Source: a virus (lineage: Duplodnaviria > Caudoviricetes). From it: DNA of 54,265 bases. The stretch is taken from positions 1-54,265 of IMG/VR virus record IMGVR_UViG_3300012936_002700, one strand, 5' to 3'. Each line of letters opens with the position of its first letter. Positions within the stretch are counted from its first letter, which is position 1. The position numbers and the translations under genes were made by a program. The notes beneath the pieces were generated by a model that saw only the letters and a list, made by a program, of their open reading frames with translations, was not told the origin of the DNA and did no database searches. Positions 1 to 54,265 of the stretch are shown piece after piece.

Positions 1-586
1 ATTTTTTTAGTATCTTTTTATTTGCAGGTTCCATGTAAGGTTCACCGCCTTTAATACTTAGATAACGTAAGTTCATAAATGGTGTAGGATCCTCAAACAA
101 TCTTTCTATAATTTGCTCACTTTTATTTGTGTAACCAAATTCTGGATTGTCAATTCTTCTATGATATGGATTACCATTTTTAGTAAGTTTCAATTCATCT
201 TTTACCCATGCACTTGAATTGATTCCATCACACATACGACATTTTAAATTACAAATATTACTCATATTAAATTCCAAAAAGTAGATATCTGTGAAGTTTT
301 TGGAGTAATCATTTTTACTACCTACAAGCATAGGATTCAAAATATCACGAAAGAATAATCTTCTACTATGTCCTACTGCGGCTTCTTTTAAAGCACATTG
401 TTGGCACTCGGGCGGTAACACTCCACTACGGATAGAATCACGTGTGTATGACGCTGTAATGCTGTTTAAAAGGTCATTTAAAGGCGTTTGTAGCACGTTT
501 CCGTAACGTTTTGTATACACTCCGTCCGGCACAATATCGCCGTTAAAGCGTACCAAAATACTATGCCAAGGTGCGTAACATTTCAT
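1..586 (-). CDS. Radical SAM protein with N-terminal twitch/SPASM-like region (partial, runs off window start)
   Basis: Hand translation from ATG at 586: MKCYAPWHSILVRFNGDIVPDG...ECQQC...LEFNMSNICNLKCRMC (CxxxCxxC); GGEP motif near the window start. Not in the ORF track. Confidence 0.85.
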   Translation of the reverse strand, partial: MKCYAPWHSILVRFNGDIVPDGVYTKRYGNVLQTPLNDLLNSITASYTRDSIRSGVLPPECQQCALKEAAVGHSRRLFFRDILNPMLVGSKNDYSKNFTDIYFLEFNMSNICNLKCRMCDGINSSAWVKDELKLTKNGNPYHRRIDNPEFGYTNKSEQIIERLFEDPTPFMNLRYLSIKGGEPYMEPANKKILKK

Positions 587-1034
587 TAAATTTCTCTCCA
601 AAAGCAGATTCTAAATCGCTATGTAGTTTATCCAAAATAGTTGTGGGTTGATATATTCCTACGTTATCCCAATCCACCATTTCCATTTTTCCAGAGCCAT
701 CTGGACTTATAATTATATTACTCAAAACCCAATCAAAGTGTGCGTATGGTTGCGTTTCTTCTATATTTTTTAAACAAAAATTATACACTTGATTTATAAA
801 CAAGTCCGTATGTTCGAACTTACTTGCTGGTGTTCCTAATATAGTTTTACAATCTATAAACATCTTACCGTTAGCACAACCACTATTAATTATGTAGCCA
901 GGACGTATTTCGTCCATTATTTCAATATGCTCTTCAAAGTACTCTAAATTTTCAAAGTCCCATTCCTTCCTATAAAAATTAGGACCTTTGTAAACACGTC
1001 TTTGTTTTTCTTTATTTTCTTTTATTAAGTCCAT
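561..1034 (-). CDS. Small kinase/phosphotransferase-like protein (APH/choline-kinase-like)
   Basis: HFDWVLSNII resembles the HxDxxxxN catalytic loop; MVDWD resembles the metal-binding motif. Confidence 0.55.
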   Translation of the reverse strand: MDLIKENKEKQRRVYKGPNFYRKEWDFENLEYFEEHIEIMDEIRPGYIINSGCANGKMFIDCKTILGTPASKFEHTDLFINQVYNFCLKNIEETQPYAHFDWVLSNIIISPDGSGKMEMVDWDNVGIYQPTTILDKLHSDLESAFGEKFNEMLRTLA

Positions 1035-2064
1035 ATGCTTCTGCTACTTCAGGAATGTAATCCTGTATGTGGCATCCTCTTAATTCATCAAATGTTTTTA
1101 TCCAATGCAAAAATGCATTTTGTTCTATTTGATCTGGTTTCTGATTTACCCAATACTTAAATTTTTCTGGCGCAAACTTTTTAATTGTGTCAGGTGCATT
1201 CTTTGAGTCAAAGTATGTAGGATGAAAAAGTAAATTATCAAACACATCAAACTCATTAGTCTTTGCCCATGCAACTATATTATCGTAGTCGTGCAAGTTC
1301 ATTATTTGTATTGTTGGACCAACACTTTTGTATTTTACAAATTCTGCCCAACGTAACATATTTGTTTCTACAGTTTTCCAATCACTACCCCAACGTATGT
1401 AATCATTTACTTTGCCTATACCGTCAATACTAAAACACATATTAACAGTATCAAAACGTTTTAGTTCTTCATAAACATTAGGATTTATAATTGTAGCATT
1501 AGTATTGAATCTTATTTCAACACTGTTATCTAACTTTTTAAGAAACTTGTGTAATCCTCTTACCATCATAGGTTCGCCACCTGTTAAGTACACTTCTCTT
1601 AGTTCGGGCAAACTTGCAAGATAATCTCCACGTTCTTCTGTGTACCAATCGTAATTAGGAAACTGTTCATTACCCCATGGGGATTCCATACCCTTTTTAA
1701 GTAATTCTTTATGATCCTGATTGACTCCGCTTGACGTAGCAGGATAACACATAGTACATTTTAAATTACAGTTACTTCCAAAACGTAAATCAAGATGACT
1801 TACTCCTGGACCGTATTGTCTTGGTTTTGTGCGTTGACTGCCTTTGCCTGACGCTTCCTGTATTTCACACTTTTTACAAGCATCTGGAAATACACCGTCC
1901 TCAAATTTTTGCACTGCGTTTTTAAATACTTTACTTTCACGCCATTCTTCTATAGTGTGTGTTTGTATGTTTTCTTTGTTTGTAGGTTCATTACTTATAC
2001 AACACAAACGGAATTCACCAGAAGTTCTAATACAAACTTGATGGTCTAAATATTTACACTTCAC
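1012..2064 (-). CDS. Radical SAM protein with N-terminal twitch domain
   Basis: CNLKCTMC, YLTGGEP, FNTNAT, SIDG; N-terminal C..CC..CKKC. Probable start GTG at 2064; the track extends it to 2118. Confidence 0.9.
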   Translation of the reverse strand: MKCKYLDHQVCIRTSGEFRLCCISNEPTNKENIQTHTIEEWRESKVFKNAVQKFEDGVFPDACKKCEIQEASGKGSQRTKPRQYGPGVSHLDLRFGSNCNLKCTMCYPATSSGVNQDHKELLKKGMESPWGNEQFPNYDWYTEERGDYLASLPELREVYLTGGEPMMVRGLHKFLKKLDNSVEIRFNTNATIINPNVYEELKRFDTVNMCFSIDGIGKVNDYIRWGSDWKTVETNMLRWAEFVKYKSVGPTIQIMNLHDYDNIVAWAKTNEFDVFDNLLFHPTYFDSKNAPDTIKKFAPEKFKYWVNQKPDQIEQNAFLHWIKTFDELRGCHIQDYIPEVAEAYGLNKRK

Positions 2065-3037
2065 TACAAGTAACCTCACATATTTTAAATCGTTTGTCGC
2101 TTGGTTGTAGTAGAACATTTGATTCTATTATATCTTCTATGTTAGTATCATTTACGTTGGGCCACTGCACACTGTTACATTCTTTAGCATAAGGACTATC
2201 AGGATTCTTAGCATATCTATCACTCAGCAAATAGCAACAAGGAAACACTTCGCCAGTATGACTAATTTGTATTTTTTGTTTCTTTTGCCATTTACAAGTA
2301 ATACAACCTTTGTCTAAACCTTTTTCTAATAAACCTTCTAATCTTACAACATTGTCTAAATGTTTCTTTTCATACTTGATAGTTCGTGCTTCTTCTTTTT
2401 TAGTAGCCTTGAATTTTTCTACTGCTTCAGATACAATACTATTCATAGCAGTAAATGTATATCCGCCATTTATATCAAAAACTTTGAATCCCATATCTTT
2501 AGACAGTTGTTCGCATTTTTCTATTTGATGTTTGTTATGATCAAATACAAGCATACGCCATCTTGCTAAACCGCCTGCGTCTATAAATGCTTTAGCATTA
2601 GCCATTACATTATCCCATACCACATGACGTCTATACAAATGATTAGTATCTTCTAATCCATCTATACTAAATGTAATTACTGCTTGTGGAAAATTACGTA
2701 ATTCTTGTGCAATCATTCTATACAAATTAGGTTTACCTATGCCTCCATTTGTGTGAATCATAATTTTACATTTTAATTTTTTTGCATATTTTAATGCAAA
2801 TGGTAAATTAGGATTCATAAAAGGATCTCCATAACTACCATTAAATATTATTTCTTCAACTCCTTTGGCATCATCTACTATACGTTTCCATGTGTCCATT
2901 GACATATGCCCAAGAGGCATATTAGGATTGACTTTTACACCATCAATATTGCGTGAACAGTTACCGCACATCGCATTACAATGACTTGTAAAATCAACCA
3001 CTATTGTTTTAAGATCTTTTTTAGACAAGAACCGCAT
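2054..3037 (-). CDS. Radical SAM/SPASM-domain protein
   Basis: CNAMCGNC, NGSYGDP, HTNG, FSIDG; C-terminal C...GEVFPCC...CEVTC. Confidence 0.9.
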   Translation of the reverse strand: MRFLSKKDLKTIVVDFTSHCNAMCGNCSRNIDGVKVNPNMPLGHMSMDTWKRIVDDAKGVEEIIFNGSYGDPFMNPNLPFALKYAKKLKCKIMIHTNGGIGKPNLYRMIAQELRNFPQAVITFSIDGLEDTNHLYRRHVVWDNVMANAKAFIDAGGLARWRMLVFDHNKHQIEKCEQLSKDMGFKVFDINGGYTFTAMNSIVSEAVEKFKATKKEEARTIKYEKKHLDNVVRLEGLLEKGLDKGCITCKWQKKQKIQISHTGEVFPCCYLLSDRYAKNPDSPYAKECNSVQWPNVNDTNIEDIIESNVLLQPSDKRFKICEVTCSEV

Positions 3038-3041
3038 ACTG

Positions 3042-3047
3042 TATTTA
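3042..3047 (-). promoter_or_regulatory. T4-like late promoter motif TAAATA, 4 nt before ATG 3037
   Basis: Minus strand GGTAAATAcagtATG. Confidence 0.55.
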
Positions 3048-3083
3048 CCGCCAAAATAGTAGCATTTAACTTACATTGGTAGG

Positions 3084-3089
3084 TAAATA
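3084..3089 (+). promoter_or_regulatory. T4-like late promoter motif TAAATA, 5 nt before ATG 3095
   Basis: GGTAAATAttactATG; divergent from the 3042-3047 motif. Confidence 0.55.
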
Positions 3090-3094
3090 TTACT

Positions 3095-3811
3095 ATGCAA
3101 GAATTGGAACAATACCATAACGAACACGGCATAATTAAGCAAGAATTATATCCAGATACCTTTGACCCTAAGTGGTTAGTGATGGAAAGTGGCTGGGGAT
3201 ATTTTCATCTAAGTGCATTAGATAACCAACCATGGAAAGAAATGCACAAAGAAGCAGAAGCACTTGCAGATAAGTTTCATTCACACAGAGAAGACAGTTA
3301 CGGTAAAGGTTGGAAAAGTTTGACACTACACGGACTTGACGAAGACACACAAAGTCTAAATCAATATGGGCAAAGAGAAGAAGTACTCAAACAATTAGAT
3401 TGGACTTGGGTGGCAGAGAAATGTCCTATTACAAAGAATTTTTTAACAAATGTTTGGCCAGCAGAATTTTTAAATCGTGTAAGGTTTATGTATCTTGAAC
3501 CTGGCGGATATATTCTTCCGCATCAAGATCGTAAAGATGAAGAAAAGCGTTTAAGTGTTTGTAACATAAGTTTGAATAATCCAGAAGGCTGTCAATTTGT
3601 TTACAAAGACAAAGGCATAGTGCCTTTCAAAGACGAAGGTAGTGCATTTTTAATGGACATTAGTAACGTACATTCTGTTTGGAATAAAAGTGATAAGCCA
3701 AGAATACATATGATTATACATTATGAACTTGGTAGACGCACCAGGGATATGTTTTACACATTAAGAGAAAGTTTCTACTCCAATAGGAGAGCAATCAATG
3801 GATTGGAATAG
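3095..3811 (+). CDS. Asp/Asn beta-hydroxylase-like Fe(II)/2OG oxygenase
   Basis: RVRFMYLEPGGYILPHQD (HxD), HSVWN, RIHMIIH. Confidence 0.8.
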   Translation: MQELEQYHNEHGIIKQELYPDTFDPKWLVMESGWGYFHLSALDNQPWKEMHKEAEALADKFHSHREDSYGKGWKSLTLHGLDEDTQSLNQYGQREEVLKQLDWTWVAEKCPITKNFLTNVWPAEFLNRVRFMYLEPGGYILPHQDRKDEEKRLSVCNISLNNPEGCQFVYKDKGIVPFKDEGSAFLMDISNVHSVWNKSDKPRIHMIIHYELGRRTRDMFYTLRESFYSNRRAINGLE

Positions 3812-5258
3812 TTTATCAGTTGATCGTTACTACGAAGACCTTGATGGCAATAATGATGTTGGCATAGGTATATTAGATATCACACGAGATATAGATAACA
3901 AGTTTGTTGCAAAACGCACACTTGATATGACCTACTTTTATATCAATAGAATGATTAAAATGAATTTGTGTTCATATGTAGGACATCATAAAACTGTAAA
4001 AGAAATATTAGAACTTGCAATTATTGAAGGCAAAAAATATTGTATGGTTGCGTGTCAAGGTTTGCTTTTATATAGAGGACCAAGTTTAGTACAAAAAAGT
4101 TTACAGTATGCAGAAAACAATCCTGAATTTTTTGTAATAGGGCATATTATGGACAAGCAAGGGCAACATCATTATCTTACTAAAGGTGCATATCCAGGAT
4201 TACACAGACAATATTTGTTTGTAAATTTGAACAAATGGGTAGAATTAGGACAACCAGACTTTGATGAACTTGGTGTGTTTACAGACAGGCCAAGAAAGTA
4301 TCGCAATGTTGAATATAGCAAAGAAAAAATACACAGTGAATACACACCTAAGTGGGTAAAGGGTGCAGAAGGTTATATGCAAAGCACTATCACTGCTGAT
4401 GGCAGTAACTGGATAAATCTTGCCGCTGAAAACAATATTACAATAGATAACCTTGATAATGATATGCGTGAGTGCAAAGTATTTTTATATCCGTATAATA
4501 AACCACATATACTTGAACAAGTATGGTTAGATAAAACTAATGACAAACTTGTAGATCAATTGAATTACAGTCAAAAGGCTTGGATAAGAAAATTAGGTTA
4601 TCAAGAAGAAATTGAAAAAAATAGAGTTTATGCATTTAATACAGAAAGACTTTCAGGTGAAGGCATTAGAACAAATGGCAAACATATAGATCATTTGTTT
4701 AGTGCGGCCGCTGGATTCAAACCTCTTGCTATTTTAAATGCTAATGGTTTCCATGAAGGTACAACCGTGCATTACTTTGATTGGTGTGAAGCAAGTTTAA
4801 ATTTTAAAAAGCATTTACTTGAAACTTGGGACGGTTATGATTTAGATAAATGGCTCTTAGAACACGATTTAACTTATAACTTCAGTAGCACTTACCGTGC
4901 AAACTATAAAGAATTTTGGCAACAAGAACTAAAAGAGTTTGGTGGAAGTCTTGCATTTCAAAGATTATGGTCAAGATATAAAACTTTAAAACACGAATTT
5001 CATGTAATAGATATCGTAACAGAAAGCAATAAGTTATTTGATCTAATTGATAATGTACATGGTACAAAGGTATTATGGACTACAAATATATGGTCAAGTG
5101 AAATGCTTCAATGGAATGTTCAACCTGAAGAACTTGAAATGCACTACAAAAAATTTAAAAGTAGAATAAAAAATTTAATTGTATATGGACACGATTATTG
5201 TGCAATAGATCTAAATGATAGTATAAAAGGAGATTACACTCATGTCAGATTTGCATGA
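3798..5258 (+). CDS. Hypothetical protein (486 aa), probable enzyme
   Basis: Long ORF overlapping both neighbours; no motif confidently recognised. Confidence 0.7.
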   Translation: MDWNSLSVDRYYEDLDGNNDVGIGILDITRDIDNKFVAKRTLDMTYFYINRMIKMNLCSYVGHHKTVKEILELAIIEGKKYCMVACQGLLLYRGPSLVQKSLQYAENNPEFFVIGHIMDKQGQHHYLTKGAYPGLHRQYLFVNLNKWVELGQPDFDELGVFTDRPRKYRNVEYSKEKIHSEYTPKWVKGAEGYMQSTITADGSNWINLAAENNITIDNLDNDMRECKVFLYPYNKPHILEQVWLDKTNDKLVDQLNYSQKAWIRKLGYQEEIEKNRVYAFNTERLSGEGIRTNGKHIDHLFSAAAGFKPLAILNANGFHEGTTVHYFDWCEASLNFKKHLLETWDGYDLDKWLLEHDLTYNFSSTYRANYKEFWQQELKEFGGSLAFQRLWSRYKTLKHEFHVIDIVTESNKLFDLIDNVHGTKVLWTTNIWSSEMLQWNVQPEELEMHYKKFKSRIKNLIVYGHDYCAIDLNDSIKGDYTHVRFA

Positions 5259-5943
5259 TATGGCAAGACCTCATTGGGACCTTCCTATATATAAACAAGA
5301 AATTCTTACGAACAATGTAGTGTTCAATTATTATGACTGTGATGTATGTGTAAGTATCAGCGGCGGAATAGATAGTGCTTTACTATTGTATAACGTTGCA
5401 TTACATTCTCCTCGTGATATTCATGTGTATACTTTAGCAAATAATGATCTAATGCTTAAAAATGTAACTGCCGCGACAGCAGTAGTTAACAAAGTAAGAG
5501 AACTTACAAACAATCCAAATATATATCATACAGTGATGCATATGGAAGGATCTAAACCAAACGGTGGCGAAGTTATAGGACATAGAATGCGTAAACACTT
5601 TGGCAAATTTATGGAAGTGTGTTATATGGGTGTAACACAAAATCCACCACTTGATGTAATGAAGAACTGGGACGTAGCAGATTGGAGTCACAAGTACAGA
5701 GACAATCTAACAAAAGAATTTGAAGTTTTACCTAACGTAGGCAATATCTATATGCCTTGGACAAATGTACACAAAAAATATATTGCGGCTATTTACAGAG
5801 CCCAAGGATTATTAGATACACTATTTCCTGTTACATATAGTTGTGAATGGTATGCTAAAGACGGCAATGATCCTGGTATGGACCATTGTAAAAACTGTTG
5901 GTGGTGTTTAGAACGTTATTGGGGGTTCAATAGATATGTATAA
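5242..5943 (+). CDS. QueC-like PP-loop ATPase
   Basis: SISGGIDS PP-loop; C-terminal TYSC...HCKNCWWCLER Zn motif. Confidence 0.7.
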   Translation: MSDLHDMARPHWDLPIYKQEILTNNVVFNYYDCDVCVSISGGIDSALLLYNVALHSPRDIHVYTLANNDLMLKNVTAATAVVNKVRELTNNPNIYHTVMHMEGSKPNGGEVIGHRMRKHFGKFMEVCYMGVTQNPPLDVMKNWDVADWSHKYRDNLTKEFEVLPNVGNIYMPWTNVHKKYIAAIYRAQGLLDTLFPVTYSCEWYAKDGNDPGMDHCKNCWWCLERYWGFNRYV

Positions 5944-6478
5944 AGTAGTACAGTGGAATGAATCAATTGATCTAACAGACTACTACAATAGAGCAAAAGA
6001 AAAAGGCTTTGTTAATAATGCAAGTCGTGAAATGCTTATTGATTGTTTTAAGAATGAACGAGAAATGATATTGTTTTTGTTATACGAAGATGATACAATC
6101 ATAGGCACACAAGTATTACATACATTTGATGAGTTAGGTCCTGATGCTTGGAGAGCAGGAAGAACAAGTTTGCTTGTACCACCTTTAGGCAAAGGCAGAA
6201 GTATTATTACAAAGTTTCAAAATCATACAGATCAATTTTTACATCCTGCCGTTATTAATTTTGTGACAGAACGCAAGGGTAAATTATATTCAACTACAAA
6301 TATGAATCCAGAAGCCAAACAAAATCAATCACACTTAATATATTTTCCATTGTTAGAAAAGATGGGTGTAGTTGATAAAGTTAAGGATATGGAATATAGA
6401 TATACCAAACAGTCAGTTTGGAAATTTAATTTTAATCGTTTTTGGGAATTGTATAACTTATTTCCTAAATGGAATTAA
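5936..6478 (+). CDS. GNAT-like acyltransferase, putative
   Basis: LFLLYEDDTIIG beta-hairpin and overall size resemble GNAT folds; weak. Confidence 0.4.
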   Translation: MYKVVQWNESIDLTDYYNRAKEKGFVNNASREMLIDCFKNEREMILFLLYEDDTIIGTQVLHTFDELGPDAWRAGRTSLLVPPLGKGRSIITKFQNHTDQFLHPAVINFVTERKGKLYSTTNMNPEAKQNQSHLIYFPLLEKMGVVDKVKDMEYRYTKQSVWKFNFNRFWELYNLFPKWN

Positions 6479-7773
6479 GCAATCATTGCTACCCACGCCG
6501 AGCCTGTCCAGAACACTGGGTAAGGTGTTGATCCACTGTAACTTGCTGGATCCCAATTAGTCTTGTTAGCAACTGCAATCATTCCAATAACTGGAGTAGA
6601 CGGAGCCGCCGCTTGTGGTTCTAATGTCATTACACCTTCAATATCAATAGTTGATCTTGCACTTGTTCTATTAATAGCAAGTTGACCTTGACTGTCTAAT
6701 ACCATTAGTTTTGGAACTGGTGTAGTATTAGTTCCTGCGTTAGTAATAAATTCTATTTGTCCTGGTGCTTGGTCGTCTGCAATAGTACCGTTTGGATCTG
6801 TTCTAAATAAAATTACAGAAGAAAGTACTTTAGTTCCAAATGTACCAAAGTCTGGATCAAATGCAGTTGCACTGATTTCTCCAATGTAGTTACCAGCAGT
6901 TACTTTAACTTCGTTTCCGCTATCTGGGAATCCACCATAGTAACCATTTAATGTCATACCAGAAATGTTTGCACTTGTGGCACCATTTAAACTGTTAATT
7001 CTTACCGCACTTGATTCGTCGGAGTTCCATACATTAAGTACAGTGTCATCAGTTTCAGTTGGACCACTGATGTTAACTTCTAATTGTGTTGAAAGAAGTG
7101 TGTCGCCAGTTACACTAAACTGACCATTGTTAATAATTACTTTACTGTTTACTGCGTCAACAAGTAATGTTGAATCATCACCAAATACTGAACCTTTAAT
7201 ATCTGCTGTCAAGTTAGTAATTGAAGCACCAGCAAGATCTAAATCACCTGGTACAAATAATGCTCTTGCATTATCCCATATTAAGTATTGTCCTTGTGTA
7301 GGAGTATCACTACCTGATACACTAACATCACCTAAGTTGTCAATGCTTTTTGATGCTAACTGAGCATCTAAATCAAATGATAAAAATGCTTCATCACCTG
7401 CTACCCAACCACCTGCGCCGCCGTTAGCAGTTGCATCATATTTTAAAACTTTGTTTGTAGCAACGCCTGTTACTGCGTCTACGTTAGTTAAATCATTAAG
7501 AGTTTGTGCGATAGACAGTGTTTCTGCCTGCCATCTTGCATTAGGAGTATTCCACTGAAGTACTTGACCGTTTGCTGGAGTAAGAGTGTCTTCTACATCA
7601 GTTAAATTTTGAATTGAAAGGTTAGGGTTAATTTGGACACCGCCAGTTGTTACACCGTCACCTATCCATAGTTTACCTGTATCTGTTACGAAAATGGGTT
7701 CACCCAATGCTGGGTTTATGCCCGTCAGTGCCGCTCTTTCGGCCTCTGTACCTCTTCTAATTTTTAATGCCAT
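6475..7773 (-). CDS. Tail fibre / virion structural protein
   Basis: N-terminal LKIRRGT...GEP..TDTGKLWIGDG typical of phage fibres; repeated L.DL.DV...GQ.L.W units; Gly/Thr-rich. Confidence 0.75.
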   Translation of the reverse strand: MALKIRRGTEAERAALTGINPALGEPIFVTDTGKLWIGDGVTTGGVQINPNLSIQNLTDVEDTLTPANGQVLQWNTPNARWQAETLSIAQTLNDLTNVDAVTGVATNKVLKYDATANGGAGGWVAGDEAFLSFDLDAQLASKSIDNLGDVSVSGSDTPTQGQYLIWDNARALFVPGDLDLAGASITNLTADIKGSVFGDDSTLLVDAVNSKVIINNGQFSVTGDTLLSTQLEVNISGPTETDDTVLNVWNSDESSAVRINSLNGATSANISGMTLNGYYGGFPDSGNEVKVTAGNYIGEISATAFDPDFGTFGTKVLSSVILFRTDPNGTIADDQAPGQIEFITNAGTNTTPVPKLMVLDSQGQLAINRTSARSTIDIEGVMTLEPQAAAPSTPVIGMIAVANKTNWDPASYSGSTPYPVFWTGSAWVAMIA

Positions 7774-7806
7774 ACTCGCTTACTCCTGAAGTGCTTTTGC
7801 TATATG

Positions 7807-7812
7807 TATTTA
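7807..7812 (-). promoter_or_regulatory. Late promoter motif (CATAAATA) upstream of the fibre gene
   Basis: Resembles T4 TATAAATA; followed by SD AGGAG. Confidence 0.55.
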
Positions 7813-7841
7813 TGCCAAATACTTTAATTCAATAATATACA

Positions 7842-8159
7842 TTATTTACGCATTTTGGCGTTTTTAAACACTGTAGCAGTGCCCTTTTGTATGTCTTGCT
7901 TTATCTTTCTACTGTCTAAAGCAAAGTCTACGGACTTAATTTTAGGTCCATATTCATTGAAAAGGTTCCTTATGTCCTTCTCAAAACGCTTCTGCGTAAT
8001 GTTAGGCTTACACTCTATGATCCACTTTTTCCTACTTGAGAACGTAACTTCAATGTGTTCCAGGTATTCAAGGGGGATAGTTTTAACTTCTATGCCCTTG
8101 AATACTTCTGGCCAATGTCTGATTACGTCTTCAGGAAGTTTTAATTTCCTGTAGGCCAT
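7842..8159 (-). CDS. Hypothetical protein
   Basis: ORF fits gene packing. Confidence 0.7.
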   Translation of the reverse strand: MAYRKLKLPEDVIRHWPEVFKGIEVKTIPLEYLEHIEVTFSSRKKWIIECKPNITQKRFEKDIRNLFNEYGPKIKSVDFALDSRKIKQDIQKGTATVFKNAKMRK

Positions 8160-8163
8160 TTAT

Positions 8164-8766
8164 TTAGGCCTTGCTTTTTTTCTTAGTAGGTACAAGTTCC
8201 TCTGCTTGACGTCTTAATTGTGCCGCTTCTTTGCTTAATCTATCCGCTTGTGAACGGTATGATTTAGCAAGATCTTCATCACTCATAACATCATTTGATG
8301 CAGTTGCTACTGGCTCGTTTGATGGAGCAGTTTCACTTGCAGACGCTGGTGTATCAGTTACTGTTGCAAGATTAGTTGCATCTTCTGATAAAGCAATATC
8401 TTTTATGCTTACACCTTTTTGCTCTGCAATCAGTTTGTTCAACTCGTCCAATGTTACTGTATCAGTAGAAGTTGGAGTCATTGTAACCTCTGATGTAGGA
8501 ACTTTCATTAGTTTACCTTGTGCATGAAAGCGAGATAGCATAACACTACCGTCTGAAAGACGTGTACGTGCCATTGCTTCTGCAAGTTCATATGCATCTT
8601 GGCCCGATGGTGAATCTACTAATTGCATTAAAATATCATGATCTGAATCTGTTAAGTTTTCAGTTGATACCACTAAACAATTTTCGTGATCACCTGGGAT
8701 TGTTCTATACGCAACAGCAACTTTTCTTTTGTTGCTATTGAGTCTACCTATGTGCTTAATAGCCAT
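8164..8766 (-). CDS. Hypothetical protein with C-terminal coiled coil
   Basis: ORF with SD (GGAG); coiled-coil tail. Confidence 0.75.
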   Translation of the reverse strand: MAIKHIGRLNSNKRKVAVAYRTIPGDHENCLVVSTENLTDSDHDILMQLVDSPSGQDAYELAEAMARTRLSDGSVMLSRFHAQGKLMKVPTSEVTMTPTSTDTVTLDELNKLIAEQKGVSIKDIALSEDATNLATVTDTPASASETAPSNEPVATASNDVMSDEDLAKSYRSQADRLSKEAAQLRRQAEELVPTKKKSKA

Positions 8767-8768
8767 AA

Positions 8769-9113
8769 TTATTCTCCTTTAGCAACTGGAGCCGGCTCGC
8801 CTGTTAGGGCCGCTGAAGCATCTGCATCGGCTACTGGTGCCGCTGGTGCCGCTGGTGCTTCACCTTCTTTTGCCTTTTGTGCTTCGGCTTGTTGCTTCTG
8901 TACCTGCGATAGGAATGTATCCAACTTATTATAAGTTGTTCCTACAGCCTGTAATTCGTTTGCTTTGAATGCGCCACGTTGAGTAGCGACATCGATTACT
9001 GTTCTAAGAGTGTTTAGATCTTGAACAGTTAAGTCAACCATTCCTGCTGGACCTGGTGCACCCGCTGGTGCTGATCCTGCCGGAGCGGCTGGTGTTGTTT
9101 TATTATCAGACAT
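8769..9113 (-). CDS. Hypothetical protein with Ala/Pro-rich termini
   Basis: ORF with SD AGGAG. Confidence 0.75.
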   Translation of the reverse strand: MSDNKTTPAAPAGSAPAGAPGPAGMVDLTVQDLNTLRTVIDVATQRGAFKANELQAVGTTYNKLDTFLSQVQKQQAEAQKAKEGEAPAAPAAPVADADASAALTGEPAPVAKGE

Positions 9114-9150
9114 ATGTCATATCTCCTTTGTTTTTAAAGTACATACTTAA

Positions 9151-9702
9151 TTACTTAACTGATTTTAAATAATCGATCATGTTTTCTGGCTTTGTTTCAA
9201 TATATGGATCATCGTCCAATCCGTCGTTATTGATACCTGGCTCTTCCCACCATTTTTCAACAACGCCGTCATTAATAACACACATATATCTCCAACTTCT
9301 ATTACCAAAACCTCTGTGATTTTTTCCAATCAGCATACCCATAAAGCGAGTAAAGTTACCGCTACCATCTGGGATTACTTTCACATTCTTAATGCCAAGC
9401 ACTTCTGCCCATGCATTCATTACAAATGTGTCGTTTACTGAACAACAGTAAACTTCATCAATATTCATTGACTTAATCTGTTCATAATTTTGTTCAAAAC
9501 TTGGTAGTTGTGTCGATGTGCAAGTTGGTGTAAACGCACCCGGTAGACTAAACAATACTACTCTTTTACCTTTGAAATAATCATCTGTAGTCTTTTCAAC
9601 CCATTTGCCTTCATCAAAACTGCAACCTTGTTCTAAAACTACGTCACCTTCTCTTACCTTGAAAGTTGTTTTTGGAATCTTAAATCCAACTGTCATACTC
9701 AT
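9151..9702 (-). CDS. Peroxiredoxin (Prx5/redoxin type)
   Basis: LPGAFTPTC peroxidatic motif, SVND.FVM.AW, RSWRY. Confidence 0.95.
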   Translation of the reverse strand: MSMTVGFKIPKTTFKVREGDVVLEQGCSFDEGKWVEKTTDDYFKGKRVVLFSLPGAFTPTCTSTQLPSFEQNYEQIKSMNIDEVYCCSVNDTFVMNAWAEVLGIKNVKVIPDGSGNFTRFMGMLIGKNHRGFGNRSWRYMCVINDGVVEKWWEEPGINNDGLDDDPYIETKPENMIDYLKSVK

Positions 9703-9728
9703 TCTCCTTAGTTAGTATTACGATGTAA

Positions 9729-10004
9729 TTATTTGTATTTTAAAAGAGGACAGGCCAAAGCGAAATAAGAAAGTTCCTTTGGGTCTTCAAATCCAATTTT
9801 AATTTTATTCTGTAAACTTTTGTCGTCACCTGTGCCTACTGCTTTTCCAATATAGTAACGACTTTTACAATTCTGTTCAATCCAATTAATTATTGCTTTG
9901 TCAAGATTATAACTTTGTTGAATATCCATAAACTCTAAATGAGGTCCGGGATATTCTAATCTTCTAATGCCAAAAAAGTTAAGCGGATTTGGTTTCATTT
10001 TCAT
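9729..10004 (-). CDS. Hypothetical protein
   Basis: ORF overlapping the end of the VWA gene. Confidence 0.65.
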   Translation of the reverse strand: MKMKPNPLNFFGIRRLEYPGPHLEFMDIQQSYNLDKAIINWIEQNCKSRYYIGKAVGTGDDKSLQNKIKIGFEDPKELSYFALACPLLKYK

Positions 10005-11280
10005 AGTGTGTTGTTACTCCAAATGGTGCTTCAATATCTTTATTGTGATGTGAGTGAATTACAAAAATTGTATCACAGTAATCTGCATCACCCCAACTGT
10101 CCCAAGTATAACCATCTGTAAACATAATAAACTTCTTAGGAACAATATCATTGTCCTTCATATATCTCCAATTAGCATCAAAGTCTGTGCCACCACCACC
10201 TACAACTTCATAGGATAAAAGGTCATCGTTAGTAGCATCAAAGTCTTGCTCATTGTAAACTTCTGTGTCAAAGCACCAAATTTTAATTTTGTAATCTTGA
10301 TACTGTGACATAATACCTTGTACTTCACTTAAAAATACCTGTGCTTGTTCATTGCTAATAGACCCACTCATATCAATAGCAATACATAAATCAATAGTGT
10401 CTTCAAAGTTAAGTCCTGGAAGGATAGCACCAGTGTGCCAACCTTTACGTGAAGGACGACTAAATGTAAAGTCGTTTCTTATAGTAGATTGAATCTGTTG
10501 TTGCAATAGTTCACGCCAATTCATTTTAGGCTCAGTAAGTTCCTTAATCATTCTCTGAATTTCTTTAGGAAGATTACCAGCACCTGTTGATTGTGCGGCA
10601 CTAATCATAGACTCTTTTACTTCATCACGTATCTTACGTAATTCATCTTTGCTATAAGATGGAGGGCCTTTCTTTTTATCTTTTTTATCACCACTACCTT
10701 GTGCGGCACCATTACCATCTTGATCCCAGTCTACGTGTTCATCAAGTAATTGACCAAGTTGTTTTAATTCTTCTTCATCATATTTTTTGTAAATGTCTTC
10801 ATATACATCTTCTGATGTCCAACCTTCATATTTAAAGTCTTGGAAAATAGGAATATCTGCAGGCTTTGTACCAATGCCATCTCTTACAAGTAAATTGTTT
10901 ACAATATAGTCAGCGGCAATATTGTGTATTTGTGGATCACGTTTCTCTCTACGTGTCATATGATCATAAACACAATGAAGTATTTCATGTGCAATAACAA
11001 ACTCAACTTCTTTGTTACTCATTTTAGCAAAGAACGGAACACTGTAAAACATATGTCTGCCATCTGTAGCGGCAGTAGGACACCAGTCAGTTGCTTCAAC
11101 CATCTTAAGACGTGTAGCCATGTTACCAAAGAATGGATGTCTCATTAGCAGGCCAACACGAGCAACAATAATACGGTCAAGAACTTCTTGACGTAATTCG
11201 TCAGTAACTTCTACTTCTGGAAGATTTTTAATCTCTTCCCATCTATCTAAAACTTCTTGATCTTGTGTTTGTGTTGTCAT
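9979..11280 (-). CDS. Metallopeptidase-VWA protein (DUF2201-like)
   Basis: TAATDG, HEILH (HExxH), MIDAS DMSGS, GGGTDF, FTDG. Confidence 0.9.
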   Translation of the reverse strand: MTTQTQDQEVLDRWEEIKNLPEVEVTDELRQEVLDRIIVARVGLLMRHPFFGNMATRLKMVEATDWCPTAATDGRHMFYSVPFFAKMSNKEVEFVIAHEILHCVYDHMTRREKRDPQIHNIAADYIVNNLLVRDGIGTKPADIPIFQDFKYEGWTSEDVYEDIYKKYDEEELKQLGQLLDEHVDWDQDGNGAAQGSGDKKDKKKGPPSYSKDELRKIRDEVKESMISAAQSTGAGNLPKEIQRMIKELTEPKMNWRELLQQQIQSTIRNDFTFSRPSRKGWHTGAILPGLNFEDTIDLCIAIDMSGSISNEQAQVFLSEVQGIMSQYQDYKIKIWCFDTEVYNEQDFDATNDDLLSYEVVGGGGTDFDANWRYMKDNDIVPKKFIMFTDGYTWDSWGDADYCDTIFVIHSHHNKDIEAPFGVTTHYENETKSA

Positions 11281-11308
11281 GTGCCTATTCCTTATTGTTT
11301 ATAATATT

Positions 11309-11337
11309 ATTATAGTATATTTAATTGGATTTGTCAA
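11309..11337 (-). promoter_or_regulatory. Consensus sigma70 (early) promoter
   Basis: TTGACA-17 nt-TATAAT. Confidence 0.85.
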
Positions 11338-11340
11338 CCA

Positions 11341-11377
11341 AAAGAAATGGGGTAGCATACCAAAATATACTACCCCA
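11341..11377 (-). terminator. Rho-independent terminator after the AAA gene
   Basis: Minus strand GGGGTAGTAT-attttggt-ATGCTACCCC followed by ATTTCTTTT. Confidence 0.75.
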
Positions 11378-11383
11378 AAATGT

Positions 11384-12469
11384 TTAAGAAGCCTGAGCGG
11401 CCGTTACGTACTTGCCAAACTTCTCATGGAATTCATCAAAGTTTGGTGTTTCGTCTGGATCAATCGGTAGTTCATATTGTGTAAGAGCAAGTTTAATACC
11501 CATTACAACCAATTCCGTATCGAAATTGTCCATTGCAAAACGTAAAAAATTATTAACCTTAGTATCAAACTTTTTATCGTTTTTATCGCTCGCCTCTTTA
11601 AGTTCATAGCAGAGTGAGACAGTTAAGGAATACATGGCACTGATTTCTTTTGTCTTCAACTCTTTTACCTTACCATCCAAAATTTCCGAAGGATTCGGAA
11701 GTTGTGATGCCATCTTTCGATGAGCCATGAACTTCACAGCCAGGCCTTCGCCTACTGCTCCACTTACCAGATCGGTAGTGGTATTCTCGTCATCGTCATC
11801 TTCGAGTAACTCGGATACGAATGACCAAGAACGCGGTGTTGCAAAAGATCTACTTGGACTCTTAGGATCAAAGTCATACAAGTCTTTCTTTGCAAATGTC
11901 AAGTAACCTACAACGTCTGGGTGAATCTTATTATCAGATGCCCAAGCAAACCAATCATCAAAGTCCACTTTAAGTTCTAAGTGAACAAATCTGTTTGCCA
12001 ACGGAGCAGGCATTCTGTAAGTAACACCTTTATCAGCGTCTCTGTTACCAGCGGCAACTATTAATACATTGTCCGGTAACTTATACTGACCAACCCTTCT
12101 ATTAAGGATAAGTTGATAAGCCGCCGCCTGTACAGCCGGTGCCGCAGAATTCATTTCATCAAGAAACAAAATAATAGTCTTATGTTTCTTTGCCATTTCT
12201 GCACTTGGCAGTTCTTGTGGCGGTGCCCATTGCATTGTATTATCGTTAGCCGCATAATACGGGATACCTTTAATATCTGTAGGTTCCCATAATGACAATC
12301 TTACGTCAATAACATGAGCCTTTAGTTGTACACCAATTTGGTGAATGATGTCCGACTTACCAATACCAGGTGCCCCCCAGATAAAAAGTGGACGTTGTTT
12401 TTTGAATGCCCTAAGAATACTCTTTTTAGCATTATTTGGACTAATAGTCCTTGTAGCAATGTTTTCCAT
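11384..12469 (-). CDS. MoxR-like AAA+ ATPase
   Basis: Walker A GAPGIGKS, Walker B LFLDE, AAGN, PLANRF. Confidence 0.92.
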   Translation of the reverse strand: MENIATRTISPNNAKKSILRAFKKQRPLFIWGAPGIGKSDIIHQIGVQLKAHVIDVRLSLWEPTDIKGIPYYAANDNTMQWAPPQELPSAEMAKKHKTIILFLDEMNSAAPAVQAAAYQLILNRRVGQYKLPDNVLIVAAGNRDADKGVTYRMPAPLANRFVHLELKVDFDDWFAWASDNKIHPDVVGYLTFAKKDLYDFDPKSPSRSFATPRSWSFVSELLEDDDDENTTTDLVSGAVGEGLAVKFMAHRKMASQLPNPSEILDGKVKELKTKEISAMYSLTVSLCYELKEASDKNDKKFDTKVNNFLRFAMDNFDTELVVMGIKLALTQYELPIDPDETPNFDEFHEKFGKYVTAAQAS

Positions 12470-12508
12470 GTTGTACTCCTTTTAGTTTCAGTGCCTTATT
12501 ATGTTTAT

Positions 12509-12537
12509 ACTATAGCACCTTTATATTAAAAGGTCAA
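12509..12537 (-). promoter_or_regulatory. Sigma70-type early promoter with extended -10
   Basis: TTGACC-17 nt-TATAGT, with TG just upstream of the -10. Confidence 0.75.
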
Positions 12538-12566
12538 CCAGAAAATGTATTATTTTGGTAAAAAAG

Positions 12567-12959
12567 TTAATTTAATTCTTCATCAGCACGTTTGAGTGCT
12601 TTGGATAAGCCGTATTTCTTAATATCTCCGCTAAAAAGATGCAGTTCGATTGATTTCTTTTCGTCGAAAACGGTTATTTGATGCTTGTTCAAATAGTAAG
12701 GGCAAGTGATAAATCTATCTAACCAAATTACAGAATTGGTTGTAAGTTCAAAGTCCTGTGGGAAAGGAACATCATAACATTGCAAATCTAATTCGCCTGT
12801 AAGATACAAGAATCCTTGATCTGTTAATCTTAATCCTCCGTCTCCTTTAGAACGAGTGTTTTGCCACCACTCCGACATATACTTCTTTACATTAATATCA
12901 CTTACTGCTTTGTCGGATTGTTTTAAAAAGACTTTTGTGTATGTCTCTTTCCAGTTCAC
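12567..12959 (-). CDS. Hypothetical protein
   Basis: ORF coupled to the upstream gene (GTG start). Confidence 0.7.
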   Translation of the reverse strand: MNWKETYTKVFLKQSDKAVSDINVKKYMSEWWQNTRSKGDGGLRLTDQGFLYLTGELDLQCYDVPFPQDFELTTNSVIWLDRFITCPYYLNKHQITVFDEKKSIELHLFSGDIKKYGLSKALKRADEELN

Positions 12960-13432
12960 TATTTTTTCTTTTCCATTAGTTTAACTGCGGCATCATGATC
13001 TTTTTTACTTACTACGCCTTCACGTAAAAGTTTTTCTCTATTTGCCATATGCTTCATTTGGATTTCTTCTTTGCTACCGCCGAAGTATGCAACTGCGTGT
13101 CCGTCTGCAATCATCATATCTGTAAGTCTTTCTTTATCAAACAAAAAGTCTCCTAAGATACGTCCAAACTTTCCTTTTTTATCTGAACCACTTCTATCTA
13201 TTTCTGTTTTAAGAATTTGCATACTACCTGTAGGCATATATTTCTTAACATAGTCTTTAGCCGTTAATCCAAATAATTTTTCTACTTTATCTCTTGTGCG
13301 TGATTCAGGGGTATCAATCCCCATCATTCTTACTCTTTCTTTATGAAGCCAAACTCCAAACCCTAAATCTATATCAACATCAACTGTATCTCCGTCAACT
13401 ACTTTTAAGATTTTACATTTATATTCGTACAT
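12959..13432 (-). CDS. Thermonuclease (SNase-like) protein
   Basis: VVDGDTVD, RMMGIDTPE, GKFGRILG. Confidence 0.85.
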   Translation of the reverse strand: MYEYKCKILKVVDGDTVDVDIDLGFGVWLHKERVRMMGIDTPESRTRDKVEKLFGLTAKDYVKKYMPTGSMQILKTEIDRSGSDKKGKFGRILGDFLFDKERLTDMMIADGHAVAYFGGSKEEIQMKHMANREKLLREGVVSKKDHDAAVKLMEKKK

Positions 13433-13437
13433 TAGTA

Positions 13438-13728
13438 TTACCCCTCTACTACTATTTCCCCCGATACTAATTTAACTACAGTAAAGTCTTGTACATTAAA
13501 GAGATCGTTTAATTTTTTTGCTAAATTGTGTGCGTGTCCTGGATTACTAAAAGATACTTTTTTATATTTAGGTCCAGGAAAACTTGATAATGAATTTTGC
13601 GTTTTTAAGTTAAATGGCTTCCCTTGGTAAAAGACTGCCCAGATAGCCTCTGCCGCCAGAATCTGATCTGACTTATAAGTCTTTTTATCAATGTGTTCTA
13701 ATAACACTGTTGGTTTAGGTCTACTCAT
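13438..13728 (-). CDS. Hypothetical protein, probably late-expressed
   Basis: ORF preceded by a TAAATA motif at 13763-13768. Confidence 0.75.
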   Translation of the reverse strand: MSRPKPTVLLEHIDKKTYKSDQILAAEAIWAVFYQGKPFNLKTQNSLSSFPGPKYKKVSFSNPGHAHNLAKKLNDLFNVQDFTVVKLVSGEIVVEG

Positions 13729-13831
13729 TTATATACGTGTCCTTTGTTATAAACTACGTATATATTTATCTGATTAATAAGGAAATTGTATAATAAAGTT
13801 AGTAGATAATTCGCCGGTTAAGGTGCTTGTA

Positions 13832-14083
13832 TTAGTCCTTAAATCCGCCACCGTCCATTTCGACGTTGATAACTTCTTGTTCGCTTTGTGTTTGTTTGTT
13901 AGAAATAAACTGTTCCATGTCGCCAAGTAATCTTGCATTAATCTGTCCAACAGTCAATGCAAGTACCTTAGCGTCAGCAATGCTTAGACGTACATCTTTG
14001 CTATTGCTTTGTTCAGCAACTTTTACTTGCTGAAAAAATTTCTCTAATGGAACTGTATTAATAGGCTCTTTTGTCATCTGCAT
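13832..14083 (-). CDS. Hypothetical protein
   Basis: ORF. Confidence 0.7.
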   Translation of the reverse strand: MQMTKEPINTVPLEKFFQQVKVAEQSNSKDVRLSIADAKVLALTVGQINARLLGDMEQFISNKQTQSEQEVINVEMDGGGFKD

Positions 14084-14546
14084 TAGCCTTACTTAATTCT
14101 TGACGCATTGTAACTTCGTCTTTGAATGGTCCTTTAGAAGTATAGTTTTCAATAGTTACAAGTTTAGGACAAAAACTTCTTACCCAACCCTTGTCAAATT
14201 TAATAATGTAATATCCTGCACAATATAAACTTTTACTTTTTTTGCTTTTTGTAAACAATGGTAACTTACGTTTTACATCATACATACTGTTATGTGGCAC
14301 ACAAGAAGTAGGAAAATTATGTACTTCTTTATCGCCTGTTGGAACAGTTTCTTTATCTTTGATACCCCATTCGATATCTACATCTTTAACAAGTTGTTTT
14401 TCGTTTTCATAAAACTTTGTGAATGTATTGCAACAATACATAAATGTTTTATCTTCTTGTTTAGAAAGTGTACCGATACGTTCGCCATCTTCCTCTACAA
14501 TCCAAAACTTACCTGCTACAATCGGGTTTGCTTTTAAATTTGTCAT
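14058..14546 (-). CDS. Hypothetical protein
   Basis: ORF with SD GGAGG. Confidence 0.75.
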   Translation of the reverse strand: MTNLKANPIVAGKFWIVEEDGERIGTLSKQEDKTFMYCCNTFTKFYENEKQLVKDVDIEWGIKDKETVPTGDKEVHNFPTSCVPHNSMYDVKRKLPLFTKSKKSKSLYCAGYYIIKFDKGWVRSFCPKLVTIENYTSKGPFKDEVTMRQELSKANADDKRAY

Positions 14547-15104
14547 TTATACACCTCCTAAGTATTCTTTTAAATTCTTATCATTTATTACAATTACATT
14601 AGCATCTTTGTCAGCGGCAATAGATGCATATAATCTTGTTCTTCCATCAATAACATACCTTACATTATCCAACTCTACAATCAGTAATGGTCTACAATTT
14701 CCGGCTTCAACTGCTTCAATTATAGGCTCTAACGGAAACTCTCTTTCGCGGTAATCACGTTTATCACGTTTTAACATCTCCGCTACAAATGTTTCTTTAT
14801 AGCCTTTTTGACCTCTTACTTCACGTATTGCCTTAAGTGTATATGGATCTTCTGGCAAATTGTCTAAGTTATTTAACTTCAGAATATCGTCAACTGACAG
14901 TTTTTGGACAGGTAGTTGCTCCAAAAACTTGCCTATTTTAGCCACTGCACGTTCCTGAATTGCTTGATTATGTGGCATTCCTGGCCGACTTCTATCACCT
15001 AAATTAATAGGAAGTTCTGCAATCATTGATTGTATTTCAGGTACAGGACACCCTATAAATTCATATGCGTCTAAAAAGTTTTCATCTATTAGTTCTGGAT
15101 TCAT
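14547..15104 (-). CDS. ParB/Srx-like domain protein
   Basis: PLLIVE...YVIDGRTRL resembles the ParB-N DGxxR motif. Confidence 0.55.
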   Translation of the reverse strand: MNPELIDENFLDAYEFIGCPVPEIQSMIAELPINLGDRSRPGMPHNQAIQERAVAKIGKFLEQLPVQKLSVDDILKLNNLDNLPEDPYTLKAIREVRGQKGYKETFVAEMLKRDKRDYREREFPLEPIIEAVEAGNCRPLLIVELDNVRYVIDGRTRLYASIAADKDANVIVINDKNLKEYLGGV

Positions 15105-16084
15105 ACTGTGTACCTTGCATTCAAAGGCTCACTGTATGCTTGTATCTGCTCACTAATTCTAACAAGTTCATGCTTTGCACAAAACTTCATTAGTTTTACA
15201 CCTACTTGTGCTACTTCTTTTTGTTTCATATTATCTGCGATAGTTTGTGCAATAATTTTCTTTATATCATCAGGTTGTGCAGATAAATCACAAAGTGTTA
15301 CGTTACGTTGATAGTCTTCAAGTACTCTATGTTCTTTGCCTTCATGATCTACCCAACGTTGCAACATCAAGTTATTCCAGTTATATCCTTTAGACTCTTT
15401 ATCTTCAAATGCTTCTGTTAAGCCTACTTTGTTCTTTGTGCCTTTTACACGTACACCTGGATATGCACTAAACACATTATCACTTGTATCACCACGCATA
15501 CATTTTTCAAACAACAACCATTTAGGATTAGGTGCCGCCTTTGCTTCTTTAGTTTTTTTATCAATTACAGGCTTCCCTTTTTTATCAAAGTAGCCTTCAT
15601 GTGTAATTGTTACATCTTGAATCCCATTGTACTGCTTTACATTGGGAGCAATTAATTGTGCAAAATCTCCGTCAGTTGAAATAATTACATGATTATCATT
15701 AGGGTGTGATTGCACCCAACCTGCAATAAGATCATCTGCTTCGAGTTGCGGATTATGTAAAACAGTACAATTCGTTTTTGTCTCTACAAATTTTTTAAAC
15801 TCATCAAACATTTCCCAGAAGACTTCTTCTTCCTCTTGCTGACTTGCTGTCAGTGCCGCACGAGCATCGCTTCTATTTCTCTTATAAGGCTCATAGTAAT
15901 CTTTACGCCAACTACGTCCTTCTAAACAAAAGATAACATGACTTCCATCAAACTCTTGCCAAACCTTTTTGATGCCTGCTAAAGTGATATGAAATGCCAT
16001 GCCAACCTTGTCAGTAAGATTGCCACGTACTACGTGTCTTGCACGAAAGAATGTGTTTGCAGTGTCAACTAAGATGTAAGTCAA
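15101..16084 (-). CDS. rnh: T4-like RNase H / 5'-3' exonuclease
   Basis: LVD..N, SWRK, YK.NR, EADD, STDGDF.QL, GD.SDN. Confidence 0.88.
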   Translation of the reverse strand: MTYILVDTANTFFRARHVVRGNLTDKVGMAFHITLAGIKKVWQEFDGSHVIFCLEGRSWRKDYYEPYKRNRSDARAALTASQQEEEEVFWEMFDEFKKFVETKTNCTVLHNPQLEADDLIAGWVQSHPNDNHVIISTDGDFAQLIAPNVKQYNGIQDVTITHEGYFDKKGKPVIDKKTKEAKAAPNPKWLLFEKCMRGDTSDNVFSAYPGVRVKGTKNKVGLTEAFEDKESKGYNWNNLMLQRWVDHEGKEHRVLEDYQRNVTLCDLSAQPDDIKKIIAQTIADNMKQKEVAQVGVKLMKFCAKHELVRISEQIQAYSEPLNARYTV

Positions 16085-16119
16085 ATTATACTCCGTAAAA
16101 TACTTCTATTATTGTGTAT

Positions 16120-16148
16120 AGTTTACTTGACTTTTGCTTGATTGTCAA
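16120..16148 (-). promoter_or_regulatory. Sigma70-type promoter upstream of rnh
   Basis: TTGACA-17 nt-TAAACT. Confidence 0.65.
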
Positions 16149-16839
16149 CCTCTTTTTTACCTTTCTCTTGAATCTCTTCCAAAATAGGTTTATTCATAAA
16201 CGGAATAGCATTCATAAAGTCTTGGTCAAAACTTCCTGTAAGTCTTAAATCAAATGCAACACTAACACGTAATCCATCTGCTTGATGTGTTTCTGTGTAA
16301 TGTTGTGTACAACTTGGAAACAAAACACTTCCACCTTTTTTATTAGGAAGTCCTATTTTTGATTCTGGATCAAAAGCACTCCTATAAAAGGTTTTAGTTT
16401 CATAGTCATCAAAGTGCATATTACCACTTAGATATGCATCAGGAGTTCCTGCATGAGCATGAACATCCATTGCTTCACCTTTACGTAATATGTTTGCCCA
16501 ACAAATTATTTGTAAGTCTTTTAACTCTAATTGTTGTTGCTGAACATATTCAAGATAAGAATATTGTAAAAACGTTAATAGTTCTTTAAAAGATTCATTA
16601 TCTTGTTTTAATAAATTATATCTACCAAAACGTGTTGTAATATGATTTTCAGTTAATCCTGTACCACCTGTGTTAGCATAGTCATATTTCTTTAGGATTT
16701 CTTCTTCGTTATCGATAATCCAATTTCTAATACTATCCACATGGGCAAGGTCAGTCCAATTTGTCAACCAAAGTGGAATATTCCAACTTGGTGCAAATTC
16801 TGTCAAAGGGTGATAACTTTTGATTCTTACTAAACTCAT
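16123..16839 (-). CDS. Putative Fe(II)/2OG oxygenase (TIGR02466-like)
   Basis: WANI..GE...HAH...YLSG, LFPS...H, RVSVAFD. Confidence 0.7.
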   Translation of the reverse strand: MSLVRIKSYHPLTEFAPSWNIPLWLTNWTDLAHVDSIRNWIIDNEEEILKKYDYANTGGTGLTENHITTRFGRYNLLKQDNESFKELLTFLQYSYLEYVQQQQLELKDLQIICWANILRKGEAMDVHAHAGTPDAYLSGNMHFDDYETKTFYRSAFDPESKIGLPNKKGGSVLFPSCTQHYTETHQADGLRVSVAFDLRLTGSFDQDFMNAIPFMNKPILEEIQEKGKKEVDNQAKVK

Positions 16840-16988
16840 TTCTTAATCTTCTTTCCAATATGACACATTTCTTTTAATATCATTCTTAAGTTTCTTGCAA
16901 TTTTATATAAAAAATATACACCTGTTATAGTAATTGCATAATCAACATAAAACCAAATGTCTGAATAAATTAATTCATGATAAGTCAT
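16836..16988 (-). CDS. Small membrane protein (50 aa, not in track)
   Basis: Hand translation MTYHELIYSDIWFYVDYAITITGVYFLYKIARNLRMILKEMCHIGKKIKK; start and stop overlap both neighbours. Confidence 0.6.
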   Translation of the reverse strand: MTYHELIYSDIWFYVDYAITITGVYFLYKIARNLRMILKEMCHIGKKIKK

Positions 16989-17359
16989 TATTTAACCTCC
17001 GATTTTCCGTCACCTAAGTTTTTAGTATTGATGTAGCCAGCACCTCTGCCTGTATCCATACCTTCTTCTGCAAGGACGTTTCTTGCAAGATCTTTAAACC
17101 ATAAGTCTACAATTTGTTCATTTGATTCACCTGAATAACCTGCGTCAATCAGTTGTTCAATAAATTCATTGTTCCAATCAAGTTCAAAGAAACCATTTCT
17201 TATATTGTCTTTGTTTACTTGCGTATCAAGTACACCAACCCAAGGCTTACCTGCTTTGGTTGCCTCTTCTTTTTCTTTCATCATCAAATCACGATGTGAA
17301 ACTGCTTTGCCATCTTTAGCCTTTTTCATGCCAAGCATATCTTTCATTTTATCTAACAT
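16988..17359 (-). CDS. Hypothetical protein
   Basis: ORF. Confidence 0.75.
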   Translation of the reverse strand: MLDKMKDMLGMKKAKDGKAVSHRDLMMKEKEEATKAGKPWVGVLDTQVNKDNIRNGFFELDWNNEFIEQLIDAGYSGESNEQIVDLWFKDLARNVLAEEGMDTGRGAGYINTKNLGDGKSEVK

Positions 17360-17362
17360 ATG

Positions 17363-17548
17363 TTACCATCCTGCCTTTCGTATAGCATCTTCGTCAAGTT
17401 GCTTTTTATTAAGTTTATTCTGTTCTGCCGCTTCATCAAGTACTTTATGCATATCATCATATGGATATATTGAATCCTGATGCAAGTGTACATCTTCATC
17501 AGGTTCTTCTTGTTTTTTAACAAACAAATTTTTGATCCATTCTAACAT
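17363..17548 (-). CDS. Small hypothetical protein
   Basis: ORF fills the gap downstream of queE. Confidence 0.6.
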   Translation of the reverse strand: MLEWIKNLFVKKQEEPDEDVHLHQDSIYPYDDMHKVLDEAAEQNKLNKKQLDEDAIRKAGW

Positions 17549-17549
17549 A

Positions 17550-18446
17550 TTAAGTACCTATTGCATTTCCAAACAAGTAAACGTGTACTCTTGCGGCAAC
17601 GTTATAACCTCTTTGAAAAGCCAATTTAGCAACATCACCTGCCGTTGCAGTTTGCTCTTCTTCTCTGGCGCCAACAGGCATAACCCATACAGGCCAGTTT
17701 ACACCTTCTGCTCTAAATTTCTCTATAACAGAATCCATTTCGTCCCATTGTTTTTGATCAGAACCAACAACAAATTTTAATTGTCCTGCTTTAGATAGTT
17801 CTGCATATTCTCCAACTACTTCTGGGATAATTGCTTTTTTACTTTCTTCACCTGATACTGTCCATAATTTAGGACTACAACTAAAGAATACTTCTTCGTC
17901 AATTCTTTTTACCCATTCTTTAAATGGATCTCTAAGTTTTTGTGTGCCGTTAGTTTCAAATGTCATACTGCTCGGCAAATTGTTTTGTTTTTCAAGTGCT
18001 TCATATATACCAACACTTGCCATTTGTCCTGTGACCATTAAAGGCTCACCACCTGTAAAACATAAGTGTTGTGTTTGTTTACTCATAGGATGTAAGAACT
18101 TTCCTTCTGGGTTCGAATCTGTCTTTAGTATATCAACAATCTTGTTTGCTAATACTTCAGGAGTTTCTTGACCCATCAAGTGTTTGTATTTCTTTGCCCA
18201 AGTATAAGAAGAGTCACAACCTTTTTCCCACACAGGCAAATCTTCTACTCTCTTTACTTGACTTACATCATAATCTAAAAATGGCAAATCATATGTATCT
18301 GGATTAGTAGGATCTATTTGTCCAAACCCACTACATTGTAAGTTACACAAGAAGAAACGTATCCAAGCCGTTGGAACACCTGTATAGTGTCCTTCACCTT
18401 GGATACTATGAAATATCTCGGAATAATAATATTTTTTATCTGACAT
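17550..18446 (-). CDS. queE: 7-carboxy-7-deazaguanine synthase (radical SAM)
   Basis: EIFHSIQGEG..G.P..IRF..CNL.C, CDS, TGGEP, ETNGT, SPKL, R.H..LFG. Confidence 0.9.
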   Translation of the reverse strand: MSDKKYYYSEIFHSIQGEGHYTGVPTAWIRFFLCNLQCSGFGQIDPTNPDTYDLPFLDYDVSQVKRVEDLPVWEKGCDSSYTWAKKYKHLMGQETPEVLANKIVDILKTDSNPEGKFLHPMSKQTQHLCFTGGEPLMVTGQMASVGIYEALEKQNNLPSSMTFETNGTQKLRDPFKEWVKRIDEEVFFSCSPKLWTVSGEESKKAIIPEVVGEYAELSKAGQLKFVVGSDQKQWDEMDSVIEKFRAEGVNWPVWVMPVGAREEEQTATAGDVAKLAFQRGYNVAARVHVYLFGNAIGT

Positions 18447-18642
18447 CAGATACGGTTACCAAAGGTTCGTTTATATATGAATCATTGTAATCGCCGTTTT
18501 TCTGATACTGACGCACTGAAGTATCTTTTACCAGTACACCATCTTTAATAGTGTAAGTTGTATATTCTGCTTTGATTACACCTTCTTTAGATCTTTCAAT
18601 ATGTTCTTTCATTGGACCATCCTGTACTTTAGTCATTTGCAA
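18436..18642 (-). CDS. Small hypothetical protein between folE and queE
   Basis: ORF overlapping both neighbours. Confidence 0.6.
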   Translation of the reverse strand: MQMTKVQDGPMKEHIERSKEGVIKAEYTTYTIKDGVLVKDTSVRQYQKNGDYNDSYINEPLVTVSDVR

Positions 18643-19315
18643 ACTCCTGTTGTAGTTTTACGTTATCTATAAACTCTTTTTTAGTTGCTGGATCATCTTT
18701 AAATGCTCCACGCAACACAGTTGTCTGTGTTAAAGAACTATGTGCTCTAATACCTCTGTTCTCACAACAACCATGAGTTGCTTGTACATACACACCAACG
18801 TGTTCACTGCCTGTTTGTTCTTGAATCGCATTTGCAATCATTACATTCAGTTCTTCTTGTAGTGTACCACGTCTTGCACACCATTGTGCAATTCTTGTGT
18901 ACTTACTTAGACCAAGTAGTTTAGGACCAGCAATAATCCCAATGTATGCAACACCTTTAACAGTTTGGTGATGATGTGAACACAAACTTGTAAGTTCACT
19001 TCTTACTACAAGCATACCTTCGTATCCGCCTTCAATGTAATTAGGAAAGGCACTTGGATTAGGCATAGGATCATAACGACCAGACATAATCTCATTGATA
19101 TACATCTTAGCCATTCGCCTTGCAGTATCTTTACTGTTAGGATCTGTTTCAGTGTCAATTAATAAATTTTGTAGGACATTTTCAAAAGCCGGAACAGCCT
19201 CTTCTATAAGTGCCTGCTTATCGCCTTCTTGTAAGACGTCGCTGATATTGTCATTCGCCCAATATCTTTTACCTGCGTCTTTAAGACGTTGTTTGATTTC
19301 TTTTACTTTTTCCAT
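18629..19315 (-). CDS. folE: GTP cyclohydrolase I
   Basis: TARRMAKMY, SLCSHH, GLSK..R, QE.L, HGC...RG. Confidence 0.93.
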   Translation of the reverse strand: MEKVKEIKQRLKDAGKRYWANDNISDVLQEGDKQALIEEAVPAFENVLQNLLIDTETDPNSKDTARRMAKMYINEIMSGRYDPMPNPSAFPNYIEGGYEGMLVVRSELTSLCSHHHQTVKGVAYIGIIAGPKLLGLSKYTRIAQWCARRGTLQEELNVMIANAIQEQTGSEHVGVYVQATHGCCENRGIRAHSSLTQTTVLRGAFKDDPATKKEFIDNVKLQQEFAND

Positions 19316-19368
19316 TTTCTTCTCCGAGTTATAGACGTGGATGTCTCCAGTGTCATATTATAATTTAC

Positions 19369-19397
19369 ATTATATACTTTATTTAGGTTTTTGTCAA
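19369..19397 (-). promoter_or_regulatory. Consensus sigma70 promoter for folE-queE, with CTAAATA in the spacer
   Basis: TTGACA-17 nt-TATAAT. Confidence 0.8.
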
Positions 19398-19410
19398 GTA
19401 TTATATGCAC

Positions 19411-19623
19411 TTAGAAATACTTTTTGAGCATTTCGATTTGATCATCATATTCAGCAATGATTTTCAATTCTTTTTCCATTGCTTCTAAGATGTCAGGATG
19501 TTCACCAATACCGCCTGAATTTTTCAAGTATACTTCTACATTCATTGCGTGTTTTGAAATATGTCCTTCTGCGTGTTTGATTAACGCATCAATCATATTC
19601 TCCCTGTTGTACTCTTTAGCCAT
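19411..19623 (-). CDS. Small hypothetical phage protein
   Basis: ORF with GIGEHPD motif. Confidence 0.7.
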   Translation of the reverse strand: MAKEYNRENMIDALIKHAEGHISKHAMNVEVYLKNSGGIGEHPDILEAMEKELKIIAEYDDQIEMLKKYF

Positions 19624-20431
19624 TTTTAGTTTCCTTTCCTATATTAGGCACGTACTCATTTGCAATTAATTGATGTGCTTCTACGTTATAATGCTCATCA
19701 TCAATCGTAAATGTTTTACCCTTTGTTGATAAAAATGTGTCAACACTTTTATTTGCAACCTTTCCATACGAGCAGTCGCCAATTATATTTAAGTCTTCCG
19801 GCAACCACGTTTGCTCATTGATGGTAAAGATTTTCAAATCAATATTTTTATCTTTACACATTGTATTCCAAAGATATATTTCTTTGAAAAAACTTCTTTG
19901 ATTTACTAACGTCATTATTTCATACCATGCTTTTACTCTTTGGTATCCATCAGTTTGTAAATTTGGTTCTGTTATATCAAAAGGGTCAAACTGCAAAGCA
20001 ATAGTAGGACTTATTGCATAATCGCCTTTTACAGTAATTCTGCTCCCGTCAAAACTTTTCGTATCATCATTCCACATATTGATATTGTAACAATCTATGC
20101 GTCCTTTTGTTTCTTCTAAATTCATGTGTGTATCAAGTGGAACTAAATTTTCATAATGGCAAGGGTTTTGAAATCCTATTCTAAACCTATTCCAATATGT
20201 TTGTTGTATAACAACTTCATCGATATCATCATATTTCTTCAACAAAAAAGCAAGACGCTCACTATAATCATACCAACCTCTACCAGGACAAGCAAATATT
20301 ACTCCGTCCTTGTTTTGATTGTTAATATAAATTTCTGCCCAGTTGTTGTCATTCCAACGGTCACGAGTACCGTGTTGCTTACTATAACTATAGCCTGCAC
20401 TATGACTACAACCTATGACAGCAGTTCTCAT
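19616..20431 (-). CDS. SGNH/GDSL hydrolase-like protein
   Basis: N-terminal IGCSHSAG and C-terminal DDEHYN (DxxH). Confidence 0.55.
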   Translation of the reverse strand: MRTAVIGCSHSAGYSYSKQHGTRDRWNDNNWAEIYINNQNKDGVIFACPGRGWYDYSERLAFLLKKYDDIDEVVIQQTYWNRFRIGFQNPCHYENLVPLDTHMNLEETKGRIDCYNINMWNDDTKSFDGSRITVKGDYAISPTIALQFDPFDITEPNLQTDGYQRVKAWYEIMTLVNQRSFFKEIYLWNTMCKDKNIDLKIFTINEQTWLPEDLNIIGDCSYGKVANKSVDTFLSTKGKTFTIDDEHYNVEAHQLIANEYVPNIGKETKNG

Positions 20432-20808
20432 TACGCAAATAACTCCATTTGTTTTTCTTCTTCTGTGCTATACTTTTGTTTAGCAGGAATAACACCACGA
20501 ACTCCACCTTTTGGATCGTCCATGTCTCCTTTACGTCTTGGAATCAAATGTACGTGAGAATACATTACAGTTTGTCCTGCTTCTTGTCCTACATTTTGTC
20601 CAATGTTAAATGCATCACAGTAGCCTTTATCTACCCAGTCGTATCCCCATTTGTAAGCGGCTTGAAAACAGTCTGTCAAATGTTGCCAGTCATCTTGTTT
20701 AGGAACAAAAAGAACATGGCCTTCTGTAACAGGATACTTGTCTTTAAATACTGTAAACTTTTTAGTATCAATTAAAACATCTTTCCAAGGTATTTCGTTA
20801 TATTGCAT
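20431..20808 (-). CDS. HIT family nucleotide hydrolase
   Basis: D.YPVT.GH.L.VPK; AGQTV.YSHVHLIPR. Confidence 0.9.
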   Translation of the reverse strand: MQYNEIPWKDVLIDTKKFTVFKDKYPVTEGHVLFVPKQDDWQHLTDCFQAAYKWGYDWVDKGYCDAFNIGQNVGQEAGQTVMYSHVHLIPRRKGDMDDPKGGVRGVIPAKQKYSTEEEKQMELFA

Positions 20809-21518
20809 TATTTGTCTCCGTGTGAAAGTTGATATGTATCTTCATAGAAGTGTACACTATATCCTTTACCATTTGTATCACCTCCATTGTTCATGACAGT
20901 ATTATCATCTGTTTTATATGAAACACCATCTATAATACATTCTCCGTTTGGCATTTCTACTTCTTTGAAAAGCAGTTTGTTAGGATCAAACTTCTCTCCC
21001 TGTAAATGTAAAACACCATCAAAGAACGTTCCTTTTTCATTACTAATCATTTGTGCGTACCAACCACTTGGCAAAGTTTCTTCTACAACTTCTACGTTTT
21101 CATCGTACTTCTCAAACCAATCAGTAAAGTTAACTCCTTCTACTACGTTGCTTATATGCTTTGAAGTATAGTCATAGCCTGCAACTTCGTCTACATCTAT
21201 TACTGCACTATCAGATGTTACACCGTAATAGTGTCCTGATTCATTAGGCGGTTCATGCCAACCTGTATGATATTCTCTATCCTGGTTCCAAAGGTAATCT
21301 GCATACTGTGGCATATCATTATGCTTACGATACTCTTCAGGATCTACCATATAATCTTCTGCTTCACCACTGCTTTGTTTGTTCCACCATTCAGCACATT
21401 CTTTTGTAATATTATTCCATACCATCTCGGATCCATATCCGTGAATTGTAATACGATAATATTTGTCCGGAAACTTAATATTTTCTATAAGTTCGTGCTT
21501 TTCCTGTGATGTTGCCAT
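20808..21518 (-). CDS. Acidic hypothetical protein
   Basis: ORF; probable start MATSQE at 21518. Confidence 0.7.
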   Translation of the reverse strand: MATSQEKHELIENIKFPDKYYRITIHGYGSEMVWNNITKECAEWWNKQSSGEAEDYMVDPEEYRKHNDMPQYADYLWNQDREYHTGWHEPPNESGHYYGVTSDSAVIDVDEVAGYDYTSKHISNVVEGVNFTDWFEKYDENVEVVEETLPSGWYAQMISNEKGTFFDGVLHLQGEKFDPNKLLFKEVEMPNGECIIDGVSYKTDDNTVMNNGGDTNGKGYSVHFYEDTYQLSHGDK

Positions 21519-22087
21519 TAGTACTCTGCCACATTTTCCCATGGATAAACAAGCCAAACATCTTCTTCTGCTTTGTTTACTGTATCACAAGCATAATTTA
21601 CACACTGGTCAAATTTAGAACTTAAATTATCTGTTAGCACTGCAAAGTGTACATTATCTCTCCATACTGCTTTCCAGGCATCATCTTGTTCTGGCAAACA
21701 ACTTTGTTGCCAATCTTTTTTAATCCAATTAAATGTTGCACCAGTATCATTAATATCATCAACAATTAAAATATTCTTTCTTAAGTTAGGTGCCCATCTT
21801 GCACCTGTTACCTGTGTTGTCTTTCCTGTTCTATCACTATTGTATCCGAATGCATCTTCTGCCATCCAAAAGTTACTTTCACTATCTCTTTTATCATCAC
21901 GCAAACTTACTTTTAGTGCTTCACAACGTATTCCTGTCATATTGGAAATAATAGTTGCAGGAACATTACCTCCACGTGTAATACCTACTATGTAATCTGG
22001 TTTCCAATTTTCTTTATACATTTGATTAACAATACTAACACACATTTTTTCTATGTCAGTCCAACTGTAATATTTCTTCTTAATCAT
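21518..22087 (-). CDS. Type I phosphoribosyltransferase (Gpt/Hpt-like)
   Basis: GITRGG, ILIVDDINDTGAT PRPP-binding loop, W.VYPWE. Confidence 0.88.
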   Translation of the reverse strand: MIKKKYYSWTDIEKMCVSIVNQMYKENWKPDYIVGITRGGNVPATIISNMTGIRCEALKVSLRDDKRDSESNFWMAEDAFGYNSDRTGKTTQVTGARWAPNLRKNILIVDDINDTGATFNWIKKDWQQSCLPEQDDAWKAVWRDNVHFAVLTDNLSSKFDQCVNYACDTVNKAEEDVWLVYPWENVAEY

Positions 22088-22718
22088 AATTTTTCCTTAT
22101 GTTTAAAAACTGCTGGTTACCTTTTTCAACAATAACCCCAGTACCCTTTCCTTCACCTGCATTTACAAATTTAAGTGCTGGAACAAATCTTGCATTAGAT
22201 CTAAATCCTGTAGCACTATGGTTAATATTACTCCTAAAAAAACAAAAACGTCCTGGAATTGGAGCAATGCTTATAACAAGAGGTTCATCAAAGTTTTCAA
22301 TATCTTTTACTTTGTAATCCCCAAGATCTTCTTTAGTAATAAAGAATTTTGTTTCACCTTTTTCATCTGGTGCCCATTTACTATTACAGTAATACAATAA
22401 TGTATAATCACAATCATCTTGATGATAATATGCATCTTCGCCTGTTGCAAAGAAGTTTAAATTGCTTCTTCTATATTCTAATCCTTCAAGGTCATTTAAT
22501 TTTTCATTTACAACGTTCCATAGAGTTGACCATGTATGTGTATTTTCAAAATCAAAGCATTGTAAACCTGTTGGCGGTTGATCTGGATTATCTCTTGTCC
22601 CCCATTTAAAAGGCACATTTTGTATATCTTTTTCTAACACTTGTATTACATTAGAATTAAAGACATTATCATATACAGTTATTAAACCACCATAGTATAC
22701 TTGCTTTTTAATTTCCAC
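22080..22718 (-). CDS. Fe(II)/2OG oxygenase (prolyl-hydroxylase-like)
   Basis: HQD, TLLYY, GET.F, PGR..F....H, distal R. Confidence 0.8.
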   Translation of the reverse strand: MEIKKQVYYGGLITVYDNVFNSNVIQVLEKDIQNVPFKWGTRDNPDQPPTGLQCFDFENTHTWSTLWNVVNEKLNDLEGLEYRRSNLNFFATGEDAYYHQDDCDYTLLYYCNSKWAPDEKGETKFFITKEDLGDYKVKDIENFDEPLVISIAPIPGRFCFFRSNINHSATGFRSNARFVPALKFVNAGEGKGTGVIVEKGNQQFLNIRKNYD

Positions 22719-23226
22719 CTGCTAAATCCTTTTGTGCAAGATAAGTTTCATTATCTATCCATTTGTATCCACGTTCAGTTATAGTATCTCCTCCAACCCA
22801 ACGTACAAATCCCCATTGCTTTGTTTTACGCCCCATAAAGAAAATACTTGTACAAGGTATCTCTTTTCCGTTTTCATCTTTTGCTAATTCTAACCAATGT
22901 AAGTCATCTGCTTTTCTAAAACGTATTGAGCCTGGACCTCTCCAAACTCGCGTACTACCAACAACTCCTCCTGTGTCATCATTGAGTAAAGGAATATGTT
23001 CCCAGTAACCACCTTTAAGAATAATTGCACCCCAACTCCATGGATGATCATGTAACACTGGTTCATCGCTTACAAGTACCTTATGCAATGTAATATTGAA
23101 AGGAAAGTTTTTTCTTTCTTTCAAAAACAAGTAATAACGAATTAGATATGGTATTTGTCCTGTTCTATCCGTAATAACTCTACGTCTTCCAAGTTTATCC
23201 ATTAATTTAGAAAGGAACGTCATCAT
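22708..23226 (-). CDS. Cupin-like protein
   Basis: LHDHPW...ILKGGY.E, H.LEL, WGF. Confidence 0.65.
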   Translation of the reverse strand: MMTFLSKLMDKLGRRRVITDRTGQIPYLIRYYLFLKERKNFPFNITLHKVLVSDEPVLHDHPWSWGAIILKGGYWEHIPLLNDDTGGVVGSTRVWRGPGSIRFRKADDLHWLELAKDENGKEIPCTSIFFMGRKTKQWGFVRWVGGDTITERGYKWIDNETYLAQKDLAGGN

Positions 23227-23542
23227 CTAATTTTTTTCTCCCATTATAATCATCTTTGACCATATTGTATATTTTAATAAATTGTTCATACTGCAATTTA
23301 AGTGCAGGATAAATTTCAATCATTTGTTCAACTTGATATTCACTTGGCCAATTGTCTTGTGGACTTACATCAAACGTTGGCGTAAATGATGTTGTATCGT
23401 CCCAACTTGATGTGTCAATAGTAAATGTACCATCGTCATTTTGTAAACTATCAGTATCAATAGTAATATTATAATCGTTATCGTTTCCCATAATGCCACC
23501 AACTGTTGCACCTGAATAAGTTATTTTTGTTTTATCGTCCAT
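23207..23542 (-). CDS. Hypothetical protein
   Basis: Probable start MDDKTK at 23542; the track N-extension overlaps the GT gene. Confidence 0.6.
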   Translation of the reverse strand: MDDKTKITYSGATVGGIMGNDNDYNITIDTDSLQNDDGTFTIDTSSWDDTTSFTPTFDVSPQDNWPSEYQVEQMIEIYPALKLQYEQFIKIYNMVKDDYNGRKKLDDDVPF

Positions 23543-24581
23543 CTTGAATTGCCCTATACAATGCTTTACCACTGAAAAAATCATTTGCAAGTTTCTGCGT
23601 TTGTTTTTGCATCGGAATAATATATTTTTTATAGTTTTCCATGTAGTCAATAATTTTATCCATAACAAATTTTTTATTAAGTTTATATGTTTCAAAGTCT
23701 TTAGTCCATTCGCTTGGATACTTAAATTCATCAATTGCCATTTCACTGTAACTTAATCTATCTGGAATCATTGGAATAGTATCTACAAGTAAACCTTCAT
23801 ACCAACTAATACCAAGTGTTTCTTGTAGGTTAGCACTAAACACAAGTTTCGCTTTACCTAACAAATTATGATATTCATTTTTTGTCAATTCTTTTTCTTG
23901 GCATACAATAAATTCATATTGTGGCAAACTTTCTTTTAAGTCTTGAAATATTTCAGGCTGTTTTTCAGGAGCAATTCTATGTGGAAACAAAATAATATTT
24001 TCTTTATCCATGCCTTTATACATATCAAAACTGTTTCTCAAATACTCCATAGGCCAACCAACACGTTTAGTTTTGTCTTCTTGCATAGCAAGACTTTGTC
24101 TAAACAAGTCTATATGGAAGTCAGTTGCATAAAAGTTGTCATCATAACATTCATACATAGAACGTTCTGCATGACGTACCCAAGGTTTGTCGCCAATCAG
24201 TCTACCTAAAAAGTCTTGTGGATCATAACTACCAGCGTGCCACAAACCACCAATGCGAATGTTAACACCCAATAGTTCTGCCATATAGCGTAATTGAATA
24301 ACTGTAGGATTCCAAGCATCAGTATAAAGAAAATAGTCACCATTCTTAATTTCTCCATCACAAAACTTTTCTCCTATAGTTTCTAATTGTTTACTTTTGT
24401 AAACATTTGTTCCGCCAAAGTTAAGAAATGCCCCAGGCGTTGTAGCCTGAGGCGTCTCTCCTCCACTAATGACTTCTACTGTTTCATTTGTAGCACGTTG
24501 AAGTTGCTTTGGAAGATGTTCCTTCCATTGCTTTGTATACCGTGTATCAACTGCTTCAATGTCTACAATATGAATAGTCAT
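23532..24581 (-). CDS. GT-B glycosyltransferase (GT4-like)
   Basis: FPHRIAPEKQPE, QETLGIS.YEG (ExxGxxxxE). Confidence 0.8.
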   Translation of the reverse strand: MTIHIVDIEAVDTRYTKQWKEHLPKQLQRATNETVEVISGGETPQATTPGAFLNFGGTNVYKSKQLETIGEKFCDGEIKNGDYFLYTDAWNPTVIQLRYMAELLGVNIRIGGLWHAGSYDPQDFLGRLIGDKPWVRHAERSMYECYDDNFYATDFHIDLFRQSLAMQEDKTKRVGWPMEYLRNSFDMYKGMDKENIILFPHRIAPEKQPEIFQDLKESLPQYEFIVCQEKELTKNEYHNLLGKAKLVFSANLQETLGISWYEGLLVDTIPMIPDRLSYSEMAIDEFKYPSEWTKDFETYKLNKKFVMDKIIDYMENYKKYIIPMQKQTQKLANDFFSGKALYRAIQDGR

Positions 24582-24808
24582 TAGTTTCTCCTAAAGTTTT
24601 TCTTTTTAAAGTGTGGACGAGGTCGTTTACCTTTAGTAAACGCAACGTATGTGCGCCACGCTTCGCTCTTGTTATTGTACAAGTCACGTTCATCAAACTT
24701 AAATGAACGGCTGTAACCATCAACCCAAGTAGTTGCACAGAACTTCTTGAACTTCGCAAGATCTGTATGGATCTTGTTATACGTTTCACGATCAAATTCA
24801 ATCGCCAT
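24581..24808 (-). CDS. Small basic hypothetical protein
   Basis: Probable start MAIEF at 24808 with GAGGAG upstream. Confidence 0.6.
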   Translation of the reverse strand: MAIEFDRETYNKIHTDLAKFKKFCATTWVDGYSRSFKFDERDLYNNKSEAWRTYVAFTKGKRPRPHFKKKNFRRN

Positions 24809-24821
24809 TTCATAATACTCC

Positions 24822-25265
24822 TCAGTATTTTGCGTACTCAATATGTGCGCCATTTTCACCATCTTCACTAATGTCAATGTGAACTTCACGCCCAGGGAAT
24901 TTTTCGTTGATCTTTTCATAAAGATCATCACTCATCATTTCACATGATTTGTAATCTAAGTCTAAAGTTTTTTCTGCGTATAGTTTCTCCATCCATCGTT
25001 TAAATTGTATGAATTCAATATCTCTGTCATTATGTGTTACAGTGATACCTACTTTAAAATGGAAGATGTGTCTATGAGGATAACCTAAAAACGATACATC
25101 ATCCCAATCACCTGTTGCTAACTTAGGATCATCTAAGGCCGCAGGATATTTGTGGATACCTTCCTTACGAAATGTTACCCATATCATTCTTTTTGCCGTA
25201 TTCATAATACGTTCATGTGTTTCTTTTGTCATTGCTTCTTTCATCATTGTGTCAGTTATACTCAT
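24822..25265 (-). CDS. QueD-like T-fold protein with LxxxHRHxF motif (DpdL-like candidate)
   Basis: EGIH...FLGYPHRHIF, DIEF, SCE, EDGENG; lacks QueD CxxxHGH. True start may be a downstream Met. Confidence 0.7.
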   Translation of the reverse strand: MSITDTMMKEAMTKETHERIMNTAKRMIWVTFRKEGIHKYPAALDDPKLATGDWDDVSFLGYPHRHIFHFKVGITVTHNDRDIEFIQFKRWMEKLYAEKTLDLDYKSCEMMSDDLYEKINEKFPGREVHIDISEDGENGAHIEYAKY

Positions 25266-26494
25266 ATTATAAAACCTTTCTCATCGTTTGTCAATGGTTT
25301 ATTTTGATTTATTTTGGAAACCAGGTCATCAAAAACTGTTAAAATATAATCAGTTTCTTGTTTCTTGGTTTCGTAAAAACTACATACTTTGAGTGTAGTT
25401 GTTGAGTAAATCCAAATACCATTGCCATTTAGAAATGCTCTAATATCGTTTAGCATCATTTGATTTCCTACTTTACTCATATTACAATTTAAAAAACTGC
25501 CTTTATGTGTAACATCAAATGCTTCTACTTTCTTAAGTATCTCTGCAAGTTGTTCTATAAATTTTGATACATTTGATTTAACGTTTGCACCAATTTTATG
25601 TGTTTCACAATATTCAAGTGCGGCAACAGTTGCAGTTGCTCCTACAGGATCTTGACTTCTTGAATTGCCAATACATAATGGCAATGCCCAACCTGTGTCA
25701 ATTGGTCTTGATATTTGATCAAGTATCTCTCTTGAAATACAAGTGATTGCAAACGAACTAAATCCGCCTGCAAGTGCTTTTCCAAAACACCCAATGTCGG
25801 GTTGTAAATTACGTACAACGGCATCACTAAAATTACCAAATCTATACATACCTGTAAACACTTCGTCTGCAATAATTTTGTAATCGTATTTTTCTCTGCC
25901 TTTCTTGATCTTTTCAATTAGTTCGTCGGACATTTCATCTACACCATTGAACCAACTTACAGTATCACAAAGCACTGCACAAATGTTTCCTTTGTGCTTT
26001 TCTAAAACATTATCAAAGTCATTATCATAAAAGTCCACAAACTCTACTGTAGGTAAATGACTACTCCAACCTCTATAGTCGGACATTGCCCAACCAGTAA
26101 TACTACCACTGTGAAAACTTCCTTTACGTACAAGAACTTTGTTTTTCTTTTTGTTTGAATAGTATTGAAAACAAAACTTTAGTGCATTATCTGTTGCGTC
26201 ACTGCCACTATGTGCAGGAATAAACGCCCAGTAGTTAGGAAGTAATTTTCCAAGTGTGCTTTCTAATTTTTCCCATATTACAGGTTTAGCATTCCAATCG
26301 TTACTTGGCCAAACTCTATGTGCGTGTGTTGTGTGTAATGAAATATATTCATTGTTGAAGCCAAGAACATTACAACCTTTACCAGCACTTATATCGTAAT
26401 AGTTCTTACCTTTAGACTCAACAAACCTACTGCTCATACTTGTTACAGTAGGCATTGTGTCTGTTGGATCACAAAAACTGTGCAGTAATTTCAT
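25262..26494 (-). CDS. Class III PLP-dependent aminotransferase
   Basis: SGSDA.D.ALK, SFHSG, IIADEVFTG..RFG, GKALAGG (PLP Lys). Confidence 0.88.
   Translation of the reverse strand: MKLLHSFCDPTDTMPTVTSMSSRFVESKGKNYYDISAGKGCNVLGFNNEYISLHTTHAHRVWPSNDWNAKPVIWEKLESTLGKLLPNYWAFIPAHSGSDATDNALKFCFQYYSNKKKNKVLVRKGSFHSGSITGWAMSDYRGWSSHLPTVEFVDFYDNDFDNVLEKHKGNICAVLCDTVSWFNGVDEMSDELIEKIKKGREKYDYKIIADEVFTGMYRFGNFSDAVVRNLQPDIGCFGKALAGGFSSFAITCISREILDQISRPIDTGWALPLCIGNSRSQDPVGATATVAALEYCETHKIGANVKSNVSKFIEQLAEILKKVEAFDVTHKGSFLNCNMSKVGNQMMLNDIRAFLNGNGIWIYSTTTLKVCSFYETKKQETDYILTVFDDLVSKINQNKPLTNDEKGFII
25266..25294 (-). promoter_or_regulatory. Consensus sigma70 promoter inside the 3' end of the aminotransferase gene
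   Basis: TTGACA-17 nt-TATAAT. Confidence 0.7.
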
Positions 26495-27004
26495 TTAGTC
26501 CTCCGACGGATTATCGTCTCTATACTTTGACCAATCTGTAAATTTATCCCATTGTAGTAGCGGGTGAACGTTATGTACCCATACACCCGGATTAGAATGA
26601 TCAAAATCAGCATCGTCAATCTTGATACAAGCATTGTAGTTTAGTTGTTTGACGTAAGGCAGTTTTACACTAATCATACTAATAAAATTGTGTCTTTCAT
26701 TATAACCTGTTTCAAGTACCCAATCATGATACTTTACGTCATAGTCAAGTGTTACAAGATATTTCTTGTCAAGCAATCCAAACACAAGATCGTCCCAACC
26801 TTCTTTAGGAACAAAACTATGATTAGCACCTAAGTAAATATGATCTACTACGTGTTTCTTTGCTTGTACTAATACATTTTCTAATGGTTGACATCCTGTT
26901 ACAAACAATGTATGCATATCATGAGCAGGAGTTTTTTCTACTTCATATCCTGTAAAGTATATTACATCATCTGCAACAACATCATCTGCGTAGTCTCTTT
27001 TCAT
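26495..27004 (-). CDS. Hypothetical protein in the deazaguanine neighbourhood
   Basis: ORF; TLFV.G, HIYLGANHS, NPGVW. Confidence 0.75.
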   Translation of the reverse strand: MKRDYADDVVADDVIYFTGYEVEKTPAHDMHTLFVTGCQPLENVLVQAKKHVVDHIYLGANHSFVPKEGWDDLVFGLLDKKYLVTLDYDVKYHDWVLETGYNERHNFISMISVKLPYVKQLNYNACIKIDDADFDHSNPGVWVHNVHPLLQWDKFTDWSKYRDDNPSED

Positions 27005-27195
27005 TATCTTGCCTCTTTTAACATAGATGTTAATTGATCTTTAATTGCTAACTTTGTTTTCTTTAATTTTAGTAGTAAAGACTTGTGTGTAAAAGTACGA
27101 TCATGTTTTCTTTCTTCTTCAAGTTCTTTTACTTTCTTGTCATACCACTTATGACTTTCTTGTAGTTTTTTTACTTTTTTACTTACTTTTTCCAT
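27004..27195 (-). CDS. DUF465/YdcH-like small coiled-coil protein
   Basis: L...H...D..V...E...LKK.KL.IKD pattern; start at 27195. Confidence 0.6.
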   Translation of the reverse strand: MEKVSKKVKKLQESHKWYDKKVKELEEERKHDRTFTHKSLLLKLKKTKLAIKDQLTSMLKEAR

Positions 27196-27196
27196 T

Positions 27197-28657
27197 TTAT
27201 GCCTCCTCAAATAAATTTCCGAATTGTGTTTGTGCATTAACTGTCTTTTTACCAGTTGCACCACGAGTACCAATTATACTCATCCAGAACTTATTAAATT
27301 CTTCAATCACTGCGTATGCTTCGTCTTTGTTTGAAGTTGCGAATATTGCCTCCACAACATCTCTAAAAAATAACCTGTCAAAACGTTCTTCGACAAGCAT
27401 TGCTGGAATGACTCCATTGTCGTATTGTCTATTTGCTTCTTGTACTGCATTAATATGACTCCATACATTATGACCCATCTGGATCGCATAAGAAAAACTA
27501 TCCCAAGATGTTTTTCCTTCTTTGCCAATCTTATTTAGGTCACCTGGAGCATAAATGCAAATATCTTTTGCTTGGAGTCCTTGAGTGATTGGACTATTCT
27601 TAAAACTTCCGTGTTTGCCTTCTCTTACAAATGCATCTGCAAATGGACTTGTATCAGTTGCCATTGCTTTATCATCAATGCTTGGCACCATTCTATACAC
27701 CCATTTCTTTCTATCACCTGTTTCAAGTTCACAATAAATTTGTCCGTTAGCAGTTGCTAAGAATGGACTTGCACAATCAAACGTAATTGTAAAATTAGGA
27801 TTGTGATACTTACGCACTGCTCTTTGTATATCTGTTAGTAATGTTGCCCATTCTAACTTACTTGTACCTAAGAAGTGCATAAAGTCATGTTTGTCTTTTT
27901 CAAGTAATCCATCATATCGTAATGCAACAAGTCTTTTTAGCACAAGATGAATATCACACATATTCTGACCACCCATTGACCAACCATTAAAATGTGTGTC
28001 AGGATAAACTTTAGGATCACAATAGTCCTTCATTTGCTGATACCAATCTTCAGCATCTGCATGATTTTCACCTTGTAATACATTTAAGAATTTACAACTA
28101 CCACTTCTATTATTCATAAAGTAATCGTTGTTGATGCGTGTAGCATTAACGGCATCTTGATAGTTATCAATACCTGTTGCTTTAGCACCTGCTGGACTTC
28201 TTGATACCCAAGCCGGAATATCAAGTATCATACCATAATCCATATATGCGTCCATCCAAGCAAGAACTTGTTCACGTTTCTTTTTCGCTTTAGGACAATT
28301 AGGATCTTTCCAGTCACCTTCCCAAACACCTTTACCAATTTGGAATCCGCCACTGTCACCTAACAACCAAGAAGTATTTCTATCCCTATCTCTAATCATG
28401 TCTTCTTTAGGACTATCCTTGTTAATGTCTAACTCGGCGTGTCCTGCGGAATACAAACTCCAGTTGTATCCAAATAAACTTTTAGTTGGATTCAACCAGT
28501 TCATACTTTCAACACCGTTAGTAAAGTGTTTAGGTATACGGGAGTATTCTACATATTCTTCTTTACGTTGTTTGCCTACAAATGTAGCAAAGAAGCCACT
28601 AATTGCTGGCAAGAAGATTGCGTAGTCCTTCTGTTCTTGTGTTAGGTTAGTATTCAC
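27197..28657 (-). CDS. dpdA: tRNA-guanine-transglycosylase-fold protein, probable DNA 7-deazaguanine insertase (DpdA-like)
   Basis: DSGGFQ, LDIP, VLQG, GG, HFLG, FDCASP, HN; no CxCxxC Zn site; queE/folE context. Confidence 0.7.
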   Translation of the reverse strand: MNTNLTQEQKDYAIFLPAISGFFATFVGKQRKEEYVEYSRIPKHFTNGVESMNWLNPTKSLFGYNWSLYSAGHAELDINKDSPKEDMIRDRDRNTSWLLGDSGGFQIGKGVWEGDWKDPNCPKAKKKREQVLAWMDAYMDYGMILDIPAWVSRSPAGAKATGIDNYQDAVNATRINNDYFMNNRSGSCKFLNVLQGENHADAEDWYQQMKDYCDPKVYPDTHFNGWSMGGQNMCDIHLVLKRLVALRYDGLLEKDKHDFMHFLGTSKLEWATLLTDIQRAVRKYHNPNFTITFDCASPFLATANGQIYCELETGDRKKWVYRMVPSIDDKAMATDTSPFADAFVREGKHGSFKNSPITQGLQAKDICIYAPGDLNKIGKEGKTSWDSFSYAIQMGHNVWSHINAVQEANRQYDNGVIPAMLVEERFDRLFFRDVVEAIFATSNKDEAYAVIEEFNKFWMSIIGTRGATGKKTVNAQTQFGNLFEEA

Positions 28658-28855
28658 TTATATGTCCGTCCTTACAATATGTTTTCTTAAGGCTCTTACA
28701 AGTTCTTCAATTTTATCTACTACTGCTATCATATCTTTATCAGTAATATATTTTTGTTTCTCTCGCAATTTATCATATTCCTTAAGAGGTATAGTTACTG
28801 TGCTTCCTTCATTTTCAAACGATTTATCGTCATCTCTTTCATCAACACTTGTCAT
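28658..28855 (-). CDS. Small hypothetical protein
   Basis: Probable start MTSVDE at 28855. Confidence 0.6.
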   Translation of the reverse strand: MTSVDERDDDKSFENEGSTVTIPLKEYDKLREKQKYITDKDMIAVVDKIEELVRALRKHIVRTDI

Positions 28856-28862
28856 AAAATCC

Positions 28863-29591
28863 TTATTTTGTTTGTGCTGGAAGAATATAGTTATACTCTG
28901 CCAACCCACTATCAACAGTAAGTTGCATTGCACCTTGATCGGAAATGCTCATTGTTACCTTACCATCTAAGTTTAAGATTGCTTGTACTTGTGCTACAGG
29001 CCATGCCCATGCGTGTTTCAAACCACCAGTTACATCTGCATGGAATACAAATGAACCTGCGTGTTGCGATGCATCACCAAAACTAAACACAAGATTATTA
29101 TTTTCTGTTTTAACTGTAAAAACAGTTTCTTCAGAATGTGCAAGACTTTGAAACTTCATTCTTTGAATTGCCGCCATAGTTGGCTCAACAGTTACGTCCC
29201 AAGCCGCACCTTTAAATTTAACAGTTTTAAGTTTTTCTTCAATGATTTGTTTATTCATAAAACGATAATCATTTTCAAAGTCACCTGTTTCATTTTCAAA
29301 GTGAATGTGTGTTGGAACAGTTTCACCATTACGTTCTGCTTGTTCAACACTAATTTTTGCGTTCTTCTGATATTCTGGACACTTCAAATGAAGTGATAGT
29401 TTATCTAAGTTAGGCATACCAAAAGTACCTGTAAATTCTGCTACAGGATTTTTAGTTTTCGAACTTAGGATTACGGAACGATCTTCTGCCATCGATTCGA
29501 TAGTAGTATCTGTTTCGTTTGTCACCTTTACAATGTTAAGAAATCCTAACGAATGTGTATGGGCAACGATGTCTTGTAAAATGTCTTTCAT
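28863..29591 (-). CDS. Sliding clamp (gp45-like), putative
   Basis: 242 aa, two-domain alpha/beta pattern ending Y.Y.LPA; near DNA polymerase. Confidence 0.6.
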   Translation of the reverse strand: MKDILQDIVAHTHSLGFLNIVKVTNETDTTIESMAEDRSVILSSKTKNPVAEFTGTFGMPNLDKLSLHLKCPEYQKNAKISVEQAERNGETVPTHIHFENETGDFENDYRFMNKQIIEEKLKTVKFKGAAWDVTVEPTMAAIQRMKFQSLAHSEETVFTVKTENNNLVFSFGDASQHAGSFVFHADVTGGLKHAWAWPVAQVQAILNLDGKVTMSISDQGAMQLTVDSGLAEYNYILPAQTK

Positions 29592-29612
29592 GGTTGATCT
29601 CCTATTGTTACT

Positions 29613-29641
29613 ATTATATTTAGAAAATTACGATTTGTCAA
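29613..29641 (-). promoter_or_regulatory. Consensus sigma70 promoter
   Basis: TTGACA-17 nt-TATAAT, then SD AGGAG. Confidence 0.8.
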
Positions 29642-30365
29642 GTGTTTTCTCTTGGCTAACAAATTCTAATGCATCAATTTGTGGCTTCCAACCAATTGAT
29701 GATAAATGACTAATGTCTGCGACATTGTCTTTACGTTCATGTTCATCGCCATTTCTTTCTTCATAATTTTCCAAACCTACTGCATTGCAGTAATCTGATA
29801 AAGGTCTTGACGTACCCGTTCCTACATCAATTACTCCTGTTAAATCACTTTCTAACAATTGAGTAACTGCTCTACACACATCAGATATATGTATAAAATC
29901 TCTTTTATGATCTACATTAATAAATGTAACTTCATTGTTTAATAATTTTGGTATAAACATATAATCTCTACCTGCGCCACCAATCACAGTTGTAAATCTC
30001 ATGCCTAAACTATCTTTTGGTGCAATACGTTCTACAACATATTTTGACATTGCATATGGATTTCTATATGGTTCTTTTGCAGTGCTTGAACTTGCATACA
30101 AAATTCTTGCCTTTGGAAATGCTTTAAATAATCTATTTGAAGCCACAACATTGTTTTCAAAATATTGTTGCGGAACTTCAAGGCTTTTTCTTACACCACT
30201 CATGGCCGCTAAATGCACCACTGCATCTACTTGGTAATTTAATTCACAATCAAGTAAGTCATTACCTGATTTAATGTCAACTGGTATCACAGTGTGCATT
30301 CCTGCCCAATACTTTTTAAGTACTGAACCTATCATGCCATCACTGCCTGTTAGTAGGATTCTCAT
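29628..30365 (-). CDS. NAD-dependent epimerase/dehydratase (extended SDR)
   Basis: TGSDGMIG, HLAA, ASSS, YAMSK (YxxxK), RDFIH..D. Confidence 0.9.
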   Translation of the reverse strand: MRILLTGSDGMIGSVLKKYWAGMHTVIPVDIKSGNDLLDCELNYQVDAVVHLAAMSGVRKSLEVPQQYFENNVVASNRLFKAFPKARILYASSSTAKEPYRNPYAMSKYVVERIAPKDSLGMRFTTVIGGAGRDYMFIPKLLNNEVTFINVDHKRDFIHISDVCRAVTQLLESDLTGVIDVGTGTSRPLSDYCNAVGLENYEERNGDEHERKDNVADISHLSSIGWKPQIDALEFVSQEKTLDKS

Positions 30366-30754
30366 GCCGCTACTTCCTCCTCGATGTATCTCAATAATTC
30401 TTTATCTTGTACATCGTTTGGTATGTCGTTTTTATAAAAGATTCGATAACTATCCGATCCATATTTTCCAATACCATATAGTTCTGTAGCATCTTCTCCG
30501 TCCCAATCTTCAAACTGTTCACTCATTCGATACAGTCTTTCTGCTCTTACTCTTTGCATACCAAGAGGTTTTAAAATATCCTCAAGTTGATTGCGAGTTG
30601 CGTGTAATAGACTGTTATGTGTTGGCCAACGTTTAAAGAATTCTGTAAGCACAGGTTTAGTTTGCTTTCTGTTGACTTGGTTCAAACAAATTACTCCAAC
30701 CATATGTTGCCATACGTTTTCTACTTGTTGTTGTACCATTAAGTCGTCTCTCAT
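30362..30754 (-). CDS. MBD4-like HhH-GPD DNA glycosylase
   Basis: ICLNQ, L.PLG...RA, LYGIGKYGSDSYRIF, DKEL..Y; start at 30754. Confidence 0.8.
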   Translation of the reverse strand: MRDDLMVQQQVENVWQHMVGVICLNQVNRKQTKPVLTEFFKRWPTHNSLLHATRNQLEDILKPLGMQRVRAERLYRMSEQFEDWDGEDATELYGIGKYGSDSYRIFYKNDIPNDVQDKELLRYIEEEVAA

Positions 30755-31293
30755 TTTGTAACTCCAAAATGTTTGAAAGTTGATTGGACACACTTTGCTT
30801 GATAATAACAATCTGCAAGTGCATTGTGTAATTCTTCTTGTACTGCTTTACGTGGATCTTGTGGCATCATACTGAACAATGTTCTACTATCTCTAATTTG
30901 CCAAAAGTTCCAAGGCACAGGCTTTCCAATATTTTTATATAAATTTTGTAGAATAGCATAATCAAACAAAGGACCTTGACACCATAATTGGTCAACACCT
31001 ACACAAAATTTATTAATTGCTTTTGTAAGTGTGTCCATATTCACTCTATCTTTATGGTCACCAAATGCTTCGTCTTGAATCTTTTGATCTTGTTTTGTCC
31101 ACCAAGCAAGTGTATTATCATCAATAGTTCTTTTGTATTTTTCAGATTGTTCTTCTATATCACAACGTAAATATAATCCGTTGTGTGGCTCTGCATCGGA
31201 ATAAGGATCAAACTTAATAGCACCAAGTGTAATAATTACACTATCTGGTTCAACACCAAGTGTTTCTAAGTCTATCATTCCATGTATAGCCAT
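30751..31293 (-). CDS. DEDDh 3'-5' exonuclease (DexA/Rv2179c-like)
   Basis: IDLETL, FD..IL, RD.RT, HNALAD. Confidence 0.85.
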   Translation of the reverse strand: MAIHGMIDLETLGVEPDSVIITLGAIKFDPYSDAEPHNGLYLRCDIEEQSEKYKRTIDDNTLAWWTKQDQKIQDEAFGDHKDRVNMDTLTKAINKFCVGVDQLWCQGPLFDYAILQNLYKNIGKPVPWNFWQIRDSRTLFSMMPQDPRKAVQEELHNALADCYYQAKCVQSTFKHFGVTK

Positions 31294-31421
31294 TATAAAA
31301 TCCTCATTAAAATTACAACTTGTAACATCAATACTGCAATAGGAACAATAGTTCTTATTAGTTCCATAGTATGATTATACTCATCTAATTTTCTTTCTAA
31401 TTTATTTCTTTTCTTTTTCAT
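31293..31421 (-). CDS. Small membrane protein (42 aa, not in track)
   Basis: MKKKRNKLERKLDEYNHTMELIRTIVPIAVLMLQVVILMRIL; TAATG coupling to the exonuclease. Confidence 0.6.
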   Translation of the reverse strand: MKKKRNKLERKLDEYNHTMELIRTIVPIAVLMLQVVILMRIL

Positions 31422-31424
31422 ATA

Positions 31425-34094
31425 TTAACCCCCAAAGTCAAATAAGTTATTAAATGTGTTTTTAGTTTTAGTGCTTTCTAAATCATAGTTAAGCACACCA
31501 ATCAAGTTGCCAAGTTTGTTGTCAATGATTGTTCCTTCCATAGCATCGCCATCGAACGGAAGTTCTTTAAACCAGTCCGGCAAATGTAATTCATCTACAG
31601 GATATGCAACACTTGTATAACCCATTGGATTTTGTTTTAGTTTACAAACAATAACTTTCATACCATCTACGATTTCTTGTGAATATTTGTCACCGTTCAT
31701 CTTTTTAAGTGTATTCCAGTTAATACTTGCTCTTACGTGTCCAGGCATATTTGCTTTACCTTGCTTTTGTTCAAGACGTTGATAATGTCCAATCTTGTTT
31801 GCACGTTTAGGCGAACCTTTTTCATGTCCAGGACGTGATTTAAATTCAGTTCTAAATTCTGTAATACGATCTAAAATAGTTTCTTCTTCTTCAAACTGTA
31901 ATACTTTAAGCAATAGTTCACTTAAAAAGTCTTGCATAAACACAGGAGTATCAGAACGTTTCAAGTCAAGACCCATTGCTTTTACTTTGCCTGGCTTACC
32001 ATCTACATCTGTACGTTCACCTTCATTATCATAAATTAGTGCGGCATACCTTTTCTTTGTAATGTACAATCCGCTTTCTGCAACAATCTCTCTACCTGCC
32101 GCAATTACATCTGATCTGCTTTTAGGACAATGAAATGCATCTATCATAAACTTAGGAAATGACTTGTTTGCTTCTGTACAAACTTGATCATACAATTTAA
32201 TTACATTGTCTTTACCCCAAGGAATATTACCTGCATCAATGTCTTGTTTAAGTACAGGATATGCACTAAAGTAACAGGAGTCTGTATCACCATATATAAT
32301 ACTTTTACCTACATGGTTGTATTCACCTGTAATAACTTTGTTTACTTCTGCGGACATATGTTTTACAATTTGTCTGCCTGTAAGTGTAGTTGATTGACCA
32401 ATACGTCCATCAAAGAATCTACAACCTGGATTAAGAATAGCACCATATAAACTATTTAGGTTAATTTTCTTAACAAGTTGCCTTTTATCCCAAAATTCTA
32501 TTTCTGCTTGGTTACCTGCATCAATGGCTTTCTTCTTCATTGCCTGCATATCTTTACGTTCACTATACCAACGTTTAAGTAGTCCTGGAATAACACCTTC
32601 ATACTCATATGTAAAAATAGTACCGTTAGCACTCATCATCCAAGGATTGTTGCTATCAAAAATTATTTTGTGTATTTGTGCACCACTCATTACATCACTT
32701 TGTCCGTTCTCCCAGTCTACAGTAATGCTTACATCTCTACGTTGTTCCATGACAGCATCATACTCCATAGTACCAAAACGACCTTCCCAAGCCGCCGCAA
32801 ATGATTTCTTTTTCAAGTTCATTTGTTCGCCTACATACTTGTTTGTAAGTTCTGGACGAAGTTGTCCTATTACAGTTTCAGGAGCCATGTTCAATGCTCT
32901 AATTACAGATGGATATAGTGAATTCAAGTCCATTGAACCAATCCATCTATGCACTCCTACCTTAGGAAAGGCCACGTAAGCACCTGCCGCCGGATCACTT
33001 CCAGGTTCACGTTTTACTCTATTAGGAACTTGCATTCCTCTGTGATGTGCTTCGTTGATAATTGCTTGTTCTGTAACTGCTACTGCACCCATAGTAGTCT
33101 GTAGCAAAACAGTATTTGCATGAGCAAGTTCGTTACTTAGGTCAATAAATCTTAGTTTTTTGTCCAGTTTGTCCAGCAGGGCAACGTCTTGTCTATTGTA
33201 TTCGATAAACGTTCTGAAGTCATTGTTATAAAGTTGATCGAGTGTACCTTCATACACAGTTTTCTTTTCACCAACTTCCATTTCTCCAATAGCGTCAAGT
33301 CTATATGTGTGTCTTTCTTCATATGTGTATTTACGATATAGTTCCAAACTATCTAAATGCACTCTGCCTATTAGGTCATAGGTTTCTTGTTGTCTTCCAA
33401 ACTTTTCATATTCTCTTTTCTTAGGAAACTGATCCCACAAACAAAAACGTCTTGTATCATCTTTACTCAATACTTTTGCAACACGATTGACTGTATATGG
33501 AATATCATAACCTTCACTGTTCCAACCAGTAATAATATCACTGTCTTGTATAAGATCAAGAAATGTTTTAAGCATATCTCTTTCATCAGCAAATAAATGT
33601 GTATTAGGAAATTCTTTGACTTGCTCTTGTGCTTCTTCCATTGTAAGTGTCTTAGGCGGAACTGCAAGTGTTACAAGACTGTCTAACCATTGCAAGTGTA
33701 CTGTGATTGCAGTAATTGGCATAAATGGATCACTTGGATCAGCAAAGCCTCTTTCAGGATCAAAGTCTGTCTCAATATCAAAGAATGCTACGTTAAGTTT
33801 AGGAGCATCATGATGTAGATAGTTTTCACTCAAACATTGGAATATAGGATTGATATCGCTTTCGAATAATTCTTTGTTTTTGTTTATTGCTTGTTCTTTA
33901 CGAAAGTCTTTTGTATTTTTACAAATAATTCTGTTTAAAGGATCACCGTGGATACTTTTATATTTCCCTCTTGGGTCTGCATAGTAAAATGTATATTTGA
34001 CTGGATATTCTGTAAAGTGTCTCTTACCATCTTTACGTTCTACAACACGAATAATATCTGCGTTGCGGTCAAAGTGTGCGTCTACGTAACTCAT
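31425..34094 (-). CDS. Family B DNA polymerase (gp43-like)
   Basis: Exo FDIET and YN..D; Pol DLNSLYPS, K...NSLYG, YGDTDS, KKRY. Confidence 0.97.
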   Translation of the reverse strand: MSYVDAHFDRNADIIRVVERKDGKRHFTEYPVKYTFYYADPRGKYKSIHGDPLNRIICKNTKDFRKEQAINKNKELFESDINPIFQCLSENYLHHDAPKLNVAFFDIETDFDPERGFADPSDPFMPITAITVHLQWLDSLVTLAVPPKTLTMEEAQEQVKEFPNTHLFADERDMLKTFLDLIQDSDIITGWNSEGYDIPYTVNRVAKVLSKDDTRRFCLWDQFPKKREYEKFGRQQETYDLIGRVHLDSLELYRKYTYEERHTYRLDAIGEMEVGEKKTVYEGTLDQLYNNDFRTFIEYNRQDVALLDKLDKKLRFIDLSNELAHANTVLLQTTMGAVAVTEQAIINEAHHRGMQVPNRVKREPGSDPAAGAYVAFPKVGVHRWIGSMDLNSLYPSVIRALNMAPETVIGQLRPELTNKYVGEQMNLKKKSFAAAWEGRFGTMEYDAVMEQRRDVSITVDWENGQSDVMSGAQIHKIIFDSNNPWMMSANGTIFTYEYEGVIPGLLKRWYSERKDMQAMKKKAIDAGNQAEIEFWDKRQLVKKINLNSLYGAILNPGCRFFDGRIGQSTTLTGRQIVKHMSAEVNKVITGEYNHVGKSIIYGDTDSCYFSAYPVLKQDIDAGNIPWGKDNVIKLYDQVCTEANKSFPKFMIDAFHCPKSRSDVIAAGREIVAESGLYITKKRYAALIYDNEGERTDVDGKPGKVKAMGLDLKRSDTPVFMQDFLSELLLKVLQFEEEETILDRITEFRTEFKSRPGHEKGSPKRANKIGHYQRLEQKQGKANMPGHVRASINWNTLKKMNGDKYSQEIVDGMKVIVCKLKQNPMGYTSVAYPVDELHLPDWFKELPFDGDAMEGTIIDNKLGNLIGVLNYDLESTKTKNTFNNLFDFGG

Positions 34095-34144
34095 TTATTC
34101 TCCTCTTTCTGTCATTTGCGGCTGACAAATACCAATTGTTTCGT

Positions 34145-34408
34145 TTATTGGCCGAAAAAACCATCTTGTATTAAACCTGCAATATATATTATTGTAAGGC
34201 CTGCGTTTAAAATAATCAACGACTTTTCTTTCCAAAGTACACCTACTGCCACCCAAATACCGTTAGCAATACAAAATGCGTAACTGTAGTAAGGGTACAT
34301 ATTGAAAGCGGCCATTGTAGCGGCAATCAATAATATAGTTGTGCCTGTCCAGGCTAACCCTTGATAAGGTTTACTCTGTGTTTGTTTTAATTTGTTTAAA
34401 GTACTCAT
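34145..34408 (-). CDS. Small multi-pass membrane protein
   Basis: Three hydrophobic segments. Confidence 0.7.
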   Translation of the reverse strand: MSTLNKLKQTQSKPYQGLAWTGTTILLIAATMAAFNMYPYYSYAFCIANGIWVAVGVLWKEKSLIILNAGLTIIYIAGLIQDGFFGQ

Positions 34409-34685
34409 TTACGTTTATTGCCTTGTCGTCTATCCAAATTTCGTAGTGTGGTTTGTGAAATCTTACTGTTGTATATTTTACTTCCCACTCTTCTAATTGC
34501 CTTTCTGTGAACTGTCTCCAATCCAAATGTGAATTTGCGCCTCTTGCTGTCCAATAATGTATTTCATTGCCTTCATCATAGAGTTTGTTAAAGTGGTCAA
34601 TTCTTTCTTGTATTGGTTTACTATTTTCATAATCACTTGCGTTAGTATAACATATTGTATTGTCAATGTCAACCATATAAATCAT
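34371..34685 (-). CDS. HAD-family phosphatase (capsule-biosynthesis phosphatase-like)
   Basis: DIDNTI, WTARG, KP...WIDDKA. Confidence 0.85.
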   Translation of the reverse strand: MIYMVDIDNTICYTNASDYENSKPIQERIDHFNKLYDEGNEIHYWTARGANSHLDWRQFTERQLEEWEVKYTTVRFHKPHYEIWIDDKAINVNEYFKQIKTNTE

Positions 34686-35128
34686 CTTTGACCCCTAATT
34701 TCTCTAAAAGTTTGGTTATCAGGATATTCACTATAATATCCTTTTTTCAATAGTTTATCACTTGCTTCTTTTGTTTCATCCAATTTCTGTAGAACAAAAA
34801 ATCTAATACTTGGATCATTTAAGTCGTTTTCGTAATCCATGTACTTGTATTCAATAAACAATACATTTCTATCCAAAAAATATCTTGTTCTACATAAACC
34901 AAATAGTTCTTGTCCTTCTGTTGGATCTTGTACATCATGTAAAATAACAAGAACTGCGTGACTATTATAACTATCGAACTCAAACATAATTTTCATTATA
35001 TCTAAGTATTGATCGGTGTGGACTCTTTTAACATCTTTGCTATTTGCCCAGGGACATCTTCCAGTAGATAATTGTTGTAGATGTGTGTCTAACCATTTAT
35101 CTATTTTCTCAACATCCATTACCACCAA
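34682..35128 (-). CDS. Hypothetical protein
   Basis: ORF; CPWA motif. Confidence 0.65.
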   Translation of the reverse strand: MVVMDVEKIDKWLDTHLQQLSTGRCPWANSKDVKRVHTDQYLDIMKIMFEFDSYNSHAVLVILHDVQDPTEGQELFGLCRTRYFLDRNVLFIEYKYMDYENDLNDPSIRFFVLQKLDETKEASDKLLKKGYYSEYPDNQTFREIRGQR

Positions 35129-35403
35129 CCTGCGGCTACTCCATATCCAAATATATTAACACATACGAACCAGCCTGTTATTAACATAACCCAAGCGGCC
35201 CCTCTACGATAAGATGCATAGCATTGTGTTGTACTTCCAACAAAAAATGCAGGGTAAACATATAACATATTAGGGTCCTTGGCTGTCAATGCCAGTGTCA
35301 TACTCGCACCAACTGTAAAAATAAAACTGATAAGTTCAAATGTAAATGCGATCTTATCAGACTTGTAACTATCAATCCAAAAGTTTTTTATCTTTTGCAA
35401 CAC
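35119..35403 (-). CDS. Small multi-pass membrane protein
   Basis: Hydrophobic segments. Confidence 0.7.
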   Translation of the reverse strand: MLQKIKNFWIDSYKSDKIAFTFELISFIFTVGASMTLALTAKDPNMLYVYPAFFVGSTTQCYASYRRGAAWVMLITGWFVCVNIFGYGVAAGWW

Positions 35404-35666
35404 TACACTTTATCCTTACCAACTGTAACGACGAGTGTTTCTAAATCATCAAACTCGTCTGCTACTTTTGCCCAATCTTGTTTATGAGCAACCTTAATGG
35501 CTTTGTTGATAAGTGCAGGTTTGATATCAAGTTCTTGTGCAACTGCTTTAACAGTTTCTCTAAGACCTTCTTGTAGGTCTTCTACTTCTCTCATAACGTT
35601 TGCGCCTTCGTTAACCAATCTTTCAAGTTTGGCTTTTTCGTCAGCACCGTATGTTCTACTTGACAT
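35403..35666 (-). CDS. T4 DsbA-like dsDNA-binding protein
   Basis: 87 aa helical; L...V.E...ELDI....INK.I...HK pattern resembles T4 DsbA. Confidence 0.6.
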   Translation of the reverse strand: MSSRTYGADEKAKLERLVNEGANVMREVEDLQEGLRETVKAVAQELDIKPALINKAIKVAHKQDWAKVADEFDDLETLVVTVGKDKV

Positions 35667-35691
35667 ATATATTCTCCTATATTATGTTAGT

Positions 35692-35720
35692 AGTATATAT
35701 TCAACAGACAGCGTTGTCAA
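35692..35720 (-). promoter_or_regulatory. Sigma70 promoter at the head of the replication block
   Basis: TTGACA-17 nt-TATACT; SD AGGAG downstream. Confidence 0.8.
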
Positions 35721-35732
35721 CAGTTAATGTGA

Positions 35733-36383
35733 CTATGTGTCCAATGTTTCGTCTTTTGATTTGTATGCCCATTGGTCTGTGTGTCCAACTGACCATTTTG
35801 GTGTATTTTCAACTGTGTAGTTTTGAGTGCATACTTTGAAGTCTGGAGTCATTTTATCAGGATTAACAAGACTTTGATCTGTAAACACAACTCTATTATT
35901 AGGTTGTGCCGCAAATTGTCCGTTATCAAGTTTTATAAAATTAAATGATTTGTGTTCTGGATCATGTTCAGAGAAGTTAGTATCTAAAGAACTGTTATCT
36001 CTATGACAAGTGTCAAGGGTAAACATATATTCACCTTTGTGCATTTTACGATCTTTGCCAAAAAATTCACAGTCACAAAGTAAAGGCTTTTTAATAACAG
36101 TAATATCGTAATCAAAACAATCCCATATTTGTAATGTGTCTAAAGGAAGTTGATTATCTTTGTCATAATCTTCTTTCCAAACAAATGCACTAATAGGTAG
36201 TTTATCATACAATGCTCCGTATTCTGTGAGTAATGTCTCAATATATAATGCTTTAGATTGTATGCTTCTTATTGATATCCAGACACCAGGGGTTAGTTCA
36301 CCGTGTCCTTTTTGATGATCGTACAGATATTCTTTTTTAACATAAACTTCTGTTGGTGGTAAATTGTGTACTAAAAAGGCCAT
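35733..36383 (-). CDS. Hypothetical phage protein
   Basis: ORF preceded by TAAATA (36411-36416); GQFAAQPNNR. Confidence 0.75.
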   Translation of the reverse strand: MAFLVHNLPPTEVYVKKEYLYDHQKGHGELTPGVWISIRSIQSKALYIETLLTEYGALYDKLPISAFVWKEDYDKDNQLPLDTLQIWDCFDYDITVIKKPLLCDCEFFGKDRKMHKGEYMFTLDTCHRDNSSLDTNFSEHDPEHKSFNFIKLDNGQFAAQPNNRVVFTDQSLVNPDKMTPDFKVCTQNYTVENTPKWSVGHTDQWAYKSKDETLDT

Positions 36384-36413
36384 AGTGTTCCTTGGTTAAG
36401 TTAGTACAAGTAT

Positions 36414-36539
36414 TTATCGCTTTTTCTTTTTCCTGCCTGCACAATGAGCCTTTTGAGAGAAGCCTTTTGGATTAGAACAGTTAATACTTTTCTTGTATTT
36501 TGCTGTCCATTTTTCTCGGACTATCTCTTTAAATCTCAT
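36414..36539 (-). CDS. 41-aa basic Cys-containing peptide with MRFKEIVRE leader (not in track)
   Basis: MRFKEIVREKWTAKYKKSINCSNPKGFSQKAHCAGRKKKKR. Confidence 0.7.
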   Translation of the reverse strand: MRFKEIVREKWTAKYKKSINCSNPKGFSQKAHCAGRKKKKR

Positions 36540-36730
36540 TTAATAAGGTCACAGGTTTTAGCATTGGCTGTAAGTTCTTCACCCTTTTTGTGTAACCATA
36601 CATAAGAGTATACAATAGTACCATCTTCTGCTTCACTACACTTTTTGCCAAATTTCATTGCTGGTGGTACAATGTGTCCACTGCATCCAGCCAAGAATAA
36701 ACCTAATGTGATAATTGCTATAAGTTTCAT
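36536..36730 (-). CDS. Small lipoprotein
   Basis: Signal peptide with LAGC lipobox. Confidence 0.7.
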   Translation of the reverse strand: MKLIAIITLGLFLAGCSGHIVPPAMKFGKKCSEAEDGTIVYSYVWLHKKGEELTANAKTCDLIK

Positions 36731-37137
36731 TTTGTTTTAACGTTCTTCGCTTTACCGCGTCTATTTTTGTTTGGATCTTCTCGACGCTTACGACTTGCGG
36801 CTTTTTTACGGCCTTTTTTACCTAAAGCATATGCTTTAGCGGCAGGTAAGCATTTAGGCTTTCCTTCTTTGCTACTGCCTCTTGCACACTGGCCTCTAAC
36901 TTTTCCATCAGGACCAAAGCGTACCCATTTCTGTTTAAACCATTTTTTAAGATTTTCGTTTAGTTCTACTTCTTCAGAAAACAGCAAGTTACCGCATTTT
37001 ACACAATAGTCAACGTGTTCACGTTTTACACAATTAGGTACACGTTTTCCGAACATGGTTTTCATGCCCTTCTTTTCGTAGCCTTTCCAGCAACGTGTTC
37101 CTTCGTCTATTATGTTGATTAGTTCTCTTAGCCTCAT
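36727..37137 (-). CDS. Basic modular protein, putative internal head protein
   Basis: Leader MRLRELINIIDE; modules CWKGY...PNCV and LNE/NLKKWF...KCLP. Confidence 0.7.
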   Translation of the reverse strand: MRLRELINIIDEGTRCWKGYEKKGMKTMFGKRVPNCVKREHVDYCVKCGNLLFSEEVELNENLKKWFKQKWVRFGPDGKVRGQCARGSSKEGKPKCLPAAKAYALGKKGRKKAASRKRREDPNKNRRGKAKNVKTK

Positions 37138-37138
37138 C

Positions 37139-37795
37139 TTACTTCTTACTGTTGCCCCAGTTCTTTGCGCCTTTCTTACGACACTGAACTAAAGCACCAG
37201 AGGCGTAAGCACTTGGCCAAACTTTGTATCTTGCTTTGACTTTATGATAACAAGCATCTTTTTTACCTGCGGCTTCGTCAAACTGTTCCTCAGTGATAGG
37301 CTTGTTAATGAAATTTTCTAATACTAATGACTGGTTAGTCTTTTTTTTTGAACTTAAATTTTCTTTAAGTTTATCTTCAAGTGAACTTTTGTAATTCTCT
37401 TTTTTCTTTTTACCGCGATCATGTTTATATGCTTCGTCGGTTTGTTTTTCTTTTTTATCTTTGATAGCCTTTTTCATAGGCTCTTTTTTATTGCCGTCTT
37501 TATCCATATCTAAAAAATCTGGTTTAGATTTCTTTGCTTCTTGTACTTCATCAAACTTTTGTTCGTAATCCATATGGTGATAAACAGATGCCATATAGTC
37601 TGCGGCTTTAGTAATTTTTGATTGCACCCAACCTTCAAGTCCTTCACGCTCTTCAACACCTTTAAGCATTTCGTGCATCTTAATGGAGTACTTGGCAATT
37701 TTGTACAGTTCTGCACGTGCCATTTGTACTTCGTGATCTGATTCAGCCTTGTATGCTAAATCTGCTAATCCTTCTTTAAGTTGTTTTGCTTTCAT
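37139..37795 (-). CDS. Modular protein, putative internal head protein
   Basis: Leader MKAKQLKE; DHEVQMAR module, EF-hand-like DMDKDGN, DACYHKVK...WPSAYASG module. Confidence 0.7.
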   Translation of the reverse strand: MKAKQLKEGLADLAYKAESDHEVQMARAELYKIAKYSIKMHEMLKGVEEREGLEGWVQSKITKAADYMASVYHHMDYEQKFDEVQEAKKSKPDFLDMDKDGNKKEPMKKAIKDKKEKQTDEAYKHDRGKKKKENYKSSLEDKLKENLSSKKKTNQSLVLENFINKPITEEQFDEAAGKKDACYHKVKARYKVWPSAYASGALVQCRKKGAKNWGNSKK

Positions 37796-37803
37796 AATAG
37801 TAT

Positions 37804-38655
37804 TTACCTTTTTACTGCGGCTCCGCCCATTAAGTTTGCTCCGCCCATATCCAAAGCATTTACCGCTGTACCATCACCTTTTTTCTTTTGTGGTGCTTTA
37901 GGTAAACCTTTTGAATCTCTTGGACGCTGTCCATATGCCATACTTGGATTTGCTACTGCGGCAATATTTCCTGCGGCTGTAGCACCTGCTGTAGCGGCTT
38001 CTTCAATGCCTGCAAGTTTTCTCATTTCGTTGGCTAAATCTGATACCGGCTTTTCTTGATTAACAGTTGCACCGGATACAATCTTTGCTAATTGTTTTAC
38101 AGCATCTACTTCTGATGCTTCATTGCTTGTATAACCTTTTTTGGCTCCGTCAACTTTTAATTTATGTAATCTACGACTTATTTCTTTTTTAAGATCATCA
38201 TCTTTATCTGTGTTTGGATCCATTTGAAGATCTTGAATGGCTTTTTTCTTAGCCATGTAATCTTCTTTATCTCTTGTAGGAGTAGTTCTACTATCTTCAG
38301 CCGCTGGTGCTGGAGCACCTCCTGCTTTTTCTGCTTGTTTAACAAGCATCATAAATTTGTTTCTTAAAGTTTGGTCACCAAGTATAGTTGATAATTGTTT
38401 TGCAAAAGGAGCAATTTGTTTGCTTAATGTTCCTGTTAATGCACCACCTGACGCAAGTTTATCTAAACCCTTTGCCATTGCCGCACCAGAACCGCTTTTG
38501 CCACCCATTTTATTAGCGGCCATTTTAGCACCTTGACCAACTTTTTGTGCTACTTTACCAGCCGCCGCTTTCACTGCACCAGCCGCTTGTGTTGCAGGCT
38601 CTTGTTGTTGTGCTAACGGGTTTTCTTCTATGCTTGTTAATTCTCTCAGTTTCAT
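37804..38655 (-). CDS. Ala/Gly-rich modular protein, putative internal head protein
   Basis: Leader MKLRELTSIEE; MRKLAGIEE/AATAGAT. Confidence 0.7.
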   Translation of the reverse strand: MKLRELTSIEENPLAQQQEPATQAAGAVKAAAGKVAQKVGQGAKMAANKMGGKSGSGAAMAKGLDKLASGGALTGTLSKQIAPFAKQLSTILGDQTLRNKFMMLVKQAEKAGGAPAPAAEDSRTTPTRDKEDYMAKKKAIQDLQMDPNTDKDDDLKKEISRRLHKLKVDGAKKGYTSNEASEVDAVKQLAKIVSGATVNQEKPVSDLANEMRKLAGIEEAATAGATAAGNIAAVANPSMAYGQRPRDSKGLPKAPQKKKGDGTAVNALDMGGANLMGGAAVKR

Positions 38656-38659
38656 ACTA

Positions 38660-41197
38660 CTATTTACCTTTTTTCTTACGTCCGCCCTTCATGTTGGCGC
38701 ACCAATGATACATTTTTGCACGTTCTCCTGATGCATTTTTAGCCTTCTTACGCAATGATGTTACACTTCCTTTACAACTTGCACCCGCTTTTTTAACCCT
38801 TCCAGGTCTACTTTTGCCCTTCTTCTTGCCATCAGCAAAGTTTTCAGAAACTTTATCTTTTACTTCTATATCTGTATCTGGAATTACAATAGCACTTATT
38901 TCTTTTTTACCTGCTTTTTTGTGTCCCCAGAATCTATGATGTCCGTCAATAACTTGATAACCATTTTTATACTTTCTTACCCATACTGGCGGCATTTTTT
39001 CACCTTTTTCGATTGATGAAATAATATTAGCAAGTTTTGTTGCACTTGCAGGTTGATTCATTTTTTTATCAGGTTCAAAACCTACTAATTTATCAGTTGA
39101 AATATTTATAGGTGCTCCTGACGGTTTATAGTCTCCTGGCTCAGCACCATAGTAACTTGGGTCAGTGTATAAGATTATTTTCTTTTTTCCGTCTGCAACG
39201 TTTTCTCCAAATGGTCTATTTTTAGCAGACTTATCTTTTTTAATCTGTAATTCAATGCCGGATAATCTTTTATTTAGATCTCGAATTTTTGGCTCAAGAT
39301 CCTTAATAGTTTGCACGACTTTCTTTAGTTTACTATTTTGTTTATCGTCAACAGCATCGTTATCTTGATCAGTGTCTATTACAGATTTAAGTAATGCATC
39401 TAATGGATCCTGTGCGTGTGGATATTTTGCTCTAAGTTGTGCTAAAGCCTGCATTGTCTCAGGGTCAAACCCTCTCATTTCTTCTTTGTCTTTTGCTTCA
39501 TTGACTAAAGATTCTACATAGTCGTCAATCATTACAACACGAGCCATATCTTTTCCTTGTGTTGCAAGTGCATCATATCTATGATGGCCGTTAACGATTC
39601 TGCCTTTGCGATCAACAACAATAGGTGAATAAGTATCTTCACGTACTTTCTTATATTGTTTTATAAGTTTTATAAAATCTCTATCTTTTTGCACAGGCTT
39701 AATATTTGCAAGTTTCATTACACCTTGCTTACCGTCAACATCTTTTGATTTAATTTGTGGTGGTGCTTCTCCGTCTGTAGGCTCTGGATCAAAGTTATGA
39801 TCTTGATAACCACTTACGTCACCTACCTTGTATCCTAAACGTTTTAAGTTTCGAATCATATGTTTTGCTTCTTTTTCTCCACCAAAGAAGTTTAACATTA
39901 TATCTTGGTCACCCATGTTAGCATCATCTGGATTAGTTGTTGCTATGTTGGCCATGTTACGCCCTAACTTCATAAAGTCGTAATCTGTTGCGTCACTATC
40001 TACTGATACACTATTTTTTGGTAAAGGTATAAGGTCGCCTTCATCAACTGGCTTGTCAAAGTAGCCTTTTAAATTTTTTGCAGTTCTTTCAAACTTATGA
40101 TCTTTGTGTTTAAATCCAACACCGCCTGATGCTTCCCACTTACTAACATTTTGACCAAAGTCATCAATTAGTATGTTTGGAGTTCCGTCTGCTTGTTTTG
40201 CATAAGACTGTTTATCTGTTGTAATTATAACTTGCTTCGGAGGAAATGCTGATAAGTTTTTCTTTACCCACTCACGTTTGTGTGGTTCTGCTCTTTCATC
40301 ATTTGCTAACGGAGCAGATAGAATGTTGTATTCGCCTTTTATATCTTTAATAATACCTAATAATTTATCTGCATTAGGAGTAGGCTTTAAGTTAAGCCAA
40401 AAATCTTCTTTGTCTCTAATTGCCTGTAGTGCTTGATCAATGTTTTTTATTTGTTTCCAATCATCAACACCCATCATCTTTGTCCACTCACCAAAGAAGT
40501 CAACAAGTACACCGTCCATGTCAACAAATATTTCACTTGCACTTGAAAGTTCTTTTGCTTGTAATTCATTTACTTTACTTTCTTTAGCCATTTTTGTTGC
40601 GGTTGCATACATAACTGCTTTTGCATCTTTGCCATAGCGTTTTTTAAAGTCCTTGGAATTCTTTTTCATTCCTTTAACATATTTTTCTTTATCTTTTTCT
40701 TCGCCTTTAGTTAATGAACGTTCTTCAACACTTTCTTTTAATTCTGGATGATACAACCAATGAACATTTTTTGCATCTTTGCTTACTGATTTGTTGTCAA
40801 TTTTTATTTCAATTGGATACTTTTTCTTAGGATCGTTGTACCAATAGTATGAATCATAACTGCCATCAGCATTACTACGTATTACAAGTCCTCTTGTATG
40901 ATCTTTATCATCTGCTTGTAGTATAATATTTTTTCCATTTGGTAATTTTAAGTCAGCATCAAACTTTACTTTTTTAGTTTCTTTATGTGCAGATTCAGCC
41001 ATTCCTAAATTAAACAATACATTTGTTTTGGAACCTTTTACTTTTTTAGATAGTGTAGGTGGACGTCCACCTTTGTCTACTTTGTTTCCAAACTTGGCGG
41101 CTTGTTTCTTTATTTCGCCAGGACCTACATCAGCAGTTGTATTTTGCTTTGTAATAATACCAACACCAGCGGCTTCTATAACATCACGCCATTTCAT
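38660..41197 (-). CDS. Large modular protein: HAD 5'(3')-nucleotidase-like domain, two ParB/Srx-like domains and short basic modules
   Basis: Leader MKWRDVIE; FVDMDGV...ILIDD; PIVV...VNGHHR; PPV.V...IDGHHR. Confidence 0.75.
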   Translation of the reverse strand: MKWRDVIEAAGVGIITKQNTTADVGPGEIKKQAAKFGNKVDKGGRPPTLSKKVKGSKTNVLFNLGMAESAHKETKKVKFDADLKLPNGKNIILQADDKDHTRGLVIRSNADGSYDSYYWYNDPKKKYPIEIKIDNKSVSKDAKNVHWLYHPELKESVEERSLTKGEEKDKEKYVKGMKKNSKDFKKRYGKDAKAVMYATATKMAKESKVNELQAKELSSASEIFVDMDGVLVDFFGEWTKMMGVDDWKQIKNIDQALQAIRDKEDFWLNLKPTPNADKLLGIIKDIKGEYNILSAPLANDERAEPHKREWVKKNLSAFPPKQVIITTDKQSYAKQADGTPNILIDDFGQNVSKWEASGGVGFKHKDHKFERTAKNLKGYFDKPVDEGDLIPLPKNSVSVDSDATDYDFMKLGRNMANIATTNPDDANMGDQDIMLNFFGGEKEAKHMIRNLKRLGYKVGDVSGYQDHNFDPEPTDGEAPPQIKSKDVDGKQGVMKLANIKPVQKDRDFIKLIKQYKKVREDTYSPIVVDRKGRIVNGHHRYDALATQGKDMARVVMIDDYVESLVNEAKDKEEMRGFDPETMQALAQLRAKYPHAQDPLDALLKSVIDTDQDNDAVDDKQNSKLKKVVQTIKDLEPKIRDLNKRLSGIELQIKKDKSAKNRPFGENVADGKKKIILYTDPSYYGAEPGDYKPSGAPINISTDKLVGFEPDKKMNQPASATKLANIISSIEKGEKMPPVWVRKYKNGYQVIDGHHRFWGHKKAGKKEISAIVIPDTDIEVKDKVSENFADGKKKGKSRPGRVKKAGASCKGSVTSLRKKAKNASGERAKMYHWCANMKGGRKKKGK

Positions 41198-41412
41198 TTA
41201 GTACGTCCTCTAAATTTTGCAGGCATTCCTAACCAGTAAGGTCTACTAAACCAAAGTTGAAACCATTCTGTATCTCCAGGTTTAATACCTTTTTCTCTTT
41301 CAATGCGTTTTTTTTCAGTTCCGGTATGACTTATATTTTCATCAACAGGCTTCAATCCTTGAAAACTATATTCACCTACACCTGCTAATCTTTTTAAAGT
41401 ATCTAAATCCAT
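41194..41412 (-). CDS. Small hypothetical protein with LKRLAG motif
   Basis: ORF; IKPG..EWF.LWF. Confidence 0.7.
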   Translation of the reverse strand: MDLDTLKRLAGVGEYSFQGLKPVDENISHTGTEKKRIEREKGIKPGDTEWFQLWFSRPYWLGMPAKFRGRTK

Positions 41413-42554
41413 TATGCTGTCGCTAAATCTGCTTCTATTTCTTTTTTAATTTGTGCTATTTCTGCATTATCAGGTTTGAAGTCTTTGATAATGTTTGTCA
41501 TTTCTTTTCTGGATTTACCTTCTTTCTCTGCGGTAGTCAATTCATCATATAATTTTTTACCACCGTATATAGCAATAGCAACGCCCACTGCTGGTAATCC
41601 ATACTTTAATAATCCTTTTACAATAGGATGATCAATTACGCCTTGAACAAATTCTATTGCATCTGATATCCAACTAATACCTTTCCATGCAACTAATGAG
41701 AAACTAATTAACCATTTGTTGTTCCATAAAAATTTTCCAAGTTTTAATATTGTACCACCATATCGAAGTGTTGTTAACACCGCTGGCATTATTTCATCTA
41801 AATTTTCATCTTTTTTCTTAGTACCGAAAGCATCATGTCTAAAGGCTTTATCAGTACCAACTTTACTTGCCAATGCTCTACGTCTTTTAATTTTATCTTG
41901 TATTGATGGTTCTTCTGGCTCTGGTGGTCTTCTTTTTACTGTATGCTTTTTTCCACTGGTAGTTGCAAAGCCGAATATTTCATTTGTATTTTCATTACCT
42001 AAAATACCTTGTAACTTTTCAAACATTTTTTTAGCAAAAGGTTTTGCACTTTTAGTAACATTTGCTTCAAAGGTATCATAGTCACCATCCATTGCCGCTT
42101 GACGTAACTTTGTTGCACTTGCACCAGAAGCATCATCTGCTGATGCATCACGTGAAAGTTTCTTTTGATTAATACTATTAAATTGAAAAAAGCCATGTGT
42201 GGCTTCTGTTCCATTATATTTTTCTAATAAAGGACGTAATTTATCTTCTCCTTCAAAAATTGTTATATCTGTATATCCTTTTTTGTATAATTCTACAGCA
42301 ACAGGAAATACATTCTTTGCAAGACTAACATTTATATCTGGAAAACTTTTTTCTGCCCAGTCTAATTTTTCTTGTGGTGATAAAGGATCTGTTGGTAGTT
42401 TAGCAGGACGATCAGTTAAGAATAAAAATGCATCTCCTGGTCCTTGTTTAATTGCTTCAACGAGTAAGGCATGACCTCTATGTGCAGGATTCATTCTGCC
42501 TAATGCAAAACTTGCTTCTTTAGTAGGTGCTTCGAATAGTTGCCTTAGTAACAT
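41412..42554 (-). CDS. HxGH nucleotidyltransferase (cytidyltransferase-like) with C-terminal modules including a hydrophobic segment
   Basis: Leader MLLRQLFE; GRMNPAHRGH, PL...EK, SATKLR. Confidence 0.75.
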   Translation of the reverse strand: MLLRQLFEAPTKEASFALGRMNPAHRGHALLVEAIKQGPGDAFLFLTDRPAKLPTDPLSPQEKLDWAEKSFPDINVSLAKNVFPVAVELYKKGYTDITIFEGEDKLRPLLEKYNGTEATHGFFQFNSINQKKLSRDASADDASGASATKLRQAAMDGDYDTFEANVTKSAKPFAKKMFEKLQGILGNENTNEIFGFATTSGKKHTVKRRPPEPEEPSIQDKIKRRRALASKVGTDKAFRHDAFGTKKKDENLDEIMPAVLTTLRYGGTILKLGKFLWNNKWLISFSLVAWKGISWISDAIEFVQGVIDHPIVKGLLKYGLPAVGVAIAIYGGKKLYDELTTAEKEGKSRKEMTNIIKDFKPDNAEIAQIKKEIEADLATA

Positions 42555-42889
42555 TAGTACTCGCCTTCTTTAAATCCATCTGTCTCTTGATCAATTATTG
42601 ACTGTGCAAGTACCTTTCTTTCATCGGGTGTCATTAAATCATTTTCGGCATAAGGTAAATCATATTTCTTTACATAATGACTTAATCCTTTGTCAACCAT
42701 AGGCAATACAAATCCCATTACTTTGTTAGCATCGCCTTTGTTATAGCAGTCTTGACACTTTGCCATAGTAGGATAATATAATTGTCTGTAAAAATTAGTA
42801 TCATCTCTCATGTGGCATAACAAATCACTCGGTACGTCAAATGATGGTTGGTCTTGTTTATCTTTTTTGATTAAATCATCAATGTTCAT
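42554..42889 (-). CDS. Hypothetical protein
   Basis: ORF. Confidence 0.7.
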   Translation of the reverse strand: MNIDDLIKKDKQDQPSFDVPSDLLCHMRDDTNFYRQLYYPTMAKCQDCYNKGDANKVMGFVLPMVDKGLSHYVKKYDLPYAENDLMTPDERKVLAQSIIDQETDGFKEGEY

Positions 42890-42892
42890 AAT

Positions 42893-43714
42893 TTACCACT
42901 TTCTGCAAGACCAGTAACGTGCTTTTGTTCTTGGTCCTGGATTATCACAATTATGTCTTGCTCTAAAACTCTTTCTTGCACCTGGATTGTTTTTTCTAAT
43001 ACGCATTGATTTACCTTTTACACTGCTACCGCCGTGTCCAAAGTTAACCTTTTTAACGTTTCCTGTTTTAGGATCTTTTACGTATACTTTAAATTTCTTA
43101 ACATCACCTGCCATAGGTTTGCCAAGTTTAACTTTACGTCCTTGGTACTCTGCTTCATCCATAGGATCGTCATCATCATTGTACCACATAACACCATATG
43201 CTTCGTAGAAATCATCATCGTCATCATATGTTTCGTCTATACTTGCATTTGCAAGTGTTTTGATTCTATCAAGTTCGTCAGTGTCTTCATCAACACCAAA
43301 ACCTACAATATCATCTCCTAAGATCTTTACCGCTTCTGTGCAGGTGTCTTCATCAATTTCTGATACACCCATAAGTTTCATAAATTCTTTTTGCATAGCA
43401 TCTGTGATAGGTAACATTTTTGAGAATTTTTCTGGATTACGAAACAGTTCATCTTCGGCTTTGTTTCTGTCGCCACCAAACATTTCTACTGCTTTTTCAA
43501 ATTCGTTGTCTTCAACCCCATCTGTTAAAATGCCTGAGTCTATAAAGCCTCTAAACATACCAGATGGTAGTTCGTCACCGTTGTTGCCTCGATACTTGCT
43601 GTATTTGTTATACCAAGCCTCTAATGCTGACTTGTCAACGTGTGCTTCTGCTACATTAGGTTGGTCGACTACATCGAGTCCTGCTTCTTTAAGATATCTT
43701 TTAAATTCGCTCAT
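42893..43714 (-). CDS. Modular protein: acidic N-part plus basic C-terminal module
   Basis: MSEFKRYLKEAGL; MDE/AEYQGRKV...SFRARHNC...YWSC. Confidence 0.7.
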   Translation of the reverse strand: MSEFKRYLKEAGLDVVDQPNVAEAHVDKSALEAWYNKYSKYRGNNGDELPSGMFRGFIDSGILTDGVEDNEFEKAVEMFGGDRNKAEDELFRNPEKFSKMLPITDAMQKEFMKLMGVSEIDEDTCTEAVKILGDDIVGFGVDEDTDELDRIKTLANASIDETYDDDDDFYEAYGVMWYNDDDDPMDEAEYQGRKVKLGKPMAGDVKKFKVYVKDPKTGNVKKVNFGHGGSSVKGKSMRIRKNNPGARKSFRARHNCDNPGPRTKARYWSCRKW

Positions 43715-43773
43715 ATGATTAACCCTTTATACTGCTAATATAAAGTATTTATCACAGTTTGTCTACTAAAAGT

Positions 43774-44043
43774 TTATACAGAGATTTCGATATTGAACTT
43801 TGAAAACCCTAAATCAAACAGTCTATTTGCTACTCTTTCAGCAACAGCGTTGCTTTCTGCTTCATCTAACTGCTTGTGGGTATCAATTGTAAGCACAGTT
43901 TCGCCCTTATCAGACTCATATACTTCATATAATGCTTCAGACTCAGTAAGTGCTTCGTCAGTGCAGTTTAACACTTGTTCAGCAACAATAGAATCTACAT
44001 CTTCTTGCTTACCTTGCCATACAATATTAATAAAATTTGACAT
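43774..44043 (-). CDS. Acidic hypothetical protein
   Basis: ORF with SD AGGAG. Confidence 0.7.
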   Translation of the reverse strand: MSNFINIVWQGKQEDVDSIVAEQVLNCTDEALTESEALYEVYESDKGETVLTIDTHKQLDEAESNAVAERVANRLFDLGFSKFNIEISV

Positions 44044-44051
44044 ATTGACTC

Positions 44052-44393
44052 CTAATGATTTAACAAGATGCTGTTAATAGTACCATCTGTATATGTTACT
44101 ACTGCTCTTATCCATACATAATTACCTGTTACATTAACAATTTTACTTGCAGTTGTGCCTTGTTCAAGATTACTGCTTACGCTGAACCAGTCTGTATCTG
44201 CAGGAGCCGTTGCAAGTGAGGCTTGTATATCTATTGTGCCTCTAAAGCCTGTGATATTGTACTGTATTGTGTGTACGCCATCTGCACGACCATAATAGCC
44301 GTCACCTTTAAACTTATCACCTGTGATAGTTTCTACAGTGCTATCTCCAGGATGCGTATTTGCTGATAAAATTGTTTCACTACTGCTTGGCAT
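44052..44393 (-). CDS. Beta-rich hypothetical protein, possibly structural
   Basis: ORF; TAAATA 5 nt upstream. Confidence 0.7.
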   Translation of the reverse strand: MPSSSETILSANTHPGDSTVETITGDKFKGDGYYGRADGVHTIQYNITGFRGTIDIQASLATAPADTDWFSVSSNLEQGTTASKIVNVTGNYVWIRAVVTYTDGTINSILLNH

Positions 44394-44410
44394 ACAACTA
44401 TTTATCCGAT

Positions 44411-46663
44411 CTATGCTGTTACAGTTTCTGCTTTTTTACTCGGTACTAATTGGATTTTGTTGTTCTTAGTGTCAATATGCAAGTGGCCACCATCTTTTAG
44501 TTTTCCGAACAATAGTATCTTACTCAAATCACGTTTGATCTCTTTGTCTATTGTACGTTGCAATGGTCTTGCACCCATCTTCTTGTCAAAGCCAACATCT
44601 ACAAGGTAATCAATAGTATCATCTGTAATGTCAACAGTAACATTTTTCTCTTTAAGCATATCACGTAATTCAACAAGGAACTTGCCTACAATTTTGATCA
44701 TTGTATTTTTCTCAAGTTTGCCAAATGCGATAACGCCATCAAGTCTATTACGGAATTCTGGAGCAAAAAACTTCTTAAGTTCTGTGTCTTCGTAATCCAT
44801 TTCCATATCTTCATTGAAGCCGATAGCATTTTTCTCTGCTTGTTCCGCACCTAAGTTAGTGGTAAGGATCAATACACAATTTTTTGCATCGGCTTCTTTC
44901 CCGTTGCTTCCGGTAACTTTTCCATTGTCCATTAATTGTAGTAGAATTTGTGAAACATCTGGGTGTGCTTTTTCTACTTCATCAAGTAGTAATACACAAT
45001 TAGGATGTTCTTGCAGTTTAGTAATTAACTGTCCTGCACTATCTTCATAACCTACATATCCTGGAGGTGAACCAATTAATTTTGCTACTGAATGTTTTTC
45101 TTGATACTCAGACATATCAAAACGTACAAGTTCAACACTTAATTCATTTGCAAGTTGCTTGGCTGTTTCTGTTTTACCTACACCAGTTGGACCCATAAAC
45201 ACAAACGCACCTACTGGTTTGTTATCTGGTTTAAGTCCTGCTTGTGCTACAAGGATTTTGTCTACAATCTCATCAATCGCTTTGTCTTGTCCATAAACTT
45301 GTTTCTTAAGATTATTTTCAAGATGTGCAAGATTGCTTGATTCTTTTTGTGATATTTGCTCTGGCGGAAGTTTAATTGCTTTTGCAAGTTCAAATTCTAC
45401 TTCTGCTTTGCCTACAATTTTGTCTCCTTTAACTTTTTTCAAATTAAAGCGTGAACAAGCAAGATCAAGTAAATCAATTGCTTTGTCTGGTAATTTTTTA
45501 TCTGCCATATATTTCACACTTAATTTAATTGCGGCATCAATTGCTTCTTCTGTAATAGTTGTACTATGATAATCTTCATAATACTTTTTAATACCAAGTA
45601 AAATATCTTTTGTAACTTCTTTGCTTGGCTCTGTAACACTAACACGTTGAAATCTACGCATCAATGCTCTGTCTTTTTCAAAATACTTTCTATATTCTTC
45701 CCATGTTGTACTTGCAACAACTTTAATATCACCTTTACCAAGTGCTGGCTTTAACATATTAGCAAGATCATTTGCACTATTAGAACCACCACCTGCACCT
45801 GCACCATTTATCATATGTGCTTCGTCGATGAATACTACTGTTTTACCTTGCTTTTTAATTGCCTGCATAACAAGTTTGAAACGTTCTTCAAAGTCGCCTC
45901 TGTATTTAGAACCTGCTAACATGGCACTTACGTCAAGATTATATACACTATATTCTTGTAAAAATTCTGGAACTGTTTTGTTAACAATATTAAATGCAAG
46001 TCCTTCAGCAATAGCAGTTTTACCTACACCAGGATCGCCTACAAGTAATACATTGTTTTTAGTTCTACGTCCAAGTGCAAGAGCAATGCTTTCAAGTTCT
46101 TCTGCTCTGCCAATAACGGGATCAATTTTATTTTGTTCAACTTCTTTGTTTAAATTTGTTGTATACTCACGTAAGGCTTTTTGTGCGACTGCTTTCATTT
46201 CTTCGTCGTCTGCCCAAGTATCAATCTCACTGTTTAAGTATTCTGCAAATCCTTCTTTTGTAAGTCCTGCTTTTTGAATATGGTAATATGACCAAGACTT
46301 TTTCTCATTCATGATACTTAAGAACACATCTGTTATCTCAATATGATGTCTACCACTGAACAAAACTTGTGTAAATGCTCTATTAAGAACACGTTCTACA
46401 GTAGCAGTCTTTTTAGGCTTGTATTTTTTAGCCATTTCTGGTGTTAACGTAATATCTTGTAAGTCTGCTTTTAAATAATGCTCAATATTCTTTTTAATAA
46501 ACTCAGGATCTACTCCTGTGCCTTCAACAATTTTACAGAACTTTTCAGAACATAGCATTGCAAATAGCAAATGCTCAAGAGTCACATACTCGTGATTTAA
46601 CTTCTTAGCATCTCCTGTTGCTTTATCAAATACTGCTTGTAAATCGTCACTTGGTTCAACCAT
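44411..46663 (-). CDS. clpA: ATP-dependent Clp protease ATPase subunit, ClpA-like
   Basis: Clp-N (HEYVTLEHLL), GDPGVGKT, GPTGVGKT, DMSEY, PPGYVG, IGF loop, GARPL; no ClpB M-domain. Confidence 0.9.
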   Translation of the reverse strand: MVEPSDDLQAVFDKATGDAKKLNHEYVTLEHLLFAMLCSEKFCKIVEGTGVDPEFIKKNIEHYLKADLQDITLTPEMAKKYKPKKTATVERVLNRAFTQVLFSGRHHIEITDVFLSIMNEKKSWSYYHIQKAGLTKEGFAEYLNSEIDTWADDEEMKAVAQKALREYTTNLNKEVEQNKIDPVIGRAEELESIALALGRRTKNNVLLVGDPGVGKTAIAEGLAFNIVNKTVPEFLQEYSVYNLDVSAMLAGSKYRGDFEERFKLVMQAIKKQGKTVVFIDEAHMINGAGAGGGSNSANDLANMLKPALGKGDIKVVASTTWEEYRKYFEKDRALMRRFQRVSVTEPSKEVTKDILLGIKKYYEDYHSTTITEEAIDAAIKLSVKYMADKKLPDKAIDLLDLACSRFNLKKVKGDKIVGKAEVEFELAKAIKLPPEQISQKESSNLAHLENNLKKQVYGQDKAIDEIVDKILVAQAGLKPDNKPVGAFVFMGPTGVGKTETAKQLANELSVELVRFDMSEYQEKHSVAKLIGSPPGYVGYEDSAGQLITKLQEHPNCVLLLDEVEKAHPDVSQILLQLMDNGKVTGSNGKEADAKNCVLILTTNLGAEQAEKNAIGFNEDMEMDYEDTELKKFFAPEFRNRLDGVIAFGKLEKNTMIKIVGKFLVELRDMLKEKNVTVDITDDTIDYLVDVGFDKKMGARPLQRTIDKEIKRDLSKILLFGKLKDGGHLHIDTKNNKIQLVPSKKAETVTA

Positions 46664-47180
46664 ATGTTATTACACCTTTATATCTTTTCATTAATTTTGC
46701 TTGTTTCTTCTTTGCCATATCTATTTTAATTTTACTTACACGGTCTGTATAATTAATACCATATAAGTGATCAAACTCATGTTGAAATATTCTTGCATTC
46801 CAACCTGTAAACTCTATTGTACATTCTTTTCCTGTAGAGTCAAGAAAAGATGCTACCAAAGCCTCGGCACGTTTTACCTTAAAGTATAGTAATGGAAAAC
46901 TTAAACACCCTTCTTCTCCTAAAACAGTTTGTTCAGATACCTTTTCAATCTTAGGATTGATTACTGCAAAAGGTTTATCATCATAACCTTCAAGTTTTTC
47001 AGGAGATAAAACAAAAATTTGTGCATCAAGTCCTACTTGATTTGCACTTAGACCAACACCATGTTCTTTTAACATGATAGCAATCATTTCCTCTTCAATT
47101 TTTTTAGCATCTAACTTATCAAAATCAAATGGTTGAACTTTCTTTTCTAACCATTCATTTGGATGATATACTAATTTCAT
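46656..47180 (-). CDS. def: Peptide deformylase
   Basis: GVGLSANQVG, EGCLS, QHEFDHL. Confidence 0.95.
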   Translation of the reverse strand: MKLVYHPNEWLEKKVQPFDFDKLDAKKIEEEMIAIMLKEHGVGLSANQVGLDAQIFVLSPEKLEGYDDKPFAVINPKIEKVSEQTVLGEEGCLSFPLLYFKVKRAEALVASFLDSTGKECTIEFTGWNARIFQHEFDHLYGINYTDRVSKIKIDMAKKKQAKLMKRYKGVITYG

Positions 47181-48013
47181 TTCTTTAACTTCCTTATTAC
47201 TTCGCGTTCTTCTTGTGTAAGATTCTTTGGAATCACACCGTTAATTTTTAAGTAAACATTTCCTGAAGATCCAGTGTTATAGTCGGGTAAGCCTTGTCCG
47301 TTTATGCTCATTACTGTGCCTGGTTGTGTGCCTTGTGGTATGTTAATACTTATAGTTCTACCTGAGGGCAAGGTTAAGTTTGTGGTAGTTCCTAATATCA
47401 AATCATATACATTTATAGATTTTTGAGTATGTAAATTCAAATGATCAATATCAAAATTTGGATCACGTAAAATTCTAACTCTAACATTTAAATTTCCTGC
47501 AGGTATATTTGGAATACTATTATCCCCTAAGCCTTGGTACCTAATTGTGTCACCTTGCCTTGCACCTTTGGGTACATCAATATTTACTGTACGTTCTTGT
47601 CCGCTATGTGTTCTGAATGTTGCAATTACTCCCTTTCCAGTATAAACTTCAGCAAGTGTAATATCACAATTGATTGTTATATCTGCATTTTGTTGATGTC
47701 GCGGACCTCTCCGTCCACCAAAGCCTCCTCCAAAAAATGTAGAAAACAAATCTCCCATATCACCATCAAAATGGAATTGAGTTCCTCCACCTTGGAATGG
47801 ATTTGCTTGTTGTGGATCAGCAGTACCATATTGGTCATACATTTGTTTCTTTTGGGGATCGGATAAAACTTGATATGCTTCGTTTAATTGGGTAAATTTT
47901 TTATGGTCACCACCTTTGTCAGGGTGATGCTTTGCCGCTTGTTTTCGGAAAGCAGTTTTTATATCTTTATCTGATGCGTTACGTGAAACGCCTAAAAGGT
48001 CGTAATAATCCAT
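47177..48013 (-). CDS. dnaJ: DnaJ-class co-chaperone without Zn finger (type II/CbpA-like)
   Basis: J-domain HPD, G/F-rich linker, C-terminal domain. Confidence 0.9.
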   Translation of the reverse strand: MDYYDLLGVSRNASDKDIKTAFRKQAAKHHPDKGGDHKKFTQLNEAYQVLSDPQKKQMYDQYGTADPQQANPFQGGGTQFHFDGDMGDLFSTFFGGGFGGRRGPRHQQNADITINCDITLAEVYTGKGVIATFRTHSGQERTVNIDVPKGARQGDTIRYQGLGDNSIPNIPAGNLNVRVRILRDPNFDIDHLNLHTQKSINVYDLILGTTTNLTLPSGRTISINIPQGTQPGTVMSINGQGLPDYNTGSSGNVYLKINGVIPKNLTQEEREVIRKLKK

Positions 48014-48019
48014 AGCAGT

Positions 48020-48048
48020 ATTATATACTTATTTCAGGCGTTTGTCAA
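48020..48048 (-). promoter_or_regulatory. Consensus sigma70 promoter, 6 nt before the dnaJ ATG (leaderless geometry)
   Basis: TTGACA-17 nt-TATAAT-actgct-ATG. Confidence 0.8.
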
Positions 48049-48051
48049 TGA

Positions 48052-48351
48052 TTATTTGTCTGACTTCTTAGATGTACCTGTGTAAAGACCAAACCATGCC
48101 GCGCCAGCACCAACTACAATACTAATCAAACCACTTTGTTCCATTGTAGGTGCCGCCAAGTTCATATACCAAATTACACATTTGTATAACAATATGATGT
48201 AAACTGTTAAAAACAATCTTGGAAAAATTCTCCAAGCATCAACTGCCTTTGCTAAATGGATAAGTCCTTGATAAGGATTCTGCGAACTATCTGTAGTTGT
48301 TGTATCAACTTCAAGATCGATTTGTACACTCTTTTTAACTGGATCACTCAT
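48052..48351 (-). CDS. Two-TM membrane protein, holin candidate
   Basis: D.WRIFPR plus two hydrophobic helices; near lysis genes. Confidence 0.5.
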   Translation of the reverse strand: MSDPVKKSVQIDLEVDTTTTDSSQNPYQGLIHLAKAVDAWRIFPRLFLTVYIILLYKCVIWYMNLAAPTMEQSGLISIVVGAGAAWFGLYTGTSKKSDK

Positions 48352-48632
48352 TATTTTTTACCCTCAAGTTTTTTAAGACGACTTTCAAGTTCGTCTATCT
48401 TCTTAGTCACGTATGGATACTTTTTACGCCAAGCATCTTTGTCCTGTTTAAACCAAGTCCAACCCCAACGTTCGACTAAAAAGTCTACAGTGAGATCAAA
48501 TTTAGCATATAGCCATAGTCCCAATCGTGTGCTTTTGAAATATGTTGAAAATGCTAATCCAAACAATGACCCTACTAATGCTGTGTAGATCCACAGTCTA
48601 TCAGTTGCCATTCTTTCAATCATTTCCCACAT
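48351..48632 (-). CDS. Small membrane protein
   Basis: One TM segment and a basic coiled-coil tail. Confidence 0.65.
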   Translation of the reverse strand: MWEMIERMATDRLWIYTALVGSLFGLAFSTYFKSTRLGLWLYAKFDLTVDFLVERWGWTWFKQDKDAWRKKYPYVTKKIDELESRLKKLEGKK

Positions 48633-48673
48633 AATTTTCGCCCTTCTTTATTATGTAAGTATTTATCTATATA

Positions 48674-48841
48674 TTAGAAAGAACAGGATAGTTCACCCTT
48701 GGGTTTGTAGTTTTCTCTTTTGTTAAGATCTTCTATAGTGTTTGCTTCAACGTCAACTCCAGGCTTAATTTTGCAGTTATTTTTAGCAGAACATGAGGCC
48801 AGAACGATCGCTACTGACAATATGGTTAGTATCCTAAACAT
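48674..48841 (-). CDS. Small lipoprotein (55 aa, not in track)
   Basis: MFRILTILSVAIVLASC lipobox ... ELSCSF. Confidence 0.65.
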   Translation of the reverse strand: MFRILTILSVAIVLASCSAKNNCKIKPGVDVEANTIEDLNKRENYKPKGELSCSF

Positions 48842-48847
48842 ATTATC

Positions 48848-49207
48848 TTATTTTGTTTGGTCGCTTTCGTAATATTCTTTGTATTGATCAATAACCTGAC
48901 GTTGCTTGATCATGTATGCACGGATCTGTGCAAAGTTTTTAGAAAGAAATTCGTAATCTTTATCGCTTAAACCAAATAGCACAGGGTCTTTACCTTCTTC
49001 TTTTAGTTTAGCAAATACTTCATCTGCATTTTCGCTTGTAATGATTACCCATTTCAAAGGTTCCATCTTAACCGCTTCTGGATATGGCAAGTTCAAATTT
49101 TCTCTTGGAACTTCTTGTTCAAAGATTTTTAATTCTTTCACAGTAGAACACCCACTCACTGCTATAGCAAGTAAGGCAATAATTAATATTTTACTCATAC
49201 GGTACAT
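48848..49207 (-). CDS. Outer-membrane lipoprotein, o-spanin candidate
   Basis: Signal peptide with VSGC lipobox; overlaps the 3' end of the i-spanin candidate. Confidence 0.65.
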   Translation of the reverse strand: MYRMSKILIIALLAIAVSGCSTVKELKIFEQEVPRENLNLPYPEAVKMEPLKWVIITSENADEVFAKLKEEGKDPVLFGLSDKDYEFLSKNFAQIRAYMIKQRQVIDQYKEYYESDQTK

Positions 49208-49679
49208 AATTTGGATTTGCTATACTCGGACATTCAGAATTAATTTCTGATTTCAGTGTAGCATTTATTTCCTTCTCTGTTAGTTCTGCTCCCATAGCAA
49301 TTTCTACACATCTCATTGCTTTCTTGGTAGCATTGTTTATAACACGTTCTACTGACTCTGATCTTTTTACAGCAAGATCACCTAAGTCTCTTACTTCACC
49401 ACGACCATTTATTTTATTAAAACGTTTGTCCAGAGCGGCAAACTCTGCGGCAAGCGTTTTATTTGTTTTTTCAAGTTCTTTGTTTGCGGCCAATATTGCT
49501 TTGAAGTCATTTGCCTGTTGTTCTATCACAGCCTTTTGACTTTCAACACTTTTTTCTAACTTTAAATTGTTTGCTTCTGATGTAGCCAAGTCTGCTTTAA
49601 GATTCTTAACATACACAAAGCCACCGCCGGCACCTGCCAACATAATTAAAACCATTGCTATTTTAATTGATCCAAACAT
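49191..49679 (-). CDS. i-spanin candidate
   Basis: N-terminal TM, long coiled coil, C-terminal Cys residues. Confidence 0.65.
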   Translation of the reverse strand: MFGSIKIAMVLIMLAGAGGGFVYVKNLKADLATSEANNLKLEKSVESQKAVIEQQANDFKAILAANKELEKTNKTLAAEFAALDKRFNKINGRGEVRDLGDLAVKRSESVERVINNATKKAMRCVEIAMGAELTEKEINATLKSEINSECPSIANPNYVPYE

Positions 49680-49894
49680 TATGCTTCTACCAGTTTAATA
49701 AAGTCGCCAACTGTTTTTACGTTTGCTTCGTCTTCACTTGAAATAGTTTTGCCTGTTGCTTCTTGTATCGCAACTGCTAACTCAATAATATCAAACTCGT
49801 CTGCACCTAAGTCATCTATCAAAGATGCTTCTGGTACTACCTTAGATACATCAACGTCTAAATGTTCTGCAATGGCTTTAACGACTTTTTCCAT
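49679..49894 (-). CDS. Acyl carrier protein homologue lacking the phosphopantetheine serine
   Basis: EASLIDDLGADEFD.IEL...I...I...D...VKTVGD; canonical motif is DLGADSLD; probable start at 49894. Confidence 0.85.
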   Translation of the reverse strand: MEKVVKAIAEHLDVDVSKVVPEASLIDDLGADEFDIIELAVAIQEATGKTISSEDEANVKTVGDFIKLVEA

Positions 49895-50058
49895 TATCTT
49901 CTTCCTTGTTTGCAAACTTCGATGGTAATTGGCTTACCATCTCCGTCAAGCATTTCCTTAAAAAGAGGTCCTTCGTGATATTCGTGTCCACAGTTAGAAC
50001 AGCCTACTTGGCCATTCCCAACGCTGTGTCCTTCGTTTCTGTTACTCTGCGTGTCCAT
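49894..50058 (-). CDS. Small Cys/His protein (54 aa, not in track)
   Basis: MDTQSNRNEGHSVGNGQVGCSNCGHEYHEGPLFKEMLDGDGKPITIEVCKQGRR; its TAA overlaps the ACP ATG. Confidence 0.45.
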   Translation of the reverse strand: MDTQSNRNEGHSVGNGQVGCSNCGHEYHEGPLFKEMLDGDGKPITIEVCKQGRR

Positions 50059-50531
50059 CCTCTACCAAATGTTTTAAATGTTGATAATGACTCATAGTAA
50101 TCTTGGCGAATCTGTTGGTAGTCTTCGATTGCTTTTGCAACACCATGTGTTTCTACATAGCCTTTTGTTTTTGCAATAGTGTTTGGTCCAATCCAACCAT
50201 CTACTTTTGATCCTGCCATTTGTTGTAAGAATTTAGTTGCTCTATGTCTACCTGCATTTACACACATATCAAAGACACATAAGTCTAAACCTGCTGGAAT
50301 TTCATCTGCCATGATAGCAGTCCAGTAATTCTTTTTGTAAATTGGAGTAACATCTTCAACTGTTAACTCTTTAATTTTATCTTTAGTAACTACTTTACCT
50401 ACCCAATCTTCGTAAGTTTGTTTTGTAACGCCCATATTAGTAGCACCACCTGGGTCTTTTGGATGATCTACATAACCACCTTCATGATGAAGGATAATTT
50501 CTAAGCACTTCTTAAAGTTCTCTGTTGCCAT
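50004..50531 (-). CDS. Endolysin, glycoside hydrolase family 108 with PG-binding region
   Basis: HEGGYVDHPKDPGGATNMG, Y...YW, DG.IGP.T, F..GW..R. Confidence 0.92.
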   Translation of the reverse strand: MATENFKKCLEIILHHEGGYVDHPKDPGGATNMGVTKQTYEDWVGKVVTKDKIKELTVEDVTPIYKKNYWTAIMADEIPAGLDLCVFDMCVNAGRHRATKFLQQMAGSKVDGWIGPNTIAKTKGYVETHGVAKAIEDYQQIRQDYYESLSTFKTFGRGWTRRVTETKDTALGMAK

Positions 50532-50533
50532 TT

Positions 50534-51247
50534 TTAATAACCTCTTTTTAATATTAAACTGTGGCCTTCGTTTTCAAGCACTATCTTCTTACCATATTTT
50601 GTAATATTGTAATCACCTAAGTACTTTGTCAAGTAAATGACCTCAGCGAAGCCGTTAACATCTAACGCTTCATTGATATTTATCTCCTCATTAGCGCCAA
50701 AGTCGATAACTTTGAATACTACTGGATCCTTATATTTATTTTGGATTTTCAAAGTGCTTTCATCTAACATTTCGATACTATCAGCATAACTTTTGTTAAA
50801 AAAGTTTTTGTAGTTGTCCATATGTGATTCTGTAACTCTGATGTCATATGCTTCTTTGTCTGTAGGAATCATTTCTGCTAAATTACTGTCTGATGCATCA
50901 TGACTCTTGAAACTTTTATAGTATCTAAATTTCATACCATCTAAGCCTGCTATTTTTTGAATGCCGTCAATCATTTCATAAATGTTCATTGGACTGTCTT
51001 TTGTTCTTTCTATTTCAACAAATACTTTATACATACCGTCTGATTGTTCACCAGCAGTTGCATCAGCATCTAAAACAAAAGGGTAACCTTTTTCTAAAAA
51101 GTTTTCTAAGTCTTTAGCACTTGATTCATTTTTTGTGGAAAAACTTAAAACACAAATGTCTTGATCTTTTCCCATTTTTGATTTGTAAGAATCTATTTCA
51201 AAAATTCTATCTACGAGGTGTTTTAAATCGTCTTTGCGTAAACCCAT
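50534..51247 (-). CDS. Hypothetical protein
   Basis: ORF; EID.YKSKMG...FLEKGY..VLDAD. Confidence 0.75.
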   Translation of the reverse strand: MGLRKDDLKHLVDRIFEIDSYKSKMGKDQDICVLSFSTKNESSAKDLENFLEKGYPFVLDADATAGEQSDGMYKVFVEIERTKDSPMNIYEMIDGIQKIAGLDGMKFRYYKSFKSHDASDSNLAEMIPTDKEAYDIRVTESHMDNYKNFFNKSYADSIEMLDESTLKIQNKYKDPVVFKVIDFGANEEININEALDVNGFAEVIYLTKYLGDYNITKYGKKIVLENEGHSLILKRGY

Positions 51248-51801
51248 TATACTGCTCCTTCTGCTGGAACTTCTGCACCTGCTCCTACACCTGGTTCAAC
51301 ACCTGCTTCTGCTGGTTGTGCTTCTGGTGTTGGTGCTTGTTCTGCACCTGGCTCAGTAGTTAAGTCTAACATTTCATTGTAGCCACTATAGATATCTACA
51401 ATTAATTTCTTCGGCATCATGATTTCAACAATCCAAATAGGTTCTCTATCAAGTTTACCTTTTTTAGTGCCGGGTCTAATATCACCTGGTTGTTTAATTT
51501 TACGTGGTTTTAGGATATAATCTTTTTTGTATGTTACTTTACAATCGTAATCAAGTAATCTCTTCCCGCCCATTGGATCAGGCATATTGTCTCTTTCCCA
51601 CATAAATTGACAAATTACCCAATGACGCTTAATTTGCGGGCCTGCAACTAATTCGCCATCTTCCCAGTTATCATAAACGTATAAATCTAACTCATCAAGT
51701 ACACGTTCAAAGTCTTTAAGCACTGTAAAAGCGGTATCGCTTTCGTAAATGCCTTGCACGTTTTTAATAACTTCGACTACATCTTTCATATTAGTATCCA
51801 A
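51247..51801 (-). CDS. Hypothetical protein
   Basis: ORF preceded by TAAATA (51813-51818). Confidence 0.75.
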   Translation of the reverse strand: MDTNMKDVVEVIKNVQGIYESDTAFTVLKDFERVLDELDLYVYDNWEDGELVAGPQIKRHWVICQFMWERDNMPDPMGGKRLLDYDCKVTYKKDYILKPRKIKQPGDIRPGTKKGKLDREPIWIVEIMMPKKLIVDIYSGYNEMLDLTTEPGAEQAPTPEAQPAEAGVEPGVGAGAEVPAEGAV

Positions 51802-51957
51802 TCTTATACACTTATTTATCCGGTTTACGTTTATAAGTTAGCAGTTTTGTCATGAAGGTAACCTGCTAAATATTTTTGTAGAACGCAGAAGATATAGCGT
51901 CTACGCTATGTTAATGCAGTATCTACGGTACTTATATAATCCAGATAGGAGGACTGC

Positions 51958-52686
51958 ATGGGTGCAAAACGAAGTGCTCGGAAGAGCAAACACTACAATA
52001 GCAATATTGTGGAAATCAACAAGTTTCTTCCTCAGAAGAAAAAAGAAGTCAAAATCCTTCCAAGAAATATTAATCAAGAAACATACGTGTTACAACTGTT
52101 AGACTCTAAGAAAGACATAGTCTTTGGCATAGGGCCGGCAGGAACAGGTAAAACTCTGTTGGCCGTACAAGTCGCGATTAAACAATTCAAAGAAGGTAAT
52201 GTCGATAAAATTATCGTCACAAGACCCGCCGTAAGTGCGGACGAAGATTTAGGTTTTTTACCTGGTACATTAGAAGAAAAAATGGCACCTTGGACAAGAC
52301 CTATTTTTGATGTCCTTAAAGAGTATTTTACAGCACATGAAATTTCAGGTATGATACAAGAAGGTGTAATAGAAATTGCACCACTTGCATATATGCGTGG
52401 AAGAACGTTTAAGAGAGCGTTTATCATTGCTGATGAAATGCAAAATGCTACACAAAATCAAATGAAGATGTTACTTACTCGTTTAGGTATTGGTTCAGCA
52501 ATGGCTGTAACAGGCGATTTGAATCAAGCAGATAGATTACGTGATAATGGCTTAATTGATTTTTGTAGACACTTAGATAATAAAGGTGGTGCTCACAGGA
52601 TCGATGTTGTCGAGTTTACAAAAGGAGATATTGAACGACACGATGCAGTCAAAGAAGTATTAGAAATTTATGGAGATGTAGTTTAA
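51958..52686 (+). CDS. phoH: PhoH-like ATPase
   Basis: GPAGTGKT, TRP, LGFLPG, YMRGRT, DEMQN, LTRLG, TGD..Q.D. Confidence 0.95.
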   Translation: MGAKRSARKSKHYNSNIVEINKFLPQKKKEVKILPRNINQETYVLQLLDSKKDIVFGIGPAGTGKTLLAVQVAIKQFKEGNVDKIIVTRPAVSADEDLGFLPGTLEEKMAPWTRPIFDVLKEYFTAHEISGMIQEGVIEIAPLAYMRGRTFKRAFIIADEMQNATQNQMKMLLTRLGIGSAMAVTGDLNQADRLRDNGLIDFCRHLDNKGGAHRIDVVEFTKGDIERHDAVKEVLEIYGDVV

Positions 52687-53459
52687 CTACAAGGTAAGTC
52701 GGTGTCTTTAGCATCGACTCTATAAAGTTTCTTTTGCTTTACCCACTTGATCCAGCCTGCAAAGGTCATACTATGTAGGCTGGACACAGCCCAATGACGC
52801 TTCATTACTGTTTCTGACATTTCTTGTGTTAGTGCAGTAGTTACTTCTCGTTTGAAAGGTACAACTTGCACAATAGGTTCACCCATCTTTATAATTGTAG
52901 GCTTGATTTCTTTTAGCATAATGTTGATAGGACTTTGTGGTGCTCCAGTATCATGATCAATTACACCTGGGACTGCTTCCCAGTTTCTTCCTTCGCTATG
53001 ATAATACATAGGCAAATATAAAGTACTGTATCCTTTAGGTTGCCATGTAAACCATGGATTGTCTAATTTAACAGCACCTCTTACACTAAATTTACCTGCC
53101 ATAAATCCGTCTAATTGTTCTTCAGGATGATATGCATCATTATATTCAGGTGAAGAATATCTTGTTTCTATATGATTGCCATCGGGTGTTGGTGTTATTT
53201 CTATATCACACCAAGCAGGAATAACAAATCCCATGCTCATATAATCAGTTATACCAGGACATGAACGTATTGTTTTCTTACTATCGATGTTATGTTTCTC
53301 TTTACCATCTTCAAAGTAAGGACTCATCTTTTTAAATTTTTCAGGAAAGAATTTACCAGCAGGTTGGATTGGTGCATACTTACGCACACCCCAATTATTA
53401 CAGGCAAAACTAATTGCATATTTTTTCTTTCCGAACATATTTTTAATTATTGGAATCAT
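52683..53459 (-). CDS. Hypothetical protein
   Basis: ORF; CPG..DY...GF.IP.W and PG..D motifs. Confidence 0.7.
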   Translation of the reverse strand: MIPIIKNMFGKKKYAISFACNNWGVRKYAPIQPAGKFFPEKFKKMSPYFEDGKEKHNIDSKKTIRSCPGITDYMSMGFVIPAWCDIEITPTPDGNHIETRYSSPEYNDAYHPEEQLDGFMAGKFSVRGAVKLDNPWFTWQPKGYSTLYLPMYYHSEGRNWEAVPGVIDHDTGAPQSPINIMLKEIKPTIIKMGEPIVQVVPFKREVTTALTQEMSETVMKRHWAVSSLHSMTFAGWIKWVKQKKLYRVDAKDTDLPCS

Positions 53460-53466
53460 ATTTTGG

Positions 53467-54147
53467 TTAACTAATATCTGACTTGAAATCGTCCATCAAT
53501 GGAAATATTTGTGCAATTACTTTTGCACAGGCATGAGCAATTTCCATATGTTCTTTTTGTGTTCCATTTGCACCACGTAATTCAATGTAATGCACCCAAG
53601 AACGTAAAGTTCCATTCATATATAATCTTGTTTTTGTAAGTCCTTCGGGTAACACAACACGAGCCTGTTCTTTAGCAATACCTTTTTGGATTGCCCAATC
53701 ATATGCTTCTTTACAAGTTTCAATAACTTTCTTTTGATAGTGACCCCAATCCATCTCTAATTGTGTATCTTGCACTTCAATACTATTTTGTCTGTTCTTT
53801 TTATCTTGTAATCTTGGTTCTCTGTATGTAAAAGCATTTTCCATGTCTTGTGGATTTGCATATCGTTGACTGAACTCTTGGAAACTAAAACTTCTGTGTC
53901 TTACTATTTGATGTGCAATGTCTCTTGTGGTGTCTATTTCAAGACAAGCACTTACCATTTCAAGTGGAGACCAGTGAGCGTGTTTAATCAAATACTTAAT
54001 TAATTTTGCACTTGTTTCTCTGTTTACTTGTGCTGATGGATTACTTACTCTTGCACAATAGGCAATCAAGTCTTGTGCATCTTTTAAGTAAGATGCTGTT
54101 AAGCCTTCAACTGGTTGTGAATAACTTACTAATTTTACATTTGTCAT
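53467..54147 (-). CDS. thyX: Flavin-dependent thymidylate synthase
   Basis: H.SPLE, QIVRHRSFSFQEFSQRY, KEQAR..LP, QKEH. Confidence 0.95.
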   Translation of the reverse strand: MTNVKLVSYSQPVEGLTASYLKDAQDLIAYCARVSNPSAQVNRETSAKLIKYLIKHAHWSPLEMVSACLEIDTTRDIAHQIVRHRSFSFQEFSQRYANPQDMENAFTYREPRLQDKKNRQNSIEVQDTQLEMDWGHYQKKVIETCKEAYDWAIQKGIAKEQARVVLPEGLTKTRLYMNGTLRSWVHYIELRGANGTQKEHMEIAHACAKVIAQIFPLMDDFKSDIS

Positions 54148-54265
54148 TGCTGTTCTCCTGCTTTATTGACTGTGCAACTAATGTTGCCTGATACTGCTAC
54201 TCTATCGTGTGTGCATTGTTGTATAGGGACACTATGGCTTACAATACCTGGAAAAATAACCATTA
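54144..54265 (-). CDS. C-terminus of a putative Fe(II)/2OG oxygenase (partial)
   Basis: MVIFPGIVSHSVP...DRVAVSGNI. Confidence 0.6.
   Translation of the reverse strand, partial: MVIFPGIVSHSVPIQQCTHDRVAVSGNISCTVNKAGEQQ

Follow-up and report, generated by a model that had tools for sequence, protein, structure and literature searches.

Several consecutive genes of this virus start with similar short leaders ending in Glu, which raises the question of whether their products are taken into the phage head and cut there into smaller parts. The window analyzed, a stretch of 54,265 nucleotides, is a fragment (54 kb, 15% complete according to CheckV), and the ten ORFs at 36414-43714 are all on the minus strand. 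We favor, with a probability of roughly 0.6, the reading that a marine T4-like myovirus here carries a hypervariable late operon for IP-like internal-head cargo proteins, which are targeted to the capsid and cut at Glu. The genes and their parts, with predicted cuts marked by a slash, are:

42893..43714, minus strand: p273, with leader MSEFKRYLKE (residues 1-10), acidic spacer (11-187, net charge about -32) and basic 2-Cys module (188-273)
42554..42889, minus strand: p111, an acidic 3-Cys protein whose N-terminus, MNIDDLIKKD, is leader-like without the Glu site
41412..42554, minus strand: p380, with leader MLLRQLFE (1-8), cytidylyltransferase/NMNAT-like domain (about 10-190), linker and hydrophobic C-terminal module (255-380)
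41194..41412, minus strand: p72, with N-terminus MDLDTLKRLAGVGE carrying an LKRLAG motif and a V-G-E site, and a basic C-terminal part
38660..41197, minus strand: p845, with leader MKWRDVIE and eight modules: 1-3 (residues 9-68, 69-159 and 160-211), 4 (NT5C 5'-nucleotidase, 212-386), 5 (alpha/beta part and ParB-like 1, 387-567), 6 (helical, 568-665), 7 (ParB-like 2, 666-785) and 8 (basic 2-Cys, net +19, 786-845)
40040..40564, minus strand: NT5C module of p845 (HAD-type 5'(3')-deoxyribonucleotidase, residues 212-386), containing DMDGV
38663..38842, minus strand: C-terminal basic 2-Cys module of p845 (786-845), with VSE/NF directly before it
37804..38655, minus strand: p283, with leader MKLRELTSIEE, Ala/Gly/Lys-rich body and internal MRKLAGIEE/AAT
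37139..37795, minus strand: p218, with leader MKAKQLKE, helical module (9-86), Lys-rich linker and basic 2-Cys DUF5872-like module (175-218, net +11)
36727..37137, minus strand: p136, with leader MRLRELINIIDE, 4-Cys CWKGY module (13-61) and basic 2-Cys module (62-136, net +24)
36536..36730, minus strand: 64-aa lipoprotein (lipobox LAGC), inside the cluster and without leader
36414..36539, minus strand: p41, with leader MRFKEIVRE and a 32-residue basic 2-Cys peptide (net +12)

Of 610 matched IMG/VR stretches, 607 encode a relative, and 80 related loci were kept for comparison. Across these loci the cluster is syntenic and hypervariable; it lies far from the head module and adjoins replication genes, with a ClpA-like gene and a DNA polymerase gene flanking it in four loci (L001, L003, L004 and L012). 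The genes are tightly packed, stop and start codons overlap and a AGGTAAATA..ATG junction recurs. Homologues of p72, p283 and p111 were present in 68, 66 and 58 of the 80 loci, respectively; neither p283 nor p111 matched a Pfam or PHROG family. The lipoprotein has homologues in only 4 of 80 loci, elsewhere within the cluster, and is probably not cargo.

The initial annotation had described bodies that switch between unrelated modules, and this is borne out by the several PHROG families that match different parts of p136, p218 and p845 and by modules that move from gene to gene among relatives. p845 matched NT5C (2.2e-8) and ParB_N (6.7e-6) in Pfam, besides its PHROG matches; its NT5C module has nearly invariant columns over 65 aligned sequences and an AlphaFold2 pLDDT >90, and its C-terminal module is helical (pLDDT 89-95 at residues 800-838). 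p380 matched phrog_3041 (2.3e-27) and phrog_395, and tblastn placed genes of its cytidylyltransferase family in 266 phage records. p218 matched phrog_727 and phrog_3477; its C-terminal module resembles DUF5872 weakly (E = 0.0028, below the cut-off) and has 365 matching phage records, with 64-90% identity over about 40-60 residues among the matches listed. The basic module of p273 (net +21, phrog_7595) also stands alone as viral proteins of 75-89 aa. In all, five strongly basic 2-Cys peptides (net +11 to +24) each form the C-terminal end of their protein.

All the leaders quoted in the initial annotation were exact. Defining a leader as [LIVMF]-x-E ending at residue 8-12 plus K/R in residues 2-5, we found one in 7 of the 10 region genes versus 3 of the 69 other window genes (Fisher p = 4.4e-6), the latter three being otherwise unlike the leaders. 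The three region genes without one are the lipoprotein, p72, which lacks a hydrophobic-x-Glu leader of the cluster type, and p111, whose homologues begin MKLKEF.. or MKFDDIL... In the related loci, a hydrophobic-x-Glu ending by residue 14 was present in 349 of 521 cluster ORFs versus 249 of 1462 other ORFs. A strict leader occurred in 23 of 116 unrelated ORFs within the cluster span versus 20 of 1346 outside; judged by reading, roughly half of the latter adjoin the cluster.

The leaders resemble the capsid-targeting sequence of T4, whose ipII and ipIII start MKTYQEFIAE and whose ipI starts MKTFKEF..ITE (NC_000866). Relatives of p273 start MKTFQEYLKE or MTKTFKDYLAE, near-copies of the T4 leader, and an S-RIM8 gene starts MKSYNEFISE. 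In p273, its relatives and the S-RIM8 gene, as in T4 IPII and IPIII, positions 4 and 7 are aromatic, position 8 is aliphatic and position 10 is Glu; the T4 review assigns targeting to positions 4 and 7 and processing to 8 and 10, the same positions, and gives L/I-x-E as the gp21 cleavage motif. Six of the seven window leaders instead follow M-[KR]-x-[KR]-[EDQ]-hydrophobic over 8-12 residues and are farther from the T4 10-mer than that of p273.

Promoter-like motifs frame the cluster:

43746..43752, minus strand: late-promoter-like ATAAATA (motif match), 32 nt upstream of p273, the first cluster gene
36411..36417, minus strand: ATAAATA immediately beyond the p41 gene, with the next gene (35733-36383) starting 28 nt downstream

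The coding (minus) strand has 10 copies of ATAAATA and the plus strand none; 7 of the 10 are followed by a gene start at most 60 nt downstream. The copy at 36411..36417 would mark the end of the cluster's putative transcription unit. The suggestion that TAAATA motifs precede several ORFs thus held for these copies but not for p283 and p218, where the motif is only GGTAAATA, which overlaps the previous stop codon 4-5 nt from the ATG, making these doubtful promoters.

A gp21-like protease had been expected elsewhere in the genome. As the window is a fragment, its 54 kb contain no protease, scaffold or capsid gene. Among five long related records, three carry PF03420 (gp21-type S77 prohead protease), in a gene that adjoins portal, scaffold-position and major capsid genes; the two that lack it, including the closest one (G001), are both fragments. 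The related genomes also encode T4-type head genes.

Virion data come from cyanophage homologues. Their cytidylyltransferases start MKKFSAFLKE (P-SSM4), MKKFSAFLNE (Syn19), MKKFSTFISE (S-RIM14) and MRFRQFIIE (S-SZBM1). By mass spectrometry, the family has been reported in virions of S-SM1 (Table S8, 25 counts), S-SCSM1, S-CREM2 and S-SZBM1, in the last as gene 140 together with the adjacent multi-module gene 139 (Table 1). S-SCSM1 ORF29, which strings together the same small modules at hydrophobic-x-Glu sites, is a "virion protein" in GenBank and has no function in the homology table of the paper. The multi-module family T4-GC121 of cyanophages is not among the Table S8 rows listed for S-SM1, S-PM2 and Syn9, and T4-GC190 went undetected in S-PM2 and Syn9. 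The authors of the virion work caution that non-structural proteins, if abundant, might be purified along with the virions. Taken together, the T4-like leaders, the late-promoter-like motif, the gp21-type protease and T4-type head genes of relatives and the leader-bearing p380 homologues reported in virions make capsid targeting of the cluster proteins well supported in silico.

We then considered the interior of the proteins. Every internal site listed in the initial annotation (LNE, VQE, LKE, FDE, IEE, VEE, VNE, VDE, VSE, LDE, MDE) exists. Their number is at the shuffled expectation in 8 of 10 proteins (11 observed versus 10.6 in p845, 6 versus 7.1 in p380) and above it only in p218 (9 versus 4.0) and p273 (9 versus 5.1); the signal is their position, not their number. 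Modules were shuffled across related loci. Of 632 well-supported breakpoints, 144 had a hydrophobic-x-Glu no more than 1 residue away, versus 34.8 expected (4.1x), a pooled count over 464 proteins with fuzzy BLAST alignment ends, whose cells are not independent since the proteins are related. The same motif ending otherwise gave 0.71x (x-D), 0.84x (x-K) and 1.04x (x-Q). Other x-x-E sites were likewise enriched (2.0x), so part of the junction signal may come from Glu-rich linkers. Among the 12 breakpoints in proteins of the window itself, 7 are no more than 3 residues from a site (1.5 expected). In p845, the peaks at 72, 154, 208, 386, 570 and 780 come within 5 residues of sites 68, 155/159, 211, 386, 567 and 785; three of the 12 (81 and 479 in p845, 191 in p380) have no site nearby.

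A given module may come after a leader Glu in one protein and after an internal hydrophobic-x-Glu in another, with its register unchanged. The p41 module, WSxKYKKSINC, has such a site directly before it in all 13 of its distinct contexts (7 N-terminal, 6 internal), GRIVKGVNTT has it in 33 of 33 (10 internal, some leader-like), and the CWKGY module of p136 comes after either kind of Glu in relatives and cyanophages. Leader sites are conserved in 42/43 (p218), 25/27 and 41/45 (p380) alignments, and junction sites in 35/37, 30/35 (p845 site 785), 45/45 (p273, MDE/AE at residue 187) and 9/11, about 85-100%. Within folds, conservation falls to 6-35% (NT5C 25/71, ParB 10/35, cytidylyltransferase of p380 3-14 of 50). 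In the AlphaFold2 model of p845, 7 of 11 sites fall in segments with pLDDT <50, which hold 29% of residues (P = 0.017); sites 237 and 520 are within cores (pLDDT >90), and 211 and 567 in predicted helices. The third residue before the junction cut is most often Val (36%), versus Leu/Ile in T4, and the junction logo is much like that of background hydrophobic-x-Glu sites. Breakpoint enrichment, register equivalence, junction conservation and low-confidence linkers thus point indirectly to module separation by cutting at Glu. The proposal that packaged polyproteins are cut into modules is partly supported, well in silico for its targeting part and indirectly for its cutting part.

It is rather unlikely, in our judgment, that only the leaders are cut off after targeting, the multi-domain bodies being packaged and ejected whole, like polyvalent proteins, with internal sites as fusion scars and Glu-rich linkers. 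Junctions that look like whole leaders (..FKHYLRKIEE before GRIVKGVNTT), the enrichment of other x-x-E sites, the near-background, Val-rich logo and the two p845 junction sites in helices would all fit, and packaged multi-domain effectors with ParB domains have been described among polyvalent proteins. However, a retained leader keeps its gp21-type cut site, so non-cleavage would need site protection; the conservation of junctions relative to intradomain sites is unexpected for neutral scars; most p845 sites lie in linkers predicted to be disordered and accessible; and T4 itself cuts gp22, gp67 and gp68 into several fragments and Alt at both ends.

That the proteins are prohead core or scaffold accessories like T4 gp67/gp68, which give the head its form, are broken down by the protease and for the most part leave before DNA is packaged, is very improbable. 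The leaders do resemble the N-terminus of a small gp67-position protein in relatives (MILRELFYFDKE), LKRLAG is common to p72, p283 and the C-terminal end of the scaffold-position protein, and p273 has a long acidic stretch like gp67 and gp68. Yet the cluster is hypervariable and sits beside replication genes rather than the head module, NT5C, ParB and cytidylyltransferase domains with catalytic motifs make little sense as disposable scaffold, and the cytidylyltransferase family is reported in mature virions. Scarcely credible is the view that N-termini and junctions reflect translation initiation or coupling, or recombination joints like T4-type promoter-terminator cassettes, in proteins acting in the cell. 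Tight gene packing with overlapping codons and the repeated junction agree with it, as does the cassette-mediated shuffling described for T4-type phages (PMC2839356, PMC4122927). Nevertheless, it is the protein sequence that is conserved, and it agrees at each position with the T4 leader as defined by experiment, leader and internal Glu sites are equivalent in register, leader-bearing homologues are reported in virions, and a recombination role is compatible with a targeting one.

In the favored reading of targeted, Glu-cut cargo, the T4-type leader would, by analogy, dock each protein onto the scaffolding core during prohead assembly. A gp21-type serine prohead protease would cut after Glu in (L/I/V/M/F)-x-E, removing the leader, and may also separate modules, at any rate where the linkers between them are exposed. 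Like T4 core peptides, the acidic spacers would be lost from the head, the strongly basic 2-Cys peptides would remain with the DNA, and the enzymes (NT5C 5'-nucleotidase, two ParB-like nuclease/NTPase domains and a cytidylyl/NMN-adenylyltransferase-like enzyme) would be ejected with it and act before phage gene expression. As internal junctions often resemble retained leaders, the multi-module proteins probably arose by fusion and fission of adjacent leader-bearing genes. Compared with the T4 internal-protein system, the variant here would be a cargo cluster of modular, polyprotein-like design. A cluster of this kind could account for the entry of enzymes and small basic peptides into such virions.

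Ten minus-strand genes, the stops and starts of which overlap or abut, fill positions 36414–43714, and seven of them begin with a short leader ending in Glu. Named by protein length, they are p273, p111, p380, p72, p845, p283, p218, p136, a 64-aa lipoprotein and p41. The initial annotation had claimed that consecutive ORFs of this region share such leaders, and our count bears this out: a fixed leader criterion selected 7/10 cluster genes but 3/69 genes elsewhere in the window (Fisher p = 4.4e-6). According to PHROG matches, the host virus is a marine T4-like myovirus; besides the DNA polymerase listed below, these matches include a ClpA-like ATPase, PhoH, thymidylate synthase, an endolysin with spanins and virion structural proteins. 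The window has a G+C content of about 35%, carries nearly all its genes on the minus strand and is 15% complete (CheckV, whole 54,265-base record). Compared by blastn with named phages, the cluster region gave short pieces only, covering at most 4% of the query, mostly from Synechococcus and Prochlorococcus myoviruses, plus pelagiphages.

36414–43714, minus strand: cluster of ten genes, seven with a leader
31425–34094: family B DNA polymerase (PHROG, 1e-198)

We compared these leaders with the capsid-targeting sequence of T4. In NC_000866, ipII and ipIII start with MKTYQEFIAE and ipI with MKTFKEFTSTTTPVSTITE. In the p273 leader (MSEFKRYLKE), positions 4 and 7 are aromatic, position 8 is Leu and position 10 is Glu, and relatives of p273 start with MKTFQEYLKE, MTKTFKDYLAE or MKNFKEYLSE; together they agree with the IPII/IPIII leader at each position. 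The remaining six leaders end in [LIV]-x-E at residues 8–12 and form a second class, of shorter leaders (M-[KR]-x-[KR]-[EDQ]-hydrophobic-x(1-5)-E), which resembles the N-terminus of the small gp67-position protein in related head modules (MILRELFYFDKE). Three residues ahead of the leader cut, 5/7 have L/I and 2/7 have V. T4-type internal proteins as a class have leaders of about 10 (7–19) residues that end in L/I-x-E, positions 4 and 7 being hydrophobic or aromatic. As summarized for T4 (PMC9026906), gp21 cleaves after Glu in L/I-x-E, residues 1–10 of IPIII are enough for packaging, and targeting depends on positions 4 and 7 of the leader while processing depends on positions 8 and 10. We consider it likely, with a probability of about 0.75–0.8, that the leaders target their proteins to the capsid. 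Related locus L086 encodes a 255-aa protein (1709–2476, plus strand) that starts MKVFDILTE/SKQVDE/G, adjoins neck/portal genes and has no PHROG match; leader-bearing proteins thus occur in the structural module too.

To collect relatives, viral contigs were scanned with p845. This gave 610 stretches, of which 607 code for a relative; we retained 80 loci. In four of them (L001, L003, L004 and L012), the cluster is flanked by the ClpA-like gene and two small genes on one side and by a gene adjoining the DNA polymerase on the other, and its gene content differs from one locus to the next. Parts of the window proteins reappear in other contexts: p845 residues 106–211 recur within p218 homologues, p380 residues 188–257 recur within a p845 homologue, and the CWKGY module of p136 is the end of a p218 homologue. 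Across relatives, the bodies change and the leaders stay. A first, strict leader pattern proved too narrow, as it caught only 64/521 cluster ORFs, and we therefore added a simpler measure, namely a first hydrophobic-x-Glu site (the expected cut of a gp21-type prohead protease) ending by residue 14. Such a site was present in 349/521 cluster ORFs versus 249/1462 other plus-strand ORFs of the loci, in ORF sets that were built mechanically (first ATG, non-nested) and include some spurious frames. Among ORFs unrelated to the window proteins, the strict leader was found in 23/116 inside the cluster span versus 20/1346 outside, and by eye about half of these 20 abut the cluster. The 64-aa lipoprotein (36536–36730, minus strand; lipobox LAGC) lies inside the cluster without a leader. 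It is placed between the p72 and p845 homologues in L001, L003 and L004, and may be a superinfection-exclusion-type gene.

Cultured relatives provide indirect evidence, from virions analysed by mass spectrometry. The enzyme domain of p380 (phrog_3041, 2.3e-27) is homologous to the cyanophage family T4-GC190. By tblastn it matched 266 phage records, and the matches listed are annotated as cytidylyltransferase, at 25–34% identity. Cytidylyltransferases of this kind start with MKKFSAFLKE in P-SSM4, MKKFSAFLNE in Syn19, MKKFSTFISE in S-RIM14 and MRFRQFIIE in S-SZBM1. Sullivan et al. (2010; Table S8) recorded T4-GC190 in S-SM1 virions with 25 counts and did not detect it in S-PM2 or Syn9. According to Table 1 of the S-SZBM1 paper, the virion proteome includes the enzyme (gene 140) and the product of gene 139; the latter gene is adjacent to gene 140 and encodes a multi-module protein with a CWKGY module. 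NMNAT-/cytidylyltransferase-like proteins are also described in virions in the S-SCSM1 and S-CREM2 papers, where co-purification is flagged as possible.

The same small modules are chained in S-SCSM1 ORF29 (517 aa), S-SRM01 QPX48171 (609 aa) and S-RIM8 gene 098 (591 aa), and the sites between them are hydrophobic-x-Glu. GenBank names ORF29 a 'virion protein'; the homology table of the S-SCSM1 paper gives it no function, so that the name probably comes from the proteome. We looked for an ORF29 peptide or coverage table in the S-SCSM1 supplement and did not find one. In P-SSM2 (L095, 3174–5165), T4-GC121 is a multi-module basic protein encoded between the terminase genes gp16 and gp17; no T4-GC121 was seen among the detected rows of Table S8 (Sullivan et al., 2010). 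S-RIM8 also has a multi-module basic protein between gp16 and gp17, followed by a 108-aa gene (L094, 5903–6229) that starts MKSYNEFISE, close to the T4 IPII/IPIII leader. Both the arrival of the cargo in the host and what its modules do are inferred here.

A gp21-like protease had been expected elsewhere in the genome. Peptidase_S77 (PF03420) gave no match in the window, a 15%-complete fragment, and was found in 3/5 long related records, with E-values of 1e-28 to 4e-27. The T4-type head module of L086, in which the protease lies, contains the following genes:

portal protein (phrog_213)
79-aa protein
acidic 303-aa protein
protease (phrog_207)
366-aa protein at the scaffold position
major capsid protein (phrog_138)

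The N-terminal region of this major capsid protein contains ..YLAE/NATAG; in T4 gp23, ..FLTE ends at residue 65, which we take to be the cleavage position. A further motif, [LIVM][KRQEH][KRQEH]LAG[ILV], is present in 69/523 cluster ORFs versus 0/2661 other ORFs of the loci, with two copies in the window:

41371–41397, minus strand: LKRLAG-type motif, N-terminus of p72
37999–38025, minus strand: LKRLAG-type motif, residues 211–219 of p283

In three related genomes, the scaffold-position protein (in L086, 10244–11344) ends with this motif at its C-terminus. The motif is not present at the C-terminus of T4 gp22 and is thus not a general T4 feature. As a lead only, it may be a second docking signal for the capsid interior.

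We then asked how the hydrophobic-x-Glu sites relate to module borders. The internal sites quoted in the initial annotation are all present, and their number equals the shuffled expectation in most cluster proteins. Site counts compared with shuffles were consequently rejected as evidence, there being no general excess, and the positions of the sites were tested in place of the counts. Breakpoints were defined from an all-versus-all comparison of 464 distinct cluster proteins as alignment ends with at least 15 residues continuing in both proteins. At 632 breakpoints (at least 10 alignments each), a site was found within 1 residue in 144 cases versus 34.8 expected (4.1-fold), in counts that pool related proteins and are not independent. 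At the same breakpoints, hydrophobic-x motifs ending in Asp, Lys or Gln, taken as controls, came to 0.71x, 0.84x and 1.04x, respectively, and other x-x-Glu sites to 2.0x. In the window proteins, a site lies within 3 residues of 7/12 breakpoints versus 1.5 expected, and within 5 residues of 9/12; the breakpoints with no nearby site are p845 81, p845 479 and p380 191.

The clearest evidence that module borders coincide with hydrophobic-x-Glu is a comparison of register, in which the same module stands at the same distance behind a leader Glu or an internal site. The module starting WSxKYKKSINC is directly preceded by a site in 13/13 distinct contexts (7 N-terminal, 6 internal), and that starting GRIVKGVNTT in 33/33 (23 N-terminal, 10 internal). 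Certain internal contexts resemble entire leaders (..FKHYLRKIEE, ..FQHLIREYIEE), which points to fusion of adjacent leader-bearing genes. In the related loci L001–L004, the first module of p845 is fused straight to the NT5C domain at ..NLGLAE/SK.., and the window p845 carries two additional modules inserted exactly at this point. The shuffling of modules among relatives with borders at Glu sites, which the initial annotation had named as a check, is supported by both the enrichment and the shared register.

Leader sites are conserved in 42/43, 25/27 and 41/45 alignments, and junction sites in 35/37 (p845 68), 30/35 (p845 785), 45/45 (p273 187) and 9/11 (p380 254). For intradomain sites, conservation was 25/71 at p845 237, 10/35 at p845 520 and 3–14/50 at p380 33, 101, 111 and 179. 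Structure was predicted for p845 with AlphaFold2 from 65 aligned sequences, at a mean pLDDT of 67.5. In this model, 7/11 sites fall in segments with pLDDT<50, to which 29% of residues belong (P = 0.017). Cores with pLDDT above 90 contain sites 237 and 520, and helices at the edges of domains contain sites 211 and 567. Logos of leader, junction and background sites gave no support either way, the junction logo (mostly Val three residues before the cut) not being separable from background. Overall, we see about an even chance that the protease cuts at module junctions.

The modules themselves include enzymes and small basic peptides. The NT5C domain of p845 (PF06941, 34.6 bits versus a cut-off of 24.8) contains HAD motif I, DxDGV, as DMDGV, with D226, D228, G229 and V230 nearly invariant and pLDDT above 90. 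Of the two ParB-like domains of p845, both of which contain GHHR, the second is marginal (PF02195, 26.5 bits versus a cut-off of 26.3) and the first matches PHROG ParB-like families only (3e-9 to 6e-9). p380 combines its nucleotidyltransferase domain with a hydrophobic C-terminal module. A strongly basic 2-Cys module with a net charge of +11 to +24 forms the C-terminal end of p41, p136, p218, p845 and p273. That of p218 is weakly DUF5872-like and matches 365 phage records, with 64–90% identity over about 40–60 residues in the matches listed; that of p273 also occurs standalone, in viral proteins of 75–89 aa, and is separated from the leader by an acidic stretch (net about -32). Because of their charge and by reference to T4 internal proteins, the small basic modules may neutralize DNA charge. 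Pfam searches with the separate modules (E up to 1) returned weak DUF5872 and chance-level matches only. In the ESM Atlas, p845 residues 9–68 gave no usable lead (scores of 0.84 or lower) and p273 residues 188–273 gave unnamed viral clusters only.

Expression signals were analyzed on both strands. ATAAATA is present ten times on the minus (coding) strand and is absent from the plus strand; 7/10 copies (7807, 13763, 36411, 43746, 44399, 48660, 51813) lie at most 60 nt upstream of gene starts. The proposal that TAAATA precedes several cluster ORFs holds for p273, the first cluster gene, which has ATAAATA 32 nt upstream, but less well for p283 and p218, where the motifs are weaker and only 4–5 nt from the ATG. 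A second ATAAATA copy stands just past p41. This strand-specific distribution fits a late promoter of the T4 type.

Directly upstream of the cluster, a group of genes at 44411–48013 (minus strand) encodes a ClpA-like AAA+ protein (750 aa; phrog_4871, 4e-244), a peptide deformylase (46656–47180) and a 278-aa protein starting MDYYDLLGVSRNASDKDIK, which may be J-domain-like. The group is syntenic in L001, L003, L004 and L012, and looks like a protein-handling module adjoining the cargo genes. Elsewhere in the window, a QueE-like radical SAM gene, a GTP cyclohydrolase gene and two more radical SAM genes (17550–19315 and 1012–3037, minus strand) suggest 7-deazaguanine-type or other modification of the phage DNA. 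The lysis cassette (48848–50531, minus strand) comprises two spanin-like genes and an endolysin, with an acyl-carrier-protein-like gene (49679–49915) between spanins and endolysin. CheckV rates the 54 kb of the window as 15% complete, a relative of 200 kb as 56% and one of 157 kb as 44%, from which we expect a genome near 350 kb, far above typical T4-like cyanophages.

Taken together, we file the cluster as a variant of the T4 internal-protein system, whose logic it follows. The leader that defines this system is present, and protease, late timing and virion presence have indirect support. Like IPI, IPII, IPIII and Alt, the cluster proteins begin with about 10 residues that end in Glu and agree in residue class at positions 4, 7, 8 and 10, have basic mature parts and highly variable bodies following a leader that is conserved, and are probably expressed late; the gp21-type S77 protease is here found in related genomes. 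They differ in that seven leader-bearing genes form one operon (T4 ipI is about 8 kb from ipII/ipIII), in bodies of up to 8 modules, enzymes included, with leader-like sites between them, and in that most leaders belong to the shorter M-[KR]-x-[KR]-[EDQ]-hydrophobic..E class. No Pfam or PHROG family of IPI/IPII/IPIII/Alt bodies or internal virion proteins matched the cluster proteins. In the T4 literature consulted, the bodies are described as not conserved and the leader as the common feature. The T4 core proteins gp22, gp67 and gp68, each cut to several fragments (PMC9026906), offer another precedent, with a precursor cut repeatedly at L/I-x-E, acidic pieces that in T4 exit the head, and acidic and basic segments within one chain. 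These, however, are conserved scaffold proteins of the head module, whereas the cluster proteins are variable, are encoded outside it and carry enzyme domains.

Polyvalent proteins are ParB-like multi-domain effectors encoded with late/virion genes, for which packaging and injection are predicted, and processing to separate domains by an in-protein metallopeptidase has been proposed in the same account (Iyer et al., 2017; PMC5512222). With its NT5C domain, two ParB-like domains and other modules, p845 has the two or more mutually unrelated effector domains that mark this class. No metallopeptidase, MuF, ART, SNF2 or primase was found by Pfam (E<=0.01 for whole proteins, <=1 for separate modules), and in contrast to polyvalent proteins, the targeting signal and putative cut sites here are those of a T4-type head protease, with no built-in peptidase. 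In the phiKZ group, a small residue (S/A/G) stands three positions ahead of the cut, and the phages have an inner body and a virion RNA polymerase; we know of no T4-type 10-residue leaders there and of no description of shuffling at the sites. phiKZ, 201phi2-1 and SPN3US, which belong to a different phage group from the window phage, have many internal head proteins that are processed behind a Glu in short motifs, and their propeptides carry redundant sites (PMC9026906). The cluster is also similar to cyanophage T4-GC190, T4-GC121, S-SCSM1 ORF29 and S-SZBM1 gene 139, with homologous modules and the same leaders on the enzyme, but there most small modules are in one protein of 500–660 aa between gp16 and gp17. 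In the parts available, the cyanophage papers offer no mechanism of packaging and label such proteins 'hypothetical', 'virion protein' or auxiliary metabolic genes. Beyond the T4 review, our search, which covered openly accessible papers, found none linking cyanophages or marine T4-like phages with the capsid-targeting sequence. Relative to these systems, what is new here is that many leader-bearing multi-module proteins form one operon, that their junctions are leader-like, that they are linked to enzymes of cyanophage virions and that the system is widespread among marine T4-like phages.

A more far-reaching model, which we advance tentatively and regard as rather doubtful as a whole, would treat the leader as targeting tag, protease site and fusion/fission point at once, together with the LKRLAG tag and protamine-like peptides. 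Any gene set behind a leader would turn into virion cargo, and neighbouring cargo genes could fuse to polyproteins or split again with function kept, because the head protease would re-separate the modules. LKRLAG would be a second, independent tag loading more cargo. The five basic 2-Cys peptides would serve, like protamines, as counter-ions to the DNA; disulfides might staple them in the virion, and reduction in the host cytoplasm would free them. If this were true, marine T4-like phages, cyanophages included, would own a plug-and-play library of injected enzymes and peptides.

Several cyanophage papers describe non-structural proteins from purified virions, NMNAT/cytidylyltransferase-like ones among them, and, in the parts available, leave true packaging and its route open. 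A T4-type leader on precisely those virion proteins offers a concrete, testable packaging mechanism, and would, if true, give a rule to predict the virion cargo of uncultured T4-like phages from sequence alone. If the junctions are cut, abundant ocean phages would deliver recombining enzymes and basic peptides at infection, with a bearing on early host takeover and counter-defence.

Follow-up and report, generated by a model that had tools for sequence, protein, structure and literature searches.

Genes of the lysis cassette

The gene considered here lies on the minus strand at 49679-49894 of the window, by which we mean the whole 54,265-nucleotide stretch of viral DNA that was analyzed. It encodes an acyl carrier protein (ACP)-like protein of 71 amino acids with a pI of 4.1 and a net charge of -11, and its flanks contain the endolysin and Rz/Rz1-type spanin pair that define a lysis cassette. 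All of the surrounding genes discussed below are also on the minus strand, in the order endolysin, zinc-ribbon-like ORF, ACP-like gene, i-spanin and o-spanin. The endolysin (50004-50531) belongs to the GH108 family (Pfam, 8.4e-30; phrog_315, 3.8e-50), with a weak PG_binding_3 match and no signal peptide. The Rz-like i-spanin (49191-49679; phrog_739, 6.5e-12) has a transmembrane segment at residues 4-22 followed by a coiled-coil-like region, and its 3' end is overlapped by 17 nt by an Rz1-like o-spanin lipoprotein with the lipobox ..VSGC (48848-49207; phrog_812, 5.3e-11). Upstream of the endolysin and tightly adjoining it are two genes (50534-51801) with matches to PHROG 'virion structural protein' families (phrog_13138 and phrog_12928), which gives the cassette the look of the final part of a late gene block. 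Downstream of the o-spanin, a lipoprotein-like ORF of 55 aa (48674-48841), a basic ORF of 93 aa (48351-48632) and a membrane protein of 99 aa (48052-48351; phrog_10198) are possible holin or accessory genes (48052-48841).

An earlier note on this sequence placed the ACP-like gene between the endolysin and the spanins and called it translationally coupled. The gene is indeed within the cassette, but it does not adjoin the endolysin, since a conserved 54-aa ORF (49894-50058) that the note had overlooked intervenes. At both of its junctions, the stop codon of one gene and the start codon of the next have one base in common within the sequence TAATG (zinc-ribbon ORF stop with ACP start, and ACP stop with i-spanin start). 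These overlaps fit translational coupling and are consistent with it rather than proof of it. The T4-type late promoter TATAAATA has a single match across the window, at a long distance from the cassette, versus 7.5 matches expected by chance, and sigma-70 promoter-like sites in 47900-52100 are no commoner than in shuffled sequences. No operon boundary is readable from promoter and terminator scans of this interval. RNA libraries from three studies include contigs that span the ACP-like gene and cross its i-spanin junction, which is only a weak hint of expression given that DNA can occur in such libraries. These contigs leave 49923-50321 uncovered.

The intervening 54-aa ORF overlaps the 3' end of the endolysin by 55 nt. 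It probably encodes a zinc-ribbon-like protein, because its invariant residues are C20, N22, C23, G24, H28, G30, D38, G39, V48 and C49. Its AlphaFold2 model has a core with a beta-hairpin (pLDDT 73-87) and an overall pLDDT of only 68.8, and a Foldseek search of the PDB with this model finds no match at E <= 0.001. The ORF has no match in Pfam, PHROGs, NCBIfam or PADLOC, a Protein Atlas search returns unnamed clusters only, and its 238 relatives are all unnamed. A complex prediction that combined the ACP-like protein, this ORF and Zn scored 0.00 in a run without controls, and it is neutral on binding.

An ACP homologue that lacks the phosphopantetheine serine

The ACP-like protein is an ACP homologue, with similarity far beyond chance. 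It matches the Pfam PP-binding family (PF00550) at 34.5 bits (cut-off 20.8, E = 2.6e-8) over profile positions 1-66 of 67, and a six-frame search of the record gives 33.3 bits for the same family. It also matches the PHROG 'acyl carrier protein' family (phrog_5934, E = 2e-9), and a profile of its own family matches solved ACPs with E values down to 2.8e-17 and 36-45% identity. The AlphaFold2 model (pLDDT 94.1) has four helices at residues 2-12, 33-47, 53-57 and 62-70. Foldseek returns 75 PDB matches to this model at E <= 0.001; those listed are nearly all ACP chains, and the best among them is H. pylori holo-ACP (TM 0.92, rmsd 0.9).

The translated motif at the phosphopantetheine site reads DDLGADEFD. 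When the family profile is aligned with solved ACPs, Glu33, which lies in the opening turn of helix II, falls at the Ser position of DLGADSLD, and the Ser to Glu replacement that the earlier note had recognized is thereby confirmed. Its reading of the codon also holds: codon 33 (49796-49798, minus strand) is CTC on the plus strand and GAG on the coding strand, and at least two base changes separate it from any Ser codon. The Ser of the D-S-L motif, which a functional holo-ACP requires, is thus absent, and there is no second DSL-like motif within the 71 residues. Scores against the curated AcpP models fall below their cut-offs in each case (TIGR00517, 51.6 versus 70.45; NF002151, 58.9 versus 92; NF002148, 61.9 versus 71). 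Neither a signal peptide nor a transmembrane segment was found in the protein, and PADLOC gives no match to the ACP-like proteins. No other PP-binding, PPTase, Fab, Lpx or Pls gene occurs among the 67 other ORFs of the window, and the PPTase family PF01648 has no match in five related contigs of 60-71 kb; the window and these contigs are fragments with an estimated CheckV completeness of 15-20%.

Conservation of an acidic residue in the window's clade

Site 33 is acidic in all 60 close homologues, with Glu in 40, Asp in 20 and Ser in none. All four acidic codons (GAG, GAA, GAT and GAC) are seen among 27 sequences, and on a tree of 58 rows about seven switches occur between Glu and Asp and none to a non-acidic residue. 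Selection clearly holds this site acidic within the window's clade. The median pairwise dN/dS of the gene is 0.20 (164 of 171 pairs, with 7 pairs of dS <= 0.05 left out), which signifies purifying selection. None of the 26 loci has a disrupted reading frame, alignment of 22 proteins shows 31 invariant columns, and identity among related loci is 72-99% for the ACP-like protein versus 56-95% for the spanins. The family is spread through marine phage contigs: individual family proteins each occur on 50-164 contigs, and some contigs are longer than 200 kb. The nearest Ser-bearing ACPs are 46-51% identical.

Gene order is similarly constant. The ACP-like gene holds the same place in 26/26 related viral loci of this clade, and the zinc-ribbon ORF precedes it in all 25 that reach far enough upstream. 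Its slot does not change when the endolysin family does. GH108 matches occur in 21 loci, whereas the endolysin is a Peptidase_M15_3 protein in locus L013 and a GH19 protein with PG_binding_1 in L020. L024 shares the layout. The earlier note had named Ser-bearing close homologues, together with decay of the gene in the window, as one observation that would overturn its view, and nothing of the kind was seen. Since no close homologue has Ser, dN/dS is 0.20 and gene order is constant, the gene is not decaying. The picture of a real, selected and non-loadable protein encoded in a lysis cassette therefore stands, and we consider it very likely that this is a carrier-dead, binding-type ACP.

A sister clade with a hypervariable site

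A sister clade of 72-aa proteins from marine viral contigs (P0069-like) is 56-61% identical to the ACP-like protein; one of its clusters has 820 member sequences. It has the same family-specific Phe after the site, has 'ATG' in place of 'EFG/EFD', and is mostly encoded beside the spanin pair of related phages. Unlike the window's clade, its site 33 is hypervariable and not acidic. The residue is Pro in 11, Ser in 3 and Ala in 2 of 16 loci, and a regular expression applied to 94 database hits reads Pro in 39, Ser in 20, Gly in 11, Ala in 8, Thr in 5 and Val in 1, with 10 unmatched. About 16 changes are needed at this site on a tree of 77 rows. This variety indicates that the wider ACP-like lineage can do without the prosthetic group and that negative charge at site 33 is not general in the family. 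A further relative with Trp at the site (P0113) gave no usable viral locus.

The sister-clade gene adjoins the spanin pair or lies close to it in 10 of the 16 loci. It follows the o-spanin, whereas the window's gene precedes the i-spanin; in L039, for example, it comes last, after an M15 endolysin, the i-spanin and the o-spanin in that order. In the other six loci it is found beside basic proteins of unknown function, beside ferredoxin or peroxiredoxin genes, or with a tail-tube-like gene on one side and a head-closure gene on the other. The sister clade also differs in having no adjoining zinc-ribbon ORF: a profile HMM of that ORF matches only L044 and L045 among the sister-clade loci, 2.2 kb downstream, and L044 is itself in the model. 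The presence of the sister-clade gene in three or more genomic contexts is easier to reconcile with a self-contained accessory gene directed at the host than with a component that a single phage machine requires. The fixed cassette position and constant zinc-ribbon neighbor in the window's clade are explained equally well by a phage partner and by a host target.

The ACP recognition surface

Eleven canonical ACP columns are kept in both clades (D28, L29, A31, D32, D35, E38, G48, I51, T61, V62 and D64), and F34 and T47 are family-specific columns of both. The acidic residues by which ACP is recognized by its partners are, in E. coli numbering, D35, D38, E41, E47 and E48. The N-terminal half of helix II retains D32, D35 and E38, invariant or nearly so in both clades, which correspond to E. 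coli D35, D38 and E41. Three changes surround this recognition helix: Ser to Glu/Asp, Leu to Phe and Phe to Thr. In the C-terminal half of helix II, the E-E-E patch (equivalent to E. coli E47-E49) reads Q, E/K/N and A, and with its loss many ACP-enzyme contacts may have gone.

Possible functions

We favor an interpretation in which the gene encodes an AcpP-derived, non-loadable, selected binding protein that most likely acts as a competitor at host ACP-docking proteins, and we give this statement as a whole a probability of about 0.45. That the targets are host ACP clients is, taken by itself, a more tentative proposition. The product is an AcpP-derived four-helix protein that is unable to accept 4'-phosphopantetheine, and since selection maintains that state, it is very probably a binding protein and not a carrier. 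Cytoplasmic, very acidic and made from a tightly packed late block, it would most likely occupy those host proteins that normally dock ACP as a permanently unloaded competitor, and acyl-ACP-dependent envelope lipid synthesis would then be shut off late in infection. What we infer beyond the conservation data is the binding to host clients, the effect on the envelope, and whatever the acidic side chain does other than cap the helix. The precedent for such competition is the inhibition of glycerol-3-phosphate acyltransferase and growth by E. coli apo-ACP.

A partner within the lysis module is a rather unlikely alternative that accounts for some of the same observations. The protein might bind the cytoplasmic tail of a holin, the endolysin before its release or the zinc-ribbon protein, and thereby tune lysis timing or hold its partner inactive or soluble. 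T4 RIII and the Ms6 endolysin chaperone Gp1, both cytoplasmic proteins that regulate lysis, are analogues, not homologues, of a protein of this sort. Such a role would suit the fixed order from zinc-ribbon ORF to o-spanin with its overlapping stops and starts (26/26), the constant slot despite exchange of the endolysin family, and the ten sister-clade loci near spanins, L039 included. That same exchange makes a specific endolysin partner unlikely, however, and the sister-clade gene is away from the spanins in 6/16 loci. Spanins are periplasmic and the ACP-like protein has no export signal; moreover, gene order in T4-like phages is generally conserved, which makes shared position weak evidence of shared function. 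Two published accounts point in opposite directions, with an ACP-domain gene of an unrelated Erwinia jumbo phage lying beside a membrane protein and an o-spanin (PMC7760394), and the annotated ACP of Vi01-like phages (gp186) lying far from the spanins gp49/50 (PMC10892097). The particles of both phages also bear on an improbable virion-associated role, or one as a chaperone that escorts or neutralizes very basic phage proteins, with no link to host lipids. Mass spectrometry of particles detected annotated ACPs in Erwinia jumbo phages (PMC7760394) and one peptide of an annotated ACP in a Vi01-like phage (PMC10892097). This role would be compatible with the two 'virion structural protein' genes that the cassette follows, and with sister-clade genes flanked by tail-tube-like and head-closure genes or found next to Lys-rich phrog_727 proteins. 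The proteomic hits are nevertheless distant, Ser-bearing phage ACPs (29% identity) represented by few peptides, and ACP is abundant and sticky. It is a frequent contaminant.

The earlier note had proposed that the Glu imitates a phosphate in a decoy for ACP partners (among them Fab, Lpx and Pls enzymes, SpoT and MukB). On that view, the protein would pass for holo-ACP and jam clients of holo- and acyl-ACP better than apo-ACP does. The side chain is exactly at the position of the phosphoserine ester at the start of helix II, and the acidic character of all 60 homologues, encoded by four codons and held through about seven Glu/Asp switches, means that the site may have a charge-dependent role in the window's clade. 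The proposal is weakened by the uncharged Pro, Ser, Gly, Ala, Thr and Val residues of the sister clade, from which it follows that loss of Ser is not tied to negative charge in general. Helix N-termini favor acidic residues, Pro, Ser, Thr, Gly and Ala, and helix capping alone could account for the residues of both clades. A carboxylate would also replace the phosphate only, and not the pantetheine arm or acyl chain that most clients read, and MukB is not known from the likely host groups. We accordingly regard phosphate mimicry as doubtful. Least probable is a neutral passenger, a decaying remnant of a captured host acpP, or a genuine carrier that is loaded elsewhere in the chain. In favor of this reading, the protein reaches no curated AcpP cut-off, and its nearest Ser-bearing relatives, at only 46-51% identity, fit an old capture. 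The median dN/dS, the higher identity than that of the spanins, the intact frames and 31 invariant columns, and single family proteins present on more than 100 contigs each are all at odds with neutrality or decay, and the 71 residues offer no alternative DSL-like motif for loading.

Annotation usually treats phage ACP genes as auxiliary metabolic genes and presumes that they encode carriers. The sequences compared here show a widespread phage ACP lineage that gave up its prosthetic group and yet stays under strong selection. They point to an ACP fold that serves to bind proteins during infection, with shut-off of host lipid synthesis or control of lysis as possible outcomes, and such genes should not be counted as fatty-acid metabolism in viral surveys. 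Site 33 provides a natural mutant series for probing the function of the site: the window's clade has Glu/Asp, and the sister clade has Pro, Ser, Gly, Ala and Thr. A bolder version, which we think improbable, is that abundant marine jumbo-type myophages make, along with their lysis proteins, an ACP decoy, locked by its acidic residue as a mimic of the phosphorylated holo form, that jams enzymes of lipid A and phospholipid synthesis before the spanins act. If this were true, envelope synthesis would be stopped just ahead of membrane fusion by the spanins, the hypervariable site of the sister clade would bear the marks of an arms race against AcpS or host ACP clients, and among known viral proteins this one would be the first to work by carrier-protein mimicry.

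Comparison with known systems

The cultured relatives of the window phage infect SAR11 and OM43. Their GH108 genes are in other contexts, a tblastn search found no homologue of the ACP-like protein in them, and HTVC008M, Mosig and Melnitz have no PP-binding match; the gene is therefore not essential to such phages. SAR11 may be without a PlsB-type acyltransferase, the E. coli target of apo-ACP. The main text of a pelagimyophage metagenome paper mentions neither ACP nor lysis (PMC7029224). Our literature search found no paper describing a phage ACP without Ser.

Annotated phage ACPs (phrog_5934) resemble the ACP-like protein in having an ACP fold, being phage-encoded and having no assigned role. 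Examples include Erwinia jumbo phage pEa_SNUABM_12 gp158, Erythrobacter phage R6L gp32, and proteins of Brevundimonas phage Bajun and Serratia phage BF. All five cultured-phage ACPs that were translated keep the Ser, and they are about 27-43% identical to the ACP-like protein. The Ser-bearing ACP-domain gene of pEa_SNUABM_12 likewise immediately precedes the genes of a membrane protein and an o-spanin, an adjacency remarked on in PMC7760394. Unlike the ACP-like protein, gp158 carries a 60-aa N-terminal extension, and the Erwinia spanins are unrelated. The contexts of four other cultured-phage ACPs contain hypothetical genes only, with no annotated lysis link.

Compared with AcpP (PF00550, TIGR00517), the ACP-like protein has the same length and four-helix fold (TM 0.92 to H. 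pylori ACP), the DLGAD loop, D35 and E38 of helix II, and a TVxD motif ahead of helix IV. It differs in the change of Ser to Glu/Asp, of the next Leu to Phe and of the core Phe of 'EEEF' to Thr, and in the lost E-E-E. The gene also differs in being phage-encoded, with PPTase, Fab, Lpx and Pls genes not found nearby.

To our knowledge, the only documented biological effect of an unloaded ACP is the inhibition exerted by apo-ACP. An original paper of 1995 reportedly identified apo-ACP as a growth inhibitor of E. coli that acts through glycerol-3-phosphate acyltransferase. According to a review (PMC3896788), apo-ACP inhibits this enzyme more than holo-ACP does, and SpoT does not bind apo-ACP. By analogy, this would speak against SpoT and for glycerol-3-phosphate acyltransferase as a target of the proposed competitor. 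The ACP-like protein resembles E. coli apo-ACP in the absence of the prosthetic group and in an action that, as proposed here, would be exerted by binding and not by carrying. The effect in E. coli is an artefact that arises when the host overexpresses its own ACP, whereas the unloaded state of the ACP-like protein is fixed in the gene, selected and encoded by a phage.

The ACP-Like Protein

The ACP-like gene (window positions 49679-49894, minus strand) encodes 71 aa with the motif DDLGADEFD. Residue 33, hereafter the site, occupies the position of the phosphopantetheine Ser in ACPs and is a Glu whose codon (GAG, 49796-49798, minus strand; CTC on the plus strand) is at least two base changes from every Ser codon. 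The protein scores 34.5 bits against the Pfam PP-binding model (cut-off 20.8) and matches phrog_5934 'acyl carrier protein' (E = 2e-9); it falls under the cut-off of every curated AcpP model in NCBIfam. Against solved ACPs the family profile reaches E values as low as 2.8e-17, with Glu33 aligned under the Ser of DLGADSLD. An AlphaFold2 model (pLDDT 94.1) has four helices, the second of which begins at residue 33. Foldseek returns 75 PDB matches to this model at E <= 0.001 (best TM 0.92), and among the matches listed nearly all are ACP chains. Profiles and predicted fold clearly point to an ACP homologue, and the codon, profile alignment, Pfam and PHROG matches, and model all bear out the earlier note's reading of a Glu at the phosphopantetheine Ser position. 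The protein has a pI of 4.1 and a net charge of -11, and no transmembrane segment or signal peptide was found in it.

Conservation in Close Relatives

A search of 5.8 billion proteins yields 60 relatives at 69-100% identity, with Glu at the site in 40, Asp in 20 (one assigned by eye, which the motif regular expression missed) and Ser in none. The window and 26 IMG/VR loci supply 19 distinct coding sequences, among which GAG, GAA, GAT and GAC are all used at the site and the median pairwise dN/dS is 0.20 (Nei-Gojobori; 164 of 171 pairs, dS > 0.05). Across related loci the ACP-like protein is 72-99% identical, compared with 56-95% for the spanins, and is conserved at least as well as its neighbours. 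The absence of Ser, the dN/dS value and this level of conservation reject decay of the gene. The earlier note had proposed a non-loadable ACP mimic, to be checked by conservation of the Glu and dN/dS; with an acidic residue in 60 of 60 relatives, both agree with a non-loadable ACP homologue under selection. Since only a single cluster among 1.84 billion representatives matches the family profile below 1e-30, and ordinary ACPs are at best 46-51% identical to the family, it forms a compact clade apart from them.

The Lysis Cassette

All neighbours of the ACP-like gene lie on the minus strand. First in transcription order are two genes with matches to 'virion structural protein' families of PHROG (51801-50534), followed by a GH108 endolysin (50531-50004) and then a 54-aa ORF (50058-49894) directly before the ACP-like gene. 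An Rz-like i-spanin (49679-49191) directly follows it, and next are an Rz1-like lipoprotein o-spanin (49207-48848), three small genes, and DnaJ and peptide deformylase. The sequence TAATG occurs at both the upstream and downstream junctions of the ACP-like gene. Its location between endolysin and spanin genes is as the earlier note described, but that note omitted the 54-aa ORF, which is real.

This ORF overlaps the 3' end of the endolysin gene by 55 nt and is intact in 24 related loci, being cut in one other (L007) by the contig end only. Its invariant residues are C20, N22, C23, G24, H28, G30, D38, G39, V48 and C49, and the conserved C-x-N-C-G...H...C pattern is probably zinc-binding. Together with the beta-hairpin core of its model, the invariant pattern suggests a small zinc-ribbon-like protein. 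Its 238 metagenomic relatives (36-93 aa) are all unnamed, and some lie on contigs of up to 343 kb.

Gene order is maintained throughout the window's clade. The i-spanin begins at most 5 nt after the ACP-like gene in 26 of 26 loci, the o-spanin is next in all 25 that extend far enough, and the zinc-ribbon ORF precedes in all 25 that extend upstream. Its end and the start of the ACP-like gene share 1 or 17 nt, and only locus L026 has a gap (2 nt) there instead. The endolysin slot matches GH108 in 21 loci, Peptidase_M15_3 in L013 (2431-2892), and GH19 plus PG_binding_1 in L020 (2008-2871), whose layout L024 repeats; these differences at one slot clearly show that endolysin modules have been swapped. 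Two tandem GH108 genes occur in four loci (L011, 1835-2281 and 2353-2868; L012; L022; L023). Because gene order is conserved while the endolysin family changes, this region is a genuine lysis cassette in which the endolysin can be exchanged and the ACP-like gene is a constant component.

A second small lipoprotein-like ORF (48674-48841, minus strand; 55 aa, lipobox LASC) lies directly downstream of the o-spanin and is weakly conserved, with tblastn matches in 13 of 26 related loci at 32-51% identity. A chaperone and protein-maturation cluster (44414-48013, minus strand) adjoins the cassette and encodes a ClpA/ClpB-like double AAA+ protein (750 aa), peptide deformylase and a full DnaJ. RNA-library contigs from three studies extend over the ACP-like gene (88-99% likeness) and across its i-spanin junction (e.g., 49155-49826 and 49381-49811), a weak hint of expression given possible DNA carry-over.

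The Sister Clade

The next-best small matches of the profile search are 72 aa long and carry Gly, Pro or Trp at the site. One type among them, typified by database protein P0069 and here called the sister clade, is found at 16 IMG/VR loci with 56-61% identity to the window protein, and its site is Pro in 11 (CCA/CCG), Ser in three (TCA) and Ala in two (GCA). Among 94 database matches the motif expression assigns Pro 39, Ser 20, Gly 11, Ala 8, Thr 5 and Val 1; the 10 it leaves unmatched are, by eye, Pro 6 and Ala 1, with the region missing in 3. Two of the 20 Ser cases, which are 51% identical and have the motif DSLD, are probably true ACPs.

In a quick, poorly resolved maximum-likelihood tree (144 rows, 72 columns), one branch (SH-aLRT 93) separates the two clades. 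Rough counts on a tree rebuilt without the site column, with 1-based column numbering assumed, give about 7 site changes in the window's clade, every one between Glu and Asp, and about 16 in the sister clade. In both clades Phe replaces the Leu after the site and the core Phe of 'EEEF' has become Thr, and both keep D28, L29, A31, D32, D35, E38, G48, I51, T61, V62 and D64. The codons TCA, GCA and GAA form a one-step path linking observed site residues, which accounts for the origin of a Glu codon two changes away from Ser.

Homologues of the window's spanins occur in 10 of the 16 sister loci. In seven of these, the ACP-like gene comes after the o-spanin at a distance of no more than about 65 nt; one of the seven, L039, has a 17-nt overlap between these two genes, and there an M15 endolysin, the i-spanin, the o-spanin and the ACP-like gene stand in succession. 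At the three other loci, 0.7-1.9 kb intervenes. The remaining six loci place the gene either beside Lys-rich phrog_727 proteins, with ferredoxin, peroxiredoxin or superoxide dismutase close by, or between tail-tube-like and head-closure genes. The zinc-ribbon ORF is present at only two sister loci (L044 and L045), 2.2 kb from the ACP-like gene. These varied contexts show the gene to be mobile among late or accessory regions, without a tie to any single partner gene.

Putative Function

The whole lineage has been released from the phosphopantetheine requirement and yet is under purifying selection, and so very probably works as a folded module for binding. Selection for an acidic site residue holds in the window's clade and not lineage-wide. 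Glu, Asp, Pro, Ser, Thr, Gly and Ala are common at helix N-termini. Since all of the site residues share this preference, a phosphate mimic is possible in the window's clade and is unnecessary to account for the data. The earlier note's suggestion that Glu imitates the phosphate is doubtful, as the sister clade mostly has Pro, Ser, Gly, Ala or Thr there.

The partners of such a binding module may be host ACP clients or a phage protein. Host clients, as in the putative decoy role of the earlier note, would fit the retained N-terminal half of the recognition helix and the several genomic contexts of the gene, as well as the stronger inhibition of glycerol-3-phosphate acyltransferase by apo-ACP than by holo-ACP described in a passage of PMC3896788. 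However, the E-E-E patch is gone, and the same passage reports that SpoT does not bind apo-ACP. A phage partner would instead fit the constant place of the gene in the lysis cassette and its coupling to the zinc-ribbon ORF. The 67 other ORFs of the window include no PPTase, Fab, Lpx or Pls gene, the window has no second PP-binding gene, and five related contigs give no PPTase match; the window and these contigs are all fragments.

Comparison with Other Phages

The window is a viral record of IMG/VR, and at the DNA level the cultured phages closest to it are HTVC008M and Mosig (SAR11) and Melnitz (OM43), all T4-like marine myophages. The match is limited to the endolysin (67-68% identity), their GH108 genes lie in contexts unlike the window's, and none of the three has a PP-binding gene. 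CheckV rates the window and five related viral records (54-71 kb fragments) as only 15-20% complete, and contigs of 189-272 kb encode identical or near-identical ACP-like proteins, so these pelagimyophage relatives may have jumbo-sized genomes. Elsewhere in the window, a protein (6478-7773, minus strand) has the N-terminal domain of the major tropism determinant (Mtd_N, E = 9.4e-9) and may be what a diversity-generating retroelement acts on. A link to 7-deazaguanine or other base modification is possible for the radical SAM, Asp/Arg hydroxylase-like, QueC-like and GTP cyclohydrolase I genes (1015-6475 and 18632-19315).

BFVD holds many phage ACP-fold proteins, so phage ACPs in themselves are already known. 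All five translated cultured-phage ACPs keep the Ser, and the annotated ACP of Vi01-like phages lies away from the spanins (PMC10892097). Full-text literature searches brought up no account of a phage ACP without the Ser, nor of this ACP-like family; the main text of a pelagimyophage survey (PMC7029224) mentions neither ACP nor lysis, and its supplements may list the gene. An independent case occurs in the Erwinia jumbo phage pEa_SNUABM_12, where the gene for a 134-aa protein, with a C-terminal, Ser-bearing ACP domain behind an N-terminal extension of 60 aa, immediately precedes those for a membrane protein and the annotated o-spanin (L052 2599-3752 = MT939486 91098-92251). Its authors (PMC7760394) remark on this ACP-spanin adjacency, report the ACP in particle proteomics, and state that an i-spanin is not observable in these Erwinia phage genomes; the membrane protein looks like an unannotated i-spanin. 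With the ACP-like protein of the window the Erwinia protein shares only 29% identity, and the spanins of the two phages are unrelated. What is new here is a carrier-dead (non-loadable) ACP family of marine phages, whose position in the lysis cassette is fixed in the window's clade.
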